This document shows positions 1 to 54,888 of a stretch of DNA of 54,888 nucleotides, piece after piece. Positions within the stretch are counted from its first letter, which is position 1. Each line of letters opens with the position of its first letter. Source of the stretch: a virus (lineage: Duplodnaviria; Caudoviricetes); IMG/VR virus record IMGVR_UViG_3300033143_002805, positions 1 through 54,888 of that record; one strand, written 5' to 3'. A program made the position numbers and the translations under genes. Below the pieces are notes generated by a model. It saw nothing but the letters and a program-made list of their open reading frames with translations. It did no database searches and was not told the DNA's origin.

Positions 1-105
1 TGGGGAGTGGCCTCGTCCTTATTATCCAAACGGGGCATTTTCACCACCAAGAGGGGGTTCCAGAAAGTGTTTAGTGCAGGTTTGATTCCTGCCAAAGGAT
101 CAAGT

Positions 106-303
106 ATGCTCACAAAAGCACAATTTGAAACACTCACTCCATTTGATCGTGGGTATATTGTTTACCTGTGTGGCAACAAGAAGGATCAACCATGCATTCC
201 AAACGAACAAAACCCTTATGATGAAACAAGCAGCGAATACATACAGTGGAATCGTGGACAACATCAAGCGGTTACAGAAGCACAGGGTAATCCGCAACTT
301 TAG
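106..303 (+). CDS. Small Rmf/CrpP-like protein
   Basis: Likely start is ATG 106 after AAGGA. The pattern RGY..G..NPY..Y..W.RG resembles the ribosome modulation factor family. Confidence 0.4.
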   Translation: MLTKAQFETLTPFDRGYIVYLCGNKKDQPCIPNEQNPYDETSSEYIQWNRGQHQAVTEAQGNPQL

Positions 304-319
304 AGAAGAAAGGCACACC

Positions 320-634
320 ATGGACAATACAGATATGATCCAGCTATATCGGTTTAGGATCTGGCCCCACCCCTACGGCTCCTATAGAGTGGACGGCGAC
401 AATGCCGAAAAAAATTCATATAAATTTGATGAGGAGATTATGGTTCTAGATGTTCCGGCTGCGGGCCTTGGGGAGTTTCATCAAGAAAACGAGGTGTATA
501 CGATTGTCGACGGTACAGTCGATGAGCCAGTACTCGTAATCTTGTGCGACAACGGGCAAAAGGTACGCGACTATATATCTGGCCTTTTGTTTAGCTTCAA
601 GCTAGATGAAATCTTTAGCAAACAGAGAACGTAA
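320..634 (+). CDS. Hypothetical protein
   Basis: ATG at 320 after GAAAGG, in frame with ORF 125..634; fills the gap between neighbours. Confidence 0.6.
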   Translation: MDNTDMIQLYRFRIWPHPYGSYRVDGDNAEKNSYKFDEEIMVLDVPAAGLGEFHQENEVYTIVDGTVDEPVLVILCDNGQKVRDYISGLLFSFKLDEIFSKQRT

Positions 635-635
635 T

Positions 636-1109
636 ATGCCCCATAGCTTTAATCTATCAGCGAGGTTAAATTCGCCTTGCCCCGAAGATACTTTTAGTAT
701 TTTTAACAATTGGGCTATTAAAGCTACTGGAAATTTTCCACAATGTATACGAAATGCTGATCGTATTATTGATGATTGTAATAGACACTTTAAAGACATA
801 CATAAGCTAAGTGCGTTGGAACTCGGGTCGTTAGAGGGCCACTTATCGGTAACATTTGATAAACATTTTCGACAACTGACCTGTATTGAGGGTAGACCCT
901 ACCATTATTTAAAGGCCTTGGTAGCAAAAGAGCTGCTCGGGTTGAAAGCTAAGATTTTATGTGGCAACTTTATTAATTTTTTACGAGAGACAGACGAGAG
1001 ATGGGATGTGATTATAGCTACTGGTGTACTATACCATATGCACAATCCGATAGAGCTGATTAAGCTTATGTCGCAACATAGTGGGACTGCTGTTGCGATT
1101 CATAATTAA
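636..1109 (+). CDS. Class I SAM-dependent methyltransferase (short, possibly C-truncated)
   Basis: Motif I LELGSLEGH and later motif WDVIIATGVLYH..NP. Confidence 0.7.
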   Translation: MPHSFNLSARLNSPCPEDTFSIFNNWAIKATGNFPQCIRNADRIIDDCNRHFKDIHKLSALELGSLEGHLSVTFDKHFRQLTCIEGRPYHYLKALVAKELLGLKAKILCGNFINFLRETDERWDVIIATGVLYHMHNPIELIKLMSQHSGTAVAIHN

Positions 1110-1121
1110 CTGGAGAAAACA

Positions 1122-1403
1122 ATGAGAAACTTACTTATTATATTAGTAGCAGTATTGGCTTTAACGTTTGTAACAAGCACATGCTCTGCACAGAACGGAT
1201 GGCACAGGCACGGTAATATTGCACACGGTCATTATCATACCCAGTACCACTATCACTATCCCATTACTCATTGGCATTCAACCAGCACAAGCATACGTCC
1301 AGCATATATGTACGGTTATAATGTGAGATTCGGCCATCCCTCCTTCGTCAGATATTACCGTCATCACAGCCATATTCATTACTACTATCGTCGAGGATGG
1401 TAA
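1122..1403 (+). CDS. Secreted His/Tyr-rich small protein
   Basis: GGAG RBS, signal peptide ending CSA-Q, mature part rich in His/Tyr/Arg. Confidence 0.7.
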   Translation: MRNLLIILVAVLALTFVTSTCSAQNGWHRHGNIAHGHYHTQYHYHYPITHWHSTSTSIRPAYMYGYNVRFGHPSFVRYYRHHSHIHYYYRRGW

Positions 1404-1413
1404 AAATATTATT

Positions 1414-1842
1414 ATGAGGATACTAACAATCTTGTTTTTAGGAGCTATTATGGGATGTGATTTTCAAGGTAAGGATCTACCACCAGCATCAGCCAATGTC
1501 GAGACGACACTCACTGTCGCAGAACAATACCACGATGGTGACGAGATTATCATGCAGTTTAGTGCTGACTGGTGTGGTCCATGTCAACAGCTCAAGGCAA
1601 TGGCCAATGAGAGTCAGGCTCTACAAAAGCACTTCAATTCTACCAAGGGGTACTTTGTTATTGATATTGACGAGGAAGATACCTTTAGCAAGGCTTGGAC
1701 AGCTAAAGCTAATCCCGGTTCTATTCCAACAGTGATTCGCTACAGATATAAGGATGGGAAGTGGAGCGAGGGTATGCGTTTTGTAGGTTACCGTAACGAG
1801 GAAGCTTTCCTGTCCTTTTTAAAGGTCAAATGGCCGCTATAA
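1414..1842 (+). CDS. Thioredoxin with signal/lipoprotein peptide
   Basis: FSADWCGPC active site, SIPT cis-Pro motif, hydrophobic N-terminus ending IMGC. Confidence 0.85.
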   Translation: MRILTILFLGAIMGCDFQGKDLPPASANVETTLTVAEQYHDGDEIIMQFSADWCGPCQQLKAMANESQALQKHFNSTKGYFVIDIDEEDTFSKAWTAKANPGSIPTVIRYRYKDGKWSEGMRFVGYRNEEAFLSFLKVKWPL

Positions 1843-1843
1843 T
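1833..1843 (+). promoter_or_regulatory. Candidate promoter GCCGCTATAAT
   Basis: Identical 11-mer at 18501; lies upstream of the DUF1501 gene. Confidence 0.5.
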
Positions 1844-1886
1844 AAGGTAGAGAAAAAATAGAACAACCAAAAAAGAGGATATATCG

Positions 1887-3110
1887 ATGCAACGCAGGCA
1901 GTTTTTAGTTGGTAGTGCTGCTGGTTTAGGCAGTATGGCGTCTCTGGGGAACGTTACTTTCTCCCAAGATCTCACCAAAAAAGAAGAGAACGCAGTTATT
2001 TTCTTATTCTTGGGCGGTGGAGCATCTTCTGTTGAACTCTTCAATCCTATTCCTACAGCTGATTCAACCCACAGATCCGTAACAGGTTACGTTAACACGA
2101 ACGTTCCCGGTATGGAATTGGGTGGGCTTTTCAAAGATTTAGCTAAATATGGGAATCGCATAGCTCTTTTCAGGGGATTTCATCACCGAGATGCTAATCA
2201 TTCGAGTGCCACTCACTGGGTAGTCACTGGACAATCGAATTTTGGGGCTGGTACAACGCAAAAGTGGCCGAGTTATGGCTCAGCGGCGTCAGGATGGCTC
2301 GGAACAAATGCACTTAACGGTCTGCCCACATATATTAAAATGAACAGCATAGCCCACGACGACGCGGCGTTCATGGGTGGTAAATTTGTCGGCTACGACG
2401 CCACCCAACAGGGTCGTAAGGATCTCCTGCTCAGTATGGAACTCAAGCGATTCGAAAAGCGGCTGAAATTCCTGTCAGTTATCGACAAAGACTTCGGCAA
2501 GGGCCAACGGCTAGCTGAACAGTGGACCGAATTGCGTGGACAGGCCGTAGAAATCGTAGCAGGAGACGCTTCTGAAGCGTTTAAAATAGAAGCAGATGAA
2601 GATTATGATGCTTTCAAGGAGGACACTCTTGGACGAGATGCTTTGACTGCTGTAAAGATAATTCAGGCAGGCTCTCGATTCGTGACGTTGAGCTATAATG
2701 GATGGGATATGCATAGTAATATTTTACAAGGGATGAACACAAGGCAACCTATACTAGATAAGTACATTGCTTTACTTCTTGATACTTTACGCAAAAGGGG
2801 AATGAATAAAAAGACCATGTTGGTAGTTACATCGGAGTTTGGTCGAACTCCTATCAATGCTAATGCTGGTCGTGATCACAACGCGAGAATTGGCAATCTA
2901 ATGATCGCTTGTGACTCATATGAAATGGGAAAAGTTGTCGGTTCAACTGACCCGCTGGGGACAGAGGCTACGGAAGGCCTATGTCAGCCAAAAGACTTAC
3001 GATGGACTATATTTGACCATTTACAAATGCCAAAAGAGATGAAGTGGACTGGATTAGATGGTCGACCGATGCACTTAGTAGAATCAGAGTCAAAGAATAT
3101 ACTTAAATAA
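1887..3110 (+). CDS. DUF1501 family protein with Tat signal
   Basis: MQRRQFL twin-Arg signal; motifs VIFLFLGGG.S..E.F.P, GWDMH, SEFGRTP..N..GRDH. Confidence 0.85.
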   Translation: MQRRQFLVGSAAGLGSMASLGNVTFSQDLTKKEENAVIFLFLGGGASSVELFNPIPTADSTHRSVTGYVNTNVPGMELGGLFKDLAKYGNRIALFRGFHHRDANHSSATHWVVTGQSNFGAGTTQKWPSYGSAASGWLGTNALNGLPTYIKMNSIAHDDAAFMGGKFVGYDATQQGRKDLLLSMELKRFEKRLKFLSVIDKDFGKGQRLAEQWTELRGQAVEIVAGDASEAFKIEADEDYDAFKEDTLGRDALTAVKIIQAGSRFVTLSYNGWDMHSNILQGMNTRQPILDKYIALLLDTLRKRGMNKKTMLVVTSEFGRTPINANAGRDHNARIGNLMIACDSYEMGKVVGSTDPLGTEATEGLCQPKDLRWTIFDHLQMPKEMKWTGLDGRPMHLVESESKNILK

Positions 3111-3186
3111 CTAACACATGGGGAATTACCATGAGTGAAAACATTTATTATGATAATAATAATCCCGCCGACTGGCTAGACATCTG

Positions 3187-3546
3187 ATGTATACTTACAA
3201 AGCTAAATTAGTACGTGTGATTGATGGCGATTCTGTCGTTTTAGACATTGATCTAGGTCTAAACGTCTGGCAATGCAACGAGCACTGTCGTCTCTATGGC
3301 ATCAATACCCCAGAAATTCGTGGTGGTACACCCGAAACAAAAGCTGCGGGATTCGACGCTAAGATCGAACTAGCAGAACTCATAGCTAATTCTGATGGTA
3401 AGTTGATAATTCGAACCCACTTGGATAAAGAAGGAAAGTTTGGTCGTCTGCTGGTTATTTTGCATCATACAGAAGATATAGAGCTGAAATATAGTTTTAA
3501 CGACCTAATGGTTAAGTCAGGTCACGCAGAATATAAAATTTATTAG
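3187..3546 (+). CDS. Thermonuclease (SNase) family nuclease
   Basis: RVIDGDSV, RLYGINTPE, GKFGRLL motifs. Confidence 0.9.
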   Translation: MYTYKAKLVRVIDGDSVVLDIDLGLNVWQCNEHCRLYGINTPEIRGGTPETKAAGFDAKIELAELIANSDGKLIIRTHLDKEGKFGRLLVILHHTEDIELKYSFNDLMVKSGHAEYKIY

Positions 3547-3567
3547 TCTTCACTGACGGATTCGCAA

Positions 3568-3575
3568 CGTATAAT
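3568..3575 (+). promoter_or_regulatory. Candidate promoter -10 (CGTATAAT)
   Basis: Intergenic TATAAT preceded by CG, like the other copies in the window. Confidence 0.45.
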
Positions 3576-3576
3576 T

Positions 3577-3610
3577 ACCGTAAGAGGGTAAATCCCCTTA
3601 CGGTTTTTTT
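3577..3610 (+). terminator. Intrinsic terminator
   Basis: Stem ACCGTAAG(A)GGG / CCCCTTACGGT followed by a T run. Confidence 0.75.
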
Positions 3611-3639
3611 GTGTCTATACGAACGGAGTGCTGCGAAAA

Positions 3640-4719
3640 ATGAAACAGATCAATCTTCAAGTGGCAATAAATTCTCTGGGCTATGGAGTTGTAGGATATA
3701 ATGTACATCAGCAACTAAACCAAACAGAGGACGTAACACTGTGGCCTATCGGCGGTCAGGTACAACCTCCATGCGAAATCAGTGAGATAGGTGTTCAGCA
3801 GATCAAAATTGATATCGGCAAACAGAATACCTTTGATCCCACCTTACCATTTCTTAAGATATGGCATGAGAACCAATTGGCAGAGCGTATTGGCAGTGGT
3901 CGTTATTCCGCTCTATCCTTTTTTGAAGTAAACAAATTTGATGATCGCCGCAAGTCGCACCTGCTATCGTTAGATAATATCATTGTTCCGTCTCGCTGGG
4001 CAGGGGATATTGTCTTCGACCAGTGCCATGTCAAGCCTGCTGTCGTCCCTATGGGCGTGAATCGGGACATCTTTAACGAGAGTTTTAATACTATCCAGCC
4101 CCACAGGTGCATCTTTTTTAATTGTGGAAAGTGGGAGGTAAGAAAGGGTCACGATATTCTGGGTGAAGCATTTAAAGATGCGTTTTCAAATCAAACCAAC
4201 GTAGAACTATGGCTGATGACAGAAAATCCTTTTCTTAACGCCGACGAAAGGCGATATTGGGAGAACCTTTACCGTGGTGACCGTCGTATAAAGATAATGT
4301 CTCGGGTTCAGTATCAAGAAGAGCTAGCACAGATCATGAGTCAAGTACATTGTGGTGTCTTCCCTGCTCGTGCAGAGGGTTGGAACCTAGAGCTATTAGA
4401 GTTAATGAGTATGGGCAAGCAAGTGATTACAACTAATTATTCTGCTCATACTGAATTTTGTACCGAAGCAAATGCTAGACTAATAAGTATAGTAGATGAA
4501 GAGCCCATGTTCGATGGTAAATGGTTTACTGGAGACTGTGGAGTATGGGCCTCGCTAGATGATCAACCTTATGATCAGCTAGTGACACATCTACAGGACG
4601 AATATAAGTCTTGGGTGAATGATCCCACCGTACTTAATACAGCGGGCATAGAGACTGCGGAGAATTTAACCTGGAATAAGACCGCCACTAGATTATTGGA
4701 GATAGCGGCTCATGACTAA
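3640..4719 (+). CDS. Glycosyltransferase, GT4/GT-B
   Basis: GKWEVRKGHD and FPARAEGWNLELLELMSMG (E-x7-E) motifs. Confidence 0.85.
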   Translation: MKQINLQVAINSLGYGVVGYNVHQQLNQTEDVTLWPIGGQVQPPCEISEIGVQQIKIDIGKQNTFDPTLPFLKIWHENQLAERIGSGRYSALSFFEVNKFDDRRKSHLLSLDNIIVPSRWAGDIVFDQCHVKPAVVPMGVNRDIFNESFNTIQPHRCIFFNCGKWEVRKGHDILGEAFKDAFSNQTNVELWLMTENPFLNADERRYWENLYRGDRRIKIMSRVQYQEELAQIMSQVHCGVFPARAEGWNLELLELMSMGKQVITTNYSAHTEFCTEANARLISIVDEEPMFDGKWFTGDCGVWASLDDQPYDQLVTHLQDEYKSWVNDPTVLNTAGIETAENLTWNKTATRLLEIAAHD

Positions 4720-5176
4720 CACTGTGCTTGTCCAGCGACTTACGGAAGAGGCGACTGTCCCCACTCAAGCACATGAAAATGATGCGGGCTGGGACTTGTA
4801 TTCTATTGAAGACATTTCGATCAACGGAGGGGAGCGGCGAACCATTAAAACTGGAATCGCTTTCCAAATTCCAAATGGTCATGCTGGGCTTATCTGGCCT
4901 CGTTCGGGACTCGCTGTCAAAAAGGGCCTGGACATATTAGCAGGAGTGATTGACTCAGACTATCGTGGGGAGATTAAGGTGTGTCTATTTAATTCTACTA
5001 TACCTCTTCCTCTATGGGAGACTCCTCAAAGTGATGATGTGCGAGTGGATATTAAAAAAGGAGATAGAATCGCTCAGATAATATTCCATTCTCTACCTAA
5101 GTTCATAATGATGGAAGTCTATAGTCTTAACGACACGGAAAGATCTATGTCTGGGTTTGGGAGTAGCGGAACATGA
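4712..5176 (+). CDS. dut: dUTPase (trimeric)
   Basis: AGWDL, PRSGLA, GVIDSDYRGE, RIAQ, GFGSSG. Confidence 0.95.
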   Translation: MTNTVLVQRLTEEATVPTQAHENDAGWDLYSIEDISINGGERRTIKTGIAFQIPNGHAGLIWPRSGLAVKKGLDILAGVIDSDYRGEIKVCLFNSTIPLPLWETPQSDDVRVDIKKGDRIAQIIFHSLPKFIMMEVYSLNDTERSMSGFGSSGT

Positions 5177-6183
5177 AAATAGAAGAAGATATAAAACTAG
5201 ATTTTCAAGATGTTCTTATCCGCCCCAAGCGATCTAGAATGGCAAGTCGCAAGTGCGTTGATTTAGAGAAGACGTATCGCTTTCTTAATAGTAAGCAGTT
5301 GTGGCGAGGTGTTCCTATCATTGCTGCAAACCTAGACACAGTTGGTACTTTCGCTATGGCTGTCGCCTTGGCGGAACAGAAGATGATGACGTGCTTGCAT
5401 AAGTTTTATGATCCTAGTGAGGTTCAGAAGTTTGTCCAACATACCCCGTACGAAGATCAAGCGTTTTACACTATTGGCGGCACACTTGACATGCTTCTTG
5501 GATGGACTCCTAAGTTAATCTGTATAGATGTTGCCAATGGTTACACCGAGACGTTTGTAGACCATGTGAAGCTAGTTCGTACGGCGTTTCCTGAGTCTAT
5601 CATTATGGCCGGTAACGTCGCCACTAGAGAGATGACTGAGACACTCTTGATTCAAGGAGCTGACATTGTAAAGGTAGGGATTGGCCCAGGCTCCCTCTGC
5701 ACAACGAGAAAAGTAGCTGGAGTGGGATTTCCTCAATTGTCTGCCATTGATGAGTGTGCAGATGCCGCTCATGGCCTGGGTGGACACATCTGTGCTGATG
5801 GCGGATGCACCACTCCCGGCGATGTGGCTAAAGCATTTGGTGCTGGGGCTGACTTTGTGATGCTAGGAGGTCTTTTAAGTGGCTGCGATGAATGCGAAGG
5901 GGAATGGATAGATAAAGATGGACAGAAGTATCTACAAATTCATGGCATGGCCAGCAAAGCGGCGATGGATAAGCACAATGGAGGTCAAGGAGACTACAGG
6001 GCCGCAGAAGGCAAGGCAGTAGAAGTGCTGTCGAAAGGACCAGTGAAAAATGTTTTGCAAGAAATAACGGGCGGCTTGCGAAGTGCGTGTGCCTATGTTG
6101 GAGCCAGTAGATTGAAAGACCTACCGAAGTGTACAACCTTTATAAGGGTGGGTCGAACTCACAATACAATTTATGGAGAGTGA
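5173..6183 (+). CDS. guaC: GMP reductase
   Basis: MKIEEDIKLDF.DVLIRPKRS N-terminus, IDVANGY, KVGIGPGSLCTTR, YRAAEGK. Confidence 0.92.
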   Translation: MKIEEDIKLDFQDVLIRPKRSRMASRKCVDLEKTYRFLNSKQLWRGVPIIAANLDTVGTFAMAVALAEQKMMTCLHKFYDPSEVQKFVQHTPYEDQAFYTIGGTLDMLLGWTPKLICIDVANGYTETFVDHVKLVRTAFPESIIMAGNVATREMTETLLIQGADIVKVGIGPGSLCTTRKVAGVGFPQLSAIDECADAAHGLGGHICADGGCTTPGDVAKAFGAGADFVMLGGLLSGCDECEGEWIDKDGQKYLQIHGMASKAAMDKHNGGQGDYRAAEGKAVEVLSKGPVKNVLQEITGGLRSACAYVGASRLKDLPKCTTFIRVGRTHNTIYGE

Positions 6184-6216
6184 AGTAGTCAAGCCTCCTG
6201 AAAGGCACCCGAGCTT

Positions 6217-6558
6217 ATGGACATGAAGATATGTATTCGATGTAAGATTAATCAGCCTACTACAAAGTTTGCTCGACATACAGGTCATAAAGACAATCTC
6301 GATGGACGATGTAAGCAATGTATAAACAAGGCTGGTGTCCTACGACATAAGTTAAGAAAGGTAGCACCACCAATGCCCGATACTTGCGACTGCTGTAATA
6401 AACCAGCCAAGAAAACTCTCTGCCTAGACCATGATCACGAAACATTAAAATTTCGGGGATGGATATGCGAATATTGTAATAGAGGTATAGGACAATTAGG
6501 TGATACATTGTCGGGCGTTATGAACGCAGTAGCTTACTTGCAAAAAGAGGTTGTATAA
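6217..6558 (+). CDS. Endonuclease VII-type (HNH) endonuclease, likely homing
   Basis: C..C..LCLDHDH..FRGWIC..CNRGIG.LGD. Confidence 0.85.
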   Translation: MDMKICIRCKINQPTTKFARHTGHKDNLDGRCKQCINKAGVLRHKLRKVAPPMPDTCDCCNKPAKKTLCLDHDHETLKFRGWICEYCNRGIGQLGDTLSGVMNAVAYLQKEVV

Positions 6559-7667
6559 TGAAGGTCGCATTATTCGGTGCAGGACAGATGGGTTTTACAA
6601 TTGCCTACATGCTTAAATTGCTAGGCAACTATCACATTACCTGCTTTGATAGACGTACACATCCACCCCTCTTAGAGTGCGACGAATATGTTCGTCTTGA
6701 ATTAAACCAGGCAAATAGCGGCGGGTCGACATTCGGATTCGGTGGAGACGAGTGGGGATGGGTAGACTCCCTAGTAGGACAAGGATTTGATATTGTACTC
6801 TCTGCTTTACCATGCATGCATAATGAACATATAGCTACTCTTGCCATAGGAGAAGATATACCTTACTTCGATCTTGGTGGATCAGTTGAAGTAGCAGATA
6901 AAATAAATAAACTAGGACGGGAGCATGGAGCTACGGTCTTTACTGACCTGGGGCTAGCTCCTGGCTGGGCAAATATTATGGCCGAAGAAGCATATAGCAC
7001 ATTTAAAAAAGCAGAGGTTGAGCCTCTGGAAATTAATATGAGATGCGGCGGATTGCCCGCTGCTTGTAATCCAAAAGACCCTTTCAACTATAAACTAACT
7101 TGGTCGATTGATGGGTTATACAATGAGTACGTAGCTGATAGTGAGCTTCTAGAACATGGAAAAATTAAGACCGTTCCGTCTCTTGGCGGGATTTGTCTAA
7201 CACAGATACAGGCTAATTGGCAAGGGAATAATGTAAAACTAGAAGAGTTTTATACTAGCGGCGGAGCTTCACATACCTTGGAACTAATGCAGAAACGTGG
7301 AGTAGAAAACTGTAATTATAAAACACTAAGATACCCAGGACACGCACAACTGATTGATTACTTTATTAATGAGAAACAGTATAATAAGAAACAACTATCT
7401 GAATTATTTTGTGACCATAAAGGAGCTGATATAGTAGTAGTCCACTGTAATGCTCGCTCTGTACATGATAGTTTAGTATACAACAAGACTTATATCATTA
7501 GAGCCAAAGAGGGCTTTAGTGCTATGCAGTTATCAACAGCCAGTGCTTTCGTTTCGGCAGTACGAGCATCACCATTAACCAAAGGACAACCATTAAACTA
7601 TTCAGATATTAAGCTAGACATGTTTAATCGAGATATGGATAGGTTAGGTTTTTCGGAGGAAAATTAA
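6558..7667 (+). CDS. Saccharopine/lysine 6-dehydrogenase family oxidoreductase
   Basis: Rossmann GAGQMG; GLAPG, YKLTWS.DGL.NEY, YKTLRYPGH. Confidence 0.85.
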   Translation: MKVALFGAGQMGFTIAYMLKLLGNYHITCFDRRTHPPLLECDEYVRLELNQANSGGSTFGFGGDEWGWVDSLVGQGFDIVLSALPCMHNEHIATLAIGEDIPYFDLGGSVEVADKINKLGREHGATVFTDLGLAPGWANIMAEEAYSTFKKAEVEPLEINMRCGGLPAACNPKDPFNYKLTWSIDGLYNEYVADSELLEHGKIKTVPSLGGICLTQIQANWQGNNVKLEEFYTSGGASHTLELMQKRGVENCNYKTLRYPGHAQLIDYFINEKQYNKKQLSELFCDHKGADIVVVHCNARSVHDSLVYNKTYIIRAKEGFSAMQLSTASAFVSAVRASPLTKGQPLNYSDIKLDMFNRDMDRLGFSEEN

Positions 7668-7691
7668 ATATAATATTTTTAAGCGGAAGGG

Positions 7692-8090
7692 ATGATAATG
7701 GCTTTACTGAGGTTGATATTAAGGTGGTTTGATAAGGTAGTTTTTCTGCCAAAACCAGAAGAAACAGAACAAACTGCAGGTGGCGGAGGTGTGCTCTCTA
7801 TAGGATACGAAGTAGAGGCTGGTGATCTATCTGTAGATGTTGACATAACAGACAAGGGGGATGTGTCTGTCGAGTTGCTTGCTCTCATCCTTTTCCAGCT
7901 AGAGAATGGCACTCTCTCTTCATTTTTCTATCAGGCGTTAATAGTCTGGGCCGAAGAAAACCCAGAAAGACTTATCTTTAACGAAGCAGTCGGAACTAGA
8001 ATAGGAGAGTTACGAGGGTCCGAAGTGGGAGAACGTAAATTAGCAGTTGATCCGAGTGCCGTATTCAACTTTAGGGACATGAAGAAATGA
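7692..8090 (+). CDS. Hypothetical protein
   Basis: ORF coupled to thyA by an ATGA overlap. Confidence 0.65.
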   Translation: MIMALLRLILRWFDKVVFLPKPEETEQTAGGGGVLSIGYEVEAGDLSVDVDITDKGDVSVELLALILFQLENGTLSSFFYQALIVWAEENPERLIFNEAVGTRIGELRGSEVGERKLAVDPSAVFNFRDMKK

Positions 8091-9058
8091 AACAGTACTT
8101 AGACATAGTGAAGAACGTATTAAATAACGGACAATGGAAACAAAATAGAACGGGAACACAGGCGACCACCACTTTTTGTGAAATCTTTCGGCATCAAATG
8201 TCAGACGGATTTCCACTTTTAACTACCAAAAAAATGTACACTCAGGGCGTAGCAGTCGAACTAGAAGGCTTTATTCAGGGTATAACAGATAAGAGATGGT
8301 TCCAGAAACGTAAATGTAACATTTGGAATGAGTGGGCCAATCCCGAAACAGTTGAAAGGGACTGGATAAAAAGAATGAAGTTCTTGGGGATGAGTGGCCA
8401 ACGTTTACAGGGGACAATAAAGAAACAAGCAGAGAAAGCTACAAAAGATTTGGGTCCGATATATGGCTATCAATGGCGTCATTTTGACCAACATTATTCT
8501 ACTAGCGATGGTGGACCTAAGACCTTTTTGGATAGAATAAGCCTGGATTGGGCTGTAAATGGAGTCGAAAGGGGGGTTGATCAATTAAAAAATGTAGTAA
8601 AAACTTTAAAAACTAATCCAGACGACCGCAGAATGGTTGTTTTGGCGTGGAATCCTAATCAACTTTCCCAAATGGCGTTGCCGCCTTGCCATTATGCGTT
8701 CACTCTCGTTCACATCAATGGTGTATTAAATCTTAGTTGGAAGCAGCGTTCCTGTGACATGATGCTAGGGGTTCCGTTTAATATTGCCAACTACGCATTA
8801 CTTTTGTTACTACTGTGTAAGGAGAGCGGTCTAGTACCAGGAGAACTAGTGGGGGTTCTTGAAGACTGTCACATCTATGAAACTCAAATAAAAAGTGCAA
8901 TCGCACAAACTAGTCGCAAGCCCTATAAGCTACCGACTGTTACTGTTGGCAACGACGAACCTAGCGGTTTCGATATCTTTAGCTGGACGCACGAGGATTT
9001 GTTTGTACATAATTATGAGAGCCATCCAAAAATAGACTTCGGACCAGTCGCAATATGA
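8087..9058 (+). CDS. thyA: Thymidylate synthase
   Basis: GFPLLTTKK, LGPIYGYQWR, MALPPCH, QRSCD..LGVPFNIA.Y. Confidence 0.95.
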   Translation: MKQYLDIVKNVLNNGQWKQNRTGTQATTTFCEIFRHQMSDGFPLLTTKKMYTQGVAVELEGFIQGITDKRWFQKRKCNIWNEWANPETVERDWIKRMKFLGMSGQRLQGTIKKQAEKATKDLGPIYGYQWRHFDQHYSTSDGGPKTFLDRISLDWAVNGVERGVDQLKNVVKTLKTNPDDRRMVVLAWNPNQLSQMALPPCHYAFTLVHINGVLNLSWKQRSCDMMLGVPFNIANYALLLLLLCKESGLVPGELVGVLEDCHIYETQIKSAIAQTSRKPYKLPTVTVGNDEPSGFDIFSWTHEDLFVHNYESHPKIDFGPVAI

Positions 9059-9564
9059 GGTATGATACTATGAGCGAACATAACGAATTGAATATAGATG
9101 GAGAATTAGCTCCCTACCCATCAGGTAATGATGTTTATTGGGAGAAGTGGACTGATGCTTATAACAACGACGGTATTGAAGCATCAAAAAAACTGATAGA
9201 AGACATTAGAGAGGACGAATACGATCTAGAAGATGACGACGAAAGACTTGCCTTAGATAAAGACGAAGACATTCCGTTTTTCGACACACACATCCAAACT
9301 ATACTAACTCCATTCGGAGTCTTACCGCTAACTGAGGACTCTTTTGTCAGTAATCACTTTAAGTTTTGGGTAGGACACGCTAACTTTAAACTTTGGGACG
9401 CTTACTATAAGGTAATCGGAGATATACTAGGAGTTGAATCCGTTGACATACTTACCCCTCTTCGCTTTCGCATTGCCGTAGGCAAGATGTTCAAGGATGA
9501 AGACGTAATGAGTCGGGTAAGGTCAGCATTACTAGAGGTCGTGAGCAATGAGTCTAAAGAATAG
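9055..9564 (+). CDS. Hypothetical acidic protein
   Basis: ORF overlapping both neighbours in an operon-like arrangement. Confidence 0.7.
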   Translation: MRYDTMSEHNELNIDGELAPYPSGNDVYWEKWTDAYNNDGIEASKKLIEDIREDEYDLEDDDERLALDKDEDIPFFDTHIQTILTPFGVLPLTEDSFVSNHFKFWVGHANFKLWDAYYKVIGDILGVESVDILTPLRFRIAVGKMFKDEDVMSRVRSALLEVVSNESKE

Positions 9565-10237
9565 GGACAGGGTATCCAAAGGTTATATTGTTGACGAAAT
9601 GCATCGTTACAATATTTTGTTGGAAGCGAGAGAAGTATTTCTGCACGGATGCATAGAGGGCAGCGAAGAAGGTGATCCTGGTGTTGACTATCGTATGGCT
9701 ACTAACTTTGTCAAGAACATGGCATTGCTAGACCGTATTGACGATAAAATGCCAATAGTTGTACATCAGCACTCGGTCGGAGGGGGATGGACCGAAGGCA
9801 TGATGATTTTCGATGCCATTTCCACATGTACCTGCTCAGTGATTATGGTAACGCATGGTATAGCTGCCTCTATGGGCAGTATAATTCCTCAAGCAGCCGA
9901 CCTTCGTATCAGTATGCCGAATTGCTGGTGGCTTATTCACGATGGAACCACCGATATTAACTCTGACTTCACTGTCAGAATGGCAAAGTCTTGGGCAGGA
10001 TGGGAAGAAATTACTACTAAGCAAATGATGAGTATTTATGCCGAAGTATGTAGCCATGGAGAGGTATATAAAGATAAAAGTGAATCTCAAATAAAACTCT
10101 TGATCCGTAAGCAACTTGAGAAAAAAGAAGACTGGTGGTTATCGTCTGAGGATTCTGTACGTCATGGCTTTTCTGATGCCGTGTGGGGTTCAGACGGTTA
10201 CGAGTCCTTAGAAATTATAAAGCAACATGTACTTTGA
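9548..10237 (+). CDS. clpP: ClpP-like protease
   Basis: S.GG....G..I.D; AASMGS (Ser), LIHDG (His), EDWWLS (Asp). Confidence 0.85.
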   Translation: MSLKNRDRVSKGYIVDEMHRYNILLEAREVFLHGCIEGSEEGDPGVDYRMATNFVKNMALLDRIDDKMPIVVHQHSVGGGWTEGMMIFDAISTCTCSVIMVTHGIAASMGSIIPQAADLRISMPNCWWLIHDGTTDINSDFTVRMAKSWAGWEEITTKQMMSIYAEVCSHGEVYKDKSESQIKLLIRKQLEKKEDWWLSSEDSVRHGFSDAVWGSDGYESLEIIKQHVL

Positions 10238-10856
10238 ATATTGCAACTACAATAAATATATAAACGACTATGGCAAAGAACTCTCTCATATTTTTAAAGC
10301 ACTAGATAAAGGACTAGCGGGACTTGCCCTCCCGATACATATGGTTCGAGAGGTTCGAGAGTTTATGCCTGAGGGTATTGTTCTATCGACTCCGATTGAC
10401 TATCCGTTGGGATATGCGTCGACCACAGTCCGAAATCATTGGGTACTTAACTCTCTTAAGTGCGGTGTGAATGCTATAGATTACACACCCAATCAATACT
10501 TTGTAAGACACAAGTGGACAGATTTGGTTAATGAGATTACCACCGACTTAAGAATGTGCTCTGACTATGGAGCCACTTTTCGTGTCTTTCTTGACTACCA
10601 CCGGGTCAGCAACGTCGTTAACTATGCTCGTAGACTGGCGGATATCGGTGTCGAAGTCGTATTCCCCGCAATGGGCTATCATCATGATGATTTCTTTGAC
10701 AATATCATAAATTCCAAATTAATAGAGAAAAAGACCAACTTATCAGTCATTTTCAATGGATATATCTGGAAAAAGAGCCAGATCAAGATCCTTAAAAAGG
10801 CCAAGCTGTTCGGAGGAAGGCTGTATAATCTAGAACTTTGGTGTAATCAACAGTAG
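10227..10856 (+). CDS. Divergent DeoC-like TIM-barrel protein
   Basis: IDYPLG and G..AID motifs match DeoC; the catalytic-Lys motif KTSTG appears replaced by FPAMG. Confidence 0.6.
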   Translation: MYFEYCNYNKYINDYGKELSHIFKALDKGLAGLALPIHMVREVREFMPEGIVLSTPIDYPLGYASTTVRNHWVLNSLKCGVNAIDYTPNQYFVRHKWTDLVNEITTDLRMCSDYGATFRVFLDYHRVSNVVNYARRLADIGVEVVFPAMGYHHDDFFDNIINSKLIEKKTNLSVIFNGYIWKKSQIKILKKAKLFGGRLYNLELWCNQQ

Positions 10857-10920
10857 GATCGGGATATTTATTTGTTTGGAGTGATAGGAGACTACGACGT
10901 ATTTAGTCGGAGTAAATAAC

Positions 10921-11520
10921 ATGAGTTTTTGGGACATTGCAGGTGGTTTTGACAGCGGTATTTTCATCAACGGCGTGATGAGTGGTGTCGATAACGATCA
11001 AGGTGCTATCCGTTATGCGGGTACTAATATTGATGAAACCACCAAATGGTCAAACGTGGCACTAGGTGCTGGCAGTAGAGTTACTACCATAGTTTCTGGT
11101 ATTAACGGCATAAGTGGAATTTTGGGCGGTGGCATATTTAATGGTGGTGACCAAGTTATTCTACGTGTGACCACAGATATCGCTAACGTTGCCAATACCG
11201 TATTGTTGGCTGGTGCATCCAATTCTTCGAAGAACAGCACAATCCATCAAACAGCTAAAGTGTCTACACACTTTTACAAGACCGCTATTCGTACTAACAA
11301 GTGGAGTCAAATTTCTGGTGCATGGGAAGCCGGTTTCCCACTCGTAATTGATACGGGAGTGTGGGATCAAGCCACAGCTGCCGACGAAGCAGCTGATTTG
11401 CTAGCGAACAACACAGACAATGCAGCTAATCCAACAGCAGCTATTCCTGGTGAGTTTGTCTATCGTAATGGCAGCCCAACGCCTGTGCAAGACAACTATA
11501 AGGCAAAGACTGCATTTTAA
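10921..11520 (+). CDS. Hypothetical protein, possibly virion
   Basis: GGAG RBS; Gly/Asn/Ala/Thr-rich composition. Confidence 0.7.
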   Translation: MSFWDIAGGFDSGIFINGVMSGVDNDQGAIRYAGTNIDETTKWSNVALGAGSRVTTIVSGINGISGILGGGIFNGGDQVILRVTTDIANVANTVLLAGASNSSKNSTIHQTAKVSTHFYKTAIRTNKWSQISGAWEAGFPLVIDTGVWDQATAADEAADLLANNTDNAANPTAAIPGEFVYRNGSPTPVQDNYKAKTAF

Positions 11521-11545
11521 CCTTGTGATTAAATAGAGGTGTATT

Positions 11546-11878
11546 ATGAATGACCCTATGTTAATCGCAGTTATCATTGCCTTGGTTAAAATTGTAGATT
11601 TGGTGATACAGACTCTTCTTAAAAAACTTTTTCCCGGTGGGGGATGGAGTGACAAAGAAAAATTTGTGGCCATGGCTCAGCTAAGAAGGTTGTACGATAT
11701 GCACAATATAACAGATGGAGACGGAACACCTATTTGGTATGTTCCACAGGCGTTGGCTGATAATCAACAAGAGCTTGTAAAAACTGTAAGTGACATAGTT
11801 CACACACAGATGCTACAAACAACCGCGATGGAAAGGTGTGCTGTGATATTAGACAGAATTGACCAACGACACGTCTAA
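11546..11878 (+). CDS. Membrane protein with single N-terminal TM helix
   Basis: GAGGTG RBS; hydrophobic residues about 5-26. Confidence 0.7.
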   Translation: MNDPMLIAVIIALVKIVDLVIQTLLKKLFPGGGWSDKEKFVAMAQLRRLYDMHNITDGDGTPIWYVPQALADNQQELVKTVSDIVHTQMLQTTAMERCAVILDRIDQRHV

Positions 11879-11897
11879 TATCTCTGTTGAAAACTAT

Positions 11898-11944
11898 AAG
11901 GCAGAGTACAATTCCTTAACAGGTTTCGTACTTTGCCTTTTTTT
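11898..11944 (+). terminator. Intrinsic terminator
   Basis: AAGGCAGAGTAC / GTACTTTGCCTT stem followed by a T run. Confidence 0.75.
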
Positions 11945-11956
11945 ATTGGAGTAAGG

Positions 11957-12169
11957 ATGAACGAGAAAGAAAAAGGTCTCCGCTATACTACTACTGTGGA
12001 CTTGGATGTTGCTGGAATGTATGCGGAGGAAAGATGTAAACATTGTTCAGGTCGCGGCATCCTTAGCACACAGGTTAGTTCAGGTGGTACTATTCGTAAA
12101 GATAAAGCAGTTGAACATAGAGTTGACTATTGCTCATGTGTTCGTAAAAATGTAAGGAAATACGGATGA
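11957..12169 (+). CDS. Small Zn-finger protein (DnaJ-like CxxCxGxG)
   Basis: CKHCSGRG and YCSCV; ATGA overlap with the next gene. Confidence 0.65.
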   Translation: MNEKEKGLRYTTTVDLDVAGMYAEERCKHCSGRGILSTQVSSGGTIRKDKAVEHRVDYCSCVRKNVRKYG

Positions 12170-12615
12170 ATTGGGACGAGTTCTACATAGGAATGTGTTT
12201 GCAAGTTTCTAAAAAATCAAAAGACAGGAGTACTAAAGTAGGCGTTGTCATAGTCACTCCAGACAACACTCTTCTATCTATTGGTTTTAACGGATTCCCT
12301 CGCGGCATTGATGATGAAATCGAAAGATATCATGAGCGTCCCATGAAATATCGAATCACAGAACACGCCGAGCGGAACGCTATCTATAACGCTGCTCGTA
12401 ATGGTATTCGCCTGCAAGGCTCTATCATGTATCTACCGTTCGAGCCAACCCCTTGTACAGACTGTACTAGGGGAATAATTCAAGCAGGTATAGTAGAAGT
12501 CAGAGGCACAAATGCTAAATTCCCCGGCAAAGGCACGCAGTGGGACGAGGATCTAGCCATTGCGAAGGAAATGCTGGACCACGCAGGTATTAAGCGTACG
12601 GCACTTAACTGTTGA
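12166..12615 (+). CDS. dCMP deaminase
   Basis: SKDRSTKVG, GFNGFPRG, HAERNAI, PCTDC. Confidence 0.93.
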   Translation: MNWDEFYIGMCLQVSKKSKDRSTKVGVVIVTPDNTLLSIGFNGFPRGIDDEIERYHERPMKYRITEHAERNAIYNAARNGIRLQGSIMYLPFEPTPCTDCTRGIIQAGIVEVRGTNAKFPGKGTQWDEDLAIAKEMLDHAGIKRTALNC

Positions 12616-12693
12616 CAGTAAAAATTTATTACAAAAACTGAACTTAAAAAGTAGAGTGCAACTTTTACTTGGGTCACGAACGGTGTAGTTATA

Positions 12694-12876
12694 GATGGTC
12701 GGGACTAACACGGGCGAAACACTCCCCGTTAAAAGCGACACTCCTCGATCATTAACAACAGACGGTAAGATATACTACAAAGATAAGCGTTAAGGTTGGA
12801 AAGATTTACTAAAAATAAAACACACAACAAAAGCAATTAAACCTAGTAGCACACCGTCATTAACGTGTCGCCTTAA
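12694..12876 (+). ncRNA. Candidate structured leader RNA upstream of nrdJ
   Basis: Complementary pairs 12694-704/12742-52, ACGGG/CCCGT, GCGACAC/GTGTCGC, GACGGT/ACCGTC, TACTA/TAGTA, AGGTT/AACCT. Confidence 0.5.
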
Positions 12877-12883
12877 AACTAAC

Positions 12884-12922
12884 GGCCCGCTCTGTACGCA
12901 CGCATAGAGCGGGTCTTTTTTT
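12884..12922 (+). terminator. Intrinsic terminator 18 nt before nrdJ start
   Basis: GGCCCGCTCTGT / ATAGAGCGGGTC stem followed by T7. Confidence 0.8.
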
Positions 12923-12940
12923 ATCAACGGAGGATCATCA

Positions 12941-15487
12941 ATGGGTGCATTTACCAATTCTTTTTCAGAAGAAACATGGTATCAAAAATACAAATTCGAA
13001 AATGATACGTGTGTTGAGGACACATGGGCGAGAGTTGCAAAAAACCTTGCATCAAAAGAAAGGTATAGCACTAAGTGGGATAAACGATTCTACTCAATAC
13101 TAAAAGATTTTAAATTTGTCCCAGGCGGACGAGTTACGTCCAACGCAGGAACAGGTCTACAGGGCACAACGCTGGTCAACTGTTTCGTCTCGGGTCCAAC
13201 AGGTAAAGATATAGACTCTATTGAGGGAATCTATGGTGAGCTACTTCGTCAGGCCCAAATCTTAAAGAGCGAAGGTGGTTACGGCTTTTGTTCTGATTTT
13301 ATGAGACCAAACGGGGCTCATATTCACGGTATTGCCAACCAATCTCCTGGTGCTGTAAAGTTCCTAGAGCTTTGGGATAAATCCTCCGAGATCATTACTG
13401 CCGGATCAAACAAGAAGGCCGAAAAGGGCGAAAAAAACTTCATTCGTAAGGGTGCCCAGATGGTCACGATGTCCTGCTGGCATCCCGATGTATTGGAATT
13501 TATAGTAGCAAAGAAAACCCCTGGCCGATTGACCAAATTCAACATGTCTGTCCTCTGCACTGACGAATTCATGGAAGCAGTAAAGAATGACGACCCCTGG
13601 CTCCTCAAGTTTCCCAACTACAAACTCTATCCCAAAGATTACAAAGAGTCTTGGGACGGAGACATTAATGTATGGGAAAAATTGATCCTAAGCAAGTACG
13701 ATCCCGAAGGCAAAGGAGACGACCTCTCAAGTATTGTCCTCTACGATACTCCAGTTAAGAAGGCCCGCGATCTCTGGGACTTGATAATGGAGAATACATA
13801 CAACCGAAATGAGCCGGGGGTACTGTTCGTAGACACTATGAACCGCATGAATAATCTAGGGTATGTAGAGAATATCAACGCGACCAATCCATGCGGAGAA
13901 CAGATACTCCCCATCGGAGGGGTGTGTCTACTTGGCTCTATTAACTTGGTTCACTTTATTGATCCTGATACTAAAGAATGGAAATGGGACGAACTAAAGG
14001 CTGCGATCCACGACGCTGTTCGTTTCATGGATAATGTGAACGATATCACTAATGTCCCCCTAAAATCTCAGAGGAAAAACCTCCAAGACAAGAGACGTAT
14101 TGGACTAGGTATTTTGGGATATGGCTCTGCATTGCTAATGGCTCGTATCAAGTATGGTAGCAAGAGAGCATTAGAAATGACCGAGAATCTTATGCAGGTT
14201 TTCACTAACGAAGCATATAAGACTTCGGCACTATTAGCCAAGGAAAAAGGTGCTTTTCCTCTCTATGATGAAGAGCAATATCTATCGGGCGAATTCATTA
14301 AACAGCTTGACCCTAAGACTATAGCTCTGATTAAGAAGCACGGAATACGTAATTCCCACCTGACTTCAATACAGCCAACCGGCAATAGTGCGTGCTTTGC
14401 GAATCTGCCCAGTGGTGGTCAAGAGCCGCTATTTATGCACGGCTACGTTCGTACAGCAATTCAGCCATCAGCTCCAGAGTTTTTACATGAACCTATTAAT
14501 ATAGATTGGGATAAAAAGAAGCACGAGAATATACAGGCAGAGGGTCAACCAGAGACTCATTGGAAATGGATTAAAGAAGGGGATGAAGACCTTCTAGCTA
14601 CTTTATTTGAAGGTAAAACCTGGAAATTTGATCGTAATCGTGGGCTTACAAAAGAAGAGTGGATTGAAGACTATGGGGTTTCATATTTAAAATCAGTTGA
14701 CAAATGGAATCCTGATGCTCAATGGGCGTCTTGCACTATGGATTTAGATGTAGATGCCCATATTAACACAATGTCAATCTTCGCAAAATGGGTAGATTCT
14801 GCCATCTCTAAGACTATTAACCTTCCCAATGAATATCCTTATGAAGATTTCAAGCTGGTGTATAAGAAGGCGTGGGCTAATGGCATTAAAGGATTTACGA
14901 CTTATAGGGCAGGTACAACAATCTCTGTTTTGGCAGCGGAATCCTCCTTATCTGACAACAAAGATAAGATCCGCAAGACAGTAGCCCCAGTCCGTCCGCG
15001 AGAGTTACCGTGTGATGTGTATCATATTAAGGTAAAAGGCGAGTCCTACTTCGTATTGGTGGGTATCTATAATGGTGACCCTTACGAGGTGTTCGCGGGC
15101 AAGAATGGATTCCTGGACAAAAAGGTTGTTAGTGGGACTATAATAAAGCTAGGTAAACCTAGGGGAGTATATAAGGTTATACTGTCGGATGGCCTAGAAT
15201 TATCACCCATAAATGCCACATGTTCTGCCGAAGAAGATGCTTTAACACGCATGACATCAACCGCCCTACAACACGGGGCCGACATGCACCTGATTGTAAA
15301 GCAGTTGGAGAAGGTTAAGGGAGATATGCATACTTTTGCCAGAAGTATGGCACGAGCAATCAAAAAATACATTCCGAATGGTGCAAAAGAAAATATTGCC
15401 TGTCCAGAATGTGAAGCGACAGATGGTTTAATTCGCCAGGAAGGGTGTATTACTTGTCTGTTATGTGGCTGGAGTAAGTGTGGGTAA
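12941..15487 (+). CDS. nrdJ: Class II (B12-dependent) ribonucleotide reductase
   Basis: PGGR, TLVNCF, TNPCGEQ, QPTG, AISKTIN; C-terminal TSCPD-like domain and Cys ribbon; no small subunit nearby. Confidence 0.9.
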   Translation: MGAFTNSFSEETWYQKYKFENDTCVEDTWARVAKNLASKERYSTKWDKRFYSILKDFKFVPGGRVTSNAGTGLQGTTLVNCFVSGPTGKDIDSIEGIYGELLRQAQILKSEGGYGFCSDFMRPNGAHIHGIANQSPGAVKFLELWDKSSEIITAGSNKKAEKGEKNFIRKGAQMVTMSCWHPDVLEFIVAKKTPGRLTKFNMSVLCTDEFMEAVKNDDPWLLKFPNYKLYPKDYKESWDGDINVWEKLILSKYDPEGKGDDLSSIVLYDTPVKKARDLWDLIMENTYNRNEPGVLFVDTMNRMNNLGYVENINATNPCGEQILPIGGVCLLGSINLVHFIDPDTKEWKWDELKAAIHDAVRFMDNVNDITNVPLKSQRKNLQDKRRIGLGILGYGSALLMARIKYGSKRALEMTENLMQVFTNEAYKTSALLAKEKGAFPLYDEEQYLSGEFIKQLDPKTIALIKKHGIRNSHLTSIQPTGNSACFANLPSGGQEPLFMHGYVRTAIQPSAPEFLHEPINIDWDKKKHENIQAEGQPETHWKWIKEGDEDLLATLFEGKTWKFDRNRGLTKEEWIEDYGVSYLKSVDKWNPDAQWASCTMDLDVDAHINTMSIFAKWVDSAISKTINLPNEYPYEDFKLVYKKAWANGIKGFTTYRAGTTISVLAAESSLSDNKDKIRKTVAPVRPRELPCDVYHIKVKGESYFVLVGIYNGDPYEVFAGKNGFLDKKVVSGTIIKLGKPRGVYKVILSDGLELSPINATCSAEEDALTRMTSTALQHGADMHLIVKQLEKVKGDMHTFARSMARAIKKYIPNGAKENIACPECEATDGLIRQEGCITCLLCGWSKCG

Positions 15488-15519
15488 TTCACTATGTATT
15501 ATTTTAAAGGAGGCATAAT

Positions 15520-15657
15520 ATGCCATTGTTCAATGGGGTTATAGCCGAATTCGTTAGAAAGCACAAATTAATTAAGCGTACTGCTCTCTTGGGTGGGGCT
15601 TTGGCTGGCTTATATTTCTTGGGAACTTCTCAGGGGTGGTGGGAATCTGCGTTCTAG
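15520..15657 (+). CDS. 45-aa membrane peptide (not in ORF track)
   Basis: AAGGAGG RBS; MPLFNGVIAEFVRKHKLIKRTALLGGALAGLYFLGTSQGWWESAF. Confidence 0.7.
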   Translation: MPLFNGVIAEFVRKHKLIKRTALLGGALAGLYFLGTSQGWWESAF

Positions 15658-15688
15658 GAAGCTTTAGTATCAATGATTGGAGCAGACG

Positions 15689-16618
15689 ATGGCAAATGAT
15701 TACAATACTCCCGAAGAATTGCTGCATGCCTACCAAACCGGCCTAGCAGGAGCAGAGTGTGATCCAGAAGACTTAAAGGTACTTCTGGGTGAGCTGCCCA
15801 TGCCCGTGTTCGGAGCCGCAGCGTACGAGCTATACGAAAGCGGAGCTGGTAAGCTAAGTTTACCTTTTAAGTCCTTACTTAAGTTCGATCCGAACTTTGG
15901 CCCACTAGAACGTCAAACAACAGGTGACTGTGTATCCCATTCGACACGTAATGCGGTTGATATTACACGGGCAGTTGAGATTGACATCAAGGGTGAGTCA
16001 GAATCGTGGGAAGCAAGGGGAGCAACCGAGGCCATCTACCAGTCCAGAGGTCACAAGGGACAAGGAATGTCCTGCTCTGGTGCAGCCAGATATGTGAATA
16101 AGACTGGCGGTCTATTGATTAGAAAAGATTATGGCGATATAGATTTAAGTACTTACAACTCTACCGTTGGTATGAGACATCGTATCCCAAGTTCCATTTA
16201 CAAGTCAGAGGCACGTAAGCATCCAATCAATACTATCTCTTTGATTTCAACAGTCGAAGAGGCTCGTGATGCCTTAGCTAATGGTTATGCATTGTCATGT
16301 TGTAGTGGATTAGGCTTTTCATCTAATCGAGATAGTAAGGGTATTGCTAGACGATCTGGATCATGGAGTCATGCAATGGCATGGATAGCTTGCGACGATA
16401 CTAACGAGATTTACAAGGAGACATTGTTCTTAATCCAAAATAGCTGGGGAAAGTGGAATAGCGGCCCGAAACGTCATGGTCAACCTGACGGAAGCTTCTG
16501 GGTACGTGAGCGTGATGCCCGGTCTATTTTGAACTCTAGAGGTTCTTTTGCATTCAGTGATGTAGAAGGATTTCCAGCCAGACAACTACCACAGTACGGT
16601 CTAGGAGGATGGGTGTAA
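15689..16618 (+). CDS. Papain-like (C1) cysteine peptidase
   Basis: Q..GDCVSH (Gln/Cys), WSHAM (His), IQNSWG (Asn), DGSFW. Confidence 0.85.
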   Translation: MANDYNTPEELLHAYQTGLAGAECDPEDLKVLLGELPMPVFGAAAYELYESGAGKLSLPFKSLLKFDPNFGPLERQTTGDCVSHSTRNAVDITRAVEIDIKGESESWEARGATEAIYQSRGHKGQGMSCSGAARYVNKTGGLLIRKDYGDIDLSTYNSTVGMRHRIPSSIYKSEARKHPINTISLISTVEEARDALANGYALSCCSGLGFSSNRDSKGIARRSGSWSHAMAWIACDDTNEIYKETLFLIQNSWGKWNSGPKRHGQPDGSFWVRERDARSILNSRGSFAFSDVEGFPARQLPQYGLGGWV

Positions 16619-17385
16619 TGGGCAGCGAAAAAGCGAGAATGTGGCTTGGTATACTATTGATTGTTGTCGGCATTTTTTATAAGCCAGGGGAACCGACTCC
16701 TCCTGTTGTTGACAACAAGTTAAAAGAACCGGCAGCCGATATAGTAGTTCTAGTGAAAGACATTAGTATAAGCGACAACGCTGATTCAAGCAAGTTAGCT
16801 GGCATGTTTAATGCTATGTCAACCAAGCTGGACGGTACGACACTGAATAGTAATCTACAAGTTCAATACTTTATGAATGCGATAGGTAAGAATACATTCG
16901 GTAGCGAGTTGATGGACAATGGTAATTCAAAATATCCTAAGTTTGCTCCTGCTGTTGCAGAGGCTATGACTAGCATTTTAGGACCACAAACGGATACTAG
17001 TCCGGTCACAAGCGACAAAAAGCGTAAACTAGCTAGACTGTTCTACGGATTATCATGGAAATTATACAAGTCCAGTAACGATGAAGAGTACGAAGAGTAT
17101 AAAGCTAAGGCATTATCGGCAATTGCAGAGTATAATAAAGAAGACGAACCACTTCCTCCACCGGACAGTGAAGATTGTCCATGCGAAGGCAAGGGTTATA
17201 TTATTCATGGAGACGGACACCAAACGGATTGTCCATGTGTAGCGTCAGGTACAGACTGTGAGCACGATCCAAAGTGCGGGACTGGAGACTTACCTGATCT
17301 TTCAACCAACAAATCTTCTGGTTCACAAGTATACAAGACAACTCAACGAAGACGTGGAATATTGAGAGGTATATTTAGACAATGA
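16618..17385 (+). CDS. Membrane-anchored protein with Cys-rich C-terminus
   Basis: TAATG coupling; N-terminal TM, Pro linker, CPCEGKG..HGDGH..CPC. Confidence 0.75.
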   Translation: MGSEKARMWLGILLIVVGIFYKPGEPTPPVVDNKLKEPAADIVVLVKDISISDNADSSKLAGMFNAMSTKLDGTTLNSNLQVQYFMNAIGKNTFGSELMDNGNSKYPKFAPAVAEAMTSILGPQTDTSPVTSDKKRKLARLFYGLSWKLYKSSNDEEYEEYKAKALSAIAEYNKEDEPLPPPDSEDCPCEGKGYIIHGDGHQTDCPCVASGTDCEHDPKCGTGDLPDLSTNKSSGSQVYKTTQRRRGILRGIFRQ

Positions 17386-17741
17386 CAACAATAGATGAAA
17401 AAATGTTGCCGTTGGCAACTAAGGTGTTGGAGGAGTCTAACTCCAAAGCAAAAGAAGATAGCCATCAAATCGACCCCATGACAATCCTTACGATTATCTC
17501 GCTGTTGATTAAACTGGCGACTTTCCTTTGGGAATGGTATAGACGAGATAAGGACAAGTTTGTTAAGTCCAATCAGCTAAATTTTATAATGAGATGGGTT
17601 GTTTGGAGACATGTTAAGAAGGATGTAGTAAATCGCAAGGACGCCAAATACATTTACGAAGGTATCTGTGGTATGGTGTATAAGTTTACGGATGACGACC
17701 GTAAAACTTTAATAGAAGTCATAACTGAAAAGGGTAAATAA
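17382..17741 (+). CDS. Hypothetical membrane protein
   Basis: IDPMTILTIISLLIKLATFLW hydrophobic segment. Confidence 0.7.
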   Translation: MTTIDEKMLPLATKVLEESNSKAKEDSHQIDPMTILTIISLLIKLATFLWEWYRRDKDKFVKSNQLNFIMRWVVWRHVKKDVVNRKDAKYIYEGICGMVYKFTDDDRKTLIEVITEKGK

Positions 17742-17742
17742 T

Positions 17743-17922
17743 ATGAAACTTAAACTTCATGCGTTATTGCAATCTCGTAGATTTTGGGCAGCAGCAGCCG
17801 GTCTTTTGGCTGTGCTTGGCCAAGACTTGTTCGGAGTCGAGCTAGCAACAGAGCAATTAGTGTCTATAGCTTCTATCGTAGTGGCTTGGATCATTGGTGA
17901 CACTCTACGAGTAACTAAGTAA
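17743..17922 (+). CDS. 59-aa two-TM holin-like protein (not in ORF track)
   Basis: MKLKLHALLQSRRFWAAAAGLLAVLG..IASIVVAWIIGD; SRxFW plus two TM segments. Confidence 0.65.
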   Translation: MKLKLHALLQSRRFWAAAAGLLAVLGQDLFGVELATEQLVSIASIVVAWIIGDTLRVTK

Positions 17923-17940
17923 TAAGAGAGGGGCAAAGTT

Positions 17941-18267
17941 ATGGATCAGGTATTAGGATTCTTGAAAAACCTTGACACCTTTCAATACGTGCTTCTGGCG
18001 GCTGGTGCCTTCTTGTTATTCCCTACAGTTATAAAGTGGTGGAACGCAAAACCAGAAGATGATGTTGTAGACGATGTGGATCACGACGATCATAAGCACG
18101 AAACTGAGTTAAGTAGTCTAATATGTAAGTGGGAATGTCTGTGTGACTCCTGTCACAAGCGTGGCTTACATGGTGCCTGTGAAGCATTGCAGGCGGTTTT
18201 TCCAATGCTAGGTAAAATATATGAGGGAAAACACGATGTCGAAAAAGAGGGGATCGATCCAGAGTAG
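17941..18267 (+). CDS. Hypothetical membrane protein
   Basis: GAGG RBS; TM segment followed by an Asp/His tract and a Cys-containing helix. Confidence 0.7.
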   Translation: MDQVLGFLKNLDTFQYVLLAAGAFLLFPTVIKWWNAKPEDDVVDDVDHDDHKHETELSSLICKWECLCDSCHKRGLHGACEALQAVFPMLGKIYEGKHDVEKEGIDPE

Positions 18268-18427
18268 GATTGTTGATAGCTTTTTGAAAGAGCTTGGAGT
18301 CTCCCGCGAGCAAGTCGACAAGATGACTCAGCTCTGGGAGACAGTGGATGTGCAAAAAAATGATGACGGGATTGTCATTAATATCAAGTTGAAAAACATC
18401 CAGGTTAAGATCGAAACTGACAATTAA
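18236..18427 (+). CDS. Hypothetical protein
   Basis: ATG 18236 after GAGGG; ends just before a terminator. Confidence 0.6.
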   Translation: MSKKRGSIQSRIVDSFLKELGVSREQVDKMTQLWETVDVQKNDDGIVINIKLKNIQVKIETDN

Positions 18428-18431
18428 CGAT

Positions 18432-18460
18432 AAGGGGTTGTGGTAACACGGCCCCTTTTC
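18432..18460 (+). terminator. Intrinsic terminator
   Basis: AAGGGGTTGTG-GTAA-CACGGCCCCTT followed by Ts. Confidence 0.75.
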
Positions 18461-18500
18461 TATTACTGTTTTCCAGAAAAAATCTGAAATTGGCTAGAAA

Positions 18501-18511
18501 GCCGCTATAAT
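18501..18511 (+). promoter_or_regulatory. Candidate promoter GCCGCTATAAT
   Basis: Intergenic, after a terminator; identical to 1833-1843. Confidence 0.55.
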
Positions 18512-18650
18512 TATCTTTGTAGGGGCGTCCGGTTCTCTTACTGCGGAGTTAATAGCTCAGTGCTTGATGAGATAAGACATAGTCCATGCCTGACATTGGC
18601 ATGTCTCCTTGGCAGTCAACACCAGAAGAATGGTGGGAGTTCATTAAGGT

Positions 18651-18890
18651 ATGAAAAGACAAAATCGTTGTGATGCTTGCAATCGCATGTTCAACGATGG
18701 CGATAAGGTAACTGTCGTTATTCCTGATGTCGAAATCACGAATAGATATCAAAAAGGCTCATCATCTATTCGACTCAAATTATCACCTGACGCCGTTGAT
18801 GCCCGAGCAACAAAGGTATATTGCTCGAATTGTTTAAATTACTCAGGATATATATTAGAGGACCAAGAGGATGGAAAGAAGAAACTGTAA
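18651..18890 (+). CDS. Small CxxC..CxxC protein
   Basis: CDAC and CSNC motifs. Confidence 0.65.
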   Translation: MKRQNRCDACNRMFNDGDKVTVVIPDVEITNRYQKGSSSIRLKLSPDAVDARATKVYCSNCLNYSGYILEDQEDGKKKL

Positions 18891-18899
18891 CGTAATCTT

Positions 18900-18936
18900 G
18901 GCAGGGCTCCCTTTGGTGGGGGCGTTGCCTTTCTTT
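18900..18936 (+). terminator. Intrinsic terminator
   Basis: GGCAGGGCTCCC / GGGGGCGTTGCC imperfect stem followed by TTTCTTT. Confidence 0.6.
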
Positions 18937-18959
18937 ATGCCAGCCAAAGGCGATGAAGT

Positions 18960-18993
18960 ATTCGCTAATCATTCTATTAATTCGCTAATCATT
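18960..18993. repeat. 14-bp direct repeat ATTCGCTAATCATT x2, 20-bp period
   Basis: Exact copies at 18960-18973 and 18980-18993. Confidence 0.9.
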
Positions 18994-19018
18994 AGTGTAG
19001 TACTTGCTGGAGAAATTA

Positions 19019-19681
19019 ATGAATGAATACGATCCTAAACTATTCGTACATCCACGATGGCAAAAGTTTTATGACCAAGGTCTTAGGACTTGTGAAGGTA
19101 AGTCTGCACCGCACTTCGCGGAAGCAAATACCCTGCTACTCACCACCCATACACAACTAGGACATAGAAGCTCTCTCTCAATACTAGAATTTGGATCAAA
19201 TACTGGCTCGTTATGCTACGAAATCATGCACAAGCATAAAGATCACATTAAAAGTTATACATTAGTCGATGAAGACAAGCTGCTGAGTCAGGCAATACCA
19301 AAACTAAGACGTCATAAAACCAAGTTGAAATTTTGCAACATACCAGATACAAACGATTGTCTAGGTCAACCTTATAACCTGTTGATTGCGTTTGGGTGCA
19401 TAGAAGAAACAACTGATCACTTTAGGGATTTCCTGTACAATAGGATTTTTCCTAATGTGGAAGAGATCTTTCTGGTCATTGGCCAGAATGACGACCCGAC
19501 ATGTTGGGGTAAGAATTTCGATGACAAATTACTTTATAAGGTTTTTAACGACAATTTTGAGCAGGTAGATGAGCCTGCTCTGGTAGGATACATGGGTAAG
19601 CATAGGTGTATCTATCATCACCATGCAGTAGGAAATAAGACGTTACTTAATAATCAAGAATGGATAGAGCATTATGCCTGA
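19019..19681 (+). CDS. SAM-dependent methyltransferase-like protein
   Basis: SILEFGSNTG motif I, YTLVD acidic strand end. Confidence 0.55.
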   Translation: MNEYDPKLFVHPRWQKFYDQGLRTCEGKSAPHFAEANTLLLTTHTQLGHRSSLSILEFGSNTGSLCYEIMHKHKDHIKSYTLVDEDKLLSQAIPKLRRHKTKLKFCNIPDTNDCLGQPYNLLIAFGCIEETTDHFRDFLYNRIFPNVEEIFLVIGQNDDPTCWGKNFDDKLLYKVFNDNFEQVDEPALVGYMGKHRCIYHHHAVGNKTLLNNQEWIEHYA

Positions 19682-20072
19682 GTATAGTTTTAAGTGTGAT
19701 AAATGTGATACGGCCTTTGGAAAGATATGGTCTATGAGCGATTACGAGCAGAAAATACAAAATGTAAGATGCCCCTGCTGTCGTGCCTGTCGAGTTTATC
19801 GCGACTACGGCGAAGACGCGGTAATTACTAACTACATTAAGGGACTCCATGAAGTAAGTACTATTGGAGAGTATGCAGATAAACAAACAAAAAAATATGG
19901 TAAGGATAAATGCGAAAAAATGGTTCACGATTTTAGTGCATACCGTCGCAATAAAGATGGTGGCATGAAAGAGCTGCCTTCGGGTATGACTCGAATGGAT
20001 AAGCCAGAAGATATGCCTAAGCCATTAACCAAGAAGGCAGCAAAAGCAAAAAGAAAGGGAAAGAGAACATGA
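19674..20072 (+). CDS. FmdB-family Zn-ribbon protein
   Basis: MPEYSFKCDKC..CPCC. Confidence 0.75.
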   Translation: MPEYSFKCDKCDTAFGKIWSMSDYEQKIQNVRCPCCRACRVYRDYGEDAVITNYIKGLHEVSTIGEYADKQTKKYGKDKCEKMVHDFSAYRRNKDGGMKELPSGMTRMDKPEDMPKPLTKKAAKAKRKGKRT

Positions 20073-20485
20073 GTCACTTTCACACAATCAAGAAAGACAA
20101 AGAAACCGACATAGACGAGCGTTCTGTTGAAATTTATACCTTTAAGGGTTCAGAGGACTTTTTAAATCGAGAAAGGTTTCCTCTGCTTTACCATCCCGAA
20201 CCCGAAGACGGAAAAGAGGTAGATATCTTTACTCTTTGGAATGCTTATGCTATAAAAGTTAACACCGGCACCCGCATCCGGTACTATGTAAAACGCGGAA
20301 AGTACGGTAAGCTATTCAATCCGATTGGCTTGTATAGTGAGGGCTCACAACGTAAACAACATCGCCATGCCGGTAAGCCCGCTTGGGAATTTAAAGAAGC
20401 CACTGAGAGAGTATTTACTCTCTACGCTAAGTTCTTACGCAGTAAGAATGCATCTTGGCTAAACAATGCAGAAAGGGAAACCTAA
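20069..20485 (+). CDS. Hypothetical protein
   Basis: ORF coupled to neighbours on both sides. Confidence 0.7.
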   Translation: MSHFHTIKKDKETDIDERSVEIYTFKGSEDFLNRERFPLLYHPEPEDGKEVDIFTLWNAYAIKVNTGTRIRYYVKRGKYGKLFNPIGLYSEGSQRKQHRHAGKPAWEFKEATERVFTLYAKFLRSKNASWLNNAERET

Positions 20486-20829
20486 TGAGCAAAAAAGGAC
20501 GACTAAATAAGTCAGAGAAGTATGTTATTGAGGGAATGTTTGAAGATGGCCACACTTTTGACGAGATAGCTACAGAGACTGGTCGTACTGCGGGCACTAT
20601 AGAAAACCATATCCGTTTGATTGCTGAGGCAGCCAACGGCGAAGACACTGAGGCCGAGAAACCAAAGCGTAAGGGACTCTTTATTCGCGAAACCATGCTC
20701 AAAAAGAACACGGGCGTAAGTATTATGACAGAAGCGGAGTCTTCTAGAGGTGAAATCCCGAAAACTCAAAGTAAAATTAAGAAAAGGTTTCGACCTACGA
20801 TTCATAAGATCGATGAAGATCGAGAGTAA
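20485..20829 (+). CDS. HTH DNA-binding protein
   Basis: GHTFDEIATETGRTAGTIENHI; TAATG coupling. Confidence 0.7.
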   Translation: MSKKGRLNKSEKYVIEGMFEDGHTFDEIATETGRTAGTIENHIRLIAEAANGEDTEAEKPKRKGLFIRETMLKKNTGVSIMTEAESSRGEIPKTQSKIKKRFRPTIHKIDEDRE

Positions 20830-21263
20830 TGGCAAAAGAACAGTCGGATTTAAGTCGCTATCCTTCTCGCTATGCCCCAAGGGGTTGGGTTCACGCTGGA
20901 CAATATGCAGCGGAACTTATTTGTGAGAAGTATGCCAAAACCAAAAACAAAGAACTCCCCCTGCGGTTTTGGGAGTTACCGGATTGGAAGAAGTACTATC
21001 AATATCAGGTCATACTTGCGAGTAGACTGATTAAGAAGTATGGAGAACATCCAGTGATAGCGGCTCTAAATGACAAGCGAACTTACAAGACGTATTCATT
21101 AAGAGGAGGCTGGTTCGTCAAGGTAGTAGAGGACTACCATACTAAGGCCGAGCTTGCTAAGAAGATTGCCCATAAAGTTTCTTATGATTTTTCAGAGAAG
21201 AAAACCTTTGAAAGCAATAACCAAAAGAAATCAGTAATCTCCAAGCTTAGGGACTTAGAATGA
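20829..21263 (+). CDS. Hypothetical protein
   Basis: ORF coupled to neighbours, upstream of the recA-like gene. Confidence 0.7.
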   Translation: MAKEQSDLSRYPSRYAPRGWVHAGQYAAELICEKYAKTKNKELPLRFWELPDWKKYYQYQVILASRLIKKYGEHPVIAALNDKRTYKTYSLRGGWFVKVVEDYHTKAELAKKIAHKVSYDFSEKKTFESNNQKKSVISKLRDLE

Positions 21264-23305
21264 GCAAAGGCGAATTTGCAAAAGACATAGTAAAAGAGTA
21301 TGGCGACGTCCTACATGATGCAGCGTATATCATTGACAATCCGCCAGCTATAATTCCGTTATCACCTAAATTAGACATAGCCTTGGGGGGCGGCGTTCCC
21401 GAAGGCTCTTTGTTTATTATGACTGGTCAAGAAAAAGTAGGAAAAGATCAGCCGTTAGATGCTATGGTGCATACTCCTGTCGGACCCAAGAAAATGGGCG
21501 ATATAAAAGTGGGAGACGAAGTATTGTCTCCTAGTTCTGATAGTGGTATAGCAAAAGTAGTAGGGGTCTTTCCACAAGGACTACAGGATGTTTATCGAGT
21601 TCATTTTTCAGACAGGACTTATACTGACTGCGGACTAAACCATTTATGGCATGTCGCCAACGAGCGATGGAAACAGTCTAAAGTTATTCCATTAAAAGAG
21701 ATCCTGTATGACTCTTTGTTTCGTAAAAACAAGCAGTACAAGACAGCAAAATATTCTGTTCCTATGGTACCCTGTGTCTACGCAACCCAGAAGGTTAGCA
21801 TGCATCCTTATTTGATGGGATGTTTAATTGGAGATGGAACATTAAAAAAGAAAACTGTTTGTATCACCAATATTGATCAAGAGCTACTTGATAGGATACG
21901 TGACATATTAGATCCAGCCTATGAGCTATACCAAGATAAGACTGATCCTATTACATATAGGATTACTCGATTAGATCGTAAATATTCTGCAAAACAAAAA
22001 CATAAATATCTTGAGATGTTAAGAACATATGACTTAGCGGGTGTCAAAAGTAAGTTCAAGTTTATTCCACCAGAATACAAATATAACTCTACGACGGTTA
22101 GATTTGCGATTGTTCGTGGACTTATGGATACCGATGGAACCGTAGATAAGAAAGGTAAGGTGTCTTTTTCAAGCTCGTCTTTGTTGCTGGCTGAAGATCT
22201 TGCAGAAGTAGTTAGGTCTCTAGGATATAAATGTAAACTATTTAAACGCTTTACCACATGCAATGGTAAAAAATTTAAGTCCTATTTATGTTATATCTCA
22301 GGGCCTCGTCTATCGGAATTATTTAAACTTACTAGAAAACGGGCGAGATGTAAGCCACGATCATATACCGCTCATAGAAAAATAGTAGACATAGAATATA
22401 TAGAGAAAAAGGAAACTCAATGTATTCAAATAGATAATCAAGGTGGACTTTACTTTACAGACTACCATATCGTTACACATAATACCGTTACTGCCCTGCA
22501 ATTCTGTAAGAATGCACAGAAGGCTAGACTAGAGGATGGTTCTCGACGTAAGATCGTCTACGGGAACATTGAAGGCCGACTTAAGAAAAGAGACTTAGAA
22601 GGAGTGTCTGGTCTCGACTTAGACCCTGACTACTTTCGTATTATAGGATCAACTAAGGGAAATATTCTATCCGGTGAAACGTATCTGTCTATCATTGATA
22701 ATATAGTCCACCAAATTCCCCATGCTGTAGCAGTGATTGATTCATTCTCGGCATTGGCATCAGAGAAAGAATTGACAGACGACATTAAAGATTCACAAGT
22801 AGCAGTCATGCAAAAATTTATCGCTAAGTTCACTCGTCGGTTTGCTAATGTCTTACCGATTAACCGCGTAACTCTTGTAGGTGTCACTCACATTATGGCA
22901 AACATTGGTGCTATCGGCCATGCTAAAAAGAGGGTGGAGAAATCCGGCTTTGCTTTAAAGTATGCACAGGACGTGAAGCTGTTTGCTACACACAAGAAGC
23001 CTATGATGCGTGGGGATCAACAAATTGGGCAAGAGATTCATTGGATCGTAGAAAACACCGCGACCAATACCCCTCCTGGCCAGAAGGTAATCAGCTATAT
23101 GAAATATGGTCGTGGCATCTGGGAAGAATACGAGCTTGCAGAAATAGCAAAAGACTTTGGTATCATCCAAGGTAAAAGCTGGTTTACCCTTCCAGGTACT
23201 GATAAAAAAATACAAGGCATGATTAATGTGGCAGCATATCTAGAAGAAGAGCCTTCTGCTTATGAAGACATTAACCAACAGGTACGAGAACTAACAGGAC
23301 TATGA
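21260..23305 (+). CDS. recA: RecA/UvsX-like recombinase containing an intein
   Basis: LDIALGGGVPEG, Walker A GQEKVGK|T interrupted by the intein, Walker B AVIDSFSAL, SGFALKY. Confidence 0.85.
   Translation: MSKGEFAKDIVKEYGDVLHDAAYIIDNPPAIIPLSPKLDIALGGGVPEGSLFIMTGQEKVGKDQPLDAMVHTPVGPKKMGDIKVGDEVLSPSSDSGIAKVVGVFPQGLQDVYRVHFSDRTYTDCGLNHLWHVANERWKQSKVIPLKEILYDSLFRKNKQYKTAKYSVPMVPCVYATQKVSMHPYLMGCLIGDGTLKKKTVCITNIDQELLDRIRDILDPAYELYQDKTDPITYRITRLDRKYSAKQKHKYLEMLRTYDLAGVKSKFKFIPPEYKYNSTTVRFAIVRGLMDTDGTVDKKGKVSFSSSSLLLAEDLAEVVRSLGYKCKLFKRFTTCNGKKFKSYLCYISGPRLSELFKLTRKRARCKPRSYTAHRKIVDIEYIEKKETQCIQIDNQGGLYFTDYHIVTHNTVTALQFCKNAQKARLEDGSRRKIVYGNIEGRLKKRDLEGVSGLDLDPDYFRIIGSTKGNILSGETYLSIIDNIVHQIPHAVAVIDSFSALASEKELTDDIKDSQVAVMQKFIAKFTRRFANVLPINRVTLVGVTHIMANIGAIGHAKKRVEKSGFALKYAQDVKLFATHKKPMMRGDQQIGQEIHWIVENTATNTPPGQKVISYMKYGRGIWEEYELAEIAKDFGIIQGKSWFTLPGTDKKIQGMINVAAYLEEEPSAYEDINQQVRELTGL
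21446..22483 (+). mobile_element. Class 3-type intein with LAGLIDADG endonuclease (346 aa)
   Basis: Starts DQPLDAMVHTP; block B HLW; GCLIGDG and GLMDTDG; block F TQCI; ends VTHN|T. Confidence 0.9.
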
Positions 23306-23712
23306 AAATCCGTGACTTAAACGGGGAGAAAGTAGACTGGAAACCGAATGGCCAGATTATCACAGCAAGCGATACACGCAGTCGGTCCCAATTACACCTA
23401 GTCGCCAGAAAACTTCTCTATGACCTCTTTCCTACCCTACCTATTCTTGAGGAGGTGGCTATCCCCATTCGCAGGGGAACAACTCAATACTTTGACTTCT
23501 TTCTTACAGGAGTCAAGGTGGCTGTCGAGGTACATGGACAACAACACTTCAAGTTCAATAGCCACTTCCACGCCTCAATGTCAGAATTTCTACGGCAACG
23601 CAATAGAGATGATGACAAGCGGGAATGGTGTGAAGTCAATAATATCACATTATTAGAATTGCCTTATAACGAAAAGATCGAAGAATGGACACAAACAATC
23701 CAGAGCAGGTGA
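23302..23712 (+). CDS. Vsr/DUF559-like PD-(D/E)xK endonuclease
   Basis: FDFF..AVEVHGQQHF..RD..K..WC. Confidence 0.75.
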   Translation: MKIRDLNGEKVDWKPNGQIITASDTRSRSQLHLVARKLLYDLFPTLPILEEVAIPIRRGTTQYFDFFLTGVKVAVEVHGQQHFKFNSHFHASMSEFLRQRNRDDDKREWCEVNNITLLELPYNEKIEEWTQTIQSR

Positions 23713-24182
23713 CCCCTAAAGGTCAAATGAACAAGGTAGAGGCAATACTCGATCAGTACGAACGAGCTATCGGCCTGCCCATATTTCAGGAAAATCAAGA
23801 AGACTCGGACGTACAGCGGTACATATCAATGGATCGCAACAGCATGGAAAAGCTAACGCTTGAAGACTGTGCTATAGCAGCGTTAGCACTCGGTGGATAT
23901 TCCTTTTACTTACAAAGAGCACTTAACCGTGAAAACGCCAGAGTTAATTGGGCGAGCACATTACTCAAGAAACTTGTGGCTGGCAAAGAGTCGCAATATA
24001 GCGGCTCATGGGACAGTCAATATCATCAAGTTATAAAAAATGATGATTACATGACGGGGATACTTTTAATCCAACAGTACGCACAACAGCGTGCGAACAG
24101 AGTTACCTATCTCGCTACATCAATAAAGAACATGAGCGATCTATACGTTAACTTACAGAAAGCAAAGGTAATGAAGGGATGA
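23685..24182 (+). CDS. Hypothetical helical protein
   Basis: ORF in the replication operon; coiled-coil character. Confidence 0.65.
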   Translation: MDTNNPEQVTPKGQMNKVEAILDQYERAIGLPIFQENQEDSDVQRYISMDRNSMEKLTLEDCAIAALALGGYSFYLQRALNRENARVNWASTLLKKLVAGKESQYSGSWDSQYHQVIKNDDYMTGILLIQQYAQQRANRVTYLATSIKNMSDLYVNLQKAKVMKG

Positions 24183-24733
24183 ACAGAAAAGAACGAATAG
24201 CAAAAATGCTAAGCCAAATGGACGGAGAGATGCTCGATAAGCTAGAGGAGGCCCTTAATATTGAGAACGAAGAAGAAAAAGCCCCTCCTGCCAAAGTCCA
24301 AAAAAATCGTCGTCGTGGAAGAGGTCACAAACGCCGCAATCTAGCAGAAGAAACGACAAATCTGGAAGAGGTTGAGGCTCAAACACCTCGCCGTAATCGA
24401 AGATCAAACAAAAGAAGCCAACCGCGTCGTACAATTACTCAGGGGAAGCAAATGAGACCGACTCCCCTTAATACTACTGGTCGTCGGAAGAATAAGTTCG
24501 ATGACTTTCTCGGCAACACTCGCCTGGATGCGTCAGAACAACAAGAGATGAAGGCGGCTGCTAAGTCCGATAAACAGAATAAGAAAAGATTACGATTTGA
24601 TAAGCGTGCTCCGGCAATGGTTGAGGTTAAATGTAGAGCTTGCCATGAAGAAGATGTAATTGCTGCTGGATTGGCACCGGCAGACCCTAAGAGATATAAA
24701 TGTAATGAATGTTCTGGGAGTGCATGTGGATGA
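24179..24733 (+). CDS. Basic protein with C-terminal Zn ribbon
   Basis: Arg/Lys-rich; CRAC..CNEC. Confidence 0.7.
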   Translation: MNRKERIAKMLSQMDGEMLDKLEEALNIENEEEKAPPAKVQKNRRRGRGHKRRNLAEETTNLEEVEAQTPRRNRRSNKRSQPRRTITQGKQMRPTPLNTTGRRKNKFDDFLGNTRLDASEQQEMKAAAKSDKQNKKRLRFDKRAPAMVEVKCRACHEEDVIAAGLAPADPKRYKCNECSGSACG

Positions 24734-26187
24734 TATTGTCTGACCCCGCTGCGGAACGTGCTGTGCTGGCAGGAATTTGTCGTTATGGTTCCGAAGCATA
24801 CTACGATATAGCTGATATGGTGAACGATACAACCTTTACGGTTGATTCTAACAGCATAGTTTACTCTTGCGTCAAGAAGCTGATGGAAGAGGATGATAGT
24901 AGAAAAATTGATATAGCCTCAATACTATCTGCGGCTAAAGAGCTGGGAGTCTCTGACTTCATTAATCAGAAGCAAGAAATAACCCATTTAAGTGCGATCT
25001 TTAAATTCCCTGTCCTACTAGACAATGTGCGTAGGTTTGCGGCCAAGATTCGCAAGCTACAAATCGCTCATATGTGGTATGATCGGCTAGAAGAAACAAA
25101 GGATAAATACCTACAAGTTAAAGGCGATGAAACTATCTCCCATATCTTGGGGATTGCAGAGGAAGCTATTTTTGACTTCTCTTCTCTTCTTAATGATAGC
25201 GGTGATAGTCCTGAAAAGGTGTTTGAACATATTGAGGAGTACTTAGATGATCTAAGTGAAAATCCCGTTGATCAAATAGGAATACCTACAGGATTTACCA
25301 AGTACGACTTCGCTATTGGAGGCGGTCTTCGTCGTGGTACGGTTAACGTTATCGGGGCACGTCCCAAGGTAGGAAAGACTTTAATGGCAGAGAATATAGG
25401 AGTCTTTATTGCCCAGCAAGGTATCCCTGTTCTAGACTTAGACACTGAAATGATGAAGAAGGACCACCAGGACCGTGGTATGGCTATGCTATCCTACGAT
25501 ACTGACCACAAGACTACTATTAATGAGATGGAAACTGGACAATTCTCTACTCAGAAACTCAAGGCTCAAAAGCTTAGGGAGTTAGGTAAGAAGAATAAGG
25601 ATATCCCGTACTACCATAAGAACGTGGGTGGTCGGGCCTTTGAAGATCAAATGTCTATTATGCGGCGTTGGATTGCCCGAACAGTTGGTCTTAACGATCA
25701 AGGCAAAGCTAACGACTGTGTGATTATTTATGACTATCTTAAGCTGATGGATGCGGCAGAGATCAAGGGAGATATGAAGGAGTTTCAGGTGCTCGGGTTC
25801 ATGATGACCACTCTCCACAACTTCGCCCTACGGTACGAGGTGCCCGTTTTAACATTCATCCAGTTGAACCGTGATGGAATTACAAAAGAGTCAACAGACA
25901 CTGCCAGCGGCTCTGACCGAGTAATCTGGTTGTGTTCTAACTTCACGATCTACAAGCAGAAGAGCGATGAAGAGATCGCTAAGGATGGAGAAGAGAATGG
26001 CAATCGCAAGATGGTGCCCGTGATTGCTAGGCATGGAGAAGGTCTTGAGGATGGTGACTATATCAACATTCTAATGAGAGGCAAATACGCTAAGCTAATC
26101 GAAGGCAAAACCGCTTACGAACTTAATGACGGTGGATCATACAATGAATCAGGATTCGAGGATGACGAAGAAGACGTGGAGTTCTAA
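24730..26187 (+). CDS. dnaB: Replicative DNA helicase
   Basis: AERAVL, GIPTGF, GARPKVGKT, IIYDYLKLM, QLNR. Confidence 0.93.
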   Translation: MILSDPAAERAVLAGICRYGSEAYYDIADMVNDTTFTVDSNSIVYSCVKKLMEEDDSRKIDIASILSAAKELGVSDFINQKQEITHLSAIFKFPVLLDNVRRFAAKIRKLQIAHMWYDRLEETKDKYLQVKGDETISHILGIAEEAIFDFSSLLNDSGDSPEKVFEHIEEYLDDLSENPVDQIGIPTGFTKYDFAIGGGLRRGTVNVIGARPKVGKTLMAENIGVFIAQQGIPVLDLDTEMMKKDHQDRGMAMLSYDTDHKTTINEMETGQFSTQKLKAQKLRELGKKNKDIPYYHKNVGGRAFEDQMSIMRRWIARTVGLNDQGKANDCVIIYDYLKLMDAAEIKGDMKEFQVLGFMMTTLHNFALRYEVPVLTFIQLNRDGITKESTDTASGSDRVIWLCSNFTIYKQKSDEEIAKDGEENGNRKMVPVIARHGEGLEDGDYINILMRGKYAKLIEGKTAYELNDGGSYNESGFEDDEEDVEF

Positions 26188-27304
26188 GTACAAGGATCAA
26201 GCGAAGCTTAACGGTCTGACCGCAACTGTTCTAGATAATATTGATGATATCTACGAGTACTTTGAGGTACGATACAAAACGGGAGAAAAACTTATCTTCT
26301 CCCCTTGCTTTATTCATGGCGGTGATAATAAATCAGCCCTGAATTTATATTATAACGCCGACTACAGGACACACTACAAGTGTCGTACTCACCAGTGTGA
26401 AAACCACTTTGGTACATCCCTGCTCAGCATGGTGCGAGGCGGGCTATCCCATATTCGTTACGGCTGGACAGTCCCAGGTGATAACGAAGTATCTTTTGAA
26501 GACACAGTTGACTTTCTGCTTGAACGTCTAGGTGTAACCTTCGCGGGACTTAAAGGAGAGACTCATAGGGCTGACCATCAAGACTTCTGTAGGCTAGTCA
26601 ATACCTTACAAGAAACAACTTCTCTTAGTGGTATAGTTACTAGAGATTACTATAGAGAAAACGTAGAGATTCCCTCTCAATATTACTTACAGCGAGACTA
26701 CTCAATAGAAGTGCTCGACGATTATGATGTTGGTACTTGTACAACATATGGCAAGTCCATGTTTAATCGGGCAATGGTACCCATATACAGCGATGACGGT
26801 ATACATATTGTAGGCTTTACCGGACGCAGTATCTTTGAAGCGTGCAAGAAATGTGCATCTTACCACGATCCCAAGAAAAAATGCTATCATTTTCCCAAAT
26901 GGAGGCACACAAAAGGCTTCGAAAAGGAAAAGTGCTTGTATAATTATTGGAAGGCGAAACCACACATTCTGGAGACGGGGGTGATTATCCTCGTAGAATC
27001 TCCTGGAAACGTGTGGCGTCTAGAAGAAGCTGGTATACATAACGCTGTTGCTTTATTTGGCACCATACTTAACGATCCGCAAAAATCTCTTATTGATGAA
27101 TCCGGTGCTCTCTCTATTATTGTACTGATGGACAACGACGACGCTGGTCAAAAGGCAGCAGAACGCATCACAGAACTATGTCAGAAAGCATATCGACTTT
27201 ACTTTCCAGACTTTAGCGGTAATGATATTGCAGAACTCAATACCGACTCTATAACTTCGGATATTTTACCCTGGATCAACCAAGCAAAGGAAACTTACAA
27301 ATGA
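26162..27304 (+). CDS. dnaG: DNA primase (Zn-binding + Toprim)
   Basis: CFIHGGDN..C....C, GFTGR, LVESP, MDNDDAGQKA. Confidence 0.88.
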   Translation: MTKKTWSSKYKDQAKLNGLTATVLDNIDDIYEYFEVRYKTGEKLIFSPCFIHGGDNKSALNLYYNADYRTHYKCRTHQCENHFGTSLLSMVRGGLSHIRYGWTVPGDNEVSFEDTVDFLLERLGVTFAGLKGETHRADHQDFCRLVNTLQETTSLSGIVTRDYYRENVEIPSQYYLQRDYSIEVLDDYDVGTCTTYGKSMFNRAMVPIYSDDGIHIVGFTGRSIFEACKKCASYHDPKKKCYHFPKWRHTKGFEKEKCLYNYWKAKPHILETGVIILVESPGNVWRLEEAGIHNAVALFGTILNDPQKSLIDESGALSIIVLMDNDDAGQKAAERITELCQKAYRLYFPDFSGNDIAELNTDSITSDILPWINQAKETYK

Positions 27305-27525
27305 GCGTTAAGCAGCATTCCGTGGACTATCTCAGAAACAAGGCTAAGGCAGATCAATCAGCAGCTCAGCTATCGCTAGAACTACTAATGGACCAGTCTG
27401 CTGGTATTGGAGATCATTCTACAGGCGATTTTCATAAGAACTTAGATCAGGCTCTAGACTTGTTACTGGATGCCGAAGACCGTCTAGAACTCCTTGATAA
27501 GTATTACAATAAAGAAGGTGAATAA
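27301..27525 (+). CDS. Hypothetical protein
   Basis: Small coupled ORF with a GIGDHS motif. Confidence 0.7.
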   Translation: MSVKQHSVDYLRNKAKADQSAAQLSLELLMDQSAGIGDHSTGDFHKNLDQALDLLLDAEDRLELLDKYYNKEGE

Positions 27526-28361
27526 TGACTCAGATCATCGGCTTTGCCGGAAAAAAACAGAGTGGCAAGAATACCAGTTGCAATTTCGTCATGATGATGA
27601 AGATGCGAGAGCGTGGTATTTCGAAGGCTATCAGGATTAACGAAAACACAGGAGAGCTAGAAGTACAGGAAGTATTTGACCAGAGCGTCCCTGGCATGGA
27701 GTGGTTCCCATTTCGTGAACCATATGTTAATCTTGAGGGTGTCTACCAATCGGTAGGTCCGTTCTGTAAAATCTATGCCTTAGCCGATTCTCTTAAGGGG
27801 ATAGCAATCAATGTTCTTGGCCTTCCAGAAGATAAGGTATATGGAACGGATGAGGACAAGCAGACTAAGACTCACTTGCTATGGGAGAATATGCCAGGGG
27901 TAATAACCCCGGAGATAGAGAGGGCCATCTTCAAACGAGCTCAGGGGAATATAGATCCAGCTCTATTAGGCTTGATTGTTCATGCCGCAGGCCAGATGAC
28001 GATACGTGACGTACTCCAGCATATGGGCACTGAAATCTTTCGTAAGATGTATGAGACTGTATGGTTTGATACTATGATGCGTAGGATTGAAGAAGATAAA
28101 CCAGAAATTGCCCTGGTCTGTGATGCTCGCTTTGACAATGAACTAATCCTGCTCAAAGAGAGCGGAGCCATAGTGATTGGGCTACGCAGAGATATCTTCC
28201 AATCCAAAGACACACACAGCAGTGAACAGATCAACTTTGATCTATGTAGTACCGTTCTTGAGAATGGAGAGCTAACCATTGACGAGCAATGCGAAGCGAT
28301 CTATGTCACACTTTGCGATTTTAAGTGTAAGAACATTCCTAAAATGATAGTGAGGGCCTAA
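27525..28361 (+). CDS. Deoxynucleoside monophosphate kinase
   Basis: IIGFAGKKQSGKNT, ADSLK, RDVLQHMGTE, DARFDNE, HSSE. Confidence 0.85.
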   Translation: MTQIIGFAGKKQSGKNTSCNFVMMMKMRERGISKAIRINENTGELEVQEVFDQSVPGMEWFPFREPYVNLEGVYQSVGPFCKIYALADSLKGIAINVLGLPEDKVYGTDEDKQTKTHLLWENMPGVITPEIERAIFKRAQGNIDPALLGLIVHAAGQMTIRDVLQHMGTEIFRKMYETVWFDTMMRRIEEDKPEIALVCDARFDNELILLKESGAIVIGLRRDIFQSKDTHSSEQINFDLCSTVLENGELTIDEQCEAIYVTLCDFKCKNIPKMIVRA

Positions 28362-30362
28362 ATGGGTATCCCTATAATCTTCTTTCGTAGCAGTTCGTTT
28401 AATTGCCACAGATTCTGTCCGATGCAATTTTATGCCGAGTATACATTAGGCATGAGGGGACCATCAAATAAGAAAGCAGATAAAGGGACTATCGTTCATA
28501 AAATACTGGAGATATGTGCTTTATGCAAAAAGGCTTTGCAAGATGATATCCCCGAGATAGAAGACGAGGAGATCGGGGCAGTACTCACTGATAACTATGA
28601 CCCAGAATATATGTCCTCGATTGCTTCTAGGGTATATCACCACTATACCGCTGATCTGACACATCATAGCTGGGGTGAAAAAGACTTTAAGGATTGTGTT
28701 AACTGGACCTGGAAGGCTCTAAAGTATAACGACGGAATGTTCGATCCACGTTACCGTAACGTGGTTGATGCCGAACCTCACTTCAACTTTGAGCTACCCT
28801 TCGATTGGGCCGAATATGATTATCCTGAGCAAGGACTCAAGGGAAAACTCGGACTCAAGGGTACAATTGACTTGATCACTGACCTGGGCGATGGCGTTTA
28901 CGAAGTGGTCGATTGGAAGGGGTTGCCTACCGATACTCCTATTCCAACAATCGAGGGTTGGAAAACAATGGGAACATTGACAATAAATGATATTGTCTTC
29001 GATAAAGACGGTAATCAAACTAAGGTTGTTGGCAAGTCTAAAAAAAGCTACAAAGAATGTTATGAAATTGAATTTGATGATAAAACTAAAGCCATCTGTG
29101 ATTATGAGCATCTATGGCTGCTAGACAATGATGACGTGGTAGATGCTCCGAATTTAAAGGTTGGTGACAAGATTGACGTGGCAGGTCCACTCGATACTGA
29201 CTACGTAGACTTACCTATAGATCCATACGTGCTGGGTGCTTGGCTTGGCGATGGCCGAAACCGTAGTATGGAAATTACGTCTGGTGATAGCTTTATATTC
29301 AATGAAATAGAAGATCGAGGCTATCAGGCAGGAACAGATATTAATCACTCAACGTCAGATTGTCGTACTAGTACTATTTTGGCTCAAACCCATAATCTAA
29401 GAAAACTAAATCTGTTACATAACAAACATATCCCCTTGGTATATCTGAGAGCTTCATACTCTCAAAGACTAGACTTGCTTAGAGGACTAATGGATACCGA
29501 TGGCAATGTGAACAGCGTCAGGAAACAAGCTGTGTTTACGACCTGTAATAAAAAGTTGTCGAATGATGTGAAAGAGCTACTACTGAGTCTTGGACAAAGG
29601 GTTAATCAATCTACGATAGTTAGAGATACAAACTTTAAAAAGAACGTAACAGTTTATCCTCTAGCGTTTCGACCCCTAAACCTTAACCCGTTTTTAATGC
29701 CTAGAAAATCGGACAGGATTAATGCCGACTGGGGTCCAGGTCGATCAAATAAGCGTATGATTAAGAAAATAACCAAGTTAGCTACCAATCTAGAAACTCA
29801 ATGCATTATGGTAGATAGCCCATCCAATACTTATCTTTGTACTAAAAATATGATCCCTACTCACAATACAGGCAGGCGGCTAGATTGGGCGACAGGTAAG
29901 ACCAAGGATCAGGTAAAGCTATTTTCTGATCCCCAACTCAGACTTTACCACTATGCTGTTAAGCAGATGTATCCTCACGTACACAGCTTCCTCATTACTA
30001 TATATTTTATTAACGATGGTGGAGCGTTCACTGTTCATTTTCAAGATTCAGACCTAGAAAAGACAGAAGCAATTATTAAGCGTCGGTTTGAAGCTATTCG
30101 AGATACCCAGCAGCCATTGCGAATCAAAGAGACTGACCCCAAGCAAACATGGAAATGTCACAAGCTATGTCATGCTGGCATGACTACGTTTGAGGACACT
30201 CATGTTCAGTCTATTGAACGCTATGGTAAGCCAATGAGCAAGTGCGATCAGATGAAACAGGTAATAGCTCAGAAGGGTATCGAGTGGGTTACTAAAAACT
30301 ATGCCCACCCTGATCATAAGCATGGGTCATATGGAGAGGGTGGTGGGAAGGTGCAACCGTAA
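28362..30362 (+). CDS. Cas4-like PD-(D/E)xK nuclease containing an intein
   Basis: CP..F, GTIVH, GTIDL, VVDWK|TG, QL.LY, C-terminal Cys cluster. Confidence 0.85.
   Translation: MGIPIIFFRSSSFNCHRFCPMQFYAEYTLGMRGPSNKKADKGTIVHKILEICALCKKALQDDIPEIEDEEIGAVLTDNYDPEYMSSIASRVYHHYTADLTHHSWGEKDFKDCVNWTWKALKYNDGMFDPRYRNVVDAEPHFNFELPFDWAEYDYPEQGLKGKLGLKGTIDLITDLGDGVYEVVDWKGLPTDTPIPTIEGWKTMGTLTINDIVFDKDGNQTKVVGKSKKSYKECYEIEFDDKTKAICDYEHLWLLDNDDVVDAPNLKVGDKIDVAGPLDTDYVDLPIDPYVLGAWLGDGRNRSMEITSGDSFIFNEIEDRGYQAGTDINHSTSDCRTSTILAQTHNLRKLNLLHNKHIPLVYLRASYSQRLDLLRGLMDTDGNVNSVRKQAVFTTCNKKLSNDVKELLLSLGQRVNQSTIVRDTNFKKNVTVYPLAFRPLNLNPFLMPRKSDRINADWGPGRSNKRMIKKITKLATNLETQCIMVDSPSNTYLCTKNMIPTHNTGRRLDWATGKTKDQVKLFSDPQLRLYHYAVKQMYPHVHSFLITIYFINDGGAFTVHFQDSDLEKTEAIIKRRFEAIRDTQQPLRIKETDPKQTWKCHKLCHAGMTTFEDTHVQSIERYGKPMSKCDQMKQVIAQKGIEWVTKNYAHPDHKHGSYGEGGGKVQP
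28920..29867 (+). mobile_element. Class 3-type intein with LAGLIDADG endonuclease (316 aa)
   Basis: Starts GLPTDTPIPT; EHLW; GAWLGDG and GLMDTDG; TQCI; ends PTHN|T. Confidence 0.9.
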
Positions 30363-30364
30363 AT

Positions 30365-30931
30365 ATGGATAAGCAAAGTGATAGGTGGTATGCCGAAACA
30401 GCAAGACATAATAAGCATTGGAATGATAAAGAAAAGGTTTATTTAAAAAAGAACTACACTAAGCTTAGTATAGATGAGTTAATGGAAGATATGGGCCGTA
30501 CCGCTCGCTCAATTCATATGGCAGCTTATAAGTTAGGGATCAGTCGTGAAAAAATCTTGGTGATAGATGGTACTAAGAAATGTTCAACATGCCTTAAAAT
30601 TTTACCTATTGGTGAGTTTCATCTATCTTCTAATAATAAAGTTACAGGACTACGTTCTGACTGTAAGGATTGCGTTCGAAATCAGACCTATCTTAGAAAA
30701 TATGGTATAACTCTTAAACAATATGAATCTATGTTAAAAGATCAAAATCACAAATGTTATATTTGTAATAATAAAAGAAATGGAGAAATTGTATTTAATA
30801 TCGATCATTGTCATACTACGGGCAAGATTCGTAAGATACTATGTAATGGCTGCAACCGAGCCTTGGGCTTTTTTTTAGATCGTTCTGACTGGATGCGAAG
30901 AGGTGCTAACTATGTGGAGGAATATAGCTAA
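30365..30931 (+). CDS. Endonuclease VII-type homing endonuclease
   Basis: KYGIT..Y..ML..Q...C.IC, IDHCH.TGKIR..LC..CN..LG. Confidence 0.88.
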   Translation: MDKQSDRWYAETARHNKHWNDKEKVYLKKNYTKLSIDELMEDMGRTARSIHMAAYKLGISREKILVIDGTKKCSTCLKILPIGEFHLSSNNKVTGLRSDCKDCVRNQTYLRKYGITLKQYESMLKDQNHKCYICNNKRNGEIVFNIDHCHTTGKIRKILCNGCNRALGFFLDRSDWMRRGANYVEEYS

Positions 30932-32823
30932 TGAAAACATACATACCACTCCACTGCCACTCCGAGTACAGTCTATTAGATGGACTATCTAAATGTCAAG
31001 CTATAGTAGAGCGTACCCTGGCTATTGGTGCCACGGCTTGTGCTCTAACAGATCACGGTAGCGTGTCTGGTGCTGTAGACTTTGCTGGCAAGATGAAAGA
31101 GAAAGGCTTGAAGCCTATCTTGGGCTCTGAGTTCTATGTATGTCGTGGTCTAGTAACGCAGAAAGATAAAGAAAATCGCCCGCTAGATCACCAAGTAATA
31201 CTAGCTAAGAATCATCAAGGCTGGAAAGATTTACTAGGCCTTACTTCCTTCGCGAATAAAAAAGAACACAGCTACTATAAGCCGCGTCTTGATATTGACG
31301 CTATAGCTAAAGCTGGCAGTCAAAAAAACCTTATATCATTCAGCGGTCACTTAGGGTCTATCTTAGCCAATGCTATTACTGATGGAGATAGACTTGATCC
31401 CGACTGGATGAAAAAGGGTATTGCATGTTCAAAGAACTTAGAGAACATATTCGGCAAAGGTAACTTCTTCATTGAGATTCAGCTTATTGACTCAAAGATA
31501 AATATCTTCGCAGGAGTAGTCGCTAAGGCTTTGAGACAGATCGCGGTCAAAACCGGCATTCCCTGTCTCGCTACACCCGACGCTCACTACTGCTCTAGAG
31601 ACGACGCAGAGGATCAACAGGTGTTGCTCTGCACGAATTTTAAAAAGAGTATAGGGCAAGTACACCGAGAATTAAAACAGGGCACGGCAAACAACACCCT
31701 GGCTACATTTTTCAAGTCGAACAACTATCACATCCCATCATATGAGGACATGATTGAGTTTCACACCGAAGCAGAGTTAGTGAACACACGAGTTGTTGAG
31801 GACATGTGCGAGAACTACAATATCTTACGTTCTCCTGATCCTCCCAAGTTTTCGTGTCCTAAAGGTATGGACCCAAATGAGTACTTGAGATATCTATGCC
31901 GCACAGGATGGGCAAGTAGAATGAGTCATATTGATAGTGACTCTGATAAATTTCCATCCTATGGAGAACGAATTAATCTTGAACTAGACATATTTACTAG
32001 TATAGGTTTATCTAGTTACTTCTTAATTGTAGATGACATACTTAGATTTACACGCAGTCGTGGCTATCTTACTGGCCCTGGACGTGGATCGAGTGCTGGC
32101 TGTATGGTATCCTACTTGTTAGGAATCACTCAGATCGAACCCATCAGATACAACCTTATCTTCGAACGATTCTATAATGCTGGACGTAATACGCCCGGCA
32201 AGATATCGTGGCCGGATATTGATTTCGATGTTCCTAAAGCTGCAAGGGATGAAATTGTCGAATACGTCCGCAATAAGTACGGAGCAGATAATGTAGCTCA
32301 GATTGTGACATTCCAAACCCTCAAGGGGCGGGCCTCACTTAAGCGAGTTATGAGTGCGAGAGGCAACATATCTTTCGATGAGCAGAACGCGATCACTAAG
32401 AACATTGTGGATGAGAGCAAGATCGCGGACGAGCTGGGCGACATCAAGGCCGAGTATGGTATCTCGTCCGTCATCCTCTGGGCTTTGGAAAATAACTCTG
32501 GCAAGCTTAAAGAGTGGTGTACAATTGGAGAAGGAGGTAAGCTAGAAGGTCGTATGGCTAAAATTTTTGAACAAGCCATTAGGCTAGAGGGAACTAAGAT
32601 TATCTCGGGTAAGCACGCTGCGGGCATTGTTATTTCGGCCCAACCGATTAGTGAATCCTGTCCGATGGTCTTAGATAAACAGGGGCAATATCAACTGGCC
32701 GGATTTGAAGGGCCAAGTTGCGAGGATGTTGGGCTACTTAAGCTGGACTGTCTCGGACTTTCTGCACTAGACAAACTTATGGACGCGGCCAAGATCGCGT
32801 CGGGAGAAGATGATGTCGACTAG
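30931..32823 (+). CDS. dnaE: DNA polymerase III alpha, N-terminal half (PHP + palm)
   Basis: LHCHSEYSLLDG, TDHG, GPGRGSSAG, PDIDFD, KHAAG; ends shortly after KLDCLGL. Confidence 0.92.
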   Translation: MKTYIPLHCHSEYSLLDGLSKCQAIVERTLAIGATACALTDHGSVSGAVDFAGKMKEKGLKPILGSEFYVCRGLVTQKDKENRPLDHQVILAKNHQGWKDLLGLTSFANKKEHSYYKPRLDIDAIAKAGSQKNLISFSGHLGSILANAITDGDRLDPDWMKKGIACSKNLENIFGKGNFFIEIQLIDSKINIFAGVVAKALRQIAVKTGIPCLATPDAHYCSRDDAEDQQVLLCTNFKKSIGQVHRELKQGTANNTLATFFKSNNYHIPSYEDMIEFHTEAELVNTRVVEDMCENYNILRSPDPPKFSCPKGMDPNEYLRYLCRTGWASRMSHIDSDSDKFPSYGERINLELDIFTSIGLSSYFLIVDDILRFTRSRGYLTGPGRGSSAGCMVSYLLGITQIEPIRYNLIFERFYNAGRNTPGKISWPDIDFDVPKAARDEIVEYVRNKYGADNVAQIVTFQTLKGRASLKRVMSARGNISFDEQNAITKNIVDESKIADELGDIKAEYGISSVILWALENNSGKLKEWCTIGEGGKLEGRMAKIFEQAIRLEGTKIISGKHAAGIVISAQPISESCPMVLDKQGQYQLAGFEGPSCEDVGLLKLDCLGLSALDKLMDAAKIASGEDDVD

Positions 32824-33043
32824 TAGACGAACAATGAGTACTTTCAGACAAGACATGATTAACCTATCTAGTAAGTACTCTTTTGTTAAAAAGGTAATTA
32901 TTAGCGATGAGAGCTGGGAAGATATGTGTAAATCTTTCGATAAGGACTTAGATCGATCCGAAGGCACTACCCAAAAACATATAGCAGACCTAAATGGGTC
33001 TATGTGTTTTGAAACATTGTATGTGGAAAAGGAAGAGCTGTAG
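32810..33043 (+). CDS. Hypothetical protein
   Basis: Small ORF following dnaE-N. Confidence 0.5.
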   Translation: MMSTSRRTMSTFRQDMINLSSKYSFVKKVIISDESWEDMCKSFDKDLDRSEGTTQKHIADLNGSMCFETLYVEKEEL

Positions 33044-33081
33044 TCTCAATGCGAATAACTAATAATGTCGAGGTGTTTTAA

Positions 33082-33756
33082 ATGAAAAATAGTAGATGGT
33101 TTATCTGTTTCGATTTTGAGACAGACGGCAAAAAAGCAGAAGAATGCAGTCCCGTGGAACTAGCGGCTGTTCCTATCGATCCAGAGACGCTAGAAATAAG
33201 GCGGGCGTGTGCTTTTAGTACAGTCATTCGTCCACCTGGGATAGACAAGGAAGACTATTTCGACGATAAGAAAGTCGAGACGATTAACTGGCACGCAAAG
33301 CAGGCGGGATGTACCTTTGATGATATCGTAGAAAAATGGAAGGGCGGTATGGCTCAGAAAACCGCGTGGAAAAACTTTTGTTCCTATTGTTCCAAATACA
33401 ATGTTGACAAGAGACCAGGACAATGGTATCCTCAGCCCATACCTGTGGGCTACAATATTCTTGGCTACGACATGATCATAGCTGAACGACTAGCGGAGAA
33501 GCATAAGGCTAAGGTGCCGTTTTCTCAGGTGACACGAGTGGATATCTTTGACATGATCTTCACTTGGTTCGAAAATCTAGATGAACCATCTGACTTTAAA
33601 ATGGATACTTTACGTAAGTTTTTTGGAATTAAGTCCGAGGGAAAAGCACACTCGGCAATAGTAGATGTGTTTGAAGAGGCTGAGATCTTTGTTAAGTTCA
33701 TGAAGTTTCAGCGTAGACAAGCTAGTGTTAAAAAATTCAAAGGAAGTTTCGCATGA
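33082..33756 (+). CDS. DEDDh 3'-5' exonuclease (DnaQ-like)
   Basis: FDFETDG, GYN..YD, HSAIVD. Confidence 0.88.
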   Translation: MKNSRWFICFDFETDGKKAEECSPVELAAVPIDPETLEIRRACAFSTVIRPPGIDKEDYFDDKKVETINWHAKQAGCTFDDIVEKWKGGMAQKTAWKNFCSYCSKYNVDKRPGQWYPQPIPVGYNILGYDMIIAERLAEKHKAKVPFSQVTRVDIFDMIFTWFENLDEPSDFKMDTLRKFFGIKSEGKAHSAIVDVFEEAEIFVKFMKFQRRQASVKKFKGSFA

Positions 33757-33757
33757 C

Positions 33758-34111
33758 TCAAGGCCAGTTCACAAAGCCCAGTGTCCACAACCAATGCACC
33801 ATGGCAGTCCAATAGAGACATGTACCAGCGACTAGAAACGAGAACCACTTCCACTTTTTCCAGTTACATAGATATATGAAGAGCATTGTATACATACTGA
33901 TACGTGAAATCCAGAGGGCATTATAGATACCAATGAATTTAATACAATAGCTCATTGGAAGGAATGTTTCCCTCTGCCAATTATTACCAATTATTTCCCG
34001 TGTTAGGATCATGTCAATCGTATGAATCACTAGCAACAGAACAACAAAGAACAACGAGATAAGCCATGATGGAGACTTGTACTCTTTGGGTCGCATACAT
34101 GTAGAAATCAT
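33758..34111 (-). CDS. Membrane protein, DUF5658-like
   Basis: Three hydrophobic segments, D..LT..E..P pattern; fills a gap on the opposite strand. Confidence 0.6.
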   Translation of the reverse strand: MISTCMRPKEYKSPSWLISLFFVVLLLVIHTIDMILTREIIGNNWQRETFLPMSYCIKFIGIYNALWISRISMYTMLFIYLCNWKKWKWFSFLVAGTCLYWTAMVHWLWTLGFVNWP

Positions 34112-34230
34112 TTTATTGGCCTCGTACGTGGTTAATGATATGCTACAGTATAATACACAATAACGGGGGTTTTCAGAAAAAACTCAAGTTTATGATAAAA
34201 TAGCAGAAATTTACCTTTAGGAGCTCTCTG

Positions 34231-34692
34231 ATGAACCTTGTTATTGTTTCAGGATACTTCAACCCCTTGCACACAGGACATCTTGACTACCTTGAGGGTG
34301 CAAGTCGTCTAGGTGATTATCTAATTGTGATAGTTAACAATGACGAGCAAGTCAGGATTAAGGGAAGCATACCCTTCCTGTCCCTTAAGGATCGTTTAAG
34401 AATAGTTCAAGCTCTAACCTGCGTGGGTAGGTCGGTGGCATCTATTGATACCGATGGCTCAGTTGTAAAAACCATAGAAGAGCTCGCCAAGCTGTGGAAG
34501 CAAGCGGGCTCCGATGGGACGGCGACACAAATTTCTGAAGATGGAATAATTTTTGCGAACGGTGGAGACCGAAACTCTAATGACATTCCAGAGTATTCCC
34601 TATGTGAAAAATATGGTATTCAAATGGCGTTCAATATTGGGGGAGGAAAAACCCAATCATCAAGCGGACTTATTAAGAAGGTTAAGCAATAG
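34231..34692 (+). CDS. Cytidylyltransferase-family (TagD/RfaE-like) nucleotidyltransferase
   Basis: SGYFNPLHTGH (HxGH), FANGGDR, KTQSSS. Confidence 0.88.
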   Translation: MNLVIVSGYFNPLHTGHLDYLEGASRLGDYLIVIVNNDEQVRIKGSIPFLSLKDRLRIVQALTCVGRSVASIDTDGSVVKTIEELAKLWKQAGSDGTATQISEDGIIFANGGDRNSNDIPEYSLCEKYGIQMAFNIGGGKTQSSSGLIKKVKQ

Positions 34693-34701
34693 GGGTTGAC
34701 A

Positions 34702-34821
34702 ATGGAAGACAAGCCTACATTATCGGATATTGTTTTGGGAGTGATTGGAATTATTCTTATAATTGCTCTTGCATGGGATATTGTTTGTTGGAGTATCTTT
34801 CTGGGAGGATGGAATGAGTAA
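34702..34821 (+). CDS. 39-aa single-TM peptide (not in ORF track)
   Basis: MEDKPTLSDIVLGVIGIILIIALAWDIVCWSIFLGGWNE; starts in motif copy 1. Confidence 0.6.
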   Translation: MEDKPTLSDIVLGVIGIILIIALAWDIVCWSIFLGGWNE

Positions 34822-35050
34822 TCAAAGAGGTCATAACTACTTCACTTTAGTAGAGTCGCTAGAGTTGTATATAGATAATTTATCTCATTTAAACAAAAAT
34901 ATGAAGATAGACAGAGAAGTCAAACTGCCTTCCCCAGTAGGACGCTTCCCAGTTTATGGTGGCGAGACAGTAAATGATGAAATCAAGTTGGCTAAGGGTC
35001 GTCTTAAAATAACAAGAGAGAGATTGTTTATAAATAAAAAGGAACAATGA
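34814..35050 (+). CDS. Hypothetical protein
   Basis: GGAGG RBS before ATG 34814. Confidence 0.6.
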   Translation: MSNQRGHNYFTLVESLELYIDNLSHLNKNMKIDREVKLPSPVGRFPVYGGETVNDEIKLAKGRLKITRERLFINKKEQ

Positions 35051-35051
35051 G

Positions 35052-35597
35052 ATGAAAATTGGGTTAAAGAAAATTCCGAAGGCCGTCGCCCTATGGGCCA
35101 TAGTAATCATGGGTGCATTCTTGATCTTTATGACTGCCCTAAGTATTGGTGAAGACAAGGGTCAGCGGATAGAAAGATCGCATCAGGCACTGGAAATTAC
35201 CAAGGTGGTTGTTGCCAACACAGAAATCATAGTTGCACATGGGCAGCTTTCTCAGCAGATGAGACAAAATTCAGATATTATAATGAGGTATCATCACTAC
35301 TTAGATGGTCATAATCCATCTGTTAAAAAGGTGGTATTATGTCCAGAGTGCCTGACAGAGGAAGACCGCCCAGGCAAGATCGAAGCATATTTTGTTACCG
35401 AATTTGAAGATCACCCAGAGGAATTGCCAGAAACATTTGAACAACTCTTACAGGACTGCGAAGAAATAAAGACTGGTATTCGAGCCGCCCGGTTCAGTTT
35501 GATTCTTCAAGCAGAAACATTACAACGTACATTAGATAAACTTAGAACTCAAACTTCTCCGGTGGTCGAAAATATCTTTGAAAGAATTGATAAATGA
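35052..35597 (+). CDS. Membrane-anchored coiled-coil protein
   Basis: N-terminal TM; ends VVENIFERIDK in motif copy 2. Confidence 0.7.
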   Translation: MKIGLKKIPKAVALWAIVIMGAFLIFMTALSIGEDKGQRIERSHQALEITKVVVANTEIIVAHGQLSQQMRQNSDIIMRYHHYLDGHNPSVKKVVLCPECLTEEDRPGKIEAYFVTEFEDHPEELPETFEQLLQDCEEIKTGIRAARFSLILQAETLQRTLDKLRTQTSPVVENIFERIDK

Positions 35598-35836
35598 GCT
35601 ATCGAATAACAGACGAGCAGGAAACTTTAGAAACTGTCAATTTCCACATGTTGACCGCCATGCAAAATGAATTTGTTTTTAATATTGACGAAGAGCCAAC
35701 AATTTGCAAAAGAATTCAGATTGGTGATTTGATTTGTGAAAACGACGCTTATAGTTGTCATACTACGTCAAGAGTAGATCAAGATGGGTTTGTTAAGGTT
35801 ATTGTTACGACAAAGGGGTGGGGAGTTGACAAATGA
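35594..35836 (+). CDS. Hypothetical cassette protein
   Basis: Starts and stops within junction motifs; ends GVDK. Confidence 0.7.
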   Translation: MSYRITDEQETLETVNFHMLTAMQNEFVFNIDEEPTICKRIQIGDLICENDAYSCHTTSRVDQDGFVKVIVTTKGWGVDK

Positions 35837-36030
35837 GTTCTGACGAACATAATTTAGAAAATCCATTATCAAATGTTGTAGTATCCCACATTGTGCCGCC
35901 GAATTTAGACCTTGCAACCCACCCATACGCAAAATATCTAAATTTTGGTGAGCCGATAGAGTGTATTTTATCTATTTTAGATAATGAAGAACAAGAGTTT
36001 TGGAAAAATATGGAGTTGACAAATGACTGA
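35833..36030 (+). CDS. Hypothetical cassette protein (MSSDE start)
   Basis: Starts in motif copy 3. Confidence 0.65.
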   Translation: MSSDEHNLENPLSNVVVSHIVPPNLDLATHPYAKYLNFGEPIECILSILDNEEQEFWKNMELTND

Positions 36031-36190
36031 CGATAGATTGATAACTCTTTACGATAAAAACAAGAATCCAAAGTTAAAAGTTAGATTGACAGAAGAAGGA
36101 TACGAAAAATATCAGGCAGGAGAAAAGTGGGATAGTGATTGGATTGAAATAATGATGGACATTGAACGTATAAAACTCGCAGAGTTTTGA
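36023..36190 (+). CDS. 55-aa cassette protein (not in ORF track)
   Basis: MTDDRLITLYDKNKNPKLKVRLTEEGYEKY..; starts in motif copy 4. Confidence 0.65.
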   Translation: MTDDRLITLYDKNKNPKLKVRLTEEGYEKYQAGEKWDSDWIEIMMDIERIKLAEF

Positions 36191-36202
36191 AGGAGTTGAC
36201 AA

Positions 36203-36631
36203 ATGAGGGAAATTAAATTTAGGGCGTGGCATAAGAAAAAGCATAAAATGCTTTATAATGTTCAAAAAACCGAAATGGTACATCATGCAATGTCTAGTAT
36301 GGCAGGAGAACCGTCTGGTTTAGACCATTACTTTAATGAAGAGTGGTATGAACTTATGCAATACACCGGACTCAAAGACAAGAACGGTAAGGATATTTAT
36401 GAGGGCGATATTTTAGGCTACCCAACTGATACCAACGATAAGAAACTAACAGAAGTCAGATGGGCAAAAGCATACTCTGGAGAGCAGTGGTGTGAATTTG
36501 AAATACGAAATTATGCTGGAAAAGATGTGAAGTCAGATGAGTCAGATGAGCCAGACGATTTTTATGGCGGCATATCTCAAGCCGAATATAAAATAGTCGT
36601 CGGAAATATCTTTGAAAGAGTTGATAAATGA
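36203..36631 (+). CDS. YopX family protein
   Basis: MREIKFRAW, LMQYTGLKDKNGKDIYEGDI, VVGNIFE. Confidence 0.9.
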   Translation: MREIKFRAWHKKKHKMLYNVQKTEMVHHAMSSMAGEPSGLDHYFNEEWYELMQYTGLKDKNGKDIYEGDILGYPTDTNDKKLTEVRWAKAYSGEQWCEFEIRNYAGKDVKSDESDEPDDFYGGISQAEYKIVVGNIFERVDK

Positions 36632-36810
36632 GTTCTGACGAACTAAAAGAAAATACTTTTTATAGTATTAATACCCAATATACAAAAGGGAGATTCCAAT
36701 ACGCCGGGGAAGTAGATTTTCAGGGCGTTAAGAAATATCTTTTTCAATGTTTCGCTATTGATATGTATTTAACAGAAGACGAATTAGTCTGTGTGGGGGT
36801 TGACAAATGA
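36628..36810 (+). CDS. Hypothetical cassette protein (MSSDE..GVDK)
   Basis: Bounded by motif copies 6 and 7. Confidence 0.7.
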   Translation: MSSDELKENTFYSINTQYTKGRFQYAGEVDFQGVKKYLFQCFAIDMYLTEDELVCVGVDK

Positions 36811-36980
36811 GTTCTGACGAACATATTATAGAAGATAAAGATTGGTCTTGTATGGACGAAATTTATACAGACTTTTATAGATGTCCCAAGTGTGGAGAAG
36901 ATATGATTATGGTTGCAGCCTTATACTGTCAGGGCTGTGGTGTTAAACTTGAGTGGAATTTGTCTGGTGATAGGGGTTGA
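36807..36980 (+). CDS. 57-aa Zn-ribbon cassette protein (not in ORF track)
   Basis: MSSDEHII..YRCPKCG..YCQGCGVKLEW. Confidence 0.7.
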   Translation: MSSDEHIIEDKDWSCMDEIYTDFYRCPKCGEDMIMVAALYCQGCGVKLEWNLSGDRG

Positions 36981-36983
36981 TAA

Positions 36984-37512
36984 ATGAGACTAGACCACAT
37001 AGCATATCGAGTCCCTAACAGGGACGAGACTGTAGAGCATCTCAACAAAATGTTTGGGTATCATGTTGAAGAAGAATTTACTATTGACTTTGATAATGGC
37101 TCCAAGGCAAAGTGTAAGGCACTTACCGCATTGACTGATATGCACGAATTTATAGAGGGAATGCCAGAAGTTTTTGTGAATGCCAGAAGTTTTTGTGTCA
37201 GAGGGAAGTCCCGGCTCCATAGTAGAGAAGTGGATTCAAAACACTCCCAACGGTCAGGGTGGCATCCACCACCTAGCCTATAAGGTTGACGACATAGATC
37301 CTATCGTAAAGCAATGGAAAGATAGGGGCATAGAGTTCCTAACTGAGGATGTTATTGACTGCCCCGATGACGACCTGAGACAGATATTTACTAAGCCGCA
37401 ACCGCTGCTTGGCGGCGTTATTATCGAACTGATTGAGCGTGGAGATAAGGGATTCTGCCAGAACTCTGTTAAAAACTTAATGGAAGCTACAGATGAAAAT
37501 AGAGACAAGTAA
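36984..37512 (+). pseudogene. VOC/glyoxalase (HPPD-like) protein frameshifted by a 19-bp tandem duplication
   Basis: RLDHIAYRV in the first part; GGIHHLAY.V.DI, LRQIFT, IELIER in the second; removing one repeat unit joins the frames (169 aa). Confidence 0.8.
37159..37196. repeat. 19-bp tandem duplication GAATGCCAGAAGTTTTTGT x2
   Basis: Exact adjacent copies at 37159-37177 and 37178-37196. Confidence 0.95.
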
Positions 37513-37554
37513 AAGCCTGTGTACGTTTTTCGCCTTAACCAACTTAGGACTGTT

Positions 37555-37564
37555 CGCATATAAT
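37555..37564 (+). promoter_or_regulatory. Candidate promoter CGCATATAAT
   Basis: Intergenic, upstream of dnaE-C. Confidence 0.45.
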
Positions 37565-37641
37565 GGACTAGCATTGAATTTATATATTGGAATAGTTATG
37601 GTTGTGTGGGTTGTTGTACTAGAGTTTATAGGGAAACATTA

Positions 37642-39267
37642 ATGAAGGAAACAGTAACATTTGATTGCGGCTGTACCTTTAATGTTAACGAGAAAGGTCT
37701 GCCAGTATTCGAACCATATCTAGATAAGATCAGACTGACCTGTCCTGCTACTTGGGACATGATCTGCGAAGGTAACACTAAGGGCGTCTTTCAGCTAGAG
37801 TCACAGCTAGGTCAAAGTATGGCCTCTCAAACTGCTCCTCGACATATGGAAGAGCTGTCAGACCTCATTAGCATCATGCGACCTGGATGTCTTGAGGCTA
37901 TAGTAGAGGGAAAGAACCTGTCCACTCACTACATAGACCGCAAAGCTGGACGTGATTCAGTTAGCTACTTTCACCCTGCCTTGGAGCCAATCCTTGAGAA
38001 TACATACGGCATCCTGGTATATCAAGAGCAGGCCCTAGGCATTGCTAGGCAAATCGCGGGGTATAATTTACAGGAAGCGGAGCTACTGAGGAAAGCCATT
38101 GGTAAGAAGAAGATTCAACTTATGGCTAAGGTTAAAGCCGAGTTCTTTGACAAGGCTGTGGGCTTCGGAATCATTAATCTAGAAGAAGCAGAGGAAATAT
38201 TTAGCTGGATTGAGAAATCTCAACGGTACTCATTTAATAAAAGTCACGCTATAGCCTATGCTCATAACGGCTACCTAACAGCTTTTACAAAAGCCCACTT
38301 TCCCCTGGCCTTTTTTACCGCTTGGTTGCGACACGCGAAGGGAAAGCAAAACCCGCACATGGAAATTCAAGACCTTGTGAACAATGCTCGCCTGATGGAC
38401 ATTGATATCGTTCCTCCGAGTATTTTGAACATGAATCGAGTATTTAAATTAATTGATAACAAACCTACGTACGGAATTACTGACATAAAAAGAGTAGGCA
38501 GTTCAGTTTTCGACCAAATTCGTGGTGTAATAAAGAACAACAAATATGATTTAGCGGGATTTACCTGGGACGTGTTCCTGATGAAGATGGGGCGAATCAT
38601 TAAATCTGACTCCTTTAAAGCTATAATATTGGCTGGGGCCTTAGACTGCTATAAAGTTTCTCGTATGAAGATGATATATGATCTGGAGTTGTATCGAGAG
38701 TTTAGAGATTCTGACCGTAAATACCTAGAGACTGTAAAATGCAGTACATTTAAAGACGGCCTAGAACAAATCTTAACCAAAAAGATACCTCACGAAAGAC
38801 GCACAGCTCACACAGACCGCTTTATTGAACTTACCCGTAGCTCCATGAGAGCGTTAGACAACCCGCCTTATCAACTGGTAGACAGCCCCGCCTGGATAGC
38901 TAAGCAGGAGCGAGAGTATCTAGGTATCGCCTTGACATGTACTGAGATTGACGAGCACGATATCGGTGACGCCAACTGTACCTGTCGAGATTATGCACAA
39001 GGATTTAGTTCTCACTCTATTGCTATAGCTGTTAAGGTAGATGACTTGCGAGAATGGAAAATCAAAAAAGGAAAGAGCAAAGGAGAAACAATGGCTTTCT
39101 TAAAAGTGAGTGATGGAACATGCTCCTTAGATAACGTAACTATGTTCCCAGAAGCTTGGGAGAGGTACTGTCAAGACATACGTATTGGAAGTTTGCTATT
39201 GCTGCGAGGACAACGCGATAAGAATCGTGGAAGTTTTCTAGTAATGCGTGTTAAAAAGTTAACGTAA
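37642..39267 (+). CDS. dnaE: DNA polymerase III alpha, C-terminal half (fingers, HhH, OB)
   Basis: GNTKGVFQLES, RPG, TYGILVYQEQ, LRKAIGKK, YSFNKSHA..Y, MAFL..SD. Confidence 0.92.
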   Translation: MKETVTFDCGCTFNVNEKGLPVFEPYLDKIRLTCPATWDMICEGNTKGVFQLESQLGQSMASQTAPRHMEELSDLISIMRPGCLEAIVEGKNLSTHYIDRKAGRDSVSYFHPALEPILENTYGILVYQEQALGIARQIAGYNLQEAELLRKAIGKKKIQLMAKVKAEFFDKAVGFGIINLEEAEEIFSWIEKSQRYSFNKSHAIAYAHNGYLTAFTKAHFPLAFFTAWLRHAKGKQNPHMEIQDLVNNARLMDIDIVPPSILNMNRVFKLIDNKPTYGITDIKRVGSSVFDQIRGVIKNNKYDLAGFTWDVFLMKMGRIIKSDSFKAIILAGALDCYKVSRMKMIYDLELYREFRDSDRKYLETVKCSTFKDGLEQILTKKIPHERRTAHTDRFIELTRSSMRALDNPPYQLVDSPAWIAKQEREYLGIALTCTEIDEHDIGDANCTCRDYAQGFSSHSIAIAVKVDDLREWKIKKGKSKGETMAFLKVSDGTCSLDNVTMFPEAWERYCQDIRIGSLLLLRGQRDKNRGSFLVMRVKKLT

Positions 39268-39277
39268 CGTATATAAT
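39268..39277 (+). promoter_or_regulatory. Candidate promoter CGTATATAAT
   Basis: Directly before the sigma gene; TATAATAAGG also occurs at 1838. Confidence 0.45.
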
Positions 39278-39288
39278 AAGGATGTATA

Positions 39289-39735
39289 ATGGATAAATTA
39301 ATTGAGCAACACATGCCCCTTGTGGCATCCATAGTCAATAATTTTGAACCCAAAAACAATACCGAACGAGAGGACTTACTAGATGCGGGACGAATTGGGC
39401 TCTGGAAAGCATTGCGAAAGTTCGATCCCGCTCATGGCAGTATGGTCTCTACCTATGCGTGGCGACCTATTCAATGGGCCATTATCCGTGAAATTAAAAA
39501 CAGACAGCGTAACGTGTCTCTAGATGATGTTGCACCCCCTTCTGTTAGAACCCCCGAAAGGATATGGGAGTACTACCCTAGCGACATGACTGACCAAGAA
39601 AAGCAGTTAATTGAGCTGCGATGCGAAGGGTATAAGTTTCGCGAGATATGCGAGATAGTTAATGAGACACCTTCCACGGTAAAAAACCGCTTCTATAAGG
39701 CGATAAGGAAAATCAAAGAAGGAAACCATGCATAG
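39289..39735 (+). CDS. Sigma-70 family sigma factor (regions 2 and 4)
   Basis: LVASIV..EDLL..G.IGLWKA..KFDP..STYA; region 4 HTH GYKFREI..TVKNR. Confidence 0.88.
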   Translation: MDKLIEQHMPLVASIVNNFEPKNNTEREDLLDAGRIGLWKALRKFDPAHGSMVSTYAWRPIQWAIIREIKNRQRNVSLDDVAPPSVRTPERIWEYYPSDMTDQEKQLIELRCEGYKFREICEIVNETPSTVKNRFYKAIRKIKEGNHA

Positions 39736-41383
39736 AAAGCCTAGAGTATTATTTGTATCCGAATCAGACAAGCTAGCTTCGGGCTTTGGAGTATACTCTC
39801 ATGAGGTTCTTAAGCGGCTACATGCTACAGGAAAATATGAGCTCGCGGAATTGGCCTGTTATGGGGCACCCACCTCCTTTCAGAATACCGACTGGCTAAC
39901 ATATGGTGTGGCACCGATGGCCGGTGAGGACGAATATAATAAGGAGCACACTAATAACCCACAAGTCCAGTGGGGTATAGTCCGTTTTGAGAGAGTTTGT
40001 CTAGACTTCAAGCCAGATATTGTGATAACTTACCGTGACCCTTGGATGGATGCCTATATCGCTGATAGTCCATTCCTTCCCTTTTTTCATTGGGTTTGGA
40101 TGCCTACTATTGACTCTGAACCACAAAAGCTAGAATGGTTATATCAACTCTTTAACCGTTGTGATGGTCTTCTAGCTTATTCTGAATATGGAATACGAGC
40201 ATTAGATCGGCAGACTAACGGTCGCCTCAAACCTGTGGGCTGTGCCTCTCCTGCGATTGACCCCAAAGTATTTGTAATGGCCCCGAACAAAGAGAAGCAC
40301 AAAGAAGCTTATGGTCTAGACGGAGACAGTTTTATAGTTGGAACTGTTATGAGAAATCAGAAACGTAAGATGTTTCCTGAACTAATGAGAGCCTTCAAGC
40401 AATACCTTGATATGGCTCCTAAAGAACTAGCTGACAAGTCCTTCCTATATTTACACACTAGCTATCCTGAAAAACATGGATGGGATATAACGTCTCTAAT
40501 ACACGAGTACAAACTAGGGTCTAAGGCTATATGCACATACAAGTGTAGACACTGCAAGAAGTTCTTTGTTGCTCACTATCGCGATGCTATTACAGTTTGT
40601 AGATTCTGTAAAAACCACAGTGCTGTATTGCCTGGGGTTTCTAATGGAGTGGAAAGAGATGAATTAGTTCAGATTTTTAATCTCATGGATCTCTATGTGC
40701 AGTATGCAATTTGCGAGGGTTTCGGCATGCCAGCCGTAGAGGCAGCTGCGTGTGGAGTACCTGTCGCAGCAGTAGATTATAGTGCCATGGAAGACGTGGT
40801 TAGAGCTGTTAAAGGATATCCTGTTACTCCTGCTCTATCCCGAGAACTAGAAACGAATGCGGATCGTTCGGGACCGAACAATGATGATCTGGCTCAAATT
40901 ATGCTTTCCTGTGCCAAGCAAAGTAAAGAAAAATATAAGAAACATCGCCTCGAAACCCGCAAGGGATGTATTGATCGCTATACGTGGGACAATGCTTCTA
41001 AGTCATGGGAAAACTATCTAGATAAAGTAGTACAAAAAAGCCTGGAAGGGAAGTGGGACTCTCCGCCGACAATGCGACCTCTTCCCGATAAGGCCCCAGC
41101 TGATCTAAGTCATCATCAATTCGTAGAGTGGGTCTGTACAGCACTATTACAAGATCAGTATTCGGCGTTCAATTATCGAATGTTAGTTCTAGCTCGCAAT
41201 CTTAACTTTGGGGCCAACTTTGGTGCGGGATTTATCTCTCCATGTACGCAAGAATCTGTCTTTAAGGAAATGCTTCCACTAGCTCAACGCCGGTTCCTAT
41301 TTGATGCACTGCGGGTGGGCTCTTTACAGGAAAATCCTCATCAATTCATAGTAGAGGCACATGGGAGATTAAAAAAATCATGA
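39728..41383 (+). CDS. GT4 glycosyltransferase with Zn-finger insertion
   Basis: SGFG, RNQKRK, EGFGMP.VEAAACGVP; CRHC..CRFC insert. Confidence 0.85.
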   Translation: MHRKPRVLFVSESDKLASGFGVYSHEVLKRLHATGKYELAELACYGAPTSFQNTDWLTYGVAPMAGEDEYNKEHTNNPQVQWGIVRFERVCLDFKPDIVITYRDPWMDAYIADSPFLPFFHWVWMPTIDSEPQKLEWLYQLFNRCDGLLAYSEYGIRALDRQTNGRLKPVGCASPAIDPKVFVMAPNKEKHKEAYGLDGDSFIVGTVMRNQKRKMFPELMRAFKQYLDMAPKELADKSFLYLHTSYPEKHGWDITSLIHEYKLGSKAICTYKCRHCKKFFVAHYRDAITVCRFCKNHSAVLPGVSNGVERDELVQIFNLMDLYVQYAICEGFGMPAVEAAACGVPVAAVDYSAMEDVVRAVKGYPVTPALSRELETNADRSGPNNDDLAQIMLSCAKQSKEKYKKHRLETRKGCIDRYTWDNASKSWENYLDKVVQKSLEGKWDSPPTMRPLPDKAPADLSHHQFVEWVCTALLQDQYSAFNYRMLVLARNLNFGANFGAGFISPCTQESVFKEMLPLAQRRFLFDALRVGSLQENPHQFIVEAHGRLKKS

Positions 41384-42447
41384 TAGACGTGCTCTATGTT
41401 GGACCATACCGACAGAATGACGAATGGGGTTATACCAGTAAAGCTGTTGCTACTTTACTAGCTGCACAAGATATCAATTTGGTATTGCGGCCAGTCTGGT
41501 TTACACCAGAAACTCAAGCTCAAGATGTGGAACACATAGAAGAATATGAATACAATGCGTTATCTACCAGGGATATTTTAATACAACACGGTCTACCGTC
41601 ATATATTAATTACAACGGAGACTTCAAAACAAATATTGCTATTCTATCGGTAGATAGTCGTATTGATAATACAGAATGGATAACCCATCTTCGACTAATG
41701 GACAAGATAATTGTCTTCTCTCACAGCGAAGCGAAGCTACTCTCAGATTCGGGACTCGACTCAGCCAAAATTTTTGCCTTTGAGTTTCCTCCATTCTTTT
41801 TGACTTCAAAAACTTCTGATCTAAATCTTGATTTGAAGGGGACGATTTTCTATACTACGGGATCGTTAGATATCAAGTCTGGACTAACGGAAATACTAAC
41901 AGCATATCTCTCAGCATTTAGTATCGCAGATCCCGTTCATCTTATAGTTTGTACCAATCAATCCGAGGCAGTACAAGAGAAGGTTGGCGAAATCAAGAAG
42001 CAGCTAAGCATTTATTCTGTTAGCGAGTATTATCCAAACATAGTTGTTGTAGGGACTACCGCTACAGAGGTCATTAATCATGTTCATCAAATTGGCGATT
42101 TTTTCATAGACGTATCCTACAATGCTATTCCTAATCAAGACCTATTGCGTGCCGTTGTAGCAGATAGCATCCCAATTCTACCAGACAATATTGATATCAA
42201 GGTAGACTATCTTGCCGTTAAAACGTATGACGACTTATGCGTCTACCCTGCTCGCCCGGTTGCAGACTTGTGGAGCGGTGAGTTTACATGGACAAAGCCG
42301 AATATCTCACACCTGAAATATAAAATGCAACAGGCTATATCGACAGAGATAAATTTAGAAGAAATACATCAGTCTCTTCGTTCGTTTCAAGAAACACTGT
42401 TCACTAAGCCGAGCGAAAGAATGAAGGTCATCCTATGTACCAACTAG
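41380..42447 (+). CDS. Divergent GT-B glycosyltransferase-like protein
   Basis: Layout similar to 3640..4719 (FYTTG....KSG..L.AY..AF; W..P....L); catalytic E-x7-E not evident. Confidence 0.6.
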   Translation: MIDVLYVGPYRQNDEWGYTSKAVATLLAAQDINLVLRPVWFTPETQAQDVEHIEEYEYNALSTRDILIQHGLPSYINYNGDFKTNIAILSVDSRIDNTEWITHLRLMDKIIVFSHSEAKLLSDSGLDSAKIFAFEFPPFFLTSKTSDLNLDLKGTIFYTTGSLDIKSGLTEILTAYLSAFSIADPVHLIVCTNQSEAVQEKVGEIKKQLSIYSVSEYYPNIVVVGTTATEVINHVHQIGDFFIDVSYNAIPNQDLLRAVVADSIPILPDNIDIKVDYLAVKTYDDLCVYPARPVADLWSGEFTWTKPNISHLKYKMQQAISTEINLEEIHQSLRSFQETLFTKPSERMKVILCTN

Positions 42448-43382
42448 AAAATATAATACGTTCCACTACTCGCACAGATAAGGACCGATTAAATATTCTA
42501 CTCTTTTGTGATAACGAGGAAGACTATATAATCCAGCTATGCAAGACCAACCATAACTTCTATATATTTACTGGACTCTATGCATCACAATGGAAACGAG
42601 CCAAGGAACACACTCCGCTTAACCTACATATACTGCAGACCCCAACCTTAGCATGTAATAGAGCTTACGATTTAATGATTGTATTCAATAGGTTGGGACA
42701 GTGGGAAAAGGCTGCGGATATTTCACAGGCATGGCATGTCCCTCTAATGGTTGTGGATATGACTAACTTTCAAACAAAAATCCAACATCCATTTTTTACC
42801 AACTTTCATATTGACAAGCCCGAAGTACTGCATAATCGTGGTGGCTGTATTTCTATTGCATCTAGCGAATTTGCCACCAATACATGGACTTCTCAGAATT
42901 CAATGCTATCTGCTACAATCAATATGCCACACAATGATGTTAATCGAACAGTTACTATAAAAGACAATAATCAAATTGCAGTTGACGTCGATCTTCCACA
43001 GCAATATATAAATAGTCTTCCTATTTCGTTAGATGATCGAGTTTTTACCCAGCTACTGTCAAAGTCTTGCTTCTATCTTCATCTGTGGCAAACAATAACC
43101 CCCAAAATGTTAGAAGCGATGGCTCTGGGAATCCCGGTCATCACCTTTAAAAGTGTAGACTTTCAAGAGCTTATGCAACAACAGGCAATCATCTTAATTG
43201 AAGACATAGGCATCATGGCACAACCCGCTATTGTTAATGAACTAAAACAATTTAAAAAGAACGGAGATATTATCTCCAACGCCAAACGAATAGTTCTTGC
43301 GGATCACGGTTCAGACGCATTTGTTGAATCTTGGACTAAAGTATTCGAGTACAGCAGAAACTTATTCTATACACGAGGATGA
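42435..43382 (+). CDS. Divergent glycosyltransferase-like protein
   Basis: LEAMALGIPVIT motif; F...W..VF C-terminus. Confidence 0.6.
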   Translation: MYQLENIIRSTTRTDKDRLNILLFCDNEEDYIIQLCKTNHNFYIFTGLYASQWKRAKEHTPLNLHILQTPTLACNRAYDLMIVFNRLGQWEKAADISQAWHVPLMVVDMTNFQTKIQHPFFTNFHIDKPEVLHNRGGCISIASSEFATNTWTSQNSMLSATINMPHNDVNRTVTIKDNNQIAVDVDLPQQYINSLPISLDDRVFTQLLSKSCFYLHLWQTITPKMLEAMALGIPVITFKSVDFQELMQQQAIILIEDIGIMAQPAIVNELKQFKKNGDIISNAKRIVLADHGSDAFVESWTKVFEYSRNLFYTRG

Positions 43383-43780
43383 TAAAAATGCATAAAGAAA
43401 TTAGGCTAACAGTTATTAAACAAACTGAAAGTGATCTGGTAGAGGCTGAATTTTTTGATGCTCCCGACTCATTCTTCACTAGTATTACAGTACAGGACGT
43501 ACTAGAGATGTCTGACAAGTTAGATATTATAGATCTAGTGGCAGCCAAGGTCCGTAAAAACGGTACTCTAACATTAGAAGGTATTGACGCATTAGATGTA
43601 TGTCGGCGTGTCCATTATGGAGTAATGACGCTCACTAGTGCCGCAAACGATTTTTTCACTAAAACCAAAAACTTGAATTCCGTAGCCACTCTCAAGGATT
43701 ACTTTATCAAAAAGCAGTGGAAGGTTAATTTTGCGAGCCTAAAAGATGGTCGTTACCTATTGGAGGTTGTGAGAAAATGA
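43379..43780 (+). CDS. Hypothetical protein, possible degenerate methyltransferase fold
   Basis: I.V.DVLE..KVRKNG.L.L..D resembles the C-terminal half of class I MTases. Confidence 0.45.
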   Translation: MIKMHKEIRLTVIKQTESDLVEAEFFDAPDSFFTSITVQDVLEMSDKLDIIDLVAAKVRKNGTLTLEGIDALDVCRRVHYGVMTLTSAANDFFTKTKNLNSVATLKDYFIKKQWKVNFASLKDGRYLLEVVRK

Positions 43781-44625
43781 CAGATCAAAAAACAGAGGGG
43801 CCGATAGTCAGTGCAACTCATACCACATGTAAAAACTGTGTCTTTGCAGAATTTAAAGACAACGTGCAAGTAGCCTGTAGTTTGCATAAGATCCAAGACT
43901 ATCGTGATGCTGGCATCGAAGTACTAGAGGTGTTCGACGACGATGATCGTGAATTCTTCTTGATTAATGGTAGGTTCTGTCTGTTTTATAGAAACGAGCA
44001 GATTATGGAACGACATCCTAGGAATACATGGGAAAAAATTGCCAAGCTAACTACCAAGGTTCCATACCATGTGCTAGTTTTCTTCGAAGAACACCATAGC
44101 TTTCCTGATATAAAAAAGATCTTGCAAAAATTAGAAAATCAAGAGATACCACCTAACCTTGTAACTGTAGTTAATAAACAGTACCAATCATATATAAAGG
44201 CTCCCGACAAGTATGTTAAGCCCAGCTTACTACTAGAGTTATTGGGTAACTGTAAATTTCACCAGTACAATCTCAAGAACATCTACAATTCTGAACTTAG
44301 CGATAGAGCTATCATTGATTTAGTTTTTGATGTGGCGGGAAAACTACCCTATCCGTTCTACGTTACTTTTAGAGCAGGGTTCGATGTTCCCCTGGCCTTT
44401 AGTACTGAGCTAAATAATGCAGTACTTATTAAAATGATGCAAATAGGAGTTGGTTCTCCCGTAGATGACTTGAACGGAATGATAGTCAATCGAACGGCTC
44501 ATAAGAAACACGGTGGAAACGCTTTCGGAATTCATCTTGAGGATAAGATAACAAAATATGAAGAGAATGCACATAAATTTTTATATGAGGCAGTTGCCAT
44601 ATGTCCAAGTCTAAAAACAAAATAA
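43777..44625 (+). CDS. Hypothetical protein with Cys-containing N-terminus
   Basis: TTCKNCVFA..C..C; coupled ORF. Confidence 0.7.
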   Translation: MTDQKTEGPIVSATHTTCKNCVFAEFKDNVQVACSLHKIQDYRDAGIEVLEVFDDDDREFFLINGRFCLFYRNEQIMERHPRNTWEKIAKLTTKVPYHVLVFFEEHHSFPDIKKILQKLENQEIPPNLVTVVNKQYQSYIKAPDKYVKPSLLLELLGNCKFHQYNLKNIYNSELSDRAIIDLVFDVAGKLPYPFYVTFRAGFDVPLAFSTELNNAVLIKMMQIGVGSPVDDLNGMIVNRTAHKKHGGNAFGIHLEDKITKYEENAHKFLYEAVAICPSLKTK

Positions 44626-45074
44626 CTTTCATTGTCAATAATGATTTCGACATCCCCGAGAGTTTTAATGTAATACGCAATACCGACAACTTACCTGAGA
44701 CACAATTCTTTAATAAAGTATTGGCAGAGACATTTAACTCATTACTTCCGCTTAATGTGGTCGCGTTGATCTGCAACAATACAGAGCTTATCAATCCCCA
44801 TACAGAAGAAATAATTATGTCGCTTTTTGAATTCTATTCCGAAATAGGCTTCGTATACACAGACGCTCTTATTGTGAATCAAGGTGTCGAATTTATAGAC
44901 TATTTCAGCGGACTAAGCCTGCCAAACGAAAGCTTTTTTCTAAACTTGACAGTCCCACTACAACTAAACAATACAGAACAAAGTAAGATTGGAGCAATGA
45001 ATCAACTTCTGTCAACGGGAAAAACGTTTATTCATCTTCCCGATCCTTTGATAAAAGTTTATCATCAACTATGA
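44601..45074 (+). CDS. Degenerate GT2-like protein
   Basis: IGFVYTD and FIHLPDPL resemble GT-A motifs; no DxD. Confidence 0.45.
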   Translation: MSKSKNKITFIVNNDFDIPESFNVIRNTDNLPETQFFNKVLAETFNSLLPLNVVALICNNTELINPHTEEIIMSLFEFYSEIGFVYTDALIVNQGVEFIDYFSGLSLPNESFFLNLTVPLQLNNTEQSKIGAMNQLLSTGKTFIHLPDPLIKVYHQL

Positions 45075-45775
45075 GTGTCCGACACATAAAGGTTATTTCT
45101 GAACCCACTCAAATAGATATTATTATTCCTGCTGCGGGGCTTGGGCGTCGTATGAAATCATGTGGACCTAAACCACTAATCTCTATTAAGCCCAACACAA
45201 CTATTATTGAGAACCAGCTAAAAATATTCAAAAAGATAGTACCTAATTCCAATATTATTCTGGTGACCGGATTTGAATCAGATAGGTTAATGAACCAAAC
45301 GCCCGACTCACTGATTAAGGTAGAGAACGAGCGATACGCCGAGACAAATGTAGTTCGCAGTATTGGTATGGGACTAAGGGCCTGTAAGAATGATGTCCTA
45401 ATAGTCTATGGAGATTTAATTTTCAACGACTTCGCGATCCAGGCTCTAGACTTTAACAACTCCTGCATCCTGGTTGGCAATGAGATTATGAACGATAAAG
45501 AGGTTGGCTGCATTGTTAATAGTCGTGGATCAGTAGAGAATATGATGTATGATCTTCCAGTCAAGTGGGGTCAAATCTCTTTCTTCAGGGGACGAGAGCT
45601 AAATCTGCTAAAACAAATCTGCTGGAATCCACAAAGCTATGGGCTGTTCGGCTTTGAAGCCTTTAACTACATTATTGCTAATGGCGGCAAACTAGCTGGA
45701 TGCTACAATAAAAAAGCCCGAGTAATTGACATTGACACTAATAAGGACTTAGAAAAGGTAGGAACAGTTTTATGA
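45071..45775 (+). CDS. NTP transferase (sugar/choline-phosphate nucleotidyltransferase)
   Basis: IIPAAGLGRRM....PKPL, YGDL, IDIDT..DL. Confidence 0.88.
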   Translation: MSVRHIKVISEPTQIDIIIPAAGLGRRMKSCGPKPLISIKPNTTIIENQLKIFKKIVPNSNIILVTGFESDRLMNQTPDSLIKVENERYAETNVVRSIGMGLRACKNDVLIVYGDLIFNDFAIQALDFNNSCILVGNEIMNDKEVGCIVNSRGSVENMMYDLPVKWGQISFFRGRELNLLKQICWNPQSYGLFGFEAFNYIIANGGKLAGCYNKKARVIDIDTNKDLEKVGTVL

Positions 45776-46620
45776 AAATATTTGTATCCCAGCACGACGA
45801 CATACGAATAGGGGGTCTCGTGCAAGCCCTTAAGAGTGTTGTTCCAACTACCTTCTATTGGTCCAAAAAAGATAAACCACTATTTGATTTGATTGAAGAA
45901 GAAGAGCCGACTATTATCTTTTATCATGATGGAGATGCCGCTGATAGTACTATCGAGTATGCTCAGGCTGAATATCCCGGTATCAAGTTTGTGTATATGC
46001 AATTTCTGCCTACTTTAAGTAAAGCTAAACCTAGCCTGACACTTGCTATGGACCCGTCCCTTGTTATAGACGGCTCGCTTCCCATAGATTATCGAACCAA
46101 TCTAATAGAGATGGAGGGCGGGGTAAAGCAGGGGATGTTTACTACGGAGGTATTAATTTTAACAGATCAAGTGGATGCTAGAATCGATTTCCATCTATTG
46201 ACATTAAGAGCTCTTGGTTACCAATTTCAAACGAAAATGTATGGAAATAATAAAGTAAATCTTCCCAACTACTTGGGACGACTTCGCAAAGAAAGCTATC
46301 GCCATGCCTTAGCCTCTGCTCGCGTCTTGGTAGCGTTCGATAGCTCTAGATACTATGATGCTTGTTATCATAACTGTATTCCTTTGGTTTTTAAGGAAAA
46401 AAAGACAACAGAGCTTGGTGCCTATGAGTTTTCCAGTCTGTCTGGTCTATTAGAGAAGTGTAAGGTAGCGATTGAAGCGGTGAATCCTGAGTTATCTCAC
46501 CACGCCTCAGAATATACATATCATCATTACCTAATAGATATTTTTCGTTTACTCCAAGAAGAGACTATAGTTGATGCGTTGATACAATACCTAGAACAGA
46601 GAAAGGTAGTAGCCTCATGA
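45772..46620 (+). CDS. Hypothetical protein, possibly CgeB/GT-like
   Basis: YLG.L..Y..ALAS and H...YTY.H patterns; coupled ORF. Confidence 0.5.
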   Translation: MKIFVSQHDDIRIGGLVQALKSVVPTTFYWSKKDKPLFDLIEEEEPTIIFYHDGDAADSTIEYAQAEYPGIKFVYMQFLPTLSKAKPSLTLAMDPSLVIDGSLPIDYRTNLIEMEGGVKQGMFTTEVLILTDQVDARIDFHLLTLRALGYQFQTKMYGNNKVNLPNYLGRLRKESYRHALASARVLVAFDSSRYYDACYHNCIPLVFKEKKTTELGAYEFSSLSGLLEKCKVAIEAVNPELSHHASEYTYHHYLIDIFRLLQEETIVDALIQYLEQRKVVAS

Positions 46621-47063
46621 TTGGTATAATAGTTGATGAGATTGTTAACTCCCCTCAAAATTACTTCTTATTTAAAACATTAAATGAGCTGTCAAAATCT
46701 CATGACTGCTACCTTTTCACAAGCGGAATAAAAGAACTGCCTATAGAGAACAAATTCTCTATCATGCAGCAGCTAGAAGCGTTGCATCATCCTGGTATTT
46801 TAATTAGCACAACAATGCTTAACGCACAGATCGCAGCTAATTCTCTAACCGCGACCAAAAAATACTATTACATATGGAACTTTGAATGGACGATGCTAAA
46901 TCAATTTGCATTTCATCAACTAGATAAAATATTTTACAATGACGATGTAGAACTGATAGCTAACAGTAGTACCCACAACCATCTTCTAACCCAGTTGTTT
47001 AAATCGCCCATAGGTATAGTCTATAACTGGGATCGAAAATCACTGGAGAAGGTAATATTATAA
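46617..47063 (+). CDS. Hypothetical protein, GT N-terminal-like
   Basis: LISTT..KYYYIWNFEW..LIANS pattern. Confidence 0.55.
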   Translation: MIGIIVDEIVNSPQNYFLFKTLNELSKSHDCYLFTSGIKELPIENKFSIMQQLEALHHPGILISTTMLNAQIAANSLTATKKYYYIWNFEWTMLNQFAFHQLDKIFYNDDVELIANSSTHNHLLTQLFKSPIGIVYNWDRKSLEKVIL

Positions 47064-47848
47064 TGGACTTTTTTAATAAAAATGACGAAGAACGACTTGC
47101 AACCTATAATAGCTTCTATCATGATTCTAATATGAGTTGGGCTGAGATTGCCAAGATGGTTGACACCTATCCTAATCGGGTACGTCGTGACGCTATTAAG
47201 CTAGGGATTAAGTCTCGCAATAAGTCCGAGGCCCAAAAAGTAGCCATTTCAGAAGGGCGACATGAGCATCCCACAGAGGGTAAAACTCAATCAAAAGAAA
47301 CTAGAGAGAAAATCAGCATTAGTCAGGGTAAAATATGGGATGATTTGACCGAAAACCAGAGAGAACTAAGGTCCGAGATTGGCCTAGAATCGTGGAATAA
47401 AAAAACCACGCATGAGAAGGCGGACTTCTTTAAAAAGAGCAGCGAGGCGATCCGAGAGGCGTCGAGACATGGGTCTAAAGTAGAGTTGCAGCTATTTGAT
47501 TTGCTGATTCGAGCCGGATATCGAGTGGAGAAGCATAAAGAGCACCTTCTACAGAACGAAAGGTTCCATCTTGACCTCTACGTTCCAGCCGTCAGAACAG
47601 CTATTGAGGTTGACGGACCCCTACACTTTAAGCCTGTCTTTGGAGAAGATAAATTAAAGCGTCGTCAGGCGGCAGATCAACAGAAAAATGGTCTGGTTTT
47701 ATCTGCGGGAATGGTACTTATCAGAGTAAAATTAACTAAGAGAGAATCACAACGCTACCTACGAGATATCTGGAAAAGCGTAGAAGAGATTCTAAACACA
47801 ATAGCGAAGAAGTTCCCACCCAAACATGAAAGGTATTTCGAAATATGA
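47063..47848 (+). CDS. HTH + NUMOD3-like + DUF559/Vsr-like endonuclease
   Basis: SWAEIAK, S.ETREKIS, LDLY..AIEVDGPLH..D..KN. Confidence 0.75.
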   Translation: MDFFNKNDEERLATYNSFYHDSNMSWAEIAKMVDTYPNRVRRDAIKLGIKSRNKSEAQKVAISEGRHEHPTEGKTQSKETREKISISQGKIWDDLTENQRELRSEIGLESWNKKTTHEKADFFKKSSEAIREASRHGSKVELQLFDLLIRAGYRVEKHKEHLLQNERFHLDLYVPAVRTAIEVDGPLHFKPVFGEDKLKRRQAADQQKNGLVLSAGMVLIRVKLTKRESQRYLRDIWKSVEEILNTIAKKFPPKHERYFEI

Positions 47849-48600
47849 CCAAAGTACAAGAGGAAGCAGAAGCTATTGAGGGAATGATCGACGAAATAAT
47901 TGAAGATAAAGTGGTCGCAGTCGAAGTCGAAGAGAATAATAGAAAATGTACTGACGTTGATTGGGTTGATTATATCCTCGACCAGCTAGCCGACCATGAA
48001 CTTGCTCAGGGCAATCCAACGACTGACGGCTTACGTAGGGTAGCAGAGAAAGAATTCGGTCAAATTGTTTTGTCTGATACCGATATCCTAGAGATTCCCG
48101 ATAAAGCGTTAACCGGAAAAGTTACCGCTAAACATACTCTTGTTTTTCAACGACACGACGGTAAAGGCACTCTGCGTGTAAGTGCCTGTGTCGATGTTAT
48201 CGGAACCAAACTTCCCGCTCCGTTCAATCAACACCTTGTAGCTACTGCGTGTACCCGAGCAGAAGGCAAGGCTCTTCGTAGAGCACTTAAGATTCGTGTA
48301 CAAACAGCGGAGGAGTTGATGACTGCGGAAGACCCCGAAGATGATAACGGGGGAGATCCAATCAACGATCAGCAGTTACTGGCTATCAACCAATTGTGCA
48401 AACGTAATAACCTAAATGTTGTCTTGGTTATTAAAGAAGTTGCTAAATCTATGAAGAAACTGGTAGATGTTAAGAACATTCAAGGTCGTCACATCCTAAC
48501 CAATCTGGCAGAATATCAACGTAATCAGTCTACTATTGACGATTCGCTAGTAGGCTATAATGAAAACTGGAAAGAAGACCTGGGAGGCAAGAAGAAATGA
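47845..48600 (+). CDS. Possible single-strand annealing (Rad52/RecT-like) protein
   Basis: ATACTRAEGKALRRAL..TAEEL resembles SSAP C-terminal core motifs. Confidence 0.45.
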   Translation: MTKVQEEAEAIEGMIDEIIEDKVVAVEVEENNRKCTDVDWVDYILDQLADHELAQGNPTTDGLRRVAEKEFGQIVLSDTDILEIPDKALTGKVTAKHTLVFQRHDGKGTLRVSACVDVIGTKLPAPFNQHLVATACTRAEGKALRRALKIRVQTAEELMTAEDPEDDNGGDPINDQQLLAINQLCKRNNLNVVLVIKEVAKSMKKLVDVKNIQGRHILTNLAEYQRNQSTIDDSLVGYNENWKEDLGGKKK

Positions 48601-48989
48601 CTGTAACGGCGAGAATTAAAGCAACCAATGATCTATGGTTTGATGTAACGGCTGAAACTGAGCCAGAACTATTCCGTGGTATAGCACGTATCCAGGAGGT
48701 ATTTGCTGTTAAGTGTTGCGGCAAATGTAAGAACACTGATGTTAAGTTTGTAGTTAGAGCTGCTAGTAAGAAGAGTCAGTGGCTAGAGGTTGTCTGTCAA
48801 AATAGAAGCTGTAACGCTAAACTGGTATATAGCTCGACCGAGGATCTGAGTAAGGTATATCCTAAAATTACCTGGAATAGCTTATCGGTTGCTCAAAAGG
48901 CAAGCCGGGCAGAGGAAGAGAAATACGCAGAAGCACACAATGGCTATCTACCTGATAATGGTTGGTACGTGTATAAGAAAATTGAATAG
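48597..48989 (+). CDS. Hypothetical Zn-binding protein
   Basis: CGKC..C....C; ATGA coupling. Confidence 0.7.
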   Translation: MTVTARIKATNDLWFDVTAETEPELFRGIARIQEVFAVKCCGKCKNTDVKFVVRAASKKSQWLEVVCQNRSCNAKLVYSSTEDLSKVYPKITWNSLSVAQKASRAEEEKYAEAHNGYLPDNGWYVYKKIE

Positions 48990-49007
48990 TCAACTACGGC
49001 CATTTGA

Positions 49008-49046
49008 AAATAAAGAGGGAAGGCTTTTGGCCTTCCTTTTTTTATT
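49008..49046. terminator. Bidirectional terminator between convergent units
   Basis: A-rich-GAGGGAAGGC / GCCTTCC-T-rich hairpin at the strand switch. Confidence 0.8.
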
Positions 49047-49302
49047 ACTCTTCCGGTGAAGACTTCTGTCGATAAGGAAATATCCGATTTAAGAATTGAC
49101 GCCGCTTATGACAACCACACCATCGCATACCCGAAGCTTTTTGTATATTTTCTTCTGTAAGGCCAAACTTAGCAAATACCTTTTGTAAAGTATCGCCCAA
49201 GCCTGTTGAATCCTTATTCTGGAAATTATCAAGTCGTATATCTTCCTCTTTTTCAAGATGAGCCACGACTTCATCTACCTTCTTTTGTAGTTCACCACTC
49301 AT
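49045..49302 (-). CDS. Small phage protein with GLGD..CGC..R..LN motif
   Basis: GGGAG RBS; GLGDT..F..WCGCHKRRQFLN. Confidence 0.75.
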   Translation of the reverse strand: MSGELQKKVDEVVAHLEKEEDIRLDNFQNKDSTGLGDTLQKVFAKFGLTEENIQKASGMRWCGCHKRRQFLNRIFPYRQKSSPEE

Positions 49303-49314
49303 GTTTTTTCTCCC

Positions 49315-52300
49315 TTAAGCACAAGAACATCCTGAGCCGCATGATGTTACGATTCTGTTTCCGGCACACGTAGTAAATCCAGCTAAAGTTGCACAAGTAA
49401 AGGCAACATTGGTTACGTACGCACCAACCTTGGTTACATCGATATCACATACATAATCACAAGACCATGTACTTACGTTAGTAAATCCAGCTACTTTTAC
49501 AGCCAACTCACCGTCCCAAGTATCGAATTCGCCACCGCACGTTGTCGTTCCTCCATCCCCCAGTTGAATAGCAAAGTCGTTGCCAAATTGAAGATCAGAA
49601 ACTTGTACGAACTGTTTTGCCACACAGCCAGCATCAAAACCGTTAATATTAAAGTTATTGAAAATAATGAGGGAACAGTCGCCGCAAGAGTCAAAACCAA
49701 TACCACGGCCAGCGTGTAAGTCTGTAATGTAGCTCGCGGGCTTACGGTTACAATAAGGTCCACAAGAATCTTCGATTGGAGGACAGCCCGAAGGTGAGTA
49801 ACAAAGCCAATTTTCAGGTACTTGTCCAGTCACACAGTCTACATTATATTTTTCAGTTTGACCGGGAAAATCACACATACTCATGAAAATCGGATTATGG
49901 ACTTGCTTAGCACAGGCTCCTTCGCCCGGTACCGATGCAATTGACAAGCCAGGACCAAAGCGTAATTCCGTTGTAAAAGTATCAGGCGTGGGAATTTCGC
50001 CGGTATTACATACTACTTCTGCTATCCTGATACCCGCAGTAAGTTCATAGTGACAGTCGTGCGGAGTTTCGGCATCCGATGGCTTGAACTCTAAGCTAAG
50101 TCCACTACCAAGAGTTAGGTATCTAAAATCTTTCCAAGCACCCGTACTGGGAATACCCACACCAGTCGCTGGACACCTATTGACATCTCGTATTCTTTGG
50201 ATCTGTTGAATAGTAAATTCACACGTACCAGCATTAGTTTCGATTACCTCTGAACCACTAAAGACAAGATGAGCAAATTGCTGGCCAGTTGGCGTGGTGG
50301 TGACACATGCACCACTACCAGCTACTGTATGAGGAGCAGTTACTTTCCATATACAACAATCTGCGTCATATTCTGATGTTATTCCAGTAGAAAAATGTAG
50401 TTGTTTGAAAAAGGCTCCTGGAATTCCAACAGCCTGAGTACCGCAAGGAAGGTCATTGCCCGTAGCTGTTACTGTTGAATCTATTCTATACTTGCATCCT
50501 TCTGGTGGACCATACCCGGTGAAAGCTAAACCCGATCCCATAACAATAGTTGAAAAAACTTGCTCATAAATAGGTGCAAGTCCTGTTCCTGTTGCACAGG
50601 TATGAAGACCACTAATAAATTGCGGAGCTGAAACAAAAGCGGCACAGCCGTCTTGATATAACTGCAACCCACTGCCCAAATGTAATTCTGTATAGTTAAA
50701 TCCGGTAACAGGAGAACTCAGGCAACCAGTAACTCGACCAGTAATGTAAAGGTTGGTGTCTAGTCTAACTACGCATTCGGATTGTTTAGTTAATAAAATA
50801 CCGCTTCCAATCTCTGTCAAAAGAGACTGGAAAGGACCAACTCCTGTGTTTAGCTGGGAACAAATGCCAGAAACACCAGAATATTCGGGTACCACGCCAT
50901 CAACTCGCCACTCACAACCGTCTTGAGTAGACTGTAAGCCTGTGCCAAAAATTAAGCACTCAAAGGTATGCGGACCGACTCCTGGTGCCCCAGAGCTGCA
51001 TTTGGTACTATAGCCCGAAGCAGATATAATACTGCTCAAAATCGCATCGCAATCCGGGCCGCCTGTTGATCTGTCCGTCATTAGTAGGCCAGTACTAGCA
51101 ACTATGCGGCCTGCAGTGAACTGAGGCACTGCGTCTCGCCCGCATACCCCCGTTCCACTGAGTGTCATTAGGGACGGTGTTCCACTAATAAGGGCAGTGC
51201 AAGAGTCTTCTGTTGTAACGCTTAAGTTACCAACAAATTTCAGCAATTCAAATGGACTATTAGTTTCTAATCCAGCTGCCGGATTACATAGGTCAGATAC
51301 GTCAAGCTCGTGACCACTGACTCCAACACCTCCACCCGTAATACCAACAAAGATATCTCGCTGGCAATCCTCCCCACCTAAGGCCGTAGTAATATTAAAG
51401 CGTAATCGGGACAATCCGCATGAACTTATCCCAGTTTCACAGTCAAAGAGAATACGTTTAATATCATACCAAGTATCCTCCGCTTGACCTCCAGCACTAC
51501 AAGCAACATCTAAGCGGTTTGCAGGGAACGCATAATATTCACAATCTACGTTATCGTAGTAAACAGGAATTTTACCGATACCAGTCGGTGGCTGTATTGT
51601 CCAAGGCCAAGATATGCTAGCTGTTTTATCCGCTATGGTTGACCCAGTAGCGTCTTCTACTACTTTACCATTCTCAATAGTAGAAATAGGATAACTAATA
51701 ACACACGTACCAGTTGGAGTAACGTGGAGCGGTCTTGGTGGCTGGGGAGTAGTCCATACTCCACGCTCTCTATCATAACGTAGATCGAGCGGAGCCATTG
51801 GCCATGTTTTAGGTTTTTGTAGCCAGCTATCTAGAAATTTATCCTCTAAAGAACTACTTACAAATGTGCCAGCTTCTGCACCGGCAACACTATCAGCTTT
51901 ATTTGGAATAGGCTTACCACAATCATCATAACCCCATTGCTGGATAAGCAGCGGTCCACGCAATGCAAAGAAGCGATAATCTACCGCGTAGCCCTCGCCG
52001 CCATCATCACCTTCTATAATTGCCCAACCACCAGACGGTGGGGCAACATTACGACCCAATATCTCGATATCATGCCCAGACAATGGGGTATCAGAACGGT
52101 CAGTAGGTAAACTTTCACTTGGGTTAGCCAAAGGGTCTAAATATGCACGAGTAACAGAAAGACTAGTATATTCGATGATTGGTGGATCGGACTGCCTACT
52201 CTTACCCGGCATACCTGAGCAATAGTCACTGCTAGACGCCGCGAATGGAGATAGCCCACCATCACCAGACTTAGAGACAGGACGTAGAAGGCCATCCATA

Positions 52301-54888
52301 CTCATTACGGCTACGGTGCTATATATGGTATCTGACTGACAAGCTAAGGTCAACTCGCGAACAGGTTGAGTATTAATCTCTGGTCGATCACCAGCAGTAT
52401 AACGACCCACATAACAATGATGAGCAGATTTAGGTGATCGATCACTACGGGCAAGTTGTGACGCCAACATTTGACGGGCTCGGGCAATAGAAGCACCAAC
52501 CTGCCTACGTAATAATTGACCAGCACGAAGATTACGCAAGTTGCTTAGCCGAGTCTGGCCAATATTCTTCAAACGTTCTGCATTGTCTTTATTGAACCTA
52601 CCAAAGGCAGGAGTATATGTACTGAATTGATACTGGGTAGTAAAACCATTTGGCCCCACACTCACAGTTATGCTAGTTACGTTTGGGCCGAATTCCCCAG
52701 TCCACTTGTTCATGGGAACATGAACATAAGGTAGTGTCGCAGCACATAGATCAGTATTGAATGTACGTGTGCCTACATACTTTTGAGCCCCTTGAGAATT
52801 TGGAGGCGAAGTTGCATCGACGGAAAACAGTTCGGCACCAATTGGAATATTCGGGAAACCAGCTACGGTAATAGATCCACGTTCACCCTTACGCATCTGA
52901 GTTACAGAGCTAGCCACCTTGTTCAGGGCGGCTTGATACATGATGTTGTCACTACCATACTCCCACGGAACAAAGCCTTCATCTGTTTCTAGATTCACCT
53001 GTCCCGGCAATCCCACTACGCCCCAAGGGCCATAAACTTGTACATGGTTCCAGGTAGGAGCTAACGCGGCACTAGGAGCTAAGGCGAATGGAACAGCACC
53101 CAAAAGCCAATTACCACGATCAATTATATTGATCTTGACATCGACCAGACCAGACCCGTTTAGCATAATATCTAGCCCACCGTATGGTTCAATCATATTG
53201 TTCGTATCACTAGTTCTATTAGTGATAGGGGAGCCAGTTTTCAATAAGAAAGAAATAGTAGATGAAGCGGGGGCTAATGGCGTACCAAATACCCATTGCT
53301 CGTCTACGTCAGCTTTAACCCAGATATCGTCAACACCGTCAGTAATATAGTTGTCGTCTCCCAGCTTAGAGGGGTCAGCTGTAAATGAAAAGGCACCACC
53401 ACCGATACGTTGTGCGGCTATCCCTGGAAATTTAACAATAGGTTGATACTTACCTACTTCATCTCGGAAGAAATCTGAGGCAGCAGTATCATGAGTTAAG
53501 CCTAAGACTGTAGAAGTGCCATCATTAATCCAACAGCCCTCAGTAGAAGGCTCATGAGAATATCGTAATTTTTGAGATTCAAGGTCAGTAGTAAAGCAGA
53601 CAAAGGAAGTAGCATTCGCCAACCATTGCTTACCATAAAACTCATCGGCAAAGGAACGTACAAACTCAAAAACCTTATCTAAATCTTTAGCATTTGGGGC
53701 AGTGAGAGATTGATCAGTGGCGTGGTCATCTTTTAAGCCTACTCTCCATGCGTGTGCCGGGCGAGGCTCTTCCAGAGCCTTTTTGACCAAGTCATGTCTA
53801 AAGTTCGGGACTTGCTTAGTGAGCCGAAGCCAAGTCGCAAAATCATTATTTACTAGTAGAGCTACCTCTTTCCATGAATCTATATCACTTAAGGCAGCAC
53901 GAAGCTCTCGCTCGGTAATCCAGTGAAACTGGCCCGCAAAAGGAGTAAAAAGAGTAGTGTTTAGTCTAGACAGGTCCATATGGACTTGATATTCACCACC
54001 TACTACCGCTGCCTGAATCAACGAACCGTCTATATCTACACCCCAAAACGGTAACATATTAGATGCTTCGGCCTCAAAGCCCTCACGTATTGCTCCGCCA
54101 ATAAGGTAGGTGGAAGTATCTTCATTCCGAATCTCTTCCCCCTGTGTATACGACAATACACCCCCATTCGCTTGTCCTGCTTGGGCTTCTTTGGCGGCTA
54201 TGAAGTCGTCTAATATACCCAACTGGGGCTGGGTAGAACGTACCGCTATACGTACCTTGATTACCTTAAGTACTTTACTACCATTCTTTACCGGCAGCAA
54301 CTCAACATAATAGTCACAACCTGCATCTGAACAGACCTGACTTATCATTTCCATTAGGCTAATATTTGGACCGGAGATTCTGTAGTACAAAGGAGAAAAA
54401 GGAATCTCGGTTAGATCCAGAAGATAGTGACCAATATTAAGGTTAACATTAGGTAACGCTTGGAACGCGGGATCGGTGATAACATCGTCTCGCTTAATGA
54501 TACCGTATCCATCCTCGGACGGGTCAGGACCAACATATACTATTCTATTGTCTCTACAATACCCAGTATATAGACTCTTGGCTAGAACTTGATCTGAAGA
54601 AGAAGTTAGTGTATGGACAGCACACTTGACATCGTTCCATACCATACCTCGACTATTAGCTTGGTTGCCGATAGGGTTGTCAGATGTAACGCCACCTATA
54701 GCACCAGCAGGAGATGAAGTACAAGTCGCTCCCAAACTTTCCACGAAGCCGTAAGCGTTGAGTAGATTCCAAACGCCAGAGGTAGCACCAGGAAAGTCAT
54801 TGACAATTACCTGAACCTTTTCAATGATGACTCGGGGATCGACCAGATTGACCGTGAAAACAGGATTACCATTGGCATCGTTTTTTTG
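49315..54888 (-). CDS. Very large virion/tail protein with Cys-rich repeat C-terminus (5' partial)
   Basis: Frame stays open to the window edge (QKNDANGNPVFTVNLVDPR..), so at least 1857 aa; tail/baseplate-hub-like N-terminal part, then about 12 Cys-containing G.G-hydrophobic repeats. Confidence 0.75.
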   Translation of the reverse strand, partial: QKNDANGNPVFTVNLVDPRVIIEKVQVIVNDFPGATSGVWNLLNAYGFVESLGATCTSSPAGAIGGVTSDNPIGNQANSRGMVWNDVKCAVHTLTSSSDQVLAKSLYTGYCRDNRIVYVGPDPSEDGYGIIKRDDVITDPAFQALPNVNLNIGHYLLDLTEIPFSPLYYRISGPNISLMEMISQVCSDAGCDYYVELLPVKNGSKVLKVIKVRIAVRSTQPQLGILDDFIAAKEAQAGQANGGVLSYTQGEEIRNEDTSTYLIGGAIREGFEAEASNMLPFWGVDIDGSLIQAAVVGGEYQVHMDLSRLNTTLFTPFAGQFHWITERELRAALSDIDSWKEVALLVNNDFATWLRLTKQVPNFRHDLVKKALEEPRPAHAWRVGLKDDHATDQSLTAPNAKDLDKVFEFVRSFADEFYGKQWLANATSFVCFTTDLESQKLRYSHEPSTEGCWINDGTSTVLGLTHDTAASDFFRDEVGKYQPIVKFPGIAAQRIGGGAFSFTADPSKLGDDNYITDGVDDIWVKADVDEQWVFGTPLAPASSTISFLLKTGSPITNRTSDTNNMIEPYGGLDIMLNGSGLVDVKINIIDRGNWLLGAVPFALAPSAALAPTWNHVQVYGPWGVVGLPGQVNLETDEGFVPWEYGSDNIMYQAALNKVASSVTQMRKGERGSITVAGFPNIPIGAELFSVDATSPPNSQGAQKYVGTRTFNTDLCAATLPYVHVPMNKWTGEFGPNVTSITVSVGPNGFTTQYQFSTYTPAFGRFNKDNAERLKNIGQTRLSNLRNLRAGQLLRRQVGASIARARQMLASQLARSDRSPKSAHHCYVGRYTAGDRPEINTQPVRELTLACQSDTIYSTVAVMSMDGLLRPVSKSGDGGLSPFAASSSDYCSGMPGKSRQSDPPIIEYTSLSVTRAYLDPLANPSESLPTDRSDTPLSGHDIEILGRNVAPPSGGWAIIEGDDGGEGYAVDYRFFALRGPLLIQQWGYDDCGKPIPNKADSVAGAEAGTFVSSSLEDKFLDSWLQKPKTWPMAPLDLRYDRERGVWTTPQPPRPLHVTPTGTCVISYPISTIENGKVVEDATGSTIADKTASISWPWTIQPPTGIGKIPVYYDNVDCEYYAFPANRLDVACSAGGQAEDTWYDIKRILFDCETGISSCGLSRLRFNITTALGGEDCQRDIFVGITGGGVGVSGHELDVSDLCNPAAGLETNSPFELLKFVGNLSVTTEDSCTALISGTPSLMTLSGTGVCGRDAVPQFTAGRIVASTGLLMTDRSTGGPDCDAILSSIISASGYSTKCSSGAPGVGPHTFECLIFGTGLQSTQDGCEWRVDGVVPEYSGVSGICSQLNTGVGPFQSLLTEIGSGILLTKQSECVVRLDTNLYITGRVTGCLSSPVTGFNYTELHLGSGLQLYQDGCAAFVSAPQFISGLHTCATGTGLAPIYEQVFSTIVMGSGLAFTGYGPPEGCKYRIDSTVTATGNDLPCGTQAVGIPGAFFKQLHFSTGITSEYDADCCIWKVTAPHTVAGSGACVTTTPTGQQFAHLVFSGSEVIETNAGTCEFTIQQIQRIRDVNRCPATGVGIPSTGAWKDFRYLTLGSGLSLEFKPSDAETPHDCHYELTAGIRIAEVVCNTGEIPTPDTFTTELRFGPGLSIASVPGEGACAKQVHNPIFMSMCDFPGQTEKYNVDCVTGQVPENWLCYSPSGCPPIEDSCGPYCNRKPASYITDLHAGRGIGFDSCGDCSLIIFNNFNINGFDAGCVAKQFVQVSDLQFGNDFAIQLGDGGTTTCGGEFDTWDGELAVKVAGFTNVSTWSCDYVCDIDVTKVGAYVTNVAFTCATLAGFTTCAGNRIVTSCGSGCSCA

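Follow-up and report, generated by a model that had tools for sequence, protein, structure and literature searches.

The DNA analysed here, called the window throughout, is a 54,888-nt (54.9-kb) fragment of an uncultured virus (IMGVR_UViG_3300033143_002805) with an estimated completeness of 35%. A gap of 325 nt (12616-12940) separates the ORF of a dCMP deaminase (12166-12615) from that of a ribonucleotide reductase (RNR, 12941-15487), which is of the class II type and carries lgN, barrel and TSCPD domains. The module around the gap is one of nucleotide metabolism and replication, with dUTPase, thymidylate synthase, dCMP deaminase, RNR, helicase, dNMP kinase and a split DNA polymerase. The polymerase is encoded by two ORFs (30931-32823 and 37606-39267) that match positions 42-614 and 622-1054 of the PHROG 405 profile and lie about 4.8 kb apart, with several small genes between them. 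An earlier reading of the window, made without database searches (the sequence-only reading), took the gap to be its longest non-coding stretch. This is incorrect, as longer ORF-free stretches are found at 26188-26701 (514 nt without ORFs of at least 50 aa) and at 26188-27524 (1337 nt without ORFs of at least 90 aa), the latter between a DnaB-like helicase and the dNMP kinase and with no match in Rfam. A tRNA/tmRNA scan of the window returned none. Contigs from four DNA runs show no letter differences from 12550-13000, except for one short X9 piece that is less than 90% alike, and thus offer no usable variants of this region. Among public runs, no RNA run was listed as containing the locus.

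The gap and the start of the RNR gene (nrdJ) contain the following features, from 5' to 3':

12647-12666, plus strand: A/T-rich inverted repeat AAAAGT ... ACTTTT with an 8-nt spacer, about 15 nt 5' of the -10-like box (read from the sequence)
12682-12692, plus strand: -10-like box, degenerate in the window (GGTGTAGTTAT; relatives have GGTGTATAAT)
12694-12703, plus strand: 5' strand of helix P1, pairing with 12744-12753
12704-12727, plus strand: junction and P2 hairpin (12710-14/12725-29 and 12716-17/12722-23, from the predicted fold)
12728-12741, plus strand: invariant core GTTAAAAGCGACAC, the 3' portion of which is the 5' strand of helix S2
12744-12753, plus strand: 3' strand of P1, beginning 2 nt after the core
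12754-12864, plus strand: P3 domain, a long imperfect hairpin (outer stem 12761-66/12853-58, then 12773-77/12844-48)
12795-98/12825-28, plus strand: apical mini-stem GUUG/CAAC of P3 (predicted fold)
12824-36, plus strand: conserved A/C-rich stretch in P3 (from column conservation)
12865-12874, plus strand: 3' strand of S2, GTGTCGC and the letters that follow, pairing with 12735-41 inside the P1 loop
12875-12883, plus strand: A-rich linker from S2 to the terminator, like the linkers of relatives with a hairpin terminator
12884-12922, plus strand: intrinsic terminator with a 12-bp stem (12884-12915, 7 of 12 pairs G-C), an 8-nt loop and T7 (12916-22)
12929-12943, plus strand: Shine-Dalgarno sequence GGAGGA (12929-34) and ATG (12941) of the class II RNR gene

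The helices named in the sequence-only reading could all be located. Its outer stem (12694-704/12742-52) is present, in a register that is near-equivalent, with a bulge, to the P1 given above, which consists of 10 contiguous pairs, 3 of them G-U. The inner hairpin ACGGG/CCCGT lies at 12710-14/12725-29, and P2 can form in two registers in the window. The nested arms GACGGT/ACCGTC (12761-66/12853-58), TACTA/TAGTA (12773-77/12844-48) and AGGTT/AACCT (12793-97/12840-44) make up P3. At 12884-12922 a G+C-rich hairpin is followed directly by a U-run, as in an intrinsic terminator; this hairpin begins about 12 nt after S2, and the ribosome-binding site follows 6 nt after the terminator. The distance from the T-run to the ATG is the 18 nt that had been counted, and the remark that this leaves no room for a separate promoter holds for the window and extends to relatives, where the corresponding interval is about 17-38 nt.

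The half-sites of the A/T-rich inverted repeat are kept in L002, L007, L023, L031 and L042, while the spacer letters vary (judged by eye). The repeat might serve as an operator on the DNA or weakly signal the end of the deaminase gene, and it is uncertain whether it belongs to the element. The -10-like box lies 3-10 nt, mostly 5-6 nt, before P1 in relatives. Across 29 sequences, its columns 2-6 (GTGTA) never vary, and conservation reaches 90% or more in columns 1, 7, 8 and 11; one of the pattern scans described below required the -10 motif, so that the loci derived from protein searches are the only set unbiased for the box. The box is a putative promoter.

No Rfam 15 family was matched at the gathering score in the whole window. 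A permissive search of 12500-13050 (E up to 10) gave 7 weak matches, most of them over the terminator and none to a riboswitch family. The cobalamin, purine/2'-dG, SAM-II, SAM-V and preQ1 models in particular had no match, either at the gathering score on the window or permissively on 12500-13050. Thus, the leader RNA is not a cobalamin riboswitch, in agreement with the sequence-only reading, which had seen no B12 box, and the class is absent from Rfam. In the literature searched, no RNA motif tied to nrd genes in phages was found, and the main text of a paper on 224 motifs mentions neither nrd nor reductase. A catalogue of intergenic structured RNAs from IMG/VR holds 8495 candidates; 879 lie no more than 25 bp ahead of genes with known domains, and a terminator is present in 1241 (PMC10690425). 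These candidates come from the same data source and are the same kind of object as the leader RNA; their models are unnamed and span 29-151 nt, and the word reductase does not occur in the main text (PMC10690425). The catalogue may hold a fragment of the leader RNA, which otherwise appears undescribed.

Folding of the window sequence gave a z-score of -2.16 for the whole gap (2 of 100 shuffles as good) and of -1.40 for 12680-12880 without the terminator (21 of 200 shuffles as good). Folding of the minus strand did not surpass its shuffles (z -0.94). On the window sequence alone, the helices are therefore not clearly beyond chance, and their significance comes from relatives. An insignificant fold without the terminator would suit a gap with no RNA function, in which the helices arose by chance, a gene has decayed or the DNA itself acts, for instance as an operator or origin, and the upstream A/T-rich palindrome might serve as a DNA site.

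A protein search with the window RNR gave 134 confirmed relatives in viral contigs, and 77 loci were kept. Among the 30 loci with a close nrdJ and enough upstream DNA, 19 have a comparable gap and 11 have an ORF that abuts nrdJ. The abutting ORF is a dCMP deaminase in 6/6 loci checked. In the leaderless loci L008 (2339-2977), L012 (2336-2977), L016 (2056-2679), L020 (2346-2987), L061 (2371-2982) and L062 (2339-2959), the deaminase is about 60 aa longer, with a Pfam match over residues 6-180. As the RNA is missing from 11/30 close nrdJ loci, the leader is dispensable. The window gap and that of L002 align over 307 nt with 72% identity, compared with 77% identity between the RNR proteins, and remoter loci show the same blocks in unchanged order.

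Pattern scans extended the family. A scan of viral contigs for the core plus the second strand returned 56 stretches, 34 of them real: 31 by covariance model R2, two (L109, L122) by inspection, and L134 for its identity with L002. A scan running from the -10 box to the core returned 27 stretches, all real, 6 of them new. Scanning metagenomes gave at least 119 stretches, with 17 real among the matches listed. Scanning cellular genomes gave at least 120; among the matches listed, L177 and L193 alone score well (E about 1e-9), and 5 others are weak (E 0.024-0.058). L177 and L193 are 16-kb contigs of one metagenome-assembled genome labelled archaeon; L193 carries a phage-type leader and nrdJ, and the RNA region of L177 is identical to that of L013. 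Both look like viral contigs that were binned into the archaeon-labelled genome. Model R2 produced one false positive, L255, which was rejected by inspection, and missed L109, L122 and L315, all three of which carry a 94-nt P2 insert and were retained by inspection. In total, 27 distinct 5'-domain sequences were obtained from uncultured phage and metagenome contigs, and the leader RNA is so far found only in uncultured phage contigs. Searched against cultured phages, the window region had matches only within nrdJ coding sequence, from three records of uncultured huge phages; the L091 query matched only the nrdA coding sequence of Pelagibacter phage Mosig, and the L104 query had no match. The Mosig nrdA has no such leader and starts 9 nt after the DNA primase gene.

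The order of parts in members is -10-like box, P1, P2, core, 3' strand of P1, P3, 3' strand of S2, terminator and ribosome-binding site. The junction has the consensus AUAAAGARC in relatives, and P2 is very variable in length. The columns of the core, GUUAAAGCGRCAC, are invariant or nearly so across members; the window has one A more in this region than the other 28 sequences. In members, GUGUCGCUU 3' of P3 pairs back to the core. The S2 5' strand is separated from the P1 3' strand by 1-4 nt, and the P3 domain is 77-117 nt long. As the core lies within the loop of P1, P1 and S2 have the topology of an H-type pseudoknot, and the S2 5' and P1 3' strands lie as close together as a stacked pseudoknot requires. 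The complementarity of GCGACAC (12735-41) to GTGTCGC (12865-71), noted in the sequence-only reading, is thus present in the window, conserved in relatives and pseudoknotted with P1. Strand order and support for both helices agree with an H-type pseudoknot; helices that coexist and helices that alternate fit the sequences equally, so that the S2 pairing may represent either a pseudoknot or an alternative fold.

MAFFT placed the P1 arms out of register, and covariance models R1 and R2 were therefore used for alignment. When the 27 distinct sequences are aligned with R2, pairing in P1 reaches 96.9%, with double changes in 6/6 pairs; 53 double-change cells are counted over P1 plus the P2 base, as against 17.6 +/- 4.8 in shuffles (0/500 reach 53), and slid controls are 30-50% paired. 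P1 is 99.1% paired in an alignment of 18 sequences and 96.4% paired in an earlier alignment, as against 74.6% in shuffles, all of these alignments leaning towards the structure because they were fitted to it. One P1 pair occurs as CG in 9 sequences, GC in 8, AU in 6, UA in 2 and UG in 2. A positional test independent of these alignments found contiguous P1 stems of 5-11 pairs (median 9), compared with shuffle means of 3.4-6.2 and with per-sequence p values from 0.0005 to 0.29. A cross-pairing control was uninformative for P1, because many of its variants are related. Across the 27 sequences, pairing is 88% at the base of P2 (ARCG with CGUU), which extends into the core.

S2 consists of 10 pairs, and 94.5% of its 290 cells are paired, as against 30-52% when slid; it varies little, and three of the scans required its letters, so that the 10 protein-derived sequences and the 6 new loci of the box-to-core scan are the only ones unbiased for it. 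S2 is present in all 16 of these. A G-C to A-U exchange is seen in 3 related sequences, and the R position pairs as A-U in 16 sequences, G-U in 12 and G-C in 1. The frequent G-U pairs in P1 and S2 fit an RNA of the plus strand.

P3 forms a long hairpin in 8/8 members folded singly, with differing letters in the outer stem, so that the nested arm read from the window is retained in relatives of different sequence. By eye, the outer stem shows a C-G to U-A exchange between the window and L002. The apical GUUG/CAAC mini-stem is predicted in 5/8 of the folded members, beside the A/C-rich stretch. The sequence-only reading had made its case depend on conservation and covariation in related phages, and both are found, the latter in 6/6 P1 pairs. 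The compensatory changes in all 6 of these pairs across 27 sequences contradict a gap with no RNA function, as do the G-U pairs, which would be A-C mismatches on the opposite strand. The lengths of P2 and P3 also vary, with no reading frame kept and no ORF shared; L002 lacks the ATG of a 32-aa ORF at 12695-12793. A gap with no RNA function is thus very improbable.

At the 3' end, most members have a G+C-rich hairpin and U-run 11-18 nt past S2, followed by about 17-38 nt to the start codon. The terminator stem covaries among the window, L002 and L042, with double changes in 2 pairs. Six members (L103-105, L306, L374 and L375) instead have U6-7 directly after S2, and L372 has no terminator, its fold running straight into the operon. 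No antiterminator partner for the 5' arm of the terminator was found at a consistent place in members, the terminator being mis-called in several rows. A conserved ACGRC lies at the base of the terminator, and the S2 3' strand could pair with it in only 13 of about 24 sequences with a hairpin terminator.

An RNR is the first or second gene downstream in every member with enough sequence, including those found by gene-blind pattern scans; L351 and L378 end short of any large gene. Three types of RNR are found. Class II with TSCPD follows the RNA in the window, L002, L007, L010, L015, L023, L028 and L042, and the RNR of L377 has lgN and barrel domains with no TSCPD match. Class Ia NrdA with an ATP-cone follows in L091, L120, L333, L376, L103-105, L306 and L374, with NrdB next in those loci that extend far enough. 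A second class II type, which has an RNR-II insertion domain, is found in L106, L372 and L375, and L109 and L119 are placed with it by 53-57% identity to these three. The sequence-only description of the RNA as the leader of a B12-dependent nrdJ is therefore too narrow. A dCMP deaminase lies upstream in most members. As the locus is syntenic, the link with three RNR types may reflect gene replacement within the slot of one phage group rather than independent recruitment. Inteins interrupt the RNR gene in L042 (2995-6399) and L109 (8068-11601, minus strand), the L109 intein having a LAGLIDADG domain, and the gene after the RNR in L028 (5553-6995) is also interrupted by an intein.

Cobalamin and 2'-dG riboswitches are known beside bacterial RNR genes. 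The leader RNA resembles them as an RNA element in the leader of an RNR gene, and by this precedent it could be a diverged cobalamin riboswitch or another catalogued class (purine/2'-dG, SAM-II/V or preQ1). However, it has no B12 box and matches no model: no Rfam family reaches the gathering score, and none of the 7 permissive matches is a riboswitch. The same RNA also stands before B12-independent class Ia RNRs, and its occurrence before both B12-dependent and B12-independent enzymes is not predicted by a logic of B12 control. Descent from a catalogued riboswitch is accordingly extremely improbable.

In about half of the lineages, a small Lys/Arg-rich protein of 68-123 aa is encoded between the RNA and the RNR (L028, L103-105, L106, L109, L119, L306, L351, L372, L375 and L377/378). 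Representative genes are:

L028, 2757-2996: small basic protein gene
L104, 6825-7037, minus strand: small basic protein gene
L106, 12547-12852: small basic protein gene
L109, 11610-11870, minus strand: small basic protein gene
L119, 6765-7094: small basic protein gene
L372, 1107-1328: small basic protein gene

These proteins have no Pfam or PHROG match. They share a conserved N-terminal block, to which the longer forms add a C-terminal helix-like block. Their position would suit a leader recognised by protein: the fold might be an operator bound by the small Lys-rich protein, or by some other protein of phage or host, or might act on RNA polymerase to permit read-through, in the manner of put. 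The order of promoter, fold and terminator could be likened to that of promoter-proximal antitermination RNAs. Operators of phage gp32 offer a precedent, being known and predicted in bulk in the IMG/VR catalogue (PMC10690425). However, no homologue of the small protein is found in the 54.9-kb window (tblastn, best E 0.13), and in many members the small protein is not adjacent to the RNA. Recognition by a protein is therefore a quite unlikely explanation.

The main rival reading is a stand-alone phage small RNA gene, acting in trans upon targets in host or phage, or as a protein sponge, that occupies the slot between deaminase and RNR, with the RNR expressed by leaky read-through. A gene of this kind would have its own promoter and terminator; the terminator is present, strong and with a U tail in most members, and the -10-like box is conserved in relatives at a near-fixed distance to P1. 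ARN-like triplets are linked with Hfq binding, and conserved, apparently unpaired A/C-rich triplets of this kind lie at the P3 apex (12824-36). The failure to find an antiterminator in members, the synteny of the slot and the absence of the RNA from 11/30 close relatives point the same way. However, the -10 box of the window is degenerate, and the RNA and the RNR invariably share a strand, with the RNA close to the ribosome-binding site of the RNR. In L372, the fold lies without a terminator directly in the 5' UTR of an operon of the small ORF and the RNR. Furthermore, a 12-bp terminator with T7 placed 18 nt before an essential gene with no promoter of its own would starve the RNR unless read-through were controlled. 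A separate small RNA gene is thus possible, though we consider it somewhat unlikely.

We favour the reading that the gap encodes a cis-acting structured attenuator leader of about 230 nt that gates transcription of the RNR, and give it a probability of roughly 0.5. It is favoured because the space before nrdJ is too short for a separate promoter and a strong terminator lies within a conserved, covarying fold. With a terminator before nrdJ, any polymerase that expresses nrdJ must read through it. In relatives, the start of transcription would be set by the near-consensus -10 box, only a few nt upstream of P1; in the window, where the box is degenerate, the leader may be supplied by polymerases that continue from the dCMP deaminase gene. 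S2 could close only once P3 has been made, just before the polymerase meets the terminator, and termination or read-through would then depend on whether the pseudoknot core is locked at that moment. A protein might act as the lock, or a small molecule linked with the supply of deoxynucleotides. In the six relatives where U6-7 directly follows S2, S2 itself would serve as the terminator stem. Counting against an attenuator are the lack of a consistent antiterminator partner, the syntenic slot and the 11/30 leaderless close loci, together with an anatomy of box and terminator that is shared with a small RNA gene and the degenerate box of the window.

A conserved aptamer-like fold with covariation support and a constant class of downstream gene are both found here, as in riboswitches generally, the latter within a syntenic slot. 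As a tentative and rather unlikely extension of the attenuator reading, the leader might be a new riboswitch class of marine phages, whose pseudoknot core would recognise a deoxynucleotide or a metabolite related to one, with dATP or the dNTP pool as examples, and so exert feedback on transcription of whichever RNR is carried. RNR sets the supply of DNA building blocks and is among the commonest auxiliary genes in marine phages; to our knowledge, how phages control it is largely unknown. If dNTP sensing were true, the leader would be an RNA counterpart of NrdR and ATP-cone control and the first natural dNTP-sensing riboswitch; more generally, if a metabolite is sensed, it would be a riboswitch class with a type of ligand not known from nature so far. 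Should it prove to be a small RNA or an operator for a protein, it would nevertheless represent a new conserved family of phage RNAs with a clear model for database searches. In each case, a covarying pseudoknotted RNA before three unrelated types of RNR is a clonable object for tests of control of dNTP synthesis at the RNA level.

Among known leaders, the transcription-terminating ones with H-type pseudoknot riboswitches (SAM-II, SAM-V and preQ1) also combine a 5' leader position, pseudoknot topology, conserved letters in junctions and helices and variable hairpins with a terminator and ribosome-binding site directly downstream and a constant class of regulated gene. However, the present RNA has no Rfam match to them, is much larger (P3 inserts of 77-117 nt) and has no antiterminator pairing that could be found. 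The HK022 put RNA is similar in that a promoter and folded RNA precede a terminator that is to be read through; unlike put, the leader has a short, nearly constant distance to its terminator, like that of an expression platform or of the 3' end of a small RNA. A structured regulatory RNA has precedent in large marine phages with nucleotide-metabolism modules, as OM43 phage Melnitz and Pelagibacter phage Mosig are described as carrying a glutamine riboswitch, which differs from the leader RNA in fold and in gene context (PMC9004378).

Follow-up and report, generated by a model that had tools for sequence, protein, structure and literature searches.

Why should a run of unrelated small genes, placed between the two halves of a DNA polymerase III alpha (DnaE) gene, begin with the same short sequence? 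We addressed this question in the window, the whole stretch of 54,888 nucleotides that was analysed, which comes from an uncultured marine-sediment phage (Table 1). Eight gene starts within 34692–36987 carry a motif with the consensus GAAGGAGTTGAYAAATGA. The initial annotation had described these starts, and its coordinates and motif variants all proved correct, as did its counts of four proteins ending in (V/I)DK and three starting with MSSDE and its 27 identical nt common to copies 3 and 7; no exact repeat in the window exceeds this length, and copies 2 and 6 have 37 nt in common at 92%. The gene call gave 78 genes. Six of the nine in 34600–37100, and none of the 69 elsewhere, have an ATG at which the motif ends, in line with the earlier remark that it was not noticed at the window's other junctions; the start at 36984 also bears it, but that gene is missing from the gene call used for this count. 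A search with RGTTGAYAAATG, allowing at most one mismatch, gave eight matches in the window, all on the plus strand and seven of them in 35585–36986, compared with 1.27 expected and a maximum of 4 in shuffled sequence (0 of 100 shuffles reached eight); this pattern misses the junction at 34692, a variant one base shorter. The match at 14695 was rejected as a junction: it lies out of frame inside a ribonucleotide reductase gene, where it encodes SVDKW, and both GGAG and ATGA are absent there. The starts at 34814, 35052, 37493 and 37642 are without the motif, although they lie within the block.

Table 1. Junctions, cassettes and flanking genes in the window.
Feature	Position	Strand	Remarks
RecA with LAGLIDADG intein	21260..23305	+	PF00154 and PF14528; candidate recombination enzyme
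DNA polymerase III alpha, N-terminal half (flank)	30931..32823	+	phrog_405, profile positions 42-614
Exonuclease gene	33082..33756	+	between the DnaE halves in 22/22 relatives
Cytidylyltransferase-like gene	34231..34692	+	PF01467; part of the material inserted at the DnaE site
Junction 1	34689..34705	+	one A shorter: TAG stop, GGGG, TTGACA, ATG; left edge of shared cassette block
Cassette p39	34702..34821	+	39-aa hydrophobic peptide; no family; 81% aa identity to G011
Cassette p78	34814..35050	+	start without motif; 86% aa identity to G011
Cassette p181	35052..35597	+	ends NIFERIDK; N-terminus appears hydrophobic from the sequence alone
Junction 2	35580..35597	+	AGAATTGATAAATGA; ATG overlapped by upstream stop
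Cassette p80	35594..35836	+	90% aa identity to G011
Junction 3	35819..35836	+	GGAGTTGACAAATGA
Cassette p65	35833..36030	+	begins MSSDE; third-frame end at TGA directly past next ATG
Junction 4	36009..36030	+	GGAGTTGACAAATGACTGA
Cassette p55	36023..36190	+	78% aa identity to a G001 cassette
Junction 5	36188..36206	+	TGA stop then AGGAGTTGACAAATG
YopX-family cassette	36203..36631	+	PF09643, E 8e-19; phrog_98; ends NIFERVDK
Junction 6	36614..36631	+	AGAGTTGATAAATGA
Cassette p60	36628..36810	+	begins MSSDE; family F5, also in G001 and G003 (64-80% aa identity)
Junction 7	36793..36810	+	GGGGTTGACAAATGA
Zinc-ribbon cassette	36807..36980	+	begins MSSDE; weak zinc-ribbon Pfam matches; phrog_10714
Junction 8	36970..36987	+	GGGGTTGATAAATGA; upstream gene's stop is TGA within TTGA
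Glyoxalase/VOC-type gene	36984..37512	+	PF13669 matched by both halves; frame-shifted
p49	37493..37642	+	small hydrophobic protein; last gene of inserted block; without motif
DNA polymerase III alpha, C-terminal half (flank)	37642..39267	+	PF17657; phrog_405 positions 622-1054

The motif is a compact arrangement of translation signals. In a logo of 73 junctions it appears as a 20-nt block in which a ribosome-binding GGAG is followed, after a spacer fixed at 7 nt, by an ATG that overlaps a TGA stop; high information content is confined to about −14 to +5. The spacer bases TTGAYAAA are almost invariant in these junctions, which come from phages of low core identity. The upstream genes read the motif in three different frames; thus, it is conserved as a nucleotide sequence and not as a peptide. 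All three frames are closed within −20 to +13 at 53 of 63 motif junctions, compared with 52 of 240 other gene starts, and the upstream stop lies at +1 in 40 of the 63 (a stop/start overlap) and at −6, −13, −15, −17, −3, +5 or +8 in the others. Regarding transcription, the TTGAYA of the motif looks like a −35 box; a conserved −10 box was not found in the 73 junctions, where positions +16 to +21 carry 0.02–0.22 bits. A −10-like hexamer scoring 9–11 of 12 is in range at five of the eight window junctions, and a consensus promoter scan of the region found 24 promoter-like sites where 17.6 were expected. In G011, a close cassette relative of the window, inspection by eye showed a promoter-like TTGACA-16-TATATT ahead of the array. 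Folding 80 nt around each of the eight window junctions revealed no stem-loop (z −1.24 to +0.95, no better than shuffles), and no terminator-like site lies at any junction of the window. As for the cargo, the earlier list of a YopX protein, a zinc ribbon, a transmembrane peptide and unknowns stands for YopX (68.3 bits against the PF09643 profile, with a cut-off of 22.4), for the unknowns and, on weak matches, for the zinc ribbon; the peptide, p39, is hydrophobic, matches no family and looks from its sequence like a membrane segment.

At least 12 further IMG/VR phage records each hold one array built on this type of junction, confined to a single strand; some of the records may share a sample or stem from related ones and would then not be fully independent. 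Nine other viral records matched a 22-nt pattern, and with a 24-nt pattern there were 17 matching loci, spread over 12 records. Exact copies of an 11-mer number 3, 2, 7, 9, 7, 17, 2, 2, 11, 3, 3, 2, 3 and 5 per record, compared with 0–1 for a reversed-pattern control, and they are clustered on one strand in each record with the exception of two outliers: a copy at 6424 in G014, distant from its array, and a copy at the opposite contig end in G001, which fits a circularly permuted contig. One record, G006, has 17 exact copies and 20 consecutive junctions, and arrays sit in many records of 50–160 kb. YopX (PF09643) is matched by 15 of 96 proteins in six other arrays.

The cassettes are far more similar between phages than the core genes are: they reach 78–100% identity in phages whose core proteins are about 30–40% identical. 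For example, cassettes of the window and G001 show 78 and 64% amino-acid identity, compared with 27–40% for nine core proteins. One cassette family is 100% identical between G002 and G003, where proteins outside the arrays show 25–57%; the other array proteins that these two share are YopX paralogues at 33–39%. Between the window and G011, cassette blocks are 76–100% identical in nucleotides, and the genes of the adjoining RecA region 28–39% in amino acids. Five closer core relatives of the window have 0, 0, 1, 0 and 0 motif copies, and the first of these is complete with terminal repeats.

The arrays are shuffled in content, and similarity between them stops at the motif. A cassette family found in several arrays has other neighbours from one to the next; p55, for example, follows p65 in the window, YopX in G011 and the zinc-ribbon cassette in a contig of run X8. 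The ends of HSPs inside arrays fall within −20 to +10 of a motif ATG in 47 of 141 cases, compared with 9.9 expected, and the remaining 94 lie away from the motif. A 219-nt cassette, 98% identical between G002 and G003, is bounded by motifs, and a 200-nt HSP (p60) between the window and G003 starts at −13 relative to one motif ATG and stops at +4 relative to the following one. The similarity of G011 to the window begins exactly at the ATG at 34702; G011 is without p181 and p65, and its YopX and p55 are in reversed order. At the DnaE site, the 22 closest relatives by DnaE have none of these cassettes, and the cytidylyltransferase-like gene is unmatched in their loci.

Natural variants in Logan contigs, which are contigs of different populations, show the same behaviour. 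In an X8 contig, 36795 is joined to 36973 (depth 25, side 178 nt), so that exactly the zinc-ribbon cassette is gone, motif to motif. A second X8 joint, 35019 to 35587 (depth 19, side 207), with which loose ends in run X6 agree, lacks p181 and restores a canonical TAGGAG junction; its left end lies 31 nt inside p78 and not in a motif copy of the window. Two runs from separate studies have contigs with this p181-less junction, as does one IMG/VR record, and the window's own gene order is reproduced by X2 contigs and a metagenome contig. Weaker joints link 36635 to 36977, 36035 to 36195 and, backward, 36975 to 36015; three of the joints have short sides of 21–32 nt, and such sides can stem from other organisms. 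The earlier proposal of a plug-in locus, where genes are gained, lost or shuffled by recombination at the junction, is therefore supported by relatives, joints and HSP ends: the 22 DnaE relatives and G011 differ from the window in gene content or order, breakpoints fall at the motif in the joints, the G011 edges and the HSP ends, and the motif is absent from the 69 other gene starts.

We consider it probable that the repeat is a translational linker common to accessory-gene cassettes and also a short-homology crossover site. Each copy would supply a stop for the upstream gene in any of the three frames, a Shine–Dalgarno GGAG 7 nt ahead of the ATG, and the ATG itself, mostly overlapping the stop as ATGA. 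Since stop, Shine–Dalgarno and start come together, any cassette order would be terminated and restarted correctly in one polycistronic message. The cassettes share a single orientation with no intergenic space; they are probably co-transcribed, and the layout of the junction suggests translational coupling. The same 17–23 nt flank every cassette, so the linkers could act as short-homology patches, and a head (MSSDE) or tail (NIFE-VDK) shared between neighbours would lengthen the patch to 27–42 nt; p181 (NIFERIDK) and the YopX cassette (NIFERVDK) have the tail NIFER(I/V)DK in common. Crossovers in these patches, by general homologous recombination or template switching, would delete, insert, reorder or exchange single cassettes within one genome and between co-infecting, otherwise distantly related phages. 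Candidate crossover enzymes are RecA, which is present in all five array-bearing records searched, and a PD-(D/E)XK nuclease and endonuclease VII, whose genes are in the window. Of the RecA-like and SSAP-like candidates named in the initial annotation, RecA was found, and SSAP was unmatched among the 74 window proteins scanned with PHROGs. The recombinase search that it advised gave no tyrosine or serine recombinase in the five records, two of which are 94 and 98% complete; PF00589 (tyrosine recombinase) matched in 0 of 5, and the control genomes were all positive.

The motif might instead be mainly a cis-regulatory translation-initiation signal marking one temporally co-regulated operon, with shuffling as a by-product of gene-boundary mosaicism; a phage translational repressor or RNase might use it as an operator, or ribosomes might dock on it as an extended site. 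The near-invariant spacer, unneeded by the Shine–Dalgarno sequence, the stops or recombination, points in this direction and may indicate an additional sequence-specific function; with UGAU after GGAG, pairing to the conserved 3′ tail of the 16S rRNA would presumably become longer. Each record also confines the motif to a single operon-like array, the lack of structure in the junction RNA is what an accessible initiation site would show, and the start-associated sequences (SAS) of mycobacteriophages are interpreted likewise in the passages of PMC3203893 that treat them. As the main account, however, we find it unlikely, because the contrast between cassette and core identity, the patchy spread among core relatives and the joints removing exactly one cassette would all be left unexplained. 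The two readings are compatible, and the motif may be both signal and crossover linker.

A dedicated cassette mobility, in which a sequence-specific phage nuclease or mediator recognizes the junction DNA and drives excision (possibly as circles) and insertion, would amount to an integron without integrase. The backward joint is what a circle or tandem junction would give; however, it fits a permuted gene order equally well, and G011 has such a permutation. Conservation of the motif is stricter than short-homology recombination requires, HNH or endonuclease VII genes (at 6217, 23302, 30365 and 47063) are available as candidates, two inteins in this genome show active homing elements, and PeSL mini-circles are a precedent in the relevant passages of PMC2839356. 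Yet no nuclease gene consistently adjoins the arrays in the regions examined, the motif is asymmetric and unstructured, unlike attC, and the five records gave no tyrosine or serine recombinase; such mobility is thus distinctly improbable. We give little credence to a related, speculative proposal in which a phage nuclease or mediator would target the 20-nt linker, cassettes would leave as circles and re-enter any array that has this linker, a plug-in pool, perhaps for host takeover or anti-defence, would be common to unrelated phages of one habitat, and arrays would preferentially sit where essential genes are broken, the fragmented DnaE being one example. That the shuffling reflects mis-assembly joining co-occurring phages at a shared repeat is hardly credible, even though the comparison sequences are all short-read metagenome contigs and the repeat with shared heads or tails reaches 27–42 nt, since the longest exact window repeat is 27 nt, real reads must span a joint such as 36795 to 36973, where only 8 letters are shared, if Logan contigs are built from 31-letter words, the word length of its run index, the p181-less junction and the window order recur in the further sources given above, and arrays occur in many long records.

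Returning to the translational linker, its closest parallel is the promoter-early stem-loop (PeSL) cassettes of T4-type phages (Arbiol et al., 2010, PMC2839356; Comeau et al., 2014, PMC4122927). As described there, ORFan genes in hyperplastic regions are bordered by short conserved repeats, the indels and replacements that distinguish related phages start or end in these repeats, as they do here, general recombination machinery shuffles the genes without an integrase, and expression signals in the repeat make an inserted gene functional at once; PeSLs are noted even around a split DNA polymerase gene (PMC2839356). By the same description, PeSLs are intergenic transcription units of about 100 bp with a sigma-70 promoter and a stem-loop terminator, whereas the linker here is about 20 nt and overlaps the coding sequences on both sides, with no intergenic space left. 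It is without a sigma-70 promoter and without a stable stem-loop or terminator, and it would act on translation (stop, Shine–Dalgarno, start) in an unrelated uncultured phage group. The PeSL likeness drawn in the initial annotation thus holds for behaviour and fails for promoter and stem-loop, and its integron likeness falls: one-directional arrays of unrelated small cassettes, putatively promoterless here, with a repeated separator, variable between relatives, are common to both, but here the repeat is a probable translation signal, with no integrase and no attC-like folded inverted repeat.

Similarly, the SAS of Cluster K mycobacteriophages, an asymmetric 13-bp repeat (Pope et al., 2011, PMC3203893), is described there as having a Shine–Dalgarno core a few bases, 3–7 nt, before the ATG of non-structural genes, in one orientation, sometimes holding the upstream stop and attached to genes of different families. 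The GGAG 7 nt before the ATG, in an asymmetric motif on one strand, resembles this in kind but no further. The 13-bp SAS consensus of that account differs from the sequence conserved here, its copies are dispersed over half a genome in contrast to a contiguous array, about half of them have an extra inverted repeat, and its SAS passages discuss translation signals without a link to cassette exchange. In the Botstein–Campbell model of modular phage evolution, as summarised in PMC2839356, conserved linkers between modules target homologous exchange and secure placement and regulation. Exchange at the motif is what we found, and expression would be preserved as far as the junction sequence predicts; the model, in that summary, concerns multi-gene lambdoid modules, whereas the unit here is a single small gene with a defined 20-nt stop/Shine–Dalgarno/start element. 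The linker is therefore best read as a functional analogue of PeSLs that lies outside the PeSL, integron and SAS families. It would be a sharply defined natural case of the linker idea, applied to single genes and to translation rather than transcription, in which one 20-nt element closes any upstream frame, restarts translation and serves as a crossover point. This provides a testable model of gene exchange at about 30% core identity without dead chimeras. The motif could also be used as a search handle to harvest hundreds of accessory ORFans from uncultured phages and trace their moves between lineages, and, as a compact coupling element independent of frame, it might be worth trying in synthetic operons.

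Finally, among the sequencing runs listed, only two are of RNA, with small shares. The summed contig depth of X6 and X8 is high until about 37573 and falls over DnaE. The frameshift of the VOC-type gene is a 19-nt tandem duplication (37160–37178 and 37179–37197); contigs of runs X2, X6 and X8 are without the 19 duplicated nt, and the alignment of metagenome contig L308 to the window is 19 columns longer than its query span, which probably represents the same gap.

The pattern RGTTGAYAAATG, with at most one mismatch allowed, has eight matches in the window (54,888 bp, the whole IMG/VR virus record, with a completeness estimate of 35% and a G+C content of 42%). All are on the plus strand, and seven lie within 35585-36986. 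Shuffling gives an expectation of 1.27 matches, and eight were reached in none of 100 shuffles. The remaining match, at 14695, was rejected as a junction; it is inside the ribonucleotide reductase gene, out of frame and without GGAG or ATGA. The motif ends at the ATG of six of the nine called genes in 34600-37100, compared with none of the 69 elsewhere (78 called genes in the window), which agrees with the initial annotation, where the motif had not been noticed at other gene junctions. The start at 36984 also carries the motif, and that at 34702 has a variant one base shorter; it is not present at 34814, 35052, 37493 and 37642. The eight gene starts of the initial annotation, with its motif variants, were all recovered where it had placed them, and its counts of four proteins ending in (V/I)DK and three beginning with MSSDE, as well as the 27 identical nucleotides common to copies 3 and 7, are correct. 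Copies 2 and 6 have 37 nt in common at 92%, so that p181 (181 aa, no match to the YopX profile) and YopX both end in NIFER(I/V)DK. Three different upstream reading frames run across the motif, so the conservation is of the nucleotide sequence.

The consensus of 73 junctions from the window and other phage records is GAAGGAGTTGAYAAATGA, where Y is T in 51 and C in 21 of the junctions. Positions of high information content are limited to about -14 to +5 relative to the ATG, and GGAG stands 7 nt before the ATG. Stop codons are seen at -15 or -13, -6 and +1, and in many copies also at +5 or +8. Within -20 to +13, no frame stays open at 53 of 63 motif-bearing gene starts; for the other gene starts of these loci the figure is 52 of 240. 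The upstream gene actually stops at +1 in 40 of the 63 junctions; the rest stop at -17, -15, -13, -6, -3, +5 or +8, and four have no upstream-gene stop close by. TTGACA was rejected as a general -35 box, since the 73 junctions show no conservation in the -10 region and the promoter-like matches in the region (24) are not clearly above those in shuffles (17.6, sd 4.5). No RNA or DNA hairpin was found at the junction, whose RNA folds no better than shuffles. The element is probably a translational linker: each junction closes the upstream frame and provides a Shine-Dalgarno sequence and an ATG that in most cases overlaps the stop as ATGA. Stop-start overlaps of the ATGA type favour termination-reinitiation. 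Since the arrays have no intergenic space and a single orientation, each is probably one message; a promoter-like sequence, read by eye, lies upstream of the array in G011, another phage record.

The junction recurs in other viral records. A 22-nt pattern (motif plus MSSD head) was found in nine of them, and a 24-nt pattern (YopX tail plus motif) at 17 loci in 12. The 24-nt pattern has no match in 185,579 bacterial and archaeal genomes, which gives no hint of a prophage or host and is silent on absence in nature. A 16-nt pattern was left out of these counts, with at least 120 mostly single matches in each of two collections, as chance predicts. Exact copies of the 11-mer number 3, 2, 7, 9, 7, 17, 2, 2, 11, 3, 3, 2, 3 and 5 in the records G001-G014, in that order; they are on one strand and clustered, with two exceptions, an outlier in G014 and a copy at the opposite contig end of G001, and the reversed-pattern control gives 0-1 per record. 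G004 and G009 are near-duplicates, as are G002, G007 and G008, and at least 12 independent arrays were counted. All comparison data are short-read metagenome contigs, and some records or runs may have a common source. In G006, 20 consecutive genes are linked by the motif. In G001, which is 94% complete and more distant, DnaE is in four pieces with the array between pieces 3 and 4, and the contig ends form a plausible junction when joined. The G011 array follows RecA. DUF1501 homologues (28-32% amino-acid identity to the window protein 1887-3110) directly adjoin the arrays of G002/G008 and G004/G009; the window protein is 32 kb away from its array.

The cargo of the window comprises YopX, a zinc ribbon, small hydrophobic proteins, a glyoxalase-type gene and genes without assignment. 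In six other arrays (96 proteins), YopX accounts for 15 proteins, and one protein each belongs to Fe-S biosynthesis, GT29, sulfotransferase and RNase T; one has a weak zinc-finger match and 76 have no Pfam family. The glyoxalase/VOC-type gene is put out of frame by a perfect 19-nt tandem duplication (37160-37197). Contigs of three other runs do not have the additional 19 nt, and a metagenome contig, judged by alignment length, apparently does not either, so the gene is intact elsewhere; either a rare variant or an assembly error may account for the duplication. Inside YopX, a 9-nt unit encoding SDE is repeated (36531-36548), with one unit fewer in one contig of run X6.

Protein clustering shows that the arrays draw on common families with different neighbours from array to array. 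The p60 family is also present in G001 and twice in G003, the p55 family is also in G001, and G001, G004, G005 and G006 have several further families in permuted order. Comparison of different genomes by blastn gave 36 HSPs of 100 nt or more, with 141 ends inside arrays; 47 of these fall within -20 to +10 of a motif ATG, compared with 9.9 expected, and 94 are not near one. Two clear examples are bounded by motifs: G002 and G003 share a 219-nt cassette at 98% identity, and the window matches G003 over 200 nt. Each starts near -14 of one motif and ends at about +4 to +16 of the next. Between phages, cassettes resemble each other far more closely than core genes do. Two cassettes of the window and G001 are 78% and 64% identical, compared with 27-40% for nine core proteins; between G002 and G003, one cassette family is 100% identical, other shared array proteins 33-39% and proteins outside the arrays 25-57%.

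G011 and the window share five blocks of 76-100% nucleotide identity, the first beginning exactly at ATG 34702. Overlaps of 16 and 22 nt between neighbouring blocks consist of the motif. The G011 array is without p181 and p65 and has a broken YopX before p55, whereas YopX follows p55 in the window. The genes upstream of the G011 array are homologues of window 20485-23305 with only 28-39% amino-acid identity. The YopX cassette of G011 (L306 4932-5254) has a stop after 37 codons, at the border of a 100%-identical and a 76%-identical block, and from this position the break looks like a recombination scar inside the gene.

Part of the stretch is present in twenty runs of 17 studies, labelled marine sediment, sediment, hydrothermal vent or marine metagenome. 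Logan contigs of four runs (X2, X6, X8 and X9) were compared, and stretches without contig cover in X9 were left out of the interpretation. X2 contigs reproduce the window order in pieces with 0-2 differences, and the one metagenome contig returned for a 34-nt window string has the window's own order from p80 to p49. An X8 contig (depth 25, shorter side 178 nt) joins 36795 to 36973 through eight shared letters and deletes exactly the zinc-ribbon cassette, motif copy to motif copy. In a second X8 contig (depth 19, side 207), 35019 is joined to 35587 via nine other letters; p181 is gone, and the result is the same canonical TAGGAG junction as in G011. The left end of this indel is outside any motif copy of the window, and loose ends in X6 are consistent with the joint. 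Weaker joints are 36635 to 36977 (X6, side 32), 36035 to 36195 (X8, side 21) and, backward, 36975 to 36015 (X8, side 55). Loose ends give further neighbours: the YopX tail before p55, p80 then YopX, and junction 5 then p60. Summed depth in X6 and X8 reaches 20-45 over 34750-37570, compared with 1-5 over the exonuclease and DnaE, which is only a hint that the cassettes are also in other, more abundant genomes.

In the window, the DNA polymerase III alpha gene is split, and the array is situated between its two halves. A search with the C-half found 22 relatives (51-66% amino-acid identity), and all 22 keep the split with an exonuclease gene between the halves, in the order DnaE-N, sometimes a small gene, exonuclease and DnaE-C; a sigma factor comes next in the 20 loci long enough to include that position. 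The exonuclease directly adjoins DnaE-C in most relatives. At this boundary, seven loci (e.g. L008, L011, L017, L022, L023 and L029) have unrelated inserts of about 0.25-2 kb that lack a common junction sequence; the window insert (33756-37642) is 3.9 kb. Neither the window cassette proteins nor the motif array were found in the 22 loci, where the motif is absent around DnaE but for scattered single one-mismatch matches. Five large records of core relatives have 0, 0, 1, 0 and 0 exact motif copies, the first being complete with terminal repeats. Given these varied inserts and the lack of array and motif, the exonuclease/DnaE-C boundary is an insertion hot spot, and the array is not ancestral in the closest core relatives of the window. 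No cultured relative was found: the best DnaE-N match among GenBank phages is 34.6%, and DNA matches of the array in that search are confined to about 65-75 nt inside the YopX gene.

Coordinates of replication, nuclease and regulatory features of the window
Feature	Position	Remark
DNA polymerase III alpha N-half (DnaE-N)	30931-32823	
DNA polymerase III alpha C-half (DnaE-C)	37642-39267	
Small sigma factor	39289-39735	phage's own, adjoining DnaE-C; conserved in relatives' loci reaching that far
Second protein with sigma region 4-like helix-turn-helix	20485-20829	
RecA	21260-23305	LAGLIDADG-type insertion
PD-(D/E)XK nuclease	28362-30362	LAGLIDADG-type insertion
HNH or endonuclease VII-type genes (four)	6217-6558, 23302-23712, 30365-30931, 47063-47848	among replication genes
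1776-aa ORF	49315-54645	minus strand; runs off towards record end; no Pfam or PHROG match

Among known systems, the integron, to which the initial annotation had likened the array, was rejected: no tyrosine or serine recombinase was found in five records, two of them nearly complete, and the junctions have no folding repeat. Like the start-associated sequences of mycobacteriophages, the element is a repeat at gene starts that contains a Shine-Dalgarno sequence, but its sequence and arrangement, and its link to exchange, set it apart from those sequences as described in PMC3203893. The PeSL cassettes of T4-type phages are the closest system in behaviour; however, the element departs from their definition (PMC2839356) in four respects: promoter, stem-loop, length and intergenic position. 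It is in keeping with the older concept of linkers in modular exchange. In the literature searched, which covers few subscription journals, neither the motif nor arrays of this kind were found described.

The homology for crossover would be the same 17-23 nt as the linker, with shared heads and tails extending the patch to 27-42 nt. The MSSDE and (E)GVDK common to unrelated proteins would then follow from codons travelling with the linker. RecA is present in all five array-bearing records, and the window also encodes PD-(D/E)XK nuclease and endonuclease VII-type proteins as candidate enzymes. The LAGLIDADG-type insertions in its RecA and PD-(D/E)XK nuclease are probably inteins; the RecA homologue of G011 (361 aa) is without such an insertion. 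The scattered HNH or endonuclease VII-type genes suggest many homing elements in this genome.
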